A DNA stretch of 63,935 nucleotides, counting the filler, from Dimargaris cristalligena (taxonomy: Eukaryota), in the NCBI GenBank assembly GCA_003614675.1. It is 26 parts of 26 records of this genome, joined end to end, with 100 filler letters (N's around TTAATTAATTAA, not from the genome) between each part and the next. Parts side by side here need not be neighbours in the genome. Positions count along the whole stretch, not along the records: positions 12,475 to 14,861 come from ML004227.1; 25 more parts are not named here. One strand, written 5' to 3'. This document shows positions 1 through 63,935 of the stretch, one piece after another. The position numbers and the translations under genes were made by a program. The notes below the pieces were generated by a model, which searched no databases, had not been told where the DNA came from, and was given only the letters and a program-made list of their open reading frames with translations. Each line of letters starts with the position of its first letter. Positions within the stretch are counted from its first letter, which is position 1.

Positions 1-1310
1 TTTCTTTCAAGGTTTCATAATCATATCCAATAAAGAATCTCAGCTAAAAGGCATGTTATTTGCTACATTACCAAGCATCTTGGTTGATAAAATCCCCTCT
101 GCCTGGTAAATAGCAGATACGTCCCGGGTAGAGGACTATTCTGATCCCCCAGTAATGGACAGATCCCCACTTTGACTTTGCCATAGTTATGTAAAAGCCA
201 ACAACTACTATGGTCATGGATTAGGGCTGATTACCCAAAACCGTGGACACTATCACCAGGCCTGGCCAACAAAAATGCCACCAGAGGGCCTTATATAAGT
301 TGCACCTCTACTGGGTTAGCTATTGAAAAATATTCCCTGTTCCTGACTAGTCATATTAGTTTATTTAGATATTATCTGCTCACTCATTTTAGCCACTTAA
401 AATACGCCCTAGTAACTACACTATTCAAAAAAACTAATTACCCAGAGGCACTTACCACCCTTTAGCTGCTCTCCTCCCTTCTATTCAGTTTTATTGACAC
501 TTCTATAGTATTTCCACTAGTTACTAGGAATGACTGTCCATTAATATACCCCCTTACTATGCTGGAAATTAAGAATCAGCTATGGCCATACCCTCTCTAT
601 GCACCTCTTCCTTGCTGTTGTATAAGCCAGTCTTCAGCCATTTATAACAGGTGATGGCTGGATAGCTGGTATAGGGGGGGGGGGGTTATGCCAGTCTCAC
701 TAAGACTATACAACTTGAATAAGTCAGACCTGCTTAAAGGATTTTACTCTAAATAGTTGGGTCAATTGTTTCTAATATGCCGAATAAACCTGGTTATTCC
801 CTTATATATTGCAACTTCTCCCTTACCACACACATGCATTCACATACTCAGAATATCAGGGTGATCCCTCCTCCCACCATTATACTATGCCATTCATAAA
901 GCCAGCCTTACTCCACAGCCAGGGTATATAAATTTAAAGCAAGGAGTGGTTGACTCCAAGGTTTTATTATCTGTAGTTAAGCAGCGGATTTAAACCAACT
1001 AGTCACTCTGAGTGAAAATCCAGACCTGGTTAAGATTAACCGCCAATTTCCCACTGGGCGATTACACATCAGTTTACCATAAATAGCTAAGCTGGTCTCG
1101 TGCTCTTGGGTCTGTAGAGCCTCCGCAAGGCCATACGTCACCCGCCTTTTCTTTCGCTATAAACCCCGCTCCATTTTCTACTTCATAGCTATTTCTCCCG
1201 TTTGAATAGCTTGTCCACTTCTTCTTACCTACTTTTCTCTATTTCTTCATTCACCCAGTCTTTCAGTCCCCCAATTCCCAACCTCCTCCAAGCACTCCAC
1301 CAGCACTCTC

Positions 1311-1868
1311 ATGTCGCAAACCCGTTTCACTTGTTGCCGTTCGGCTGTTCTTGTCCACCGGCTCGCCCTGGCCAACGCTCTCCTATTCGTGGTCGACCCC
1401 ATCGTCAGCTTGCTCCTCTTATCGTTGTCCGGTTCCACTCTGGTCCTCATCGGTGGCCTTCTTACCTTCGCGGTGATCCTAGCGGCTTTTGTTGGCCTCC
1501 GGCGTAACAACTCCTTACTGTTGCGCCCACTGGTTGTACTGCTTTTGGTCAACTCGTATGCCACGTTCTTGGCCTTTCTCGCGGCCGTATTCCTGGCTAC
1601 CCAGACTAGGGCCCAATTGTCTATCTGCAGGGCTGTAACCGAGAGCGAGGTGCTGCTTTTCCCCTCGGACGTTTGCATGACTCAGTTTTGGAAGGTGGCC
1701 TTCTTATTCCTTACTACGCTGGGAATGGTCACTGCATTTAAACTTTACTCAACCTCTCTCCTTTTAACCGTTTATCGCCAACTTCGCGATGGTCAAGCTG
1801 GAGCTCCTAACGATAGCCGCGAGGCGTACGCTGCTGTTGCCATGAAAGAAGATATTGAAAAGGTGTAA
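1311..1868 (+). CDS. Four-transmembrane (tetraspanin/LAPTM-like) membrane protein, 185 aa, intronless
   Basis: Complete ORF with four hydrophobic segments, an N-terminal CC, a Cys pair in the loop between TM3 and TM4 and a charged C-tail. TATAAA near 1158. CpG retained. Confidence 0.7.
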   Translation: MSQTRFTCCRSAVLVHRLALANALLFVVDPIVSLLLLSLSGSTLVLIGGLLTFAVILAAFVGLRRNNSLLLRPLVVLLLVNSYATFLAFLAAVFLATQTRAQLSICRAVTESEVLLFPSDVCMTQFWKVAFLFLTTLGMVTAFKLYSTSLLLTVYRQLRDGQAGAPNDSREAYAAVAMKEDIEKV

Positions 1869-2402
1869 CGCTGCATCCCCCCTTTTTCGGTCCCAACTAA
1901 AGCTCTGATCTTGTTATTCATGGACATTCTTCGAGAACCCGTTAATGGAGGCCATTATTACTTCTATAAGATGGGCACTCCTTGGGTTGAAATGGTTTAG
2001 CACAATAAACTGGTTTAACGACTTACTTCAATAGTACAATTACTAGAGACTATATAGTTGGTCCTAATGACCCGAAATTGATTGGGGTTTTTAGGGCGGA
2101 GTCATAAACCGTACAGTTATCCTAGCCTGTTTCTCTCCAGAGATTAATTGAACTACACAGAGGTAGGATTACCCGTCCTAATGTGAAGTGGCAATAGACA
2201 AGGAGCGTAAGGTAGCAGAAGAAAGTGCACAGCAGTTGGGGAGGAATGCCAGTTCCCCCCATATTTAAAAGGGATGGCTGAGGTAGGCAGGTGGCAGTTG
2301 TACACGCACACCCATGGCTTTCTCTATCATCCGACTTTGACAGCAATAGCCCAACAGGCTGAGCTATATGCTCTAATAATCAGGCCTTTTCGGGCGAATG
2401 CA

Positions 2403-2502
2403 NNNNNNNNNNNNNNNNNNNNNNNNNNNNNNNNNNNNNNNNNNNNTTAATTAATTAANNNNNNNNNNNNNNNNNNNNNNNNNNNNNNNNNNNNNNNNNN
2501 NN
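2403..2502. other. Artificial contig linker (N44-TTAATTAATTAA-N44); first of 25 identical linkers (others start at 4905, 7396, 9887, 12375, 14862, 17348, 19833, 22317, 24801, 27281, 29650, 32129, 34607, 37085, 39560, 42034, 44504, 46971, 49438, 51899, 54249, 56708, 59167, 61626)
   Basis: Identical 100-bp spacer about every 2.4 kb. TTAATTAATTAA puts stops in all six frames. Contig lengths fall nearly monotonically from 2402 to 2359. Confidence 0.99.
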
Positions 2503-2616
2503 GGGCTATCAATGATGTTTGGCCTGGTTAGGGCCGGGGGGTACAATATGGCGCTATACAGCCTGATATGATGGCGGTCATATCGGTTGGATTAGGACGG
2601 ATTAGGAGGGGCGACA
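2503..2616 (-). repeat. LTR family A, 5' end (TGTCGCCCCTCCTAATCCGTCC...)
   Basis: Matches 9521-, 37015- and 37185-37467; TG terminus. Confidence 0.75.
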
Positions 2617-2984
2617 TATAGTAAACTATGTGTAATAATTAATGCTTTTTGATAAGACATTACCATAAATACACAGCATTTTTTTATAAATAGTTGGAAA
2701 TAAGTATAATATATATATGAAAGTAAATGGACCAAATAATACCCTACTGGGAATATCAGCCCACCTAATCCTCTCTAAATATAGTAATACTAATTATCCT
2801 ATCTTATCTTACCTTATTATGCCATATTACCCTTCCCTTGCTATATAATCTACTATAACTGGGTCCTAATGCTTCTCATAAAACACTCCACCAGCTGATC
2901 CAACATTCCTCCTTCTCTTGTAGAGTCTTCTGGACACAAGCCCCTCAATTGAGACCCTGACCCTCATCTCTCTTTAGTTATCCC

Positions 2985-3300
2985 ATTGCCCCTGGGACCT
3001 CTTGTCATGAGCAGTCCCTGCATATAAATAACTGGGCCCCTCTGTGACTGGTTCAGTTTTTCAGCTTATTCTTACCCCCTTAGTTTACTTAATAAAACTT
3101 TCTATATACTCAACCACCCTCATACTGACCAGTAAGTATGCACCACTGCATATCCCTTACATAGTTCTTGTACTTGCCTTTATTTAGTTAGTGCCAACTC
3201 TTCCCTAATACTAGTAGCCCAATTGACCAAGTCTAAGCCCCACCTACCATTAGATGCCTACCCCTGGGACTCTTGATGGATTAAGAGGGGATAACCCATG
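2985..3300 (+). repeat. LTR family A, degenerate 3' half
   Basis: Shares GGGACCTC...ATATA..ACTGGGCCCC...CTAAGCCCCACCTAC...GGACTCTTGA with the other copies. Confidence 0.65.
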
Positions 3301-5004
3301 TGAAATAACCCATTAATAAAAGAGACCAATTTTATGTGAATGTCTCCAGGAAAATGAGTTCCTGACCCAAGTATATTTTCTAGTATTTCCAGAAGCCATT
3401 TTGAGTATTTTTTCTGAGTACTTACTAGAGTTATCCCAGTTTACTGAGTTATTATCAAGCTATTAAGTTATTTGAGTTTCCTGAGTTCTATTAGTATTTT
3501 CCAAGCTTATTAGTGTTTACCCAAGTTTACTGGCATTTATCTGAGTCTTATTAATGTTTTTAGTGCCTTCCCAAACATATTTACTATTCTATATCACATC
3601 TATCCTCATCCTATTGGTGACAGGAATCCCTTTTGCCCTCTGTGCCCATGTCCCTCCCAAGCTCCCTACAAAGACCCTGTACTCCCACTGCCCTACAGGC
3701 TATATACACATCAGCAAAGGTTAAGTAAGACAAACAATACACATATTATGTATATACTCTCTCTCTCTAGGAATTTATTACCCTGGAGTGCTATAGAAGC
3801 ACATTGTATAGATGCATCATGGGAAGGCCCTCACACTTTGTATTCTGTGAAATAAAAGTATAGTAGATATTAGCAGTAACCCTTGGGTGGGTGCTGGTTT
3901 TGGAATCCAATAGAAGCAGGTGGTCATGAAACCATATATATAATTGTAGCATTCTCAAGTCCATATTTTAACCAACAGTGCTAAGGTAGGACAGCCATGG
4001 ATCAAACTACCTCTCTTTAAATAGTGGTATGTATGGCTTATGTGTAGAGTGAGTCAGGTTTTCATAAATGGTTCCTTAGTAATCAGATGGATAGAGTAAC
4101 AATAGGGGTATATACCAATGGTCAAGTTCCCACTTTCAATGGATTTTGTTATTAGGTACATGGTTTTTGAGAAACTGCCAACCAAAAAATTAATGGCATA
4201 CATTATTCCCAACCATTGGCATTCAATGGGGAATCACCTTCACCATGGATATATTGTAGTTTTAAACCCTTCCCAACAGAAAACCATAGGCAATCCCTCA
4301 CTGAATTGAGGGGTTATTTTAATTGCTTTCTGTTAACGGGTTTACATTCTGTGAGCTACAGTTCGGCCAGTTTCGTAAGTATTGTACACCTGTCGATGGG
4401 ACATATCTTCTTGTCCATACAACTGTATTTCATATATAAAATGTCAATTTTCATCCATGCTTTGGTAAATTTACATGCTGTATACGCATTGCTACAACGT
4501 TCCGGGGGGGATACCTACCAACCTTGTTAGTTTAACCCTTCGCAATTCCTCAAACGGCTGGCCCACTCGAGCCCACCATTTTCTGAGCCAAAGAATCTAC
4601 TTTCTATTGAGTCCCTATATCAGTGGGGGGGGGTTGAAGGGATGCTTGCTCCTGCTGTTTGGTCCTTGTTCTGAAAATGGTAGTAGACTGATTCATCGAA
4701 CTGTGCTGCTGCCGTGGCGTATGCACAATTCATGCAACCACACTGCCATTATTATTTTTAAATTCAGTACCTCACTTGTATTAAGTGCTCCTATTTCATC
4801 TAATTGAAATGTGTTTGTCGTAATCGACTGAGTTCGGGTAGACAATTCACCAGTTGGTATTTTGTTCGATTGCCAAAAATGGCCAACACTGGTGAGCCTC
4901 CAAGNNNNNNNNNNNNNNNNNNNNNNNNNNNNNNNNNNNNNNNNNNNNTTAATTAATTAANNNNNNNNNNNNNNNNNNNNNNNNNNNNNNNNNNNNNNNN
5001 NNNN

Positions 5005-6419
5005 TTGTTTGAAATACAAACTTCACAATTAAAATAATCAGAAAGAGAATTTTGGTCAACATTTATGATGCCATTTTTAGCAGCCTGCTTGAGGGTATCG
5101 AAATTAATATGGCCAAGAGAATAATGGACCTCCAAAAGGGAAGGAGGTTTAGGAATTTCAATAGCTAAATTTGCCATTGAAGTATGAGGATATTTAACTG
5201 AAAAAGGGTATGAAGAGTGTATTTTGTTGACTTGGAGAAGGGGAGTATTCCCCTCTTGAATGGTACAACGGCCTTGATGGAAGGTGAATTTAATTCCCCT
5301 CTCATCACTGGCTGGTACAGAAAGTAGATTATAACCCAAAGTGGGGCAGTGGCCCACATTATATAGGGTTAATCAGCGAGTATTATTGGATGGATCTAGG
5401 ATGTCAAGCTTGACTGTCCCATAACCCAAGATTGATAACTCTTTTCCATCTGCCAATATTAAATGGCGAGTTTCTTGTACATAATTATCAAATAAAGTAC
5501 GATCAGGGCAATAGTGGTAGGATGCACCCGAGTCAATAAACCAAGTTGACTTCGGATATTTGCCATCCTTCACTTTGAGTGCATGTTCAGGAATTTTAAG
5601 TACTAGCTGGGCTTGTTCAGCCTGGCTTTCCTTTTTCCCTTTATGCAGGGGGTTTCGAAAACATTCATCAGTGGAGTGTCCACTAGTTTTATGAATAGCA
5701 CAGTATGAGGTATCACCCTCTTTTTGTGTGTTTTTAACCCCCTTACTCTTACCCTTCTTACCTTTAAACTTGCCCGGGTTAGTTTTTACAGTCATGGCGG
5801 ACTCGAACATTGTTTTCGGTGTCGCCTCCCGATTGGCCAGGAATTGTTCTGCCTCGATAAATGATTGAACTACACTGTCGAAAACAAAAGAGTCCAGGTC
5901 CCGGGTATGCCATTGGCTGACTGTCAAGTGGAATCTTTCATCCACTGCCTGTAGAAATAGGAGAGTCAGTTGTTAGTCACTCGTAAGGTCGTATTTCTTG
6001 AGTTCCGCATCGAGAGATTGAATCTTCATGGCCAGTTGATGGATGGATTGGTTTCCCTGATGGATTCGATATAACTCAGAGTATAGAGTTAGGACTTTGG
6101 CCGTAGGTGGTTTGGCGAAGCGATTCACCATTGTTTTCCAGATTTCTTTGGCCGTCAGTTTGCCATCGAGGGAGTCCGCATACTGGTCATTCATGGATGC
6201 ATGGAGCATAAATGAAGCCATTTAATCATCCTTCAGGTACTGCTTGTTTAAGGCTTTCCCTTTAGGATCATCAGTGGTGGTTGGCTTGTAACCATCTTCT
6301 ACAATCTCCCAAAGATCAGATGATTGCAGGTATAGGTGCATAGATAGGGCCCAAGCAGTATAGTTATCACCATCAAACTGACGGGGTTGGATGTTAAGTT
6401 TAGAAAGTTTAGAACTCAT
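5005..6419 (-). pseudogene. Ty1/copia gag-pol relic (gag, Zn knuckle, aspartic protease, GAG-pre-integrase)
   Basis: FDGDNYTAWALSM (copia gag N-terminus), CAIHKTSGHSTDEC knuckle, WFIDSGASYH protease and HYSLGHINF...CEVC integrase Zn region. In-frame TAA stops at 6222 and 5973; frame break near 5373. Confidence 0.92.
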
Positions 6420-6599
6420 TGTAAGAGTAGGTTATAAGGTCGATTGATACTTGAAAGGGATGGATGGATGAATGGATGGATAGTTAGATAAATGAATTTC
6501 AAAATGAAATGTAGATAGATGAGTATCCAGTTTGGTAGATGGATAGTAAATGAATATTGTGATTGAGGTATAAACGATTAGTTTATTTGAAATACACCA

Positions 6600-6611
6600 G
6601 GGCTCATAACC
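6600..6611 (-). promoter_or_regulatory. Primer binding site GGTTATGAGCCC (internal tRNA-iMet fragment type)
   Basis: Directly follows the LTR's CA end on the minus strand; the motif used by copia/Ty5-type (Hemivirus) elements. Confidence 0.85.
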
Positions 6612-6871
6612 TGTTGGAAATATAAGTTTGATGGTAAACGCAAGTGTCTTCAGATACAACTAAAACAATTCAAAGAAGAGAGAAAGAACCGCAAGGGGCA
6701 AAGCTAGATGCCCACGGTTGGTTTTATTGAATTGAATAATAGCAGTAATAACGATTAGGATGAAGTTCCGGTTATAGGATGATATAGTAACGGCTATAGT
6801 AAAGTCCCAAGTATAGGACGAGCCAATCACAGAGATGGAATCAGTGGGACGGGGGAAATGAATTTCCAACA
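6612..6871 (-). mobile_element. 5' LTR of the copia element (260 bp)
   Basis: TGTTGGAAAT...ATTTCCAACA perfect 10-bp inverted termini, adjacent to the PBS and gag. Confidence 0.9.
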
Positions 6872-9520
6872 ATTAGGGCCACTTACTAGTCTGAGCCACA
6901 ATGCAATTTTTCTGCTTGCTAATGGGCCAGTCAATTGGCAGCCTGGCTGAGTTGTGCATGGGTGTTTCATTGGTCACAACAAATGAGGGCCATGTGGTAG
7001 GGTGCATGCTCACATTGCAGTTTAAATAAATTATGAGCCAGGACTCGGGGGCTACCATGTGGGCCTGTGGTCCAACTCCCCAATAGTTGTGCAAATACAG
7101 ATGCAGGGAGGATCAGGATACTGTCAAATTAGGCCACTGGAACCTGTTGACAGAAATGATAACAAGGTGGGCATAAAATAACTAGTGAATACATTAATGG
7201 ACTGGGTGCAAAGATTGAGTGAATGGTAGATGAATCAGGATTGAAGTCAATTCCCTTGGGTATGGGCAATAACTGTGAGTGAGAAGTCCATAAGATCCCT
7301 GGAGCTGGCATGTTCTGAAAAGTGGACACTCTTCAGCAAGCCTGCTCCCACAATGATAGTCTGTAGACTGATAGTGGTGAAAGCCATGAACCTGANNNNN
7401 NNNNNNNNNNNNNNNNNNNNNNNNNNNNNNNNNNNNNNNTTAATTAATTAANNNNNNNNNNNNNNNNNNNNNNNNNNNNNNNNNNNNNNNNNNNNTTACT
7501 GGGTGGGAAAAGATGAAGACTGATATTTGGTGATGTTCTTCATCTTTTCCTAAACTAAAAATAGTTTGGCCGGGATATGCTATTAGAGATTAAGCAGGCC
7601 CAGCCACAACACTACCATACTATTATTATACCCATAGGTCAAAATGAAGATGTTCACTGATTGATGCAGAGTGTGTTTACAGTTATTAACACCAGATTAA
7701 ATGAGACTAATTGAAAGTACAGCCAGTCTACAATAATCTGAATATACCATCCAGACTAACGTGCATAGGCTTATTCAGTGATTAAATTGTTAGTGCAGCC
7801 TTTTCAGTAAGCCAGTTATATTATTTACATTGAAACAAACAAAGGCATATGTCCACAGCCTCCCCGCCATTATTCACACCTCCATGGTGGCATTATGATA
7901 GGTGTATGTAATAATTCAGCCCAGTTGCCTTGTTACCGACCTTTATCCTAGACTTAATTCTAAATAAACACACATCAGAATATAGATGAGGTTTATTGAG
8001 TGAACTGAAAACATCATTATAAAAAGGGCGCTACATCCAGTAAAATACTAAAAACGAAATCTACAAAACTATAAGAAAAACATTTATTAATCAATAATAA
8101 TACATTTAACCTGCACTTTGGCAGGCACCTCCCAGCTTTGATTTAGCTGGAGGCTGGTTGATTTGCTTGACCCCGGTCGGCACCTGTGAGCTCAGCCCGG
8201 GGGTCGTGGACTATGTAATCCCTCAAAATAAATGAGGGATACTGCAAGTCACCCTGTTGGGGGTGACTAAGTAGAATAATTCCCTGCATTGGTGCAGGTG
8301 AAGGCCTGAATATGGCCATTGGGCAAGGGAGGGAGGGGGCCAAGTAATGAAGAGAGAAAAAGAGGGAGGGGAATAGATCACCGTGTAGATAGATGCTTTA
8401 AGAGAATGCTGGTAAGGGTTTTGGAAATGCATACCTAGCATGTAGAACAAAAAGTAATGACTACCAAGGATGGGATATATGCTGTGTTTATATAGGCAAG
8501 GTTCAACCAGGCAGCGATGTGAAAAGTCTATTAGATAGGGTTAAGACCACTGGTAAAAAATAATAATAGATATCCCACCTATTGTTCCATACACGTAATA
8601 CTTACAACTTTTTACCGCTGGGTCACATTTCACCTACATAAATTACTACCAGAATATTTACCGACCAGATACCATGCAAGTACCTAGCAATCTCTTCATA
8701 GTGGGGTTCAATCATTCGGCTACTCCAAAAAAAATAATGGGGAGACAATGCCTTAATCAGGCGGTGTATATTAGGAACCAGCCATGGAACGGCAACCAAG
8801 CCTCAGTATTCCCTTTGTTGCCATACTTGAATAGCTTCATGAACATGTTTAACTGACGAATCTGTATTACAATAGCTATTATACTATGGGTAGGCGCTAT
8901 TATCTGGTTTACTGGTATGAGCTATTTTAACCTGCGGCACCTAATCTTGGGATATAGGGTTATGACCAAGGCTTTTGGTAGGGGGCTTCTCTGAAAAAAA
9001 AAATAGGACTGTCTTGACAACAATGCTACAACGTTCCCTGAACTTCCAGGTCTGGTTTCACCCGAGGATGATTAGACTGGCCATTCCAGTTAGACTCCTT
9101 ATTGTATCCCGCTGGAGACCTTATTTAGGGAAGATGAATCCACCTGTCAGTCATTGTAATACATTGCCGATGCCTCCCATTAAACCCCACCGGACCTGCT
9201 TAACCACCGAGCAAATGGTCACAGTCTAATCGTAACATAGCCGTAGCCATGGTCAAATGCTGCGCCCCTAATGAGAAGCACCAAGCTTCCTGTCCTTTGG
9301 TAATGGATAAAAACAATAGACAGGCCGGGAATTACTGATGACCATTCAAGTTTCCATTAGGATAAGCCATGTAAATTGAAGCCCGTTTTCATTTATATAT
9401 TACTGTTGTACTTTGGTGGCAGTGTCCCTGGTGATTGGGGATGGAAATTACAGTTCTGGATGGTTTATAGTTGGGTAGTTGTACTATACTTTCATAAAAT
9501 TAGTATAACAAGTTGGTGGT

Positions 9521-9830
9521 TGTCACCCTCCCTAATCCGTCCTAATCCATCCCGCTATGATTGTTGTCATAGGAGGCCGTATAGTGCCATATTGGATCCC
9601 GGCCCTAATGAGGCAGGGCATCATACATATCCCCTTACTGGCCGGACCCCCCGGAGTTTGCACTAATCACTCCTAGGTAATCTTAGTGTCTTCCAATTCC
9701 CATGGAAGCCTCCGCTTACATGAGGACCACCCGGCCCTCCTTATTGTTAACCTTACTATGTAGTTTCCCCTCGGGACCTCCCCTTGGAGTAGTCCCCCAC
9801 ATATATATAGCCAGGCCCCCATTGGGACCA
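9521..9830 (+). repeat. LTR family A, 5' half, interrupted by family C
   Basis: Starts TGTCACCC; near-identical to the reverse complement of 37185-37467. Confidence 0.75.
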
Positions 9831-9831
9831 G

Positions 9832-9886
9832 TGTGGCAAGGTGGAGTGTCCCCTTGATTGCCACAGGTATGAAGTATTACTATTTG
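9832..9886 (+). repeat. Repeat family C terminus (TGTGGCAAGG...), probable LTR end
   Basis: Reverse-complement match at 34739-34793; contains TGTGGCAA...TTGCCACA. Confidence 0.65.
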
Positions 9887-9986
9887 NNNNNNNNNNNNNN
9901 NNNNNNNNNNNNNNNNNNNNNNNNNNNNNNTTAATTAATTAANNNNNNNNNNNNNNNNNNNNNNNNNNNNNNNNNNNNNNNNNNNN

Positions 9987-10425
9987 AAGGTGGTAATATC
10001 AGTGACTGCAGGGAACAGGGTGTTCATCATGAACTGGATGCACTGGTTAAGTTCTTGCAGGTCTTTGGTGGTGAGTCTCTTGGGTGCTTTGGTAGCTACT
10101 TGGTGTTCTTGAAGCTGGTTAGGCTGACATCCAAAGAAGACCAGAAAAGGTGTCATCTTGTACCTATTGGTGACCTTGGTGTTGATACAGTACTGGACAA
10201 AAGGTAGAACAAGGTCCCATTGGTACTTGGTTCCATAAATGAGTTTGACCATGATACTCTTGGCAGTCTGGACAGTTCTCTTGGCAGTACCATTAGCTTG
10301 GGGATGGTAAGGGGTGATTAATCGGTGGTCAATGGTGGCAGACTTGGTGAACTCAGTGATAAGCTTATTGACAAACTTGGTGCCATTGTCAGACTGGATG
10401 ATCTTGGGGAAGCCAACTAGGAGAA
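9987..10425 (-). pseudogene. Ty3/gypsy integrase core (rve) fragment
   Basis: VGFPKIIQSDNGTKFVNKLI...HRLITPYHPQANGTAKRTVQTAK...WDLVLPFVQYCIN...TPFLVFFGCQP. The usual DNGxEF, AERT and FGR motifs read DNGTKF, AKRT and FGC. Confidence 0.9.
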
Positions 10426-10432
10426 AAATAAA

Positions 10433-10651
10433 TTGAAGAATATGTTCCTACATGTTCTTTATTCTATCCTATTTATACCCAATTATGTTAGTTTATTCTG
10501 CTATCATGAGATCATTCATGTTAGCCACTTATATTTCACCTCACAGAAATTACAGTTCAATAAAACTAACCACCTAGAGGTACCTACTGTCCTCTAGCTG
10601 ATTTCTTCCCTTACTTCCAGTTTTATTTCCATTACGTTCTTAGTATTCCAA
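10433..10651 (+). repeat. Probable solo LTR, copia-like (~220 bp)
   Basis: Close copy at 20650-20872; both end ATTCCAATA, a TA-mutated form of the copia-type ...TTCCAACA end. Confidence 0.7.
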
Positions 10652-11640
10652 TAGAAACCAGATACTGTTAGCCTCCAGCTGGCTGGTGTAAAGGATACAG
10701 CCAATTTTAATCAATTTGACCAGCTCAATCCGGATTTTAAGCATATAAGATCTGAGCTGAAGAAGGTGAATTCCAAGGCCAGGGTTATTCCAAAATCGAC
10801 CATGACAACTGCCCCTAAAGAGTCTAAACCCTTTAACCCAACAGTCAAGGTAGCCACTAATTCCAGTTTTTATCAGCCTCAACCTGCTTGGGTATACAAT
10901 CCACTCAAAAATTAGCAGCCCACCTCTGAATCTACACAGGCCCCCACTGATGAACGTATGGATACCCCACCAGCCAGTTAATTGGTAAGGGATGAAGACA
11001 AAGCTGAGGCCATTTTCTATGATGCTGAATCTAGATCTAAAGTTGCCCCAGATGCCCTCTTGGTCATGCAAGAGTCTACTACCTCCACTATTTCAAAACC
11101 CTCAACCCAAATTAAACCCTAGTTCTGGTGACATTTCTTTACTAATTCTTCCCCTACCAATGTGGCCACACCATCAGCCCTTAAGCAAACTGAACCTTCC
11201 TATCTATTGAATACTTCTTCTGGGTAGTTGGGCTACTTTGGCCATACCCAGTAGGTAGTGTGAGTTCTCTAGTCAAGCAATTCTTTGAAACCTCTGTAGT
11301 CTTTATACTTGATTATTTGGGGGATAAGTTCATATACTATCACTGTATGCAATTCACTCATCCTTGTCATTATTTTGAAGTTTTATTTTGCTTAATTTTA
11401 GTATAGTTACTTATTGGGCTATTTACACTCCTGGATAATCACCAAGTCTCCATGTAGTTATGTTCTTTACTTTTTTTATTCAACCTGGATTCAATAAGTT
11501 ATAATAAAATGCACATTTAGTTATCCCATCAGTTATAGCTAATCATAAGTGTACTGCTGTGACAAGTCTATAGAACTATGGTAATTCTATCATTTTACTA
11601 ATAAGATATATATTAATTATTACATTTTTTTAATTTAATC

Positions 11641-12127
11641 TGTCAGACCTTTTAATCCAACTTCATCCAGACACTATGCTGTCCATCCCCATTAGGTCTT
11701 ATAGCACCATATTAACCTTCCCATGGTCACCCCCAGTACTATAGGATTACCCTATATCATATAACCCTTCCCCTTCTGGACTCAACCTATTTACAATAAT
11801 CACTCCAGTGCAGATCTGAAGACTCTTCTAGTTACCCTCCGAGTCCTCTAGATACTAGTACCTATGTGGCTAGGCTATTTCCCTATACCCTAGTCTTAAT
11901 AGTATTTCCCCCTCAGGACCTCCCTCTGGAGTTGTCACTATATATATATAACTAGGCCCTATTAGGACCAGTTAGATCCTTAAGCTTATTCTTCCCCTGA
12001 GTTTACCCCAATAAACTCTATATATACTCACTCCCCCTTATACTAACTAGTAATTATACTTACTGTATATCCCTTATATATCCCTACCACTAGGCCTTTA
12101 TTAGTTGGTACTGCACTCCATACCTGA
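11641..12127 (+). repeat. LTR family A variant, interrupted by family E
   Basis: Starts TGTCAGACC; homologous to 12815-13207 and to the reverse complement of 36469-36985. Confidence 0.7.
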
Positions 12128-12374
12128 TGTGGTGAACTTACCATATTTTTTACCTACTTTTATCTTTTATATATTTTTCCCACTTATTGGAAGTACGCCC
12201 CTGACAAGTTAATGAGCCCCTGCCCCTGACCCAACTGCACCCCTGTTCAAAGAATAGCTAACAATAGCTTTCTCCCTTTCTTTTTTTCCCTTCTATTATT
12301 TCACATTGAATTTATTGGTTACCCAAGTATTACCTATCCTTTGTGATGACTAATATGATTGTCTGGGAACTCCC
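12128..12374 (+). repeat. Repeat family E (TGTGGTGAACTTA...), probable LTR
   Basis: Copies at 29750-29913 (-), 32229-32598 (-) and 36986-37014 (+). Confidence 0.7.
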
Positions 12375-12474
12375 NNNNNNNNNNNNNNNNNNNNNNNNNN
12401 NNNNNNNNNNNNNNNNNNTTAATTAATTAANNNNNNNNNNNNNNNNNNNNNNNNNNNNNNNNNNNNNNNNNNNN

Positions 12475-14112
12475 TTCAAGTATAAATACTCACACTTGCT
12501 GTCACCTCTTGGAACAGCAAGTCTATCATCACCTTTCCCTTTTTATCATCTATCTTTTCAAATAAAGTTTGGTTTTTAAGGATTTGATTTCAGTTCTTTA
12601 CAGTTAGCATTATGCCCTTACCTAACACTAGGACCCGCTTGGCCAAGTCTAAGTCCTGTCTGACTATTAGAAGCCTACCCCCAGGACTCTTGACAGACTA
12701 AGAGTAGATATCCCAGGTGATATTAATTAATATATATACTAAACTCTTATTATTATTTATACCTAACTTATTAATTGCAAACTTCCTACTCTAATATTAA
12801 TATATCTTCCCTAATATTAGACCTTCTAATCCACCTTAATCTAGCTAGCTTAGATGTCTAACTATATTAGGCCCTATAGTGCCATATTAGCTTTCCTATA
12901 GTCACCCCTGGTACTATGGGATTATCCTATATTATATAACCCTCCCCCTTCTGGACTCTGCCTATTCATACTAATTACTCAAGTGCTAATCTGAAGACTC
13001 TTCTGGTTACCCTTCGAGTTTTCTGAATACTTATGACTATCCAACTAGCCCATTTACCTATACCTTAGTTTAGTAGTATCCCCCTCCAGGGACCTCCCTC
13101 TGGAGTTATCCCTATGTATATATAACCAGGCCCCATTGGGACCAGTTAGATAGCTTAGCTTATTTCTTACCTCTTAGTTTACCCTAATAAAACTCTATAT
13201 ATACTTATATAGTACCATCCAGAGGTTGGCACTTATCCCCAGACTATGGACAGCCAGTTATCCTCATCAGGGGGCAGAATATACCATAATATACAATGGT
13301 GGTATTATTCCCAGCATTTTCCCACTGAAATTACCTCCTATACTGTGGCATACACAAAAAAATATATCTTATACTCATGGTTTACATTAAAAAGTCCACT
13401 ATTCTTCCTTGTATTTAAAAGTTTGACCTATTTTTCAGTGGATTCCTTGTCATTCCATTATTGACCTTTTTTCTATGTCCCTTTCCTTGTATCCAGCAGC
13501 CCCTAAGGCCCACAGGATAGTTACATAAGTAACTAGCAAATTCCTGTTTATTTAGAGAAAGAATAATCATCACTCATTTTAAATTTCAAACTCATTTCTA
13601 CTATTCTTTGAACTCAACCATGACTTTTATTAATTATTAATTATTAACTCCCTTAGTTCTATTATTTCTCAATAAATATTGACACCCCTTGTTTATCCCT
13701 CTGTTCCCCATCTGGTTTACTAACTATCTGCCCCTTTGTTACCCCTGCATGATGACACCCAACTCTGCCCCTGTCTCCTCTAACTCCATAAACCTCCTGT
13801 CTTTGACAACCAGGGAGCTAGCTGCCACAACTTTTGGCTGTGCTGATAAGGAGGCTGCTACCTCCTTGTAAAACCCAAAGGCCACTGGCAATAGGTTGGA
13901 CCTCCCAGGTAGTATACTTACCCCCCCCCCATATACCTACTAATAAGTGTGCCCACTGTATGTCCCTTACATATACCTATTGTAGCCTTTATTAGTTAGT
14001 ACCTGTACCCTGTACCTGATACTAGTAGCCTGCTTAGCCAAGCCTAAGCCCAACCTATTGTTGGAAGCCTATCCAAAGGACTCTTGACAGACTAAGAGTG
14101 GTTAACCTGGGT
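12475..14112 (+). mobile_element. Nested LTR cluster: family G end (~12540-12602), family A pieces (~12620-12720, 12815-13207, 13915-14112), family F (13208-~13910)
   Basis: G matches 19933-19994 and the reverse complement of 59111-59166. F matches the reverse complement of 57470-58226. A matches the other copies. Confidence 0.7.
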
Positions 14113-14961
14113 ACTACCCATATAGCTAGAGATAAAAGGATTTGAGATGTCCAAAATTAAGGAAATTATAGATTAATGATAAATATAACTTTGTATCACC
14201 AAGTTAAAAGAAAATATAGAAATAGTGTGAGTCTTGAAAGAATGGTCTAAATAGCTAATAGCTTAGCATAGATGCAATAAGGTCGGGTTTTATACTGGGC
14301 TTGAACCATGTTCTCCAAGTGCTGGGTTAATTAATTACCATGGTGCTATATAAAATAAAAGACATCAGTAAATACTAATGCTTCCAAAAGGGTGTTCACT
14401 ACCTCATTATATTAACATGAAGGAATAGGGGGAAGGTTAATGTATCTTCCCTTAGTAGAAACATATAAGGTCTTCAATCAGCATGTTAGATTATTGAATG
14501 TTGGAAGTTCTAATAGAAGTTGGCTTTACCTATAGCTATTGGTTAATATCAATTCGAAGAAATTGTTTCAGGAGTTCAAGGTGGTACTTCCTCTATTTTC
14601 GGGGTAGCAGAAGGCCACCAAAAAGGTCATTATTGGTTTGGACCATTGGCAAAAACCCCGCCCATGTTTTTTTTTGGTATATAGCAATTCACTACCAAAA
14701 AATTATGTTGTGGTGTGGCAGAACGGCTAGTATAATAATAGGCGGGAATGCCTTATAGTCAAAAGATGTAGTAAAATCGAACTAAAGATAACTGTAGGTA
14801 AAACTACCGGTACAGTTCAGAAGAATGAAAAAAGAGATGTTTTATTAAGAGTTGCGATTCTNNNNNNNNNNNNNNNNNNNNNNNNNNNNNNNNNNNNNNN
14901 NNNNNTTAATTAATTAANNNNNNNNNNNNNNNNNNNNNNNNNNNNNNNNNNNNNNNNNNNN

Positions 14962-15010
14962 GTTCCAGTGCTGATTGCGTCGTGGGTGCTGGAGGGACAT
15001 TGGATAGTAC
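14962..15010 (+). repeat. 49-bp direct repeat (partner 17293-17341)
   Basis: GTTCCAGTGCTGATTGCG...GGATAGTAC is identical at both ends of the contig. Confidence 0.95.
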
Positions 15011-15054
15011 AACTGAGGATAGTGATGATGTATACGTTACATGTATGGCCCAGC

Positions 15055-15079
15055 AATAGACCCAAAGCAACCAGCATAT
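15055..15079. repeat. 25-bp perfect inverted repeat (partner 17148-17172)
   Basis: AATAGACCCAAAGCAACCAGCATAT versus ATATGCTGGTTGCTTTGGGTCTATT. Confidence 0.95.
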
Positions 15080-16889
15080 ACTTCCCCTCCTCTTCCAACC
15101 GGATCAAAGCTACCCGCGATGGCAAATTTATTATGGCTACAGGTAAGTGCCTTTTGGCTTGATTGAGTAAACTGAGTGTAATCTTGATGTGCGCGGCGCT
15201 CGTTCCAATGTAACTAACCCCTTCGCCGCCTTATCACCCTAACCCTAAATTAAACAGGAACCTATAAACCCCGCATGCGAGTGTTTGAATTTGCCGAAAT
15301 GTCCATGAAGTTCGAACGGCACACGAATTCCGAGAACGTCAACTTCACCCTACTATCAGACGACTGGACCAAGAGTGTCCATTTGATGAGCGACCGGTAC
15401 CTTGAGTTTCACTCCCACGGAGAAATGCACTACCGAACTCGTATTCCCGCCTTTGGTCGCGATCTAGCGTATCACCGGCCCACCTGCGACTTGCTCGTGA
15501 CCGGCGCCCAATCCGAGGTCTACCGCCTTAACCTAGAGGAGGGCCGCTTCATGAAACCCTTCGAAACCAGCAGTGCCGCGGGCGTCAACGTGGTGGACAT
15601 CAACCCGGCCCACCAGCTCTTTGGTTTCGGTACCGAGAGCGGGACCGTGGAGTTCTGGGACCCTCGGGCCAAACGTTGCATCGGAACAGTGGTACCCAGC
15701 GCCTCCCAGGCCATCGTAGACCCCTCCGTGAAGGACTACGGGGTGACTGCCCTGAAGTTCCACGACGATGGCCTGTCCTGTGCCGTGGGAACTTCGGCGG
15801 GCCAGGTGATGCTCTACGATCTCCGAAACGCCTCTCCCTACCTATCCAAGGATCATCGCTACAGTCTGCCCATTAAGAGCCTGGCGTGGCACACCTCGGC
15901 CATGGACACGGCCGACCGGCAGCACCGGGTCATCAGTACCGACAGCAAGGTGATTCGTATCTGGGACAAGTTCACGGGCAAGCAAATGACCTCCATTGAG
16001 GCCAGTCGGCCCCTGAACGACGTGTGCGTCCTGGGTAACTCGGGCATGATGTTTGCCGCCAACGAAGGTGCCGATATTTACGGGTTTTATATCCCGGCCC
16101 TCGGCCCCGCGCCCCGCTGCTGCTCCTTCCTGGACAACCTCACGGAAGAAATGGAGGAGAACCCCAAACACACCATCTACGACGACTACAAGTTCGTTAC
16201 ACGCAAGGAGCTATCGTCGCTCAGCCTGGACCATCTGGTGGGCACCAACCTGCTACGGCCCTACATGCACGGATTCTTTGTCAATCTGCGTCTGTACGAC
16301 AAGGCCAAGTCGATTGCCGAGCCCTTTGCCTACGACGAGTACCGCGAGAAGCAACTCCGCACGATTCTGGACAAGGAACAGGCCTCCCGTATCCAGGCCA
16401 CCGGCACCAAGAAGGAGCGCAAGGTCAATCGCCTGCTCGCCGAACGGGCCGCCAAGCAAAAGAGCCTCCTCACTGGGCACCGGTCCAAGTCGGACGGTGC
16501 GGCCAAGAACCTGCCCAGCCTCCTCCACGACAGCCGCTTTACTGCCATGTTTGAAGATCCCGATTTTGAGATTGATAGCGAAACTCAAGAGTTCCAGGCT
16601 CTTCAAGCCGGTCAGGTAAGTCGACATTGGGTGCTAGCGAAACCATTTATCCAGCTAGGTCCACAGGCACTCCTTGTCCTGTCCTATTTGGCCTATTAGG
16701 TGGTACGTGTGACTAACTAAGTATTGCCAATTTATGCTGTTTATATTATCCTTGTTTTTTAACGCTGCGCTTGAACCATGCCATACCATACCATACCATA
16801 CCACGCCCGCCGGCCAACAGTCTATTTATACCATGAAGCAGGCCGGCACTTTCCAGAAGGAAGATCAAGACGGGGCCGACTCTGAGTAA
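15080..16889 (+). CDS. NOL10: Nucleolar protein 10 / ENP2 (WD40 + NUC153), 5'-truncated; exons ~15080-15142, 15258-16615, 16821-16889
   Basis: FPSSSNRIKATRDGKFIMATG|TYKPRMRVFE...DDWTKSVHL...SFLDNLTEEMEE...YDDYKFVT...YMHGFF...DSRFTAMFEDPDFEID. GTAAGT...AG introns at 15143-15257 and 16616-16820. Confidence 0.92.
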
Positions 16890-17608
16890 TCGGTCCGCCC
16901 AGTTGTTTTGGGCCAGAGCCAGGCCAATTTGTGTTTCCCGTTAAATTGACCTTTCTTATGGGCCACCCTTTGTTTTTTATCCACCATTAAATGGGCATTA
17001 CATTCAATAGAGTGGTGGTGTATCCGGGTGATTTGGAACATTTCGGTTCACATTTGGTTTTTTCCATTAATTGCGGGGTTGGTGATAATGGTTGAGGGCC
17101 CAGTTTGCTGAGTCCTCGGGGCTTCGAGTGGACATAGGAGGGGGGGGATATGCTGGTTGCTTTGGGTCTATTCGTATAACAAACAGCGTGGCGTACGGCA
17201 ACACTCCCGTCCTTCTATTGACGGACAGTATGGAGGAGGGATATATAGAAGCCACCTATTGCCAGGACATCACGTGAGAGGCGGTCCTCTTTGTTCCAGT
17301 GCTGATTGCGTCGTGGGTGCTGGAGGGACATTGGATAGTACTATGCTNNNNNNNNNNNNNNNNNNNNNNNNNNNNNNNNNNNNNNNNNNNNTTAATTAAT
17401 TAANNNNNNNNNNNNNNNNNNNNNNNNNNNNNNNNNNNNNNNNNNNNTTGCCCAAACCACCTTCACTGGCTGTCTCGCGCCAGGTCGCATCGTCACCTCC
17501 GCTGGTTTCTCCGCCTAGGCCCCCGAATACAAGGTCATCTCCGTGGCCGACTCAAGTATCCCCGTGTCGTGTGCATTTGCGCAATTGATTGTGGCCATCT
17601 TACACACA

Positions 17609-18034
17609 ATGGACGTCCTGGCTGGAATACTGGATGACTGTATACTGTCGGGGTTGGAACATGATGTGTCGGCTTTTGCGATGGCTTTACTCGATGTAGC
17701 GGATATGAGACCCAGTAATTACTACATTACTCGTAGCGAACATCGCTTTACGTTTGGTCGTTGCGATCTTACTGTAGCCAGCTTTGACACCAGACATGAG
17801 ATACTGGTAATTGAGTGTAAGAGTAAAGGAGCTCGCGAGGCTGCTGGTGTGGAACAATTATTCGAATATATGGTCAAATGCAATTTTCCTCACGGGTTCC
17901 TCATGTATCCTGATCGAACAATCTACTTTCGCCAAAACGAAGAAGGAGTGCCTATGAAAGTCCGTACGTATTGCCATAAAAATGACCTCAGTGATATGTT
18001 GTCGCAGGTTCGGAGTTTCCTGGTACCCCGCTAA
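17609..18034 (+). CDS. Small PD-(D/E)XK restriction-endonuclease-fold protein (~141 aa from the first ATG)
   Basis: E...GRCDLTV...ILVIECKS...GVEQLFEYM...GFL gives D, ExK and QxxxY motifs; intronless. Confidence 0.75.
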   Translation: MDVLAGILDDCILSGLEHDVSAFAMALLDVADMRPSNYYITRSEHRFTFGRCDLTVASFDTRHEILVIECKSKGAREAAGVEQLFEYMVKCNFPHGFLMYPDRTIYFRQNEEGVPMKVRTYCHKNDLSDMLSQVRSFLVPR

Positions 18035-19769
18035 TTAGTTGTGTCATCCGGTTAACTATGAATAATTGGCATCGGTTGATTGCGAATCCCGCACATAATC
18101 AGTATATCAATACAATGTTTAACTTGCCTACATGCTCTCGGCATCTATTGTGACTGCTTTTGTTATAGTACTATCATTTTTTGATAACATTATCCTTGCA
18201 AATAAAAATATTATTATATTTCGCAGTTCTTGACGCTTCGTGCTTTGAAGGTGCACTGACCCAATACCACGCATACGCTTAACCAAGCTATCGTTGTCTG
18301 AAAAATAGTATATACATATTGGTAAGTTCAGCCTGACTGGAGAAATTGGATAGTGGCAAATTGCCAATTTGTCATAACCCCAGATGGTATTTTTGTTAAT
18401 AGCGAATATGTATGAGCGTAATTAAATTAGGGAGGAATCTTTCATTAATAGCTGTAGATATATGGACACACGATGATAATAAGCGGTAATGGGTTAGTGA
18501 GTAGCGGGTAGGATTAATAGCCATCTAAGGGTCTACATTAGGGCACCCCAATGCCCTATATTTATACTGGAGTATTGACGTACCCGATGGTGCGGATACC
18601 GGGCAGTTGCTAACGTCGGTATGGGCTGACACATGGGCCCTGCTCGGCAGAGAGCCATAGACGCAGAGTTCTGGCAGGTTCTAGCGTGGCCTCATGTTAG
18701 TGTACCGAGTGGTGCTGCTTCAGGGTTTCCATTGGCTGGTATCCTTGTAGTAGCATCCGGTGGTTCTACAGCCATGGTTGTAGTATGTGTACTGACATGG
18801 GCAGGGATGGGGTTTTCATTCCATGAGAATAACCGGTTGTTCAACGTTGGCACACTACCCCGACACTTAATAAGCAAAGATCCGCCACCTTGAATAGTTC
18901 TCTTGATAGTATAATGGACGCCGCTGATAAACCTTCCAAGTCTAGTTAATATTCTTCACTTTACTTAGCCGCGCTTCATTCACCTTCGCAAAAAAGCCCA
19001 TGTTCCCATGTAGCGTCAAGTGAGAGGAAGGAATTCCACTCACCAGAAGAAAGGGCACAGTGGCGGAGTTTTTCTGACTTCCATATTTCAAGTTCAGCTT
19101 ATTTAGATAACATGAACGCCTCGGTGGATCCAAGGTGATTCCAATTCCCGATTATTATTTAGTTATTTTTACACGAAGTTTTTAATCCTGAAGACTTGAC
19201 CAGTTTTTCCCTTCGTGGTTTTATGGTTGCTAGTCCATCCGAGGACGAAGTCCAAGAGGCGTAGTATAATTTTAGCCCATAATACAATTTCATATATATA
19301 TAGCATTTTTGTCGGCCCTTATAACGGGAAGTTATTCTCCGAGATACATCCGAATAAATATCTATCCTTAACTTCACCCAGTGTTTTTACCCAGTATCAG
19401 CCGATGACTTCAAGTGGAAGCCGATTTATGTTTTATCTTTTTACTATTATTTTATTTTCTTCACCCAGTTGTCCTTCATGGGAACGTTGTTCCCCCTCGG
19501 ACAACTTATGCTGGGCATTCCCAGCGGAAGTTCGTTAATAATAATAGGCCTCTTGAGGCCGTAATAGGCTTTATTTCATCAGATTTGATATATAATGTAA
19601 ATGGTTTTTAGTAAAAGATGAATCCCTGCCTCGGCAGGTTATATGTACTGCTGCTCTAGTCCGGGGTATGCCCTCCCTTTTCTTCCTTAGACCTTTTGAA
19701 AGCCACAACTCACACTTCTATATTTCCCCTCCCTATATTATATATTCAAAAAACTATTAACCCACTTTC

Positions 19770-19832
19770 TGTCGCCCGAGTTAACCACTCTTAGTCCGTC
19801 AAGAGTCTCGGGGGTAGGCTTCTAACAGTAGG
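19770..19832 (-). repeat. LTR family A 3' terminus, little-mutated copy
   Basis: On the minus strand it ends ...TTAACTCGGGCGACA, inverted relative to the 5' TGTCGCCC. CpGs are intact here but not in the other copies. Confidence 0.75.
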
Positions 19833-20441
19833 NNNNNNNNNNNNNNNNNNNNNNNNNNNNNNNNNNNNNNNNNNNNTTAATTAATTAANNNNNNNNNNNN
19901 NNNNNNNNNNNNNNNNNNNNNNNNNNNNNNNNTTTTATCACCTATCTTTTCAAATAAAGTTCAGTTTTCAAGGATTTGAGTTCAGTTCTTTACAGCAGGT
20001 CTATCACCAATGGTATTACTCATACATTGAAATTTAGAATACCAGGTGTAAAGATAGACAAGGGGAATGTAAAAAGTGCAGGGCTTAGGTGTCGAGAGTG
20101 AACCTGTCAGAGATCAAACTATTAGGATCAGCCAGATATATGGGTATAGGGACACGGGCCTTCCCTTAGGGATGTGTTAATTAATTTTGCTTAGCCAAAA
20201 AAATGCCCCAGGTAGCTTAAAGCCATAGCCCTGCATTAGCATAGAGCCTTGTCAAGGGATTGGTGGGTTTGGGTATAAGAAGAGTAAGAGCCACCCTCTC
20301 TAAAAACATTATCAACATTGCCATCACATTCCTCATTTCCCAATTTCAACTCATATACATATTAGCATCCCTACTAGATAGCTGGGCTATTAACATACTC
20401 CAATCTTTCATTCCATCTCATCTTATCCCATTTACCTTACT

Positions 20442-20649
20442 ATGGCTTGGATTATTACTAAGGTTTTGATTCTGGGTGCCTTCTGTGCTATTACTGTTAT
20501 GGTCATCACCAATGTCAGTACTTTACAGACCACCCCCCAAATCCCCAAACAGTTCATCAGTACCAACACTAATCTGCAGGCACATCCCAGTAAGCAGAGT
20601 GTGTCTGCCAAAAACAAGCCTACTATTCAAGATGCTGGTTCTAACAACA
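20442..20649 (+). pseudogene. Possible secreted-protein gene 5' end, cut by a solo LTR at 20650-20872
   Basis: MAWIITKVLILGAFCAITVMV signal-like start; CpG-free; the ORF runs into the LTR. Confidence 0.35.
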
Positions 20650-22416
20650 TATTGAAGAATATGTTCCTATGTGTTCTTTATCCTATCCTATTTAAATCCA
20701 ATTATGTTAGTTTATTCTGCTATCATGAGATTATTCATATTAGCAACTTATATTTCACCCTACAGAAAATTACAGTTCAATAAAACTAACCACCTAGAGG
20801 CACCTACTATCCTCTAGCTGCTATCTTCCCTTTCTTCCAGTTTTATTTCCTTTAAGCCCTTAGTATTCCAATACCAGATTCAAGGGCTGGGAATTTAGTC
20901 TAAATGAGATACAGTAATAAATATTAGAAAGAGTTACATAACTTGTACTGATGGTTCCTATACCAGTTATATATTCATTTTTCTCCTTTGTTAAGAATCC
21001 CGCCATTTCTGAGGAGTGACTCAAAACTTACAAGAGTCAGAAACTACAGCCTAAATAGTATTATCAGTAAGAAAATATCTAAAAATAAAATCAAAAGCCA
21101 GGTATTTTCCACTGGGAAATAGAGCTTCATTAAGAACTTAATAAATGATTAGAAAAATAATAACGGAGCCTAAGTGTGAGGAAGAAGTATGTGGATCCCA
21201 ATAAAAGGTCAATCCGTGGTTGGATACTTCCCAGTATGGCCCATTAAGTACAGGATCTTAACTATAGCTGTGGGTGTAGGGGGGGGTGTTAATTGGAATA
21301 AATAATAATTAGTAACAGGATTTGCCCCTTGGGTCTGCCATGGCCAACGTTAAAGCAGCCTGCTGAAGAAGTGCACCCCCATGACTGTTGGGTTAAAATA
21401 AGAAGACCCTGATTCAGCCCTAGCGCAATGTGAAATATGAAGGACGGCTGCCCCCCACCCCCAGGGTTCCTTTATAGTACCCAGCAGGGCGACATGGGAC
21501 AGGAAATGGTATTGGGAAAAGGGCACGACTACTATGTATGGTACCTACTACTTAATGGACCAAATTAGCCAACATCTTCATGGCGGGAGATTAGTCTCCT
21601 AGGTCAGTCTTGGACTATGCAAAACAAGCGCAGGGGAGAACAGTAAGGCAGGGAGGGAAATTGCGGGTAGAGAGGCATTGGGTGGTGTCAGGACAAGGAG
21701 GGGGGGATGGACCGGGGCCGGGTGAGCCACACTACCTCTTCTACTCACCCTCTCTGTATTTCTCGCCAATCAATGTTCAGGAACTACTGAACCCGGCGAT
21801 CAAATGATCTGTCGATGGGACTCCTTTAGGCTCTAAATAATTTGCTGGGCCAATTGATCCAGATGGTGGCTCCCAGCAGTCCAGTGTTCAGGCTGGTCGA
21901 AGGGGGGAGAGTAGGGGATTTACATGTTTGGGGTTGGCTGAGTAATCTTGTCCATACCATTCTCTGCCTGGTTTGGTTTAATTGACAACCAAAACTACAA
22001 AATAAACAGGTAGTCGGGGTATTGAAATGCCCCTGGCTCTGCTGTAGTTTCTGGTTTCATTTAAAGCACCAGGGCCAATAGTGGCCAAAGTGTGCGAGGG
22101 CAAGCCACACTCTATGGGTATGTGCGTGGATCTTTCTTTTTGGGACAAAGGAACTCGATGCACAAGCTCCACTGGTCAAAGATGGGATGCTTCTATTTCA
22201 CCTTCGGTATTGTTAGAATAGCCAATGGAATGAGTATTTTTATTAGAAAGAGGAACTAGTAGTAAGAACTTTAATGATAGCAATGTGAGCACTAGTAAAC
22301 TAAAGGATCAGGGTGCNNNNNNNNNNNNNNNNNNNNNNNNNNNNNNNNNNNNNNNNNNNNTTAATTAATTAANNNNNNNNNNNNNNNNNNNNNNNNNNNN
22401 NNNNNNNNNNNNNNNN

Positions 22417-23232
22417 TTGGCCACAAGTTTGTGTTTCTGAAGTGTCTGGAGGACCTAGTGGACATAGTGGACGTGGTCTGACTTGGTTTTGCTGAAAATG
22501 AGAATATTATTAAGGTACACCATCACAAACTTGTCGAGGAAGGGCAGGAGGATGTTGTTCATGAGGGTCTGGAAAGTGGCGGGGGCATTGGTGAGGCCAA
22601 AGGCATGACAAGGAACTCAAACTGGCCATACCTGGTGCTGAAAGCTGTCTTGGGGACATCAGAGGGGTGGATTCTGATCTGATGGTAGCCAGTCTTGAGG
22701 TCAATCTTGGAGAAAATGGTACTGCCAGATAGTTGGGCAAAGGACTCAGTGACATCTGGGATGGGGTATCTATTTTTCACAGTTTCCTTATTCAGGGCCC
22801 TGTAATCAATACATAGTCTCCTGGTGCCATCTTTCTTGGGAACAAAGATGACAGGGGAGCTCCAAGGGGAAGCACCAGGTCTGATCCAGCCCTTCTCCAT
22901 GTAGTCTGAGAGTTGGGCCTGGAGTTCTTGGAGATCAGGCTGGGAGAGCCTATATGGGTGCTTAAACATGGGTGCTGAGCAGCCAGTGTCAATGTGGTGG
23001 TCAATGGCCCTAGCAGGAGGGAGGCCAGGTGGAAGGGGGCCAAAGACAGTGGTGCTGAATTTCTGGAGTAGTTCTCTGAGTTCTGGTGGGGCCTGGGACA
23101 GTGGGTCAGTGGTGGTTGTGGGTTCTGAAAGGACAAGGAGGAAGGCGTCCTGGCTGTGGTCATGGAGTTCTCTACCCAGCTGTTTGGCAGAGATAAGGGA
23201 CAGGCTGGGGTTCAGTGGTGCAGTGGGGTCAG
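22417..23232 (-). pseudogene. Ty3/gypsy reverse transcriptase relic
   Basis: [28 protein letters not shown]...[15 protein letters not shown]...[17 protein letters not shown][frameshift][10 protein letters not shown]...[10 protein letters not shown], with catalytic YLDD reading YLNN. Confidence 0.93.
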
Positions 23233-24800
23233 TGAGCAGGTGGCATGTGGTTATGTGAAACATGGCTGATAAGTATGAGAGGTGAGAACATGGAAATGTG
23301 TTGTGGTGTAGGCACCACAATATTAACAACTCACAAGATGGGGAAAGAAAGGGGAGCAAACTGTGGAGTAACTAATAATCACCTGAAGCCAAGGGGATAT
23401 TGTGGTGCCCCACCACATAACTCTATTCCCCTTTTACCATTTCCCCCTCTTTCCTTTTCCTTTGTCTTTCTTCTGTGTTCATCATTGTGTCACCATTGAT
23501 TCCCATAATTCCCATGATACCTTATTCTTCCTTCCCCTTCCTTTGCTAAGCCTTTCCCATTTCTTGGCTTAGCCTGATTGGTCCTTAATTCTGTCTTATG
23601 CATGAGTCACCTAGCTGATGACTAATGGACCATTTTTTCTCTTGCTTTCCACTTGATCATTGAATATAAATAAATTCTTGTCTGCCCCTCTTGGAAGGAG
23701 AGACAACATTGGCTTATACAATCCTTTCTTGATTCCATTGACCCCTTCAACTTCTAATTTTGGAGTATCCCAATTTTACCTTGGCTTCAGGTGACTTTTA
23801 GTTGCTTCATTGTTTACTATTCCTATCATTTCCCATCTTGTGAATTGATACCATCACCTCAGCTTTAGGTGATTGTTTAACTCTATATCAATTAAGTTAC
23901 TTTGGCTCTTTACCTGTAGTGTTAGGAATTCAATATTTAACCAGATATTATTGAATAATAAGAAAAATTGTTTTATGGCTAGTACCTACAATATTTAATA
24001 GGAATCCCTTTGCCTTATCCCAACAGTCTGCAATCCCTCATTTACCCTTACGAACATGATAGATACACTGTATGACATGGGCCACAATAATAGTTTCAGA
24101 TGAAATATGACAGACGTGGTACTATCGGGTTAAATAAAGTTGTGATTGGGGGATTTATGTGATTGGACAATTATGAAATATGTCCCATCCATATAATAGA
24201 CTTTCCCATTATGTATGCTTCGTATACAAAATTACCATATTAAACTAACTTTATGGCTATGTCCTATTGAGGTGCCAAACTCGATGAAACAGGGTGAAAG
24301 GCTAATTAGCATCTGAAGCCAAGGTTGTGGTGCCTACACCACATTACATTTTCTTTATACCTTCTTCTCTCCTTTTCCATTTCATTGGCCATGATTTACA
24401 GGACCACTGAGGTGCCTACACCACAACACATTTCCATGTTCTCTCTTCTCATACTTATCAGCCATGTTTCACATAACCACATGCCACCTGCTCACTGATT
24501 GGGTTGTCCTCATCATTGGCCATGTTTCATACAACAACCAGCCCACCTTACCATTGATTGGCTGTTACATCTCACTGGCTATGTATTACATAACAACCTG
24601 CCCACTATCCTAATGATTGATCTCTCTGTCCCTTGCCAAAGCCCACCACATGCCTAGTCTAGTCCAATTGGATTATAGTTCTATCACATGCATATAATCC
24701 TCATACTGAAGTGCCAATAGGGCCAAATTGTTAAAGAGTTAACTCGTCACCTGAAGCCAAGGTGCTAATAACAATTAACAAGATGGGCAAAGAAAGGGAA
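23228..24800. repeat. Rearranged LTR-like family D fragments, including an ~88-bp inverted duplication (23228-23316 / 24411-24498)
   Basis: Recurrent CA(C/T)CTGAAGCCAAGG (near 23380, 24310, 24748; reverse complement near 23779) and TGTGGTGCC..CACCACA starts (23401, 24326). Confidence 0.6.
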
Positions 24801-50084: not shown

Positions 50085-51898
50085 ATGATCGACTCGGGTT
50101 CGAATAATCCTTCCTTGAGCTTCTGCTTTCCTGTGGTCCCAGCGAACCACCAGCCCTCCACTGATCTACCCCTCGAAAGGCCCCGCGTCGCTCTTGTGGG
50201 CTACGCCGCCTTGGCAAACAACCTTTGGTTTTCCGATCTGAAGCCCTTCCATCGGGACAACTTTGAACGAAGCAGCCAGCTAGCCACGGCTATTATCCTA
50301 AGTCGCTACTACCGCCAGCCTGCGATTGCCTTTGCCCACTGGCAAGGTCTGGTCGGACCAATGGACGTCGTTGACCTGTCTCCAAAGAAACTACGGCTTG
50401 TTCTTGCCGATGTGATCCCCGACACCCCTGTCTCCGCTGCCATCCTGCAAACCCATGTACCTGGCCCTCTCTCTGATCCATCCAATTCTCCTGGCCCAGT
50501 GGTCGAAGTCATTCTCCACACTGATGTAGATGGCACCGGAGTGATCCGTTCCCTGTCGAAATCCGGAAGCAGTCACAGTCGACCCGAGGAGGTTGAGACA
50601 GATCCGCATATCACTGATCTATTGGCCAGAAGCACCACCCATCTGGCCATTAGTTGCGCATTTTACCAGGGGCAGGCCCAGGTCACAGTGACTTATGCCC
50701 GAGCCCTATACCGCGATTCTGCCGTGGCGGAGTTCATCAGCCAGTTTGGAACTATCTTCTCGGCTGTTTCCCGGACATCGGAGAGCAACCAGTCCACCCT
50801 TATACGCGATATTCCGTGGGTTAGCGACCAGGAAAAAATCCGCCTCTTAGATTTCTCCCAAATGACTAAGCCAATCCAGGGAGATTACCGGCCTTTCCAC
50901 CACCGTTTCAGTGACTGTGCCAAACACTTTCCGGACCATCTTGCCCTGGTCCACGGTCGTGAAGAATGGACCTACGCCCAGCTAGACTACGCCAGTTCGG
51001 AACTGGCCAGAGTTCTAGTAAATCAATACGGGGCTCGCCCTGAGGTTCGGTTTGCGCTGCTTATCCCCAGGTCAATTGCCTATCATATGACCATTCTGGC
51101 TGTACTCAAGTCAGGGGGTGCCTACGTACCCCTTGACCCCAACTATCCCGCTAATCGCATCCAGTTCGTCCTAGAGGACAGTGACGCTTCGCTGTTAATT
51201 GTTGCTGAATCAGTACTCGGGAGTGTCCCCGGCCAGCTCCAGGTACCCACCATGACTGTGGATCAATTCGTCCAGCAGCCTGTATTTACTGAACCTTCTG
51301 GCTTCCGGTCATTCCCCTCGTCACCGAAAGATTTGGCCTACATAATCTATACCTCCGGGACCACTGGTCGCCCCAAGGGCGTCTTGATTGAACACCGAGG
51401 TGTGGCCAATTTATCCACCGATCAGTTGTTAGGGAGCACCTACGGGCCGGGTCGCCGCGCTCTCCAAACCGGATCGGTTGCATTTGATGGTGTTCTTGCA
51501 AACACCCTTCGATCATTTTCCTCTGGCAGCACTCTTGTGGTCTCGACAGATAACCTACTGGAAGACTTGCGGAATGTCAATACGGGGTTTCTTACAACCT
51601 CATTTCTATCTCGCTTGAACCCTCTAGAATTTCCGGAGATGAACACAATTGTTGTTGGCGGGGAAGCTCTGCTACCAGAGCAGCAAGCCCTCTGGGCACC
51701 CCACTGTCTCCTAGCAAACTATTACGGTCCAACAGAAGCCACCGTCTACTCCAATGTAGCGTTTATCGGCCCGGGTGACGATATTACAATCGGTAGGCCT
51801 ATCCACAATGTCTTCAATCTAGTGGTTGACAATGAACTTCAGTTAGTGCCCGTCGGGGTTCCCGGTGAACTCCTCATTGGCGGTGTGGGTGTGGCCCG
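50085..51898 (+). CDS. Non-ribosomal peptide synthetase, copy 1 (degenerate C-domain C-lobe + adenylation domain), 3'-partial
   Basis: A1 WTYAQLD, A2 LKSGGAYVPLDP, A3 LAYIIYTSGTTGRPKG, A4 FDG, A5 NYYGPTE, A6 GELLIGGVGVA; YARALYRDSAVAEF resembles the C-domain end. Confidence 0.93.
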
Positions 51899-52000
51899 NN
51901 NNNNNNNNNNNNNNNNNNNNNNNNNNNNNNNNNNNNNNNNNNTTAATTAATTAANNNNNNNNNNNNNNNNNNNNNNNNNNNNNNNNNNNNNNNNNNNNCC

Positions 52001-54248
52001 GCCAATAGCAGCGCGACCCCAGTTGCTAGCCCTGCCCCTACCCCCGCGCCTGTAGAGACGATCAAAGAAAAGGGAACTACCTCGTCCTATTTGGACCAAT
52101 ACCGTAAACTCTCCGCGTCGGGACGGGACTTAAAATTGCCCAGTAGTGAACCCGCCTCGTCCCTGGTGTCGGCATCTGCTGCGATTTCGACTTCGGGGCA
52201 CCTCGCCCCGCCCGCGTCGTCTTTCGCGTCGTTGTCACCCCCGGGGTCGGCTGTCTCACCTAACCCAATGCCCAAACGGACGCGGGCTGGTACCTCGTCC
52301 AGCACCAACGTACTGGACAATCTCCTGCGGTCAATGACGGGTGGCAAGGCCCGTACTACCGTGACCAGTAAGCCCGAGGATACCCCCACCGAAACCAAGA
52401 AATCCGACGATACATCCGATGCAGCCAAACGCATCGCCGCCAAATTTAGTCAAATGAATGCCAAAAACCGCGGGGGCTTTCCGGCTGGTATGGTGGCATC
52501 GACAGGGCCCGGTCGGGACACCCCGTCCATTCCTGCCGTGGCGTCCGCGAGTCCTATTACGGCCACTTTTGCCCCATCGTCGGTTGGATCAGGTAATGGC
52601 CATGGGCCAGCTTCGACCCAGGGCAATGGAACGGCCTCCGGCTTTGCCAAACGGCGGGACTCCGCCACTACCGTCCCCTCGTACAGCTCCTACCGAGGAT
52701 CACAGCCGGCCATTTCCTTGCTTCCTGCCGTATCCTCCAAACGGCCGCGGACGGGCCGAAAGGTGTGGTTCGCAACCGATGATGAACTCTGTCAAGTGAA
52801 AGAGTTTTATCGGAGCCATCCTGCTGATTTTTCGGTTCCGGATTGGAGCCAAAACGCGGAGGAGGATGCCCATGCCCAAGGCGATTATATAGATGTGGAC
52901 TCGAATGGCCAAGACGAGGATGGCATGGATACGTTGGAGTTGATACAACGACAAACCCCGCACGAGTTTGGTAACGCCCGGGACTTGGACCGTAAGGAGG
53001 GGCTACTCGCCTTCCGCCAGGCTCGCCGACCTACCGAGGTAGCCGGCGCATGGTATCCACCCCGGCCAGTGGCCCTGGACAAGGAAGCCCAGGGTGAACT
53101 GATCCAATTCCGTTTATGGTGGGGCAAGGAGAGTGTCGAGCGGGACCGGGAGGTCGAACGGGAGCGCAAGGTCCTATCGGTCAATTATCCGACCAAAGAG
53201 AAAATTCCCGCGAGTCCGGCGTCGCCCGTACCTGAAGTCCGGGCCCTGATTGAGAATACGGCCGCTCACCCGCCCCCTAAAATCCTACCCTTTATGGATT
53301 CCCAGACCATTCAACTGCTATCCCAAAGCCCGGTGGGCGGTGGGGCGATGTCAGGTGGGGGGGTCCTGGGGTCACCATTAGTGCAACAACAGCAGCTGTC
53401 ACCCCAATACCAACCGGCCCAGGGGTATGCCCAGTCGGCCGTCGATTATGGTGCAGCACCCATGACCGTAGATCCTGCGAATACCACGGCCCAGTCGCTT
53501 AGTAGCTTGATGGAGGAGCTGGCCGGTCCTGCAACCTCGTCCGCTCCCCAACCGGCCCCTCTTATGGTTGGAGGCGCTACGCCGGAGATGACCGCAGCTC
53601 CACCAATGGCCGCATCTGCCTCGAACCCGGCTGCCTTGTCTAATCTAGCTGGTATGTTAAGCAACCCGCAGCTGCTCATGCAGATGCTCACCCTTCTCAA
53701 TGGTGCTTCGGGGGGTGCTGCCCAACAACAACAGCAACAGCAGCAACTCACCAACACCCAAGCCATCCTGGCTCAGCTTCAAACGGCGAATCTATTGAAC
53801 TCGGCCAATCAAGTATTGGGGCAGTCCATCATGGGTGCCACCCCGAACCCTGCAACATCGATGGCGGGGTCTGCGAATGACCAGCCGTATATGGCGACCC
53901 AATCTACCGCGCCCACCACCGCCAACCCCACTACTACTACTACTTCCCACCCGAGCCATAAGCGTCCCCACGGCGGCCCGGCTTTCAAAAACAAAAAGGG
54001 TAAATTCCGTCACGGTAGTCATGACGGGGTAGCCGCCGGTCCCAACGGCCAAATGTTACCCCCGCCCCCGGCACAGGCTTCCGCGGATTCCCCCAACGGG
54101 AGCGGCGACCCCCATAATCCATTCGCCGACTATACCGGAGGTAGTGGAGGACCACCCTCGCAGTTTGATGGACCAAGCCAGCCGAAATGGAAAAAGAATA
54201 TCCCTTGTAAATTCTTTTTTGGCAAAGGATGTCAGCGCGGTGAGTCGT
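52001..54248 (+). CDS. PP1 nuclear targeting subunit (PNUTS/PPP1R10/Ppn1-like), partial at both ends
   Basis: RVxF-type RKVWFATDDELCQVKEF; WYPPRPV; GKESVERDRE...VNYP..IPASPASP; C-terminal CCCH finger PCKFFFGKGCQRGES. Confidence 0.8.
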
Positions 54249-54348
54249 NNNNNNNNNNNNNNNNNNNNNNNNNNNNNNNNNNNNNNNNNNNNTTAATTAA
54301 TTAANNNNNNNNNNNNNNNNNNNNNNNNNNNNNNNNNNNNNNNNNNNN

Positions 54349-55824
54349 TTTAATAGTTTTCTCGTGGCTGGGGTTACCCTGCTCTACCATGGTGATAAAA
54401 ATCGATTTGGGATGACGGGCCCGCCCGCGGGATTGGATATAGGCGATTACGGTATGGAAAAGATCGAAGCGAATCACCACATTACAAGCCTGGATATCCA
54501 AACCCTCTTCGCCTACCGCCGTAGCGACCAGCAGGTTCAATTCCCCGCTGCCGAAGCTCTGTATACAGCGCTGTTGGGCCTTGTACCGGGTCCCTAGTCC
54601 CTGGTTAGTGGTGGATACCGACTGCCCGATCAGCAAACCCGGCCGGAGGAAGCCCAGACGGGCTGTGTCCCGAATCAAACGGTGGACGAAGTAGGCCGTC
54701 AAACGCCGCTGAATAAACACAATGCCGCGAAAGACATCGGTCCGATGTTGGAAGGTGGCTAGCACATCAATTAACTTCATCGCTTTCGGGGTCAGCCGGA
54801 GGCCCGTGTAGGGCCGACTGGCCGACTGGGCGTCGTAGCGCTGAATCAGGCCAGTCAGAATGAGATGGGAATGTGGTTTTAGGGGTCGGAAGCCCTCACT
54901 AGTTCGACCTTGCTGAGGATCGGTGGTGGGGGTAGACTGGGCGAGGGTACGCCAAAAGGTATCAGCCCCCCAAACACCGAGTTCCTCCAACAGGCCATCG
55001 GCATTGGTGATTAATGAATTGAACCCCGGGTGCTCCGAAAGGGGCACCTTAAGATAGCCGTGGAGACAGTTGGCTAGGTGAGGGGTGGCCATGGCCACCT
55101 CATAGGTTACCTTGGCTTCGCGGGGTTTATTAAGGACCCGCTCCAGCATGGCGCTGGGAACGGTGAATATCCGGGACTGTAGATTTTCCTCAAGGGTTCG
55201 GGCGCACAGTTCGATGCTGGCCTTTAGGCACAGCGGCGAGGCGGTCAGGCCAAATATGCGGGGCCGGGTGGCCGGGGGTTCGCGTTTATAAAATTCGACC
55301 ATGATACGGTTGTACGGGTGGGCCTTACGGGCGTGGTGGCATTCGTCAAAGACCAGCAGGTGGAACTGGTCCAGGCGAAGAAAGGCGTGGCGGAGGGCGT
55401 CCAAGAATACCTGGGCCGTCATGACAAAGACGTCGCTCCGCTGGCAGTAGTGGTCCCAATGACTGGCGTTCCAATTATCAGCCCCCATGTCCCCACAAAA
55501 GGCATTGACCCGAAGTCCGGACTGGGTTTGAATCGCCCGAGACTGCTGCACAACCAGCGGGACCAAATTGACCAGAAACACGCTCAAACGCCGTTCGGGA
55601 AGGGGGAGCCCGGCCGTCGGGGGCGGCATTGGGACAGCCGCCCCAGTGGCAGCAAAGTGCTGAATTAGCATGGTAGCAATAAACGTCTTGCCTGCCCCGG
55701 TGTCGAGAACCACAATGGTGTTGCACTGGAGGGCGGCCTTGAACAAGGCAATTTGGTACTCGCGGGCGTTAAAGGACGCGGGGGCAGCGCTCACCGCGGC
55801 CGGGGTTTCGTCGTTGGACACCAT
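54349..55824 (-). CDS. Dicer-like protein, N-terminal DExD/H helicase region, 3'-partial
   Basis: AREYQ...NTIVVLDTGAGKT, VFDECHHARKAHPYNRIM, RIFGLTASP, ATAVGEEGLDIQACNVVIRFD, YIQSRGRAR. Confidence 0.92.
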
Positions 55825-57469
55825 TCCAAGGGGTGGGCAGTAGGAATGGTAGGGGTGGGATAGTTAAAATTACTATAGCATACCCCAGAGGCAAATATAA
55901 TAACGAGGCAGATGGGGAGGGGGGTTACTAGAGAAAAGTGTCAAGGAAGCGAGTTGAGAAGGATGGGTGGGCCATGGGGGCTCGGAAGCCGGGCAGGCCT
56001 AATATACCCATCGCCAGTTGCCAGCGACTTTTGGGGCTCTGGTGTGGGAAAGGCGGGGCGTCAAACGGCCAGCTAGGTCATGGCCACACCCAACCTACTT
56101 GCCCTCAACGAGGCGCGTGCCTCTCCTCCTCTATATACCCAGTTGCCATAGGTTTGGTAGGCTATAAGACTATAGGCTTTCATCAGTTGCTAATGAACCC
56201 TGTCAACAGCGCAGCGTCAGTCTTCGTCAATAAAGCCTTCCGTCTGGTTGGAACCTTTCACCGGGGTGGGGGCGTCTTCCAATGCACCCAAATGGGAACT
56301 AGTCTATACCGGAAGACGCAGTTATTACCATACAAAGCGAGCAATAAACAGTTCAGACCCGCCACTTTTAAGCCGCCCCTTCCAAATACATTCACAATCA
56401 AATCGCTCTGAGCTCGACCCATTTGCCTTGACGGGTTCAATTATGAAGGCCTGCTGCTCCCTCCCGGCCAATTCGGATAGCTATCCCTTCAACACGCCTA
56501 TAGAACAGCGGTTCTGAAATGACACGTCTCATTTAAACAGGCGGTACCAGCAGTTAGAATCGAACCAAGAGAGGGAGGGGGCTTGTCCAGCCGCACCAAC
56601 TAGTCTTCGTCAAGGGCGTATAGCCCCCCCCCCCCCATCCACCGTTTGACGAGACAGGCAGGGCACGATTGATAAATATTACGAAAAGAGAGGGGGGACT
56701 GGTAAAANNNNNNNNNNNNNNNNNNNNNNNNNNNNNNNNNNNNNNNNNNNNTTAATTAATTAANNNNNNNNNNNNNNNNNNNNNNNNNNNNNNNNNNNNN
56801 NNNNNNNATTCAGTATAGGAATAGTCCTTTAATAAGTAGTGGAAAGTAGCTTTAAAGTATTGAAAAATAGTAAAAAGTAGTTAAAGAAAGGCAATTTTTT
56901 ACTAGTCCGGTTGCCAGACATCAATTTACATAGTACACTTTTTTTTTGGCTTTCCCAAGTCATTATTCATAGAGTAATTATAGGTCTTATGATTGATCAC
57001 AGGGTCGGGGATCATTTTTCCCTCATTTTAAAAAAAAGTCCCATCAATCTACCTATTTCCCATTTCGATAAAAAAAATAGTCCTGCTACATCAATTGGAA
57101 CTTTCATTCAAACCATTATATAGCTTGATTGAACTTCTCCCATATACTGTTACCATTGGATATTGAATTTGGGCAGGTTCCAAATGACATAATCATTGTC
57201 ACTGTCTGGAGTTCAACTAGGTTTCAACCACTTGGCCTGGAGGCTATATGTTTCACTGGGTAGTATTTTGTAAGTACCAGCATTAGTGTTGACAATGCCA
57301 CCTACAAAACACCAGGTGTATGGATTGCTAGCTGGTTCCCAATTGTGCCGCATGTAAGGATTGGCCCCATAGATGGCCTGTCAGTAGAGAGCAGTTCCAT
57401 TTGCTAGGACAGAGGTAACATTAATAAGAAGCATGACCAAGTTGAAAATCTGTTGGAAGGTAAACATGT

Positions 57470-58226
57470 ATAACCTGGGACATCTGGCCTATTGTTAGCA
57501 GCCTTCAGGATTTGCGAGGAGGCAGTGGCCTCCTTATCAACATGGCCTGAAGTTATGGTGGCCAGCTCCCTGGTGGCAGAAGATGGGAGGTTCACGGAGT
57601 GGGATGAGACCAAGGCAGAATTGGACACTGACATGGTGGGTTTTCAGAGGGGGTGGGTGGTCAGTGGATTGGACAGAGGATGGGGGGGGAGGATATAATA
57701 AATGATGTGAAAGTTTTATTAAAAATAAATATAAAAACAGTGATGTTAAATGATAAGAAATAATCAATAAAAAAATTGGGACTGAGTTCAAGGGATAGTG
57801 GAATTTGAGCTTCAAATAAAACGAGTGATGATTGATGTTCCAAATAAGTGGGAATTCACTGACTACTTATGTAGCCATCCCATGGGCCTTAGGGGCTGCT
57901 GGGTGCAAGGAAAAGGTTGTAGAGAAAAGGTTGAGAAATAGAACAAGATGGAATGATAGGGAATCCACTGAAAAATAGGTCAGACTTTTAGATATAAGGG
58001 AAAAACAGTGGGCTTTTTAATGCAAACTACAAGTATAAAGAAATGAATAATATTTTGTTAGCTTTTGGTGTGTGCCACAGTGTAGGCAGTATATATATAT
58101 AAATATTTGTAGGTTAATGGCAGGAGTGATACTGCCATTGCATGTTACGGCATATTCTGCCCTCTGACAATGAGGACTGGCTGTCCATAGTCCAGGGATA
58201 AGTACCGACCTCCGGATGGCACTACA
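57470..58226 (+). mobile_element. Family F: 3' end of an LTR retrotransposon (ORF end, purine tract, LTR ending ...ACTACA)
   Basis: Homologous to the reverse complement of 13208-13910. Purine run near 57676-57693 and a CA terminus at 58226. Confidence 0.6.
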
Positions 58227-58345
58227 AACCTGGGATTATCATTATTGACCATGGTAAAGGTGGGTAGGGCACCAGCAGTAGGCTTTTTGGAAGGACTCCA
58301 AAAAGCAGGGTAGCTGGGGGAGGAGGGTAGAGGAAGGATAGGTAG

Positions 58346-59050
58346 TCAATCAATACTATCCTTCATACCCATCATGGGGTAGGTGCAGTAGATCATGGTT
58401 GTTCCTCTAACCATAGCATAACTTAGAAAGAACCCATATATCATGTAACTATTGCTAGTAATATTTGTGGTAGCTATCTTAATATTAGCTATGTAGTTAT
58501 TGTTGGGTAGCATACTGCTTGTATAGGGAGAATTAACATAGGTGACATCAAGGCCCTCTGCCATTGTTTGGGGTGTCATGAGAAGATTCTTGTTTGAATC
58601 ATATACAGTATACTGTCAACAATTAATGTAAAACATACTAAAATTGTATGTGGCTGGTCCATTGTTAGATATACCAATAGAAAATGACTGGAAGCCAGCT
58701 ATAGGACCCTTGGCCTTTAAGTTCATTAGAGGGATGGAGGTATAGGTGTGCACATGTAAATCATCAAACAGCTTACCCATGGCAAGACTGCCTCCTCCCT
58801 GGATGGCTGGTAGATATGGTTTATCCAAGTCATACAGCACCAAAGCATGCTCCACCAGCATATCAGATACTCAGGTAACTGATACATCTGGTAGATGTTG
58901 GAATATAAGAGCAAAATAACCAGTGATGTAAGGGGATGCCATGGAGGTACCCAAGAGTGCAGTATAGGAACTGAGATTGACAGGATAGGTGGATGTTATG
59001 ACAGGCTAGAAATAAGACCAGGTACCACAGGATGGACGGGACTTTGAAGG
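58346..59050 (-). pseudogene. S8 subtilase relic (catalytic-Ser region and C-terminal domain)
   Basis: STYPVNLSSYTALLGTSMASPYITGYFALIF, with GTSMASP at 58951-58931; stops downstream; nearly CpG-free. Confidence 0.85.
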
Positions 59051-59811
59051 ATGGGAATGGGTTTATTAGACTAAATATTAGAAAAGACAAAACAAAAGAG
59101 AAGTTGCAAGCTGTAAAGAACTGAAATCAAATCCTTGAAAACTGAACTTTATTTGAAAAGATAGATNNNNNNNNNNNNNNNNNNNNNNNNNNNNNNNNNN
59201 NNNNNNNNNNTTAATTAATTAANNNNNNNNNNNNNNNNNNNNNNNNNNNNNNNNNNNNNNNNNNNNATCACTGACAAAGTATTGCCTGGCCTTTTTTAAT
59301 TGGATTGGTACATTGGATCATAACAGACGTAGCAATGTTTTGCCCTATGTCCCATTTAGGTAGAGGACACACCCCATATTAGCTGTTCACGCAGGGGAGC
59401 ATCAATAATTGGATATATCAAGTATGTAATAAAACTAATATGCGTTGGACTTTACTAGTGAATGCGACACGGGGCTTGCTTATTAGTAACTGGTCGGGAT
59501 GACTAGGCCAAAGAACCTCCACCGAAAACAGTTTTAAACTGGGGGACCGACGGCTCCATAGCCAGTCTACCCTCCCGGATTAATGCGAAACAGTTCCCCT
59601 GGAAACTCACATAATAGCTACTCATGTACGGGAATATATAAGTAGTCTCCAACATCATTGCCGCCGAAATTTTACTCAAGTCCCCGACTTATCATCACCG
59701 CCGACAAAATTGGTATAGCTTGCCCACGATTATATACTTATTAAGATTGCCATTATTTTCACGGATTTACCCTATTTTTGGATTTGCTATCCAAATTCTG
59801 ACTTATCCGCG

Positions 59812-61625
59812 ATGATCGACTCGGGTTCGAATAATCCTTCCACAATCCTGCGCTTTCCCATGGTTCCAGAGGACCACCAGCCCTCCACTGATCTACCCCT
59901 TGGGAAGCCCCGCGTCGCTCTCGTGGGCTATGCCGCCTTGGCGAACAACCTTTGCTTTTCCGATCTGAAGCCCTTCCATCGGGACGACTTTGAACGAAGC
60001 AGCCAGCTAGCCACGGCTATTATCCTAAGTCGCTACTACCGCCAGCCTGCGATTGCCTTTGCCCACTGGCAAGGTCTGGTCGGACCAATGGACGTCGTTG
60101 ACCTGTCTCCAAAGAAACTACGGCTTGTTCTTGCCGATGTGATCCCCGACACCCCTGTCTCCGCTGCCATCCTGCAAACCCATGTACCTGGCCCTCTCTC
60201 TGATCCATCCAATTCTCCTGGCCCAGTGGTCGAAGTCATTCTCCACACTGATGTAGATGGCACCGGAGTGACCCGTTCCCTGTCGAAATCCGGAAGCAGT
60301 CACAGTCGACCCGAGGAGGTTGAGACAGATCCGCATATCACTGATCTATTGGCCAGAAGCACCACCCATCTGGCCATTAGTTGCGCATTTTACCAGGGGC
60401 AGGCCCAAATCACAGTGACTTATGCCCGGGCCCAATACCGCGATTCAGCTGTGGCAGAGTTTACCAGTCAGTTCGGAACTGTCTTCTCGGCTGTTTCCCG
60501 GACACTGAAGAGTGATCAGCCCGCCCTTGTGCGAAATATTCCGTGGGTTAGCGGCCAGGAAAAAGCCCGCCTCTTGGACTTCTCCCAAATGACTAAGCCA
60601 ATCCAAAGCCCCGATCGCCCTATACATCACCTCTTCAGCGACTGTGCCAAACGTTTTCCTGACCAGCTTGCTCTGGTCCACGGCCGTGAAGAATGGACCT
60701 ACGCTCAGTTGGACTACGCTAGCTCTGAACTGGCCCGAACTCTAGTACAGCAGCACGGGGCCCGACCAGAAGTTCGGTTTGCGCTGCTTATTGCCAAGTC
60801 AGTCGCTTATACTGTGGCCATTCTGGCCGTGCTCAAGTCGGGGGCCGCTTATGTACCCCTCGACCCGGATTACCCCGCCGATCGAATCCAGTTTGTCCTT
60901 GAAGACAGCGTCGCTTCAGTGTTAATGGCTACTGAATCGCTACTCGGGAGTGTCCCCAATCAGCTTCAGATACCCACAATATCGGTAGATCCATTTATCC
61001 TGATGCCTGTACTTACGGAGCCTTCCGACTTCCAGCCTTTCGCCTCATCCCCCAGTGATTTGGCATACGTAATCTACACCTCTGGAACAACCGGTCGACC
61101 CAAGGGCGTTTTGGTCGAACACCGAAGTGTAGCTAATATGTCTACTGATCCATGTTTAGGAGACGCCTATGGCCCCGGCCGGCGCGCCCTCCAGTCCGGA
61201 TCCATTGCTTTTGACGGGGTTCTTGCAAATACATTTCGGCCCCTTTGCACCGGTAGTACTGTTGTGGTCTCGACAGACAACCTGGTAGGAGACTTACGCA
61301 ATGTAAATACGGGGTTACTTGTCACCTCATTCTTATCTCGCTTGAATCCCCTAGACTTTCCTGAAATGAGTACACTCGTTACCGGAGGAGAGTCCCTGCT
61401 TCCAGAGCAACAGGCCCGGTGGGCACCCTACTGTCTTTTAGCAAATCACTATGGACCAACAGAAACCACGGTCTACTCTAACGTGGCGTTAATTGGGCCA
61501 GTTGACGATATTACCATCGGTAGGCCGATCCGCAACGTTTTCAATCTTGTGGTCGACGATGACCTTCAGATAGTGCCCGTCGGGGTTCCCGGTGAACTCC
61601 TCATTGGCGGTGTGGGTGTGGCCCG
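59812..61625 (+). CDS. Non-ribosomal peptide synthetase, copy 2 (twin of 50085-51898), 3'-partial
   Basis: Same architecture and A1-A6 motifs (LAYVIYTSGTTGRPKG, NHYGPTE, GELLIGGVGVA). Confidence 0.93.
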
Positions 61626-61725
61626 NNNNNNNNNNNNNNNNNNNNNNNNNNNNNNNNNNNNNNNNNNNNTTAATTAATTAANNNNNNNNNNNNNNNNNNN
61701 NNNNNNNNNNNNNNNNNNNNNNNNN

Positions 61726-63739
61726 CACTAAATGAACCCAAAGAGGCGAAGAAGTCGTCATCGATCTCTGGGTCGACTTCCCGGGATGGGTGGTCGGTGG
61801 CCATTTTATGGAGGGCACTATCTACACTAAGACTAAAACTAACGGGTCCGCGGGGGGGACTCGCGGGTGGCGTACCTTTCTTGGCGGCATTGCTCATGGT
61901 GTTATCGGCCAGGTTCGCTTCCTCCTGCTGCTGCATTTCAGCAACGGCGGCTTCGTTGATGGGCACGTCCTTGACGATTGTTTCGGTGGTGCGCATGTAC
62001 TTGGGCTCTTCTTCAGCCATCTGTTGCTGTTGCTGCTGCACTTGTTGTTGCTGTTGCTGTTGCATTTGCTGTTGCTGCTGCATGGTGGGCTGCTTCTGCT
62101 GGTTCATACCGTAATTGCCGGGAGGGGGAGCTTCGTTCGACGAAGAGCGGCTATGGTATCCCTCGCTAAAGTCGGATTCGGTGAGAGCCCCGGTGGAACC
62201 GGTGGCACGCTGGTTAGCGGCTCCGCTAACTTCGCCCATTTCCATAATCTGCTTGGTAGCATTAGGGTGCTGGACGGCGCTAGTGACCAAGTGCACGCGC
62301 ACCTTGGTGGTAAGGGCGGTCCACCACTGCTCGGTGATCTCGGGCGATTTGCAGCGGAACAGGTGCTGGCGGCCAATCTGGTCGCGGGAGGACCGGTCCT
62401 TAACCGACACGGTGAAGGAGTTGTGGGGCAGCTCGGGGAGGTTCAAGGCGCCCAAACTGCAGTTGGGCAGGTACAGGGACATGGCAGGGGTACGGCAGTT
62501 GACCAAGTCACCGGACGGGAACAGGTGCAGGAAGCCGAGGGCGGTTAACACCCCGTAGTATTCCTTCCACACCTTCATCATGCCGGAACCGGCCTGGAGT
62601 TCCATGTAGCCCTCCTTGACCACATTGAGGCTGGGGTCGTCGCGGTGGGGGTAGGGCACCTCCACAGCGGTGATGGGGCCGGTGGTGGGGTCGACGAATT
62701 CGTCGGCGTGCATCTGGCAGAAGTGTTTCCACTCCCAGTCGTTGGGCAGCTGGTCGGTGGCGCGACAGACGCTCTCGGCGTTCTGCTGGAGCATGTTGAA
62801 GTCCTTGGCGTAGAAACCGAATTGGTTCTTGAGCAGGTCCTTGAGCTGCTGGACGACGGAGGATTCGAAGGCGAGGAAGGAGTTTTGCTCGTTGACAGCG
62901 GCCTTGTAGAAGAAGTGTTCTTCGTTGGCACGGTGGTGAATGGCACGACGGACGTCCAGGTTGACCAAGAACGGATCGGTGAACAAGTCACCGGGAGTGG
63001 CCCGGGCGGTGGCCATGGCTCCGGCCAAACGGGCGAATTCAGCGTGGCACTGGTTGCGCTGCTCGGACAACCGTTTGTGGGACTCCAGCAGCTGGTTCGA
63101 CGAGTTGGAAATCCGGAACTTAATCTCGTTGTACAGACGTTCCAACGTGGGGATGACGTGTTCGGTGGTGGAGCGGCTGGACTCGTGGTGGAAATTGGAG
63201 TTGCTTTCGGTCACGGACTTGATGGAACGCACCAAATCTTGCAGACCGTGCTGGCCCACGGGCATGAACACCCCGTCGTCCTTGATAGGGACGGGAATGC
63301 TGGCCGCAATCGAGCTGTACCGACGGGCGGAATCGAGTTCCGCGTCGGCCATACCCTCAAAGAAGAACTTGCACGATTTGACGAAGCGCTTAAGGGCATG
63401 CAAGCGCGAGACCAGCAGCTGGGTGGGATCCACGCTGCGCGTGGCCAGCGCGTGGCTTTCGCTAGTCATGGAACGGGTGTTGCTCACGTTGGTGGACATG
63501 CCCTGGCTCATTTGGCTACGGCTGTGGTCCACCATATGCGAGGTGCTTTGCTGGTTGGTACCGTACCCGGCGTCCATACCCGAATGTTGTTGTTGCATCG
63601 CCTGCTGTTGCATAGGCTGCTGTTGCATGGGCTGTTGCTGCTGCATCATCGGCTGCTGCTGTTGTTGCTGCATGGGCATATGGGCCTGGGCCTCGTTAGC
63701 ATACTGCTGAGGTTGCTGGTGGATAGCGGACTGAGACAT
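61726..63739 (-). CDS. SLM1/SLM2-like BAR + PH domain protein, 3'-partial
   Basis: Q-rich N-terminus, helical BAR-like region (LVSRLHALKRFVK...DPFLVN...EWKHF), PH domain (VKEGYME...WKEYYGVLTALGFLHLF...PAMSLYLPNCSLG...WW). Confidence 0.82.
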
Positions 63740-63935
63740 GATTGGTATCGGTTAGGGAAAACTAAAACCACATGAAACCGAGGTTTCAATTAAACGACAT
63801 GCCCGAACCGAACCGAAACACCACAGCCAACAATTACGAAGTACACATAATGAATATGATAATGGTTAGTCTCGTGTATCTCACGCAACACCCATTTTGG
63901 TAAACGGGGTGAAACTCCCTATGTCGAGGGATGAA

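Follow-up and report, generated by a model that had tools for sequence, protein, structure and literature searches.

C-to-T decay at CpA as well as CpG in the dispersed repeats of Dimargaris cristalligena

Introduction

Do the repeats of the zoopagomycotan fungus Dimargaris cristalligena lose cytosines at CpA as well as at CpG, and if so, by what kind of process? The question is raised by an LTR that has lost all of its CpG and whose TG..CA ends now read TA..TA. It lies in a stretch of 63,935 nucleotides, called the window here, which consists of ~26 contigs of ~2.4 kb with N spacers between them, from an assembly of 30.65 Mb in 2,220 contigs (GCA_003614675.1). An earlier note on this DNA had proposed that the mutator hits CpA/TpG in addition to CpG, that simple decay of methylated CpG does not predict this, and that an active RIP-like process or non-CpG methylation is at work.

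Repeats of the window

Along with NRPS, NOL10 and ATG9 genes and Ty3 and copia-like fragments, the window contains the following repeats.

13208..13916, plus strand: family A solo LTR, 709 bp, CpG all gone, TG..CA ends now TA..TA
13204..13207, plus strand: left TSD (CTTA), the 4-bp target-site duplication of the family A solo LTR
13917..13920, plus strand: right TSD (CTTA), the 4-bp target-site duplication of the same LTR
12815..13203, plus strand: first part of a family B repeat (~583-bp family with TG..CA ends), terminus TA, host of the family A LTR insertion
13921..14116, plus strand: remainder of this family B repeat, ends approximate (self-BLAST matches 13926-14116 to 30029-30220 and 36659-36479)
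11641..12128, plus strand: family B copy with the TG terminus intact, sister of the copy at 12815
36469..36987, plus strand: family B copy without CpG, used as a search query
57466..58226, minus strand: second family A LTR, 5' TG intact, 6 CpG, the comparison copy of the earlier note
20650..20873, plus strand: family C short LTR, 224 bp, both termini TA
10430..10653, plus strand: family C LTR copy, 3' terminus TA at 10652-10653
37188..37467, minus strand: copy of a fourth repeat family, terminus TA against TG in its sister at ~9524, element cut by the contig end

Judged by the TG..CA termini of its family and by its TSD, the element at 13208-13916 is a solo LTR. Its terminus at 13208 reads TATAGTACC, CTTA stands on both sides, and the 3' end is likewise TA. 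It has 42 matches in the genome, and among the 33 scored family A copies the 4-bp TSD was perfect in 22 and had one mismatch in 8. The 5' end of family A copies was TG in 34 and TA in 2 (n = 37), and the 3' end was CA in 30 and TA in 5 (n = 36). In family C (n = 26), TG and TA occurred at the 5' end in 15 and 11 copies and CA and TA at the 3' end in 18 and 7, with a 5-bp TSD in 13 of the 26. Family B, which has at least 948 candidate places in the genome, gave TG in 29 and TA in 14 at the 5' end, and CA in 28 and TA in 17 at the 3' end (n = 46). The family B and C samples are skewed towards TA termini because decayed queries fetched them. A 5-bp TSD was seen in just 6 of the 46 full family B copies, and the flanking sequences of the commoner subtype are unrelated; family B, including the copy at 12815, is thus treated here as a candidate LTR family whose status such scarce TSDs do not establish.

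Both sequence pairs that the earlier note had quoted (the reverse complement from 58226 against 13208, and a second pair) are present, as are its TA termini at 12815, 13208, 37467 and 20872; a further TA end that it placed at 10651 exists but lies at 10652-10653. Its reading of the termini as LTR ends goes beyond the TSD data for 12815, which belongs to family B. Its second quoted pair makes weak single-site evidence, with the three CpA-type sites 13283, 13290 and 13293 splitting 18:17, 13:23 and 21:15 among copies.

Substitution spectrum

We aligned 36 and then 40 copies of family A, 51 of family B and 28 of family C. For families B and C, sampling drew on the best-scored 40 of 948 and 191 candidates, respectively; these samples comprise 30 loci each plus copies found in other loci and are skewed to decayed copies. 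A copy was scored as changed where its two nearest relatives shared a trinucleotide from which it departed in the central base alone. In a strict count, columns were dropped if any copy showed CG or if both CA and TG occurred.

In family A, the order of rates was CpG > CpA > CpC = CpT (38/98, 176/1871, 42/1996 and 48/1861, respectively). CpA is thus not the main target in repeats; in the pairwise comparison below, CpG is affected ~10 times more strongly. Under the strict count, CpA>TpA changes still exceeded those at CpC and CpT in each family: 90/939 against 88/3849 in family A (ratio 4.2, column bootstrap 3.0-5.7), 69/294 against 128/3036 in family B (5.6, 4.2-7.4) and 35/403 against 24/1111 in family C (4.0, 2.6-6.6). 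The changes were spread over 39 of 60 CpA columns in family A, 19 of 24 in family B and 19 of 23 in family C, and the reverse change, TpA>CpA, ran at 1.2-2.3% against 9-23% forward. The LTR at 13208-13916 itself carries private C>T changes at 14/63 CpA, 3/63 CpC and 3/58 CpT sites. These counts confirm that CpA is targeted besides CpG and, with CpG-derived columns removed, that plain CpG decay does not suffice. The earlier note had named a CpA rate no higher than that of CpC and CpT, ancestral CpG excluded, as the outcome that would overturn its claim; the rate was higher in all three families.

A pairwise comparison of 97 independent repeat pairs with 82-99% identity, binned by CpG o/e, related the two losses to each other. 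The CpA/CpY ratio dropped from 2.9 through 2.7 and 1.75 to 1.05 with rising CpG o/e, and the CpA excess relative to the CpG excess was 0.146, 0.086 and 0.096 in the three CpG-poor bins, against 0.04 in the CpG-rich bin. In CpG-poor surroundings, neither changes at CpC and CpT nor transversions were more frequent. Copy by copy, CpA loss correlated with CpG loss (rho 0.32, p 0.04), and the CpA load varied among family A copies (chi2 95, df 35), in part because of branch length. Some CpG-affected pairs showed no CpA excess: the 21234-22316 pair had changes at 10/32 CpG, 7/127 CpA and 21/286 CpC+CpT sites, and the L173/L037 pair at 21/47, 5/66 and 16/143. Chosen post hoc, these pairs hint at two processes. 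RIP composition indices were uninformative for the focal copy (TpA/ApT 1.05, substrate index 1.23).

Confinement to repeats and gene controls

Across ~200 kb of the larger contigs, CpG o/e averaged 0.05 in 23 of 44 repeat intervals and exceeded 0.6 in 284 of 323 non-repeat intervals, the loss being limited to repeat islands of 1-3 kb. The borders of these islands are sharp, and genes adjoining a decayed LTR retain their CpG. CpA is not depleted in repeats (CpA o/e 1.02) because CpG decay replenishes it.

Two gene copies in the window served as negative controls.

49538..51898, minus strand: NRPS gene copy 1, without CpA excess, CpG o/e 0.79
59267..61625, minus strand: NRPS gene copy 2, CpG o/e 0.85

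This pair (2.36 kb, 84.6% identity) differs at 34/222 CpA, 41/276 CpC, 48/191 CpG and 33/205 CpT sites. Five independent subtilase pairs, drawn from 20 of 28 loci, gave a CpA/CpY ratio of 1.05 overall and 0.82 when limited to fourfold sites. The NRPS and subtilase paralogues (75-85% identity) are therefore without CpA bias; as selected sequences whose identity is little above the 80% required for RIP, they are not decisive against it. Among duplicates of more than ~400 bp and 80% identity, such gene pairs (the subtilases at 82-86%), close to the limit and selected, were spared, whereas a 3.2-kb duplicate of 95% identity was affected. Three duplicates of 1.3-1.6 kb remain 99.5-99.9% identical and are possibly very recent or allelic, and Ty3 copies with long open frames are still present.

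The NRPS paralogues form a family in the genome. Of the 28 subtilase (S8) loci in the genome, 25 are stop-free over the matched portion, and open frames of ~870 aa are common among them.

Strands, context and neighbourhood

In Neurospora, each round of RIP shows single-strand polarity, and the earlier note had suggested looking for per-copy strand asymmetry or bursts as a sign of an episodic process. Neither appeared. The two strands changed at similar rates (97/1122 and 79/749 in family A; 93/356 and 61/274 in family B), and simulation detected no strand heterogeneity among copies (p 0.68 and 0.97). Same-strand runs were borderline, with 155 of 277 consecutive events against 142.5 expected (p 0.064), and CpA events were not clustered (45 against 47.5). 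The absence of bursts could reflect blurring by many past rounds. In the 3.2-kb duplicate (L211/L212), which is free of CpG, 46 CpA changes were interleaved on the two strands (15+/15- and 9+/7-). Its LTR and TSD were in place before the duplication, and the changes accrued later in both copies. The same duplicate (contigs C1783 and C1809) has a 379-aa open frame, broken in the other copy, that had no match in Pfam or the Atlas.

No clear preference was seen for the base at -1 or +2 around CpA. In a distance test, CpA changes were not closer to CpG-derived columns, and spill-over from neighbouring CpG was rejected for lack of this effect. CHG-type methylation was likewise rejected, as CAG was changed at 33/369 sites against 12-14% elsewhere.

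The CpG o/e of copies follows that of their flanks (rho 0.65). At CpA, nine copies with CpG-rich flanks, five of them 223-bp LTRs, had 20/178 changes against 14/496 at CpY, and 42 clustered copies had 162/1257 against 87/3321 (clustered versus isolated, p 0.63); for the 223-bp LTRs in CpG-rich surroundings, the counts were 6/85 and 4/196. Because isolated and clustered copies were equal in CpA rate, heterochromatin spreading was rejected as the driver of the CpA changes. This independence from the neighbourhood suggests that the repeat itself is recognised, as in RIP or MIP. The 223-bp elements of family C were affected 4-fold, isolated ones included, although some of their changes may predate solo-LTR formation.

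Four of five public sequencing runs, compared over locus L162, behave as one strain, with no differences between them in unique DNA. The 16 differences listed among them lie in or beside repeats and are too few to date the process. At this single, non-focal locus, the run from a second study equalled long pieces of L162, repeat-side ones included, with 0 differences. No similar stretches occurred in the other genomes compared.

Methyltransferases and related enzymes

A loose search of the gapped assembly with PF00145, TIGR00675 and a Dimargaris DNMT1 protein returned two methylase loci only, a DNMT1-RFD gene and DNMT2; RID, DIM-2 and DNMT5 were not found by this search, which also missed short DNMT2 exons. 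The DNMT1 locus carries RFD, BAH and methylase domains, and its best matches are from Dimargaris, Tieghemiomyces and Dispira (49-52% identity), a placement of the host within or close to Dimargaritales (Zoopagomycota) by this single gene. It matches DNMT1 structures at 136 bits, against 62 bits for PDB 9baq (DIM-2). Compared with its closest relative, the gene is truncated by ~430 residues at the contig end, so that the C-terminal part is missing. The second locus has the PPCQP and CFT motifs of DNMT2.

Related domains were also noted. A zf-4CXXC_R1 (CDCA7-like) domain in two exons lies at C13:59583-60302; CDCA7F fungal proteins with this domain are described from Zoopagomycota (10.1101/2023.01.30.526367). 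In a loose first look, PF03167 matched pieces of a UNG-type uracil-DNA glycosylase only (C2211, C678), with no TDG-like match. A DEAD/ResIII helicase frame at 54301-55863 of the window looks Dicer-like, which would matter for small-RNA targeting.

Discussion

The excess at CpA is genuine, specific to repeats and well supported by counts; it is probably a variant of methylation-linked TE decay, a RIP-like process being the possible alternative. In Tuber melanosporum, the C>T signature of TEs is CpG-dominant with CpA added and is linked to MIP-like methylation, which is coextensive with repeats at a CG:non-CG ratio of ~3:1 (PMC4352252, PMC4165359); a CpG+CpA signature is also given for TEs of Aspergillus niger and A. 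fumigatus (cited in PMC4352252). The Dimargaris pattern appears to work like TE decay at CpG and CpA in Tuber, being confined to TEs with CpG first and CpA second. The cases differ in that Tuber and Aspergillus are ascomycetes and the surveyed genomes with a CpA signature had RID/Masc1, whereas only DNMT1 and DNMT2 were found here.

RIP in Neurospora crassa, which involves RID and DIM-2, shares with Dimargaris the CpA>TpA changes on repeats, the sharp borders and the sparing of genes. In contrast, CpG is the main target here, clusters and strand runs are lacking, 223-bp repeats are affected although the minimum for linked RIP targets is ~400 bp (PMC3318451), RID and DIM-2 were not found, and CpA o/e in repeats is 1.02. 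With three defining features absent, judged by RIP criteria taken from PMC3318451 and PMC11969663, the pattern should not be filed as RIP. The Dim2 mutator of Zymoseptoria tritici is mitotic and acts from CA to TA, with >98% of C>T at CA (PMC8016269). It resembles the present case in changing CpA to TpA in methylated TEs (methylation of the TEs would have to be assumed here) and in not requiring a sexual cycle; it differs in sparing CG, here the ~10-fold stronger target, and in its DIM-2 enzyme, for which no gene was found here. Pucciniomycotina with Masc2/DNMT1 only show CpG/TpCpG hypermutation of TEs (PMC3318451, PMC4352252); the enzyme class and the main target are the same, but the CpA signature is missing there.

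The best reading, and one that we hold to be somewhat probable, is the decay by deamination of repeat-directed 5mC, major at CpG and minor at CpA, where the methylation is what we infer. Transposon-derived repeats would be recognised copy by copy, via small-RNA/heterochromatin or MIP-like pairing, and their cytosines would be methylated strongly at CpG and to a lesser degree at CpA; the simplest agent would be the DNMT1/Masc2-type (RFD-BAH-methylase) enzyme of this genome. Deamination of 5mC to T would then proceed through numerous separate events spread over a long period, stripping CpG first and CpA ~10 times more slowly. Several observations count for this 5mC decay: the order of contexts and its confinement to repeats; the presence of a DNMT1-RFD gene together with a CpA loss that tracks CpG loss; targets of 223 bp, below the linked-RIP size; balanced, interleaved strands without clusters or a clear -1/+2 preference; and a CpG:CpA rate ratio of similar order to the CG:non-CG methylation ratios of DNMT1-bearing basidiomycetes and Phycomyces. 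In these basidiomycetes, methylation amounts to 2.76-16.4% at CG and 0.38-2.47% at non-CG sites (PMC7862722); TEs of Phycomyces are methylated at CG and CHH, and in Linderina 5mC is located in repeats (PMC11258239). A 2026 review describes 5mC as near-undetectable in early-diverging fungi (PMC13297926).

Other points count against 5mC decay driven by DNMT1. In a published survey, DNMT1-only basidiomycetes were CpG-only and the CpA signature occurred just with RID/Masc1 (PMC4352252). CpA changes show no proximity to CpG-derived columns, targeting is independent of the neighbourhood, copies differ in CpA load, and the DNMT1 gene is truncated. The Zymoseptoria CpA mutator, moreover, shows no simple dependence on methylation levels (PMC8016269). 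As to the two processes put forward by the earlier note, CpA methylation of repeats fits better and active episodic RIP fits worse.

Two processes may instead be at work, DNMT1-type CpG decay and a separate, active CpA>TpA mutator that is premeiotic and RIP-like, or mitotic and Dim2-like as in Zymoseptoria; we regard this as possible but doubtful. The agent would be an unassembled or divergent methyltransferase, whose gene the assembly gaps could conceal, or methyltransferase-coupled deamination. CpA is the Neurospora RIP context, the damage is coextensive with repeats, sharply bordered and independent of the neighbourhood, CpA changes are unrelated to CpG distance, and the borderline same-strand runs and the CpG-affected pairs without CpA excess (post hoc) point the same way, as do the CpA-RID link (PMC4352252) and a RIP-index signal reported, with caveats, in Entomophthorales, in Zoophthora radicans (PMC11105155). 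This separate mutator sits poorly with the absence of RID and DIM-2 among the methylase loci found, the lack of strand bursts and clusters, the dominance of CpG, the short targets, the spared gene duplicates (which are, however, selected and little above the 80% limit), and the persistence of 99.5-99.9% identical duplicates and of Ty3 copies with long open frames. We think it unlikely that a DNMT1-class CpA mutator independent of RID and DIM-2 recognises dispersed repeats down to ~220 bp in this zoopagomycotan; if so, RIP-like defence would be older than Dikarya or would have evolved twice.

Without methylation at CpA, poorer repair of deaminated C at CpA, or slowed replication, in silenced repeats would also raise CpA>TpA, and the glycosylase search (UNG-type only) and the restriction of the CpA excess to CpG-stripped DNA agree with this. 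A general repair failure is not seen, however, as CpC, CpT and transversions are not elevated, and we know of no repair bias that yields a 4-5-fold effect at CpA, which counts against this explanation; we rate it improbable. Errors of reverse transcriptase, or cDNA editing by a cytidine deaminase, deserve still less credence. Families A and C are LTRs, but both strands changed at similar rates, and the context is 3' of the cytosine, unlike the 5' context preference of AID/APOBEC enzymes. Retrotransposition editing is largely refuted by the 3.2-kb duplicate, whose changes followed a duplication in which LTR and TSD were already present. Least credible of all is an artefact, whether from unrecognised ancestral CpG, from wrongly polarised changes or from amplification damage in the assembled sequence. 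Copies were fetched through likeness to decayed queries and the second example quoted in the earlier note is poorly polarised, but the effect survives the strict filter, the reverse rate is low, the second-study run agrees with L162 (one non-focal locus), and gene paralogues are unbiased under the same unpolarised count; at the level tested, an artefact is refuted.

The 4-5-fold CpA bias departs from the published association of CpA signatures with RID/Masc1 (PMC4352252). Two options follow: a genuine CpA side activity of a fungal DNMT1 that has scarred the whole genome, or RIP-like mutation beyond Dikarya. Composition and k-mer screens can miss such a bias because CpG decay holds CpA o/e near 1. 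A k-mer screen of 1,239 genomes scored 8 of 8 Zoopagomycota, one Dimargaritomycetes species included, as 'no_rip' (PMC12543289, supplementary file 12). We found no report of CpA bias in Dimargaritales repeats in the literature searched, in which subscription journals and the tables of PMC12543289 were partly covered.

Some further elements were noted. Three family A LTRs (L022, L020 and L023) retain a CpG o/e of 0.75-0.9 despite 6-20% divergence from their relatives; they either inserted recently, from a lineage active over a long time, or escaped the process. A ~260-bp repeat family (window 6608-6876; L059, L086, L111, L161) has a CpG o/e of 0.56-1.05, with CpG changes at 7/11 sites in a 95% pair and small CpA counts. 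A PD-(D/E)XK nuclease-like frame of 171 aa lies at 17519-18034 of the window. In two Ty3/gypsy elements, L219 (C1480) and L220 (C1993), gag and protease are separated by a dUTPase domain, as is known from elements of Postia, Phanerochaete and Tuber (PMC2864245).

Follow-up and report, generated by a model that had tools for sequence, protein, structure and literature searches.

CpG-centered C-to-T decay of transposon remains, with genes spared, in the mycoparasite Dimargaris cristalligena

RESULTS

Genes, transposon fragments, and repeats in the window

The window (the whole stretch of DNA analyzed, 63,935 nucleotides) is not one locus but 26 short contigs, c1 to c26, of ∼2.4 kb each, with N/TTAATTAATTAA linkers between them. 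Its NOL10 open reading frame (ORF) is 100% identical to a protein of Dimargaris cristalligena (Zoopagomycota), so the phylum had been guessed correctly in an earlier, sequence-only reading of this DNA. When 82 Ty3/gypsy Pol proteins were compared with the window by tblastn, matches were found on c10 and c5 only. A reverse transcriptase (RT; RVT_1) was detected on c10 and an integrase (rve) on c5, and we take the two as separate fragments. A Pfam search of 20 further ORFs returned nothing beyond Copia fragments on c3 and a weak PDDEXK_9 match on c8. A noncoding repeat, family 1, recurs on several contigs; the second and third of its pieces on c6 are a single copy split by a ∼720-bp insert homologous to c24. 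Coordinates are collected in Table 1.

Table 1. Features of the window, in order of position (a blank strand cell means that no strand applies or is given)
Feature	Contig	Positions	Strand	Remarks
Mixed contig	c1	1-2402		Bases 1-1000: 6 CpG, o/e 0.1-0.3; bases 1001-2000: 9-15 CpG per 200 bp
Family 1 copy	c2	3023-3310	-	
Copia-type fragment	c3	5007-5972	-	Pol_BBD, gag_pre-integrase; contig CpG o/e intermediate, 0.40
Integrase core and C-terminal fragment	c5	9989-10447	-	rve; 10 private C>T/G>A relative to other genomic copies
Integrase Lys	c5	10280-10282	-	AAG after GCC; Glu invariant in 56/56 homologues
ACC AAG site	c5	10376-10381	-	Other genomic copies: ACT GAG
CpG-poor stretch	c5	10707-11666		High-copy repeats on either side; itself single-copy at a likeness of at least 80%
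Family 1 copy	c5	11705-12128	-	
Family 1, three pieces	c6	12602-14109	-	12602-12726, 12884-13205, 13926-14109
Family 1 copy start	c8	19767-19832	+	At end of CpG-rich contig; CpG kept at 3 scored sites
Ty3/gypsy RT fragment	c10	22417-23371	-	RVT_1, E 8.8e-11; truncated by contig end
TAG stop in RT frame	c10	22455-22457	-	Context CAC TAG GTC; one C>T from CAG or one G>A from TGG
YLNN motif	c10	22506-22517	-	TAC CTT AAT AAT; Y-x-D-D in homologues
Open frame of RT	c10	22562-23371		270 codons
Family 1 copy	c13	29915-30219	-	On mixed contig
Mixed contig	c14	32229-34606		First 1,000 bp: 2 CpG, repeat copies at 1-370
Subtilase gene start	c14	34321-34605	+	
Family 1 reference copy	c15	36467-36987	+	∼520-bp noncoding repeat
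Family 1 copy	c16	39281-39559	+	Extends to contig end
CpG-free stretch	c17	39660-41586		No Pfam domain; DNA with CpG o/e 0.4-1.0 next on same contig
AMP-binding enzyme gene	c21	49538-51898	+	Control; 84.6% identical to c25 (59267-61625) over whole length

CpG is lost from repeats and kept in genes

The CpG loss is compartmental. The observed/expected ratio (o/e) of CpG was 0.15 in repeats common to several contigs (44 CpG in 7,008 bp) and 0.08 to 0.25 in the individual repeat contigs, compared with 0.79 in the unique noncoding DNA of gene contigs (604 CpG in 14,934 bp), which is of similar GC content (0.45), and 0.89 in host ORFs. GpC showed no matching depletion, its o/e being 0.79 to 0.98 across compartments and 0.79 in the shared repeats. 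Of the CpGs once present in the transposon remains, about five sixths have disappeared via C-to-T change, while adjacent genes keep theirs. CpG-rich single-copy genes and CpG loss in repeats had been claimed from the sequence, and a comparison of CpG o/e between repeats and unique DNA had been suggested; run within the window, that comparison bears the claim out.

The base 5′ of the CpG made no difference. All four NCG contexts were depleted equally, with retention relative to gene contigs of 0.15 for ACG, 0.22 for CCG, 0.17 for GCG, and 0.21 for TCG, and at 29 putative former CpG sites the 5′ base was T in 3, C in 10, A in 7, and G in 9. A TpCpG hypermutation of transposons reportedly occurs in Pucciniomycotina (Microbotryum and rusts), as Hood in 2005 and Horns in 2012 are said to have described, and it resembles the present case as a CpG-centered C>T change in repeats of a fungus outside the Ascomycota. 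We rejected TCG-type hypermutation here, given TCG retention within the range of the other contexts and no 5′ T preference.

The CpG-free stretch on c17 has 0 CpG in 1,927 bp, where 47.6 would be expected, and 51 GpC, a deficit far beyond chance. This stretch, noncoding according to a six-frame Pfam search that returned no domain, is a candidate repeat at most.

CpG-poor and CpG-rich DNA are joined on single contigs

A trivial explanation for these ratios could be a foreign origin of the CpG-poor contigs, for instance in the coculture host Cokeromyces recurvatus, or an artifact of single-cell amplification. The available text of PMC6784888 describes, for the D. cristalligena assembly contigs, a screen against bacterial and mammalian databases and a tetramer PCA only, which leaves room for foreign contigs, and c10 has no physical link to any gene contig. 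Against this explanation, c1, c13, c14, and c17 each carry CpG-poor repeat DNA joined to CpG-rich gene DNA, and a family 1 copy adjoins CpG-rich c8. The CpG level switches sharply within these single contigs and is therefore not a matter of contamination. On c14, CpG o/e is 0.6 to 1.1 over the last 1,200 bp, where a subtilase gene begins. Its product matches a protein of a different D. cristalligena assembly at 100% identity, with two paralogues there at 92% and 75%, and the protein search gave no match from Cokeromyces; the Cokeromyces NOL10 is present in the protein database searched. Furthermore, the repeats and the c5 locus were found in sequencing runs of two studies with a single organism code throughout, positions 10622 to 11720 being matched by run X4 of the second study with 13 differences over 1,098 bp. 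Amplification errors, for their part, would not single out CpG, nor would they be limited to repeats. An origin of the mutated contigs in another organism had been named beforehand as a result that would overturn the proposal of repeat-directed mutation; given the four mixed contigs and the identity of the c14 subtilase, we consider such an origin, like an amplification artifact, extremely improbable.

Homologous sites of repeat copies carry TG, CA, and TA

Where repeat copies differed at two adjacent positions, CA stood opposite TG in 88 of 349 cases; the mirror pair AC/GT accounted for 13, and in the gene-pair control CA/TG made up 3 of 64 (Fisher p = 1.1e-4 for repeats versus control). Because the copies compared overlap and are related, these pairwise counts lack independence. 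In the family 1 alignment, both CA and TG occurred at 17 of 49 YR sites, and both AC and GT occurred at 4 of 50 RY sites. The states at the 29 putative former CpG sites were TG (56), CA (47), TA (44), and CG (6). At its three scored sites, the copy that begins at the end of c8 has CpG, and the other family 1 copies have TG, CA, or TA.

TA was also frequent opposite CA or TG. Across the repeats, 310 of 628 CA/TG alignments of this kind (49%) paired with TA, versus 186 of 661 (28%) in the mirror class, and the gene-pair control showed no such excess (17%, mirror 21%). Family 1 itself offered 17 copy-sites each for CA/TG among singletons with an invariant neighbor, too few for CpA, and once CpG-derived sites were removed, CA/TG-to-TA (13 of 16) and AC/GT-to-AT (17 of 23) did not differ. 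These family 1 tests being sparse or null, a CpA component is read from two sources only, the CA/TG-to-TA alignment excess and the rates in the c5 integrase given below.

Over 31 repeat alignments of at least 100 bp, transitions and transversions numbered 938 and 418 (ratio, 2.24), compared with 239 and 122 (1.96) in the c21/c25 control. The statement of the sequence-only reading that copies differ overwhelmingly by transitions is thus too strong for the old copies and holds for the youngest comparison only (positions 9987 to 10546), in which the 12 rows listed comprise 11 transitions and 1 transversion.

The c5 integrase records polarized changes on both strands

The decay is directional. Compared with essentially all other copies, as judged from the 40 rows listed of 254, the c5 integrase has 10 C>T or G>A changes, no reverse change, and 1 transversion. 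The private changes are E>K, R>Q (twice), D>N, H>Y (twice), A>V, and 3 silent ones. Per site, they amount to 3/8 at CpG, 6/99 at CpA, 1/65 at CpC, and 0/74 at CpT, and the rates at both CpG (p = 4e-4) and CpA (p = 0.02) exceed that at CpC and CpT together (1/139). Read along the plus strand, the new bases are T,T,A,T,A,T,A,A,T,T (6 C>T and 4 G>A); this interleaving would be expected of independent deaminations, with the reservation that, at n = 10, many successive one-strand events could yield the same order.

Lysine stands where homologues have glutamate in ACC AAG (codons 23 and 24) and in GCC AAG (codons 55 and 56 and codons 62 and 63), as had been noticed from the sequence. Other genomic copies read ACT GAG at the first site, so that the two forms go back to ACC GAG, a single CpG having been hit on opposite strands. 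At the position of the invariant Glu, GAG>AAG at a CpG spanning the codon boundary would account for the Lys. In place of the R>C change that had been claimed alongside, we saw R>Q, through CGA>CAA twice relative to other copies and through CGG>CAG relative to the homologue consensus. APOBEC-type editing of retroelement cDNA was rejected, since the changes affect both strands, are CpG-centered, and extend to noncoding repeats and to the CpG-free noncoding stretch.

The RT on c10 has lost its catalytic aspartates and uses few CpG codons

The RT frame on c10 (contig CpG o/e, 0.09) meets a −1 frameshift at ∼22601, after which coding goes on in the next frame. The YLNN motif reported from the sequence is real; it lies on the minus strand within the RVT_1 match, and both residues of the catalytic Asp pair are replaced by Asn, where D occupies the two positions in 100% and 98% of 115 aligned Ty3/gypsy homologues. 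The ancestor that had been proposed for it, CTC GAC GAT, is not the shortest path: four changes, at two CpGs, would be needed from there, versus only two G>A changes from CTT GAT GAT. The nearest protein relatives of this RT, 45 to 58% identical to it, include none from Dimargaris, which leaves YLNN with no sister codons for comparison. The catalytic boxes of both elements are mutated, by YLNN in the c10 RT and by Glu>Lys in the c5 integrase, and the decay postdates insertion; it took place where the copies now lie.

The arginine codons of the RT frame are 12 AGR and 0 CGN, compared with 9 AGR and 200 CGN in seven host ORFs, and its fourfold Ser/Pro/Thr/Ala codons include 1 NCG in 86. With arginine encoded wholly by AGR, the CpG poverty of this frame is the outcome of a long evolution; it is largely a matter of codon usage and not the product of a mutation burst.

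Such codon usage in a frame that has stayed open for 270 codons invites the explanation that CpG poverty in the repeats is mostly inherited. The elements would have been CpG-poor on arrival, whether they were acquired horizontally from a genome that methylates its DNA or had long resided in an ancestor with methylation, and the present host would no longer mutate them specially. The distance of the c10 protein from its relatives, with none in Dimargaris, agrees with this explanation, as does the finding that, within the window, c10 has no repeat in common with the other 25 contigs. Inheritance cannot account for several observations: within one family, the same site has CA in some copies and TG in others (88 cases, versus 13 in the mirror class); CpGs persist in the c8 copy; and the c5 integrase bears private CGA>CAA and GAG>AAG changes in a family that retains CGA in its other copies. 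Nor does it explain CpG-free noncoding DNA such as that on c17. We find mostly inherited composition very doubtful for the repeats as a whole; it may apply to c10 alone.

The pattern differs from classical RIP

Classical RIP, known from Neurospora crassa and other Pezizomycotina, depends on RID and DIM-2, prefers CpA>TpA, and has premeiotic timing. Any duplicate of a few hundred base pairs or more is targeted, genes too, and one event yields one-strand runs. The customary thresholds are a TpA/ApT of at least 0.89 and a (CpA+TpG)/(ApC+GpT) of at most 1.03. A composite RIP index (CRI) above 0 serves as a further criterion in PMC11105155. TpA/ApT, (CpA+TpG)/(ApC+GpT), and CRI were, respectively, 1.21, 1.07, and +0.15 (borderline) in the shared repeats; 1.02, 1.26, and −0.24 in all eight low-CpG contigs; and 0.76, 1.38, and −0.62 in the coding parts of transposable elements.

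The duplicated 2.36-kb gene pair on c21 and c25 is intact, CpG-rich, and untouched. The alignment spans 2,361 bp, the two frames are open for 661 and 635 codons, and CpG o/e is 0.80 and 0.86; the two may represent alleles, homeologues, or modules of a single gene, which qualifies their use as a duplicate spared by RIP.

Dimargaris and classical RIP have in common directional C>T/G>A change in repeats that wrecks transposon genes, a secondary CpA>TpA component, and raised TpA/ApT in high-copy repeats. The Dimargaris pattern differs in having CpG as the main target, a substrate index that is not lowered, a gene pair that is spared, no strand-coherent runs, and a transition/transversion ratio of about 2 in old copies, and in belonging to a lineage outside the Dikarya.

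A relative of RIP could nevertheless be at work, namely, an enzyme-driven mutator that converts C to T in repeats in bursts, at CpG far more than at CpA. Candidates would be a cytosine methyltransferase of the RID/Masc1 or DIM-2 type or a deaminase, active in a sexual or other stage. The strong direction of change (10 C>T/G>A and 0 reverse; 11:1 transitions among the rows listed) speaks for such a mutator, and CpA>TpA is raised (6/99 versus 1/139; p = 0.02). It would explain the TpA excess, seen both in 44 of 153 states at former CpG sites and in the YR-specific CA/TG-to-TA excess (49% versus 28% in the mirror class) that the gene control lacks; the positive CRI of the high-copy repeats, with their TpA/ApT of 1.21; and YLNN, the TAG stop, and H>Y in the RT, all explicable as CpA-class changes. 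RIP-index signals and DNMT-like genes are also reported from another order of Zoopagomycota (PMC11105155).

Several observations argue against it. Although C>T/G>A change is concentrated in repeats, the single-copy stretch on c5 (positions 10707 to 11666) is equally depleted, so that regional methylation fits better than homology sensing. CpA comes second to CpG per site in the c5 copy (6/99 versus 3/8), the ratio of older copies is only 2.24, and the substrate index lies above its threshold at 1.07 in the shared repeats and 1.26 in the low-CpG contigs, with a CRI of −0.24 in the latter. The c21/c25 pair was spared, the 10 changes of the c5 copy alternate between strands with no strand-coherent run, and the RT frame, open over 270 codons with arginine as AGR, is not what a burst would make of a CGN-coded gene. 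A kingdom-wide screen saw RIP-like signatures in Ascomycota alone, according to the available text of PMC12543289; that screen needs enriched k-mers and scaffolds of >50 kb and would miss the present case. We regard a RIP-like mutator as possible but unlikely. Of the earlier interpretation, "RIP-like" in the classical sense is not supported, given the preference for CpG over CpA, the CRI of the low-CpG contigs, the spared pair, the changes on both strands in c5, and the evolved AGR codons of the RT. Its wider wording, a repeat-directed mutator or dense repeat 5-methylcytosine (5mC), is upheld by CpG-centered C>T/G>A decay confined to repeats.

DISCUSSION

We read the decay as deamination of 5mC in methylated repeats, mainly at CpG and with a weaker non-CpG (CpA) component, and we give this reading a probability of about 0.6. 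The methylation itself, and the DNMT1-, DNMT5-, or DIM-2-class enzymes behind it, we infer from the sequence. Cytosines of the repeat and transposon-relic compartment would be methylated now or would have been until recently, mostly at CpG and more weakly at CpA. Methylcytosine would deaminate to thymine, so that CpG becomes TpG or CpA and, if struck twice, TpA, while genes and unique flanks would be unmethylated and keep their CpGs. Old copies would thereby become nearly CpG-free and young copies would still be losing CpGs, the broken catalytic residues of RT and integrase being a probable by-product of this loss in young copies. Element lineages active under such pressure would have evolved CpG-free coding, with Arg as AGR; the contrast in arginine codons between the RT frame and the host ORFs points to pressure over evolutionary time.

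Vertebrate Alu and L1 elements show 5mC-driven CpG decay of methylated repeats. The Dimargaris repeats resemble such 5mC-decay systems in several respects. The loss is CpG-specific with GpC spared (o/e of 0.15 versus 0.79 in the shared repeats), and TpG and CpA products stand at homologous sites of copies (88 of 349, mirror 13). It is limited to the transposon-rich compartment, with genes and flanks keeping CpGs both by compartment o/e and across within-contig switches, and it does not depend on the 5′ base. Long-resident elements use CpG-free codons. This is the footprint that would be expected of repeat cytosine methylation and not of classical RIP.

Counting against 5mC decay, TpA is overfrequent at former CpG sites (44/153), and CA/TG aligns to TA in 49% of cases versus 28% for the mirror class. 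Neither excess would follow from a maintenance methylase limited strictly to CpG; compared with CpG-only maintenance, TpA double products and CpA>TpA are commoner in Dimargaris, where methylation is itself read from DNA sequence. The 5mC-scarce character ascribed to the phylum also counts against it and sets Dimargaris apart from 5mC-decay systems: the available text of two reviews describes 5mC as sparse in Zoopagomycota and close to the limit of detection in early-diverging fungi, with 6mA dominant (PMC11258239, PMC13297926). The same sources report repeat-restricted CpG methylation in Basidiomycota, Phycomyces, and Linderina pennispora. In L. pennispora, of the same subphylum as Dimargaris, 5mC is described as almost exclusively in repeats (Lax et al. 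2024, PMC11258239), and in Phycomyces, where DNMT1 and DIM2 are present, repeats carry CG-dominant 5mC with some CHG and CHH (PMC11258239). A CDCA7-like factor, which co-occurs with DNMT1/HELLS, is reported in Coemansia and Linderina (bioRxiv 10.1101/2023.01.30.526367).

D. cristalligena is thus a mycoparasite of a supposedly 5mC-poor phylum whose repeats bear a deep, still-progressing, CpG-centered C>T footprint that its genes lack. The species is accordingly a concrete starting point for seeking repeat-directed cytosine methylation in Kickxellomycotina, and its repeats could tell whether non-CpG methylation or a RIP-like enzyme lies behind the CpA component. An active, enzyme-driven repeat mutator outside the Dikarya, acting at CpG first and CpA second and converting both CpG strands to give TpA, seems quite unlikely to us; if real, it would mean that RIP-type genome defense predates the Dikarya or arose twice. 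A k-mer RIP screen on scaffolds of >50 kb (PMC12543289) would also skip fragmented single-cell assemblies such as that of D. cristalligena.

Our literature search found no paper joining Dimargaris with transposable elements and repeat content, and among the matches listed for D. cristalligena and methylation, none concerned methylation of its repeats, as judged by title and the start of the abstract. The sequence-only reading had called such a process not well described in Zoopagomycota. This is partly true; exceptions are the repeat 5mC of Linderina (PMC11258239) and the RIP-index signals that the Entomophthora genome paper reports in Entomophthorales (PMC11105155). The latter signals come from the same phylum, give a compositional hint of C>T change in repeats outside the Dikarya, and are accompanied by DNMT-domain genes. 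As far as the available text of that report goes, they rest on CRI windows of the TpA/ApT type, whereas in Dimargaris CpG loss was established by polarized comparison of copies and the classical indices are mostly negative.

CpG content differs between compartments joined on the same contigs

The 63,935 bases comprise 26 contigs (c1 to c26) of 2,210 to 2,402 bp, ordered by decreasing length and joined by linkers (e.g., N44-TTAATTAATTAA-N44 at 2403 to 2502). Because they are a concatenation of separate contigs, "genes" adjacent across contigs are not genomic neighbors. The analysis covered these contigs and one comparison with public runs. The observed/expected (o/e) CpG ratio was lowest (0.08 to 0.25) in c2, c5, c6, c9, c10, c15, c16, and c24 and slightly higher in c17 (0.30); it was 0.38 to 0.59 in c1, c3, c4, c13, and c14 and 0.75 to 0.93 in twelve gene contigs. 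The contrast between CpG-rich single-copy genes and repeats drawn in the sequence-only reading was borne out, while GpC o/e stayed at 0.79 to 0.98 across all three compartments.

CpG content by compartment
Compartment	Length (bp)	CpG	CpG o/e	GC
Repeats (DNA common to more than one contig)	7,008	44	0.15	0.41
Gene contigs, unique DNA outside long ORFs	14,934	604	0.79	0.45
Host long ORFs	13,020	924	0.89	0.57

Positions of features along the joined contigs
Contig	Feature	Position	Strand
c5	Integrase fragment	9989-10447	-
c5	Integrase part in variant comparison	9987-10546	
c5	Single-copy middle	10707-11666	
c5	Very abundant repeat (final 230 bp)	12147-12374	
c6	Family 1 copy with nested insertion	12884-14109	
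c7	49-bp repeat, 100% identical	14962-15010; 17293-17341	
c7	NOL10/Enp2 frame	15254-16696	
c8	ORF, weak nuclease match	17519-18031	+
c10	TAG stop	22455-22457	
c10	YLNN motif	22506-22517	-
c10	Stop-free 270-codon RT frame	22562-23371	
c10	-1 frameshift	~22601	
c10	91-bp inverted repeat, 96.7%	23229-23319; 24408-24498	
c18	Cys-rich ORF	44020-44502	+
c20	CpG-normal contig of odd composition	47071-49437	
c21	AMP-binding gene	49538-51898	
c22	749-codon open frame	52001-54247	+
c24	Part resembling the c6 insertion	57468-58224	
c25	AMP-binding gene	59267-61625	

Contigs of intermediate CpG o/e are mosaics with abrupt switches in CpG density. The first 1,000 bp of c1 hold 6 CpG, followed by 9 to 15 per 200 bp; those of c14 hold 2, followed by 5 to 12 per 200 bp. 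No CpG occurs over 1,927 bp of c17 (expected, 47.6; GpC, 51) before density becomes normal. Since CpG-poor and CpG-rich DNA are thus physically joined, contamination is very unlikely for the repeat families, and the possibility that the mutated contigs belong to another organism, raised with the original claim, was not borne out for them. Furthermore, c14 carries at its CpG-rich end the first part of a subtilase gene, which matches with 100% identity a protein in another D. cristalligena assembly; this protein and paralogues at 92% and 75% were the sole matches (3 of 193 candidates). No match came from Cokeromyces recurvatus, described as the co-culture host (PMC6784888), although the database contains its proteins. 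Between 58 and 77% of the words sampled from 14962 to 24800 were present in five runs from two studies under one organism code. For c10, taken alone, the all-against-all comparison of the 26 contigs showed no physical link to a gene contig; contamination as the source of the CpG-poor contigs is extremely improbable.

Repeats decay at CpG sites in place

Several repeat families of 70 to 98% identity are common to c2, c4, c5, c6, c8 (edge), c9, c13, c14, c15, c16, and c24 in the all-against-all comparison. The one control for their substitution spectrum was the AMP-binding gene pair on c21 and c25 (84.6% identity over 2,361 bp). In 31 repeat alignments of at least 100 bp, transitions and transversions numbered 938 and 418 (2.24), against 239 and 122 (1.96) in the control; these pairwise counts come from overlapping, kin copies and are not independent events. 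The claim that copies differ overwhelmingly by transitions therefore fails for old copies. The two control genes are co-terminal over whole contigs with only 2 gaps and could be paralogues, homeologues, or alleles, or else modules of a single NRPS-like gene; because their contig ends coincide, the assembly may have broken in the same repeats on either side.

Where one copy reads CA and another TG, both descend from a single former CpG. Of adjacent double mismatches, 88 of 349 in repeats had CA opposite TG, as did 3 of 64 for the control gene pair (Fisher P = 1.1e-4, among related copies); the mirror pair AC/GT accounted for 13 in repeats. A nine-piece alignment of family 1, an ~520-bp noncoding repeat, contained 29 inferred former CpG sites (TG, 56; CA, 47; TA, 44; CG, 6). 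Both CA and TG occurred at 17 of 49 YR sites, versus both AC and GT at 4 of 50 RY sites, and the copy adjoining CpG-rich c8 kept CpG at three of the 29. These alignments show that the CpG decay of the repeats took place in situ. The end of c8 itself runs into this CpG-retaining copy, and c8 carries an ORF weakly matching a PD-(D/E)XK nuclease (PDDEXK_9; E = 4.3e-6). On c6, a family 1 copy is interrupted by ~720 bp that are 69% identical to part of c24.

The integrase fragment on c5 has Lys instead of Glu at "ACC AAG" and "GCC AAG," the latter at a Glu invariant in 56/56 homologues. Contigs of three public runs were placed on c5 at a likeness of at least 80% (2,513, 3,139, and 1,959 pieces fitted). 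Its ends are very high copy and its middle is single copy; summed word depth in run X2, which is not a copy number, was ~430,000 to 740,000 over the final repeat versus ~200 over the middle. Forty of 254 variant places were examined, twelve of them in the integrase part. At 10 of these 12, c5 reads T or A against a C or G in essentially every other copy; the remaining two are one transversion and one c5 G for A beside a T-for-C (c5 TG, others CA). With family letters restored, per-site rates were 3/8 at CpG, 6/99 at CpA, 1/65 at CpC, and 0/74 at CpT (versus CpC plus CpT, P = 4e-4 for CpG and 0.02 for CpA), so that CpA>TpA is raised in this young copy. Besides silent changes, the effects are E>K (GAG>AAG), R>Q twice (CGA>CAA), D>N, H>Y twice, and A>V. 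The GAG>AAG difference from other genomic copies directly supports the proposed CpG origin of "ACC AAG." Along the plus strand the ten changes read T, T, A, T, A, T, A, A, T, T; both strands were struck, in no order. Run X4, from a second study, differed from the single-copy middle at 13 positions in 1,098 bp; 9 of 10 examined differences were transitions, 6 of the 9 in the CA/TG-TA class.

CpG poverty in the codons of the c10 reverse transcriptase

TAC CTT AAT AAT (YLNN) is present, as first read, within a Ty3/gypsy reverse transcriptase (RT) fragment, at Asn positions that are Asp in 100% and 98% of 115 aligned homologues. The RT is lightly broken, by one frameshift, one stop, and these two Asp>Asn changes. 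Its open frame encodes Arg by AGR 12 times and by CGN 0 times, compared with 9 and 200 in seven host ORFs, and NCG makes up 1 of 86 four-fold Ser/Pro/Thr/Ala codons. CGN cannot become AGR through C>T or G>A, and the RT has kept its Arg residues at conserved positions; this element therefore became poor in CpG while selection acted on it. Such codon usage speaks for pressure over a long time, or for an element that came from elsewhere, and against a postinsertion burst. Inherited composition, which this frame favors and which applies mainly to c10, is quite unlikely as the explanation of the CpG loss.

The RT departs from the consensus of at least 80% of homologues at 18 positions, of which C>T/G>A explains only 5 (G51S, D168N, D169N, H183Y, and R192Q), 4 of them within the last 25 codons of the aligned span, beyond the frameshift. 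With a single copy compared, the shortest route to YLNN is GAT GAT>AAT AAT, with G>A twice, each time preceded by T (CpA class on the opposite strand); the previously proposed CTC GAC GAT ancestor would need four changes. Upstream of the RT lies an inverted repeat. No protease or gag could be detected on that side of the RT, where the element is therefore truncated or rearranged.

Regional methylation is the favored mechanism

Of the RIP-like hypermutation first proposed, C>T/G>A decay centered on CpG stands, and the features of classical RIP are mostly absent. Classical RIP takes CpA as its first target, whereas Dimargaris repeats lose CpG first. RIP indices were mixed: TpA/ApT, substrate, and composite indices were 1.21, 1.07, and +0.15 for shared repeats and 1.02, 1.26, and -0.24 for the eight low-CpG contigs overall. 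The duplicated genes on c21 and c25 are open and CpG-rich, strand coherence is absent among the c5 changes, and the single-copy c5 stretch is as CpG-depleted as adjoining repeats. Together these observations fit cytosine methylation acting regionally on the repeat compartment, whose methylated cytosines would later deaminate; we give such methylation-driven decay a probability of roughly 0.6. The same observations count against a RIP-like mutator in the classical sense, which we consider unlikely although such an enzyme would account for the TpA excess and CpA>TpA changes described below. Depletion is equal across the four NCG contexts (relative retention, 0.15 to 0.22), which rules out the TCG-centered hypermutation of Pucciniomycotina.

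TpA is common at former CpG sites of family 1 (44/153 states). In repeats, CA/TG aligned with TA in 310/628 cases (49%) and AC/GT with AT in 186/661 (28%), versus 17% and 21% in the control. This TpA excess and the CpA>TpA changes do not fit pure CpG-maintenance methylation. Non-CpG (DIM-2-like) methylation would account for them as a RIP-like enzyme would, and the data fit both equally. With the CpG-derived sites of family 1 excluded, no CA/TG-TA excess is left (13/16 versus 17/23 sites), and the CpA component is therefore only suggestive.

The methylation model has a literature footing within the subphylum Kickxellomycotina: 5mC of its member Linderina pennispora is reported to be nearly confined to repeats (PMC11258239), and a CDCA7-like protein linked to DNMT1/HELLS is reported in Coemansia and Linderina (bioRxiv 10.1101/2023.01.30.526367). 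Phycomyces, with DNMT1 and DIM2, is described as having CG-dominant 5mC with some CHG/CHH (PMC11258239). Reviews describe 5mC as scarce or near-undetectable in these phyla (PMC11258239, PMC13297926). A kingdom-wide screen, as described, places RIP-like signatures in Ascomycota only (PMC12543289); since it scores enriched k-mers on scaffolds >50 kb, CpG loss would escape it when the assembly is fragmented. RIP-index signals are given, with caveats, for Entomophthorales (PMC11105155). A literature search, supplementary tables aside, found no account of transposons or methylation in Dimargaris. The repeat decay in D. cristalligena is a real, clean example of a known process in a lineage without earlier description, and it raises the question of the nature of the CpA component.

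Gene contigs

Pfam upheld the identifications of NOL10, ATG9, a Dicer-type helicase, and a BAR/PH SLM1-like protein. The NOL10/Enp2 frame matches a D. cristalligena protein at 100% identity, and the next-best matches came from Tieghemiomyces parasiticus (63%) and Dimargaris xerosporica (64%). This places the organism in Dimargaritales (Kickxellomycotina, Zoopagomycota), in agreement with the sequence-only reading. The open frame filling c22 (GC, 0.59) matched no Pfam family at E = 0.01. The c18 ORF, without a match in the Pfam search, opens with a signal-peptide-like stretch and carries a Cys-rich motif (CCNIYWD.QKP..ERNP.RP.I.CDP) twice, with a linker rich in Thr, Glu, and Pro in between; it is possibly a secreted repeat protein. 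The longest ORF of c20 had no Pfam match; this contig shows TpA o/e of 0.52, TpA/ApT of 0.47, (CA+TG)/(AC+GT) of 1.68, and an internal 150-bp direct repeat (78%). The 49-bp repeat at the start of c7 and 6 bp before its end looks like a circular assembly-graph path, or like a chimera that amplification produced, around the NOL10 gene fragment.
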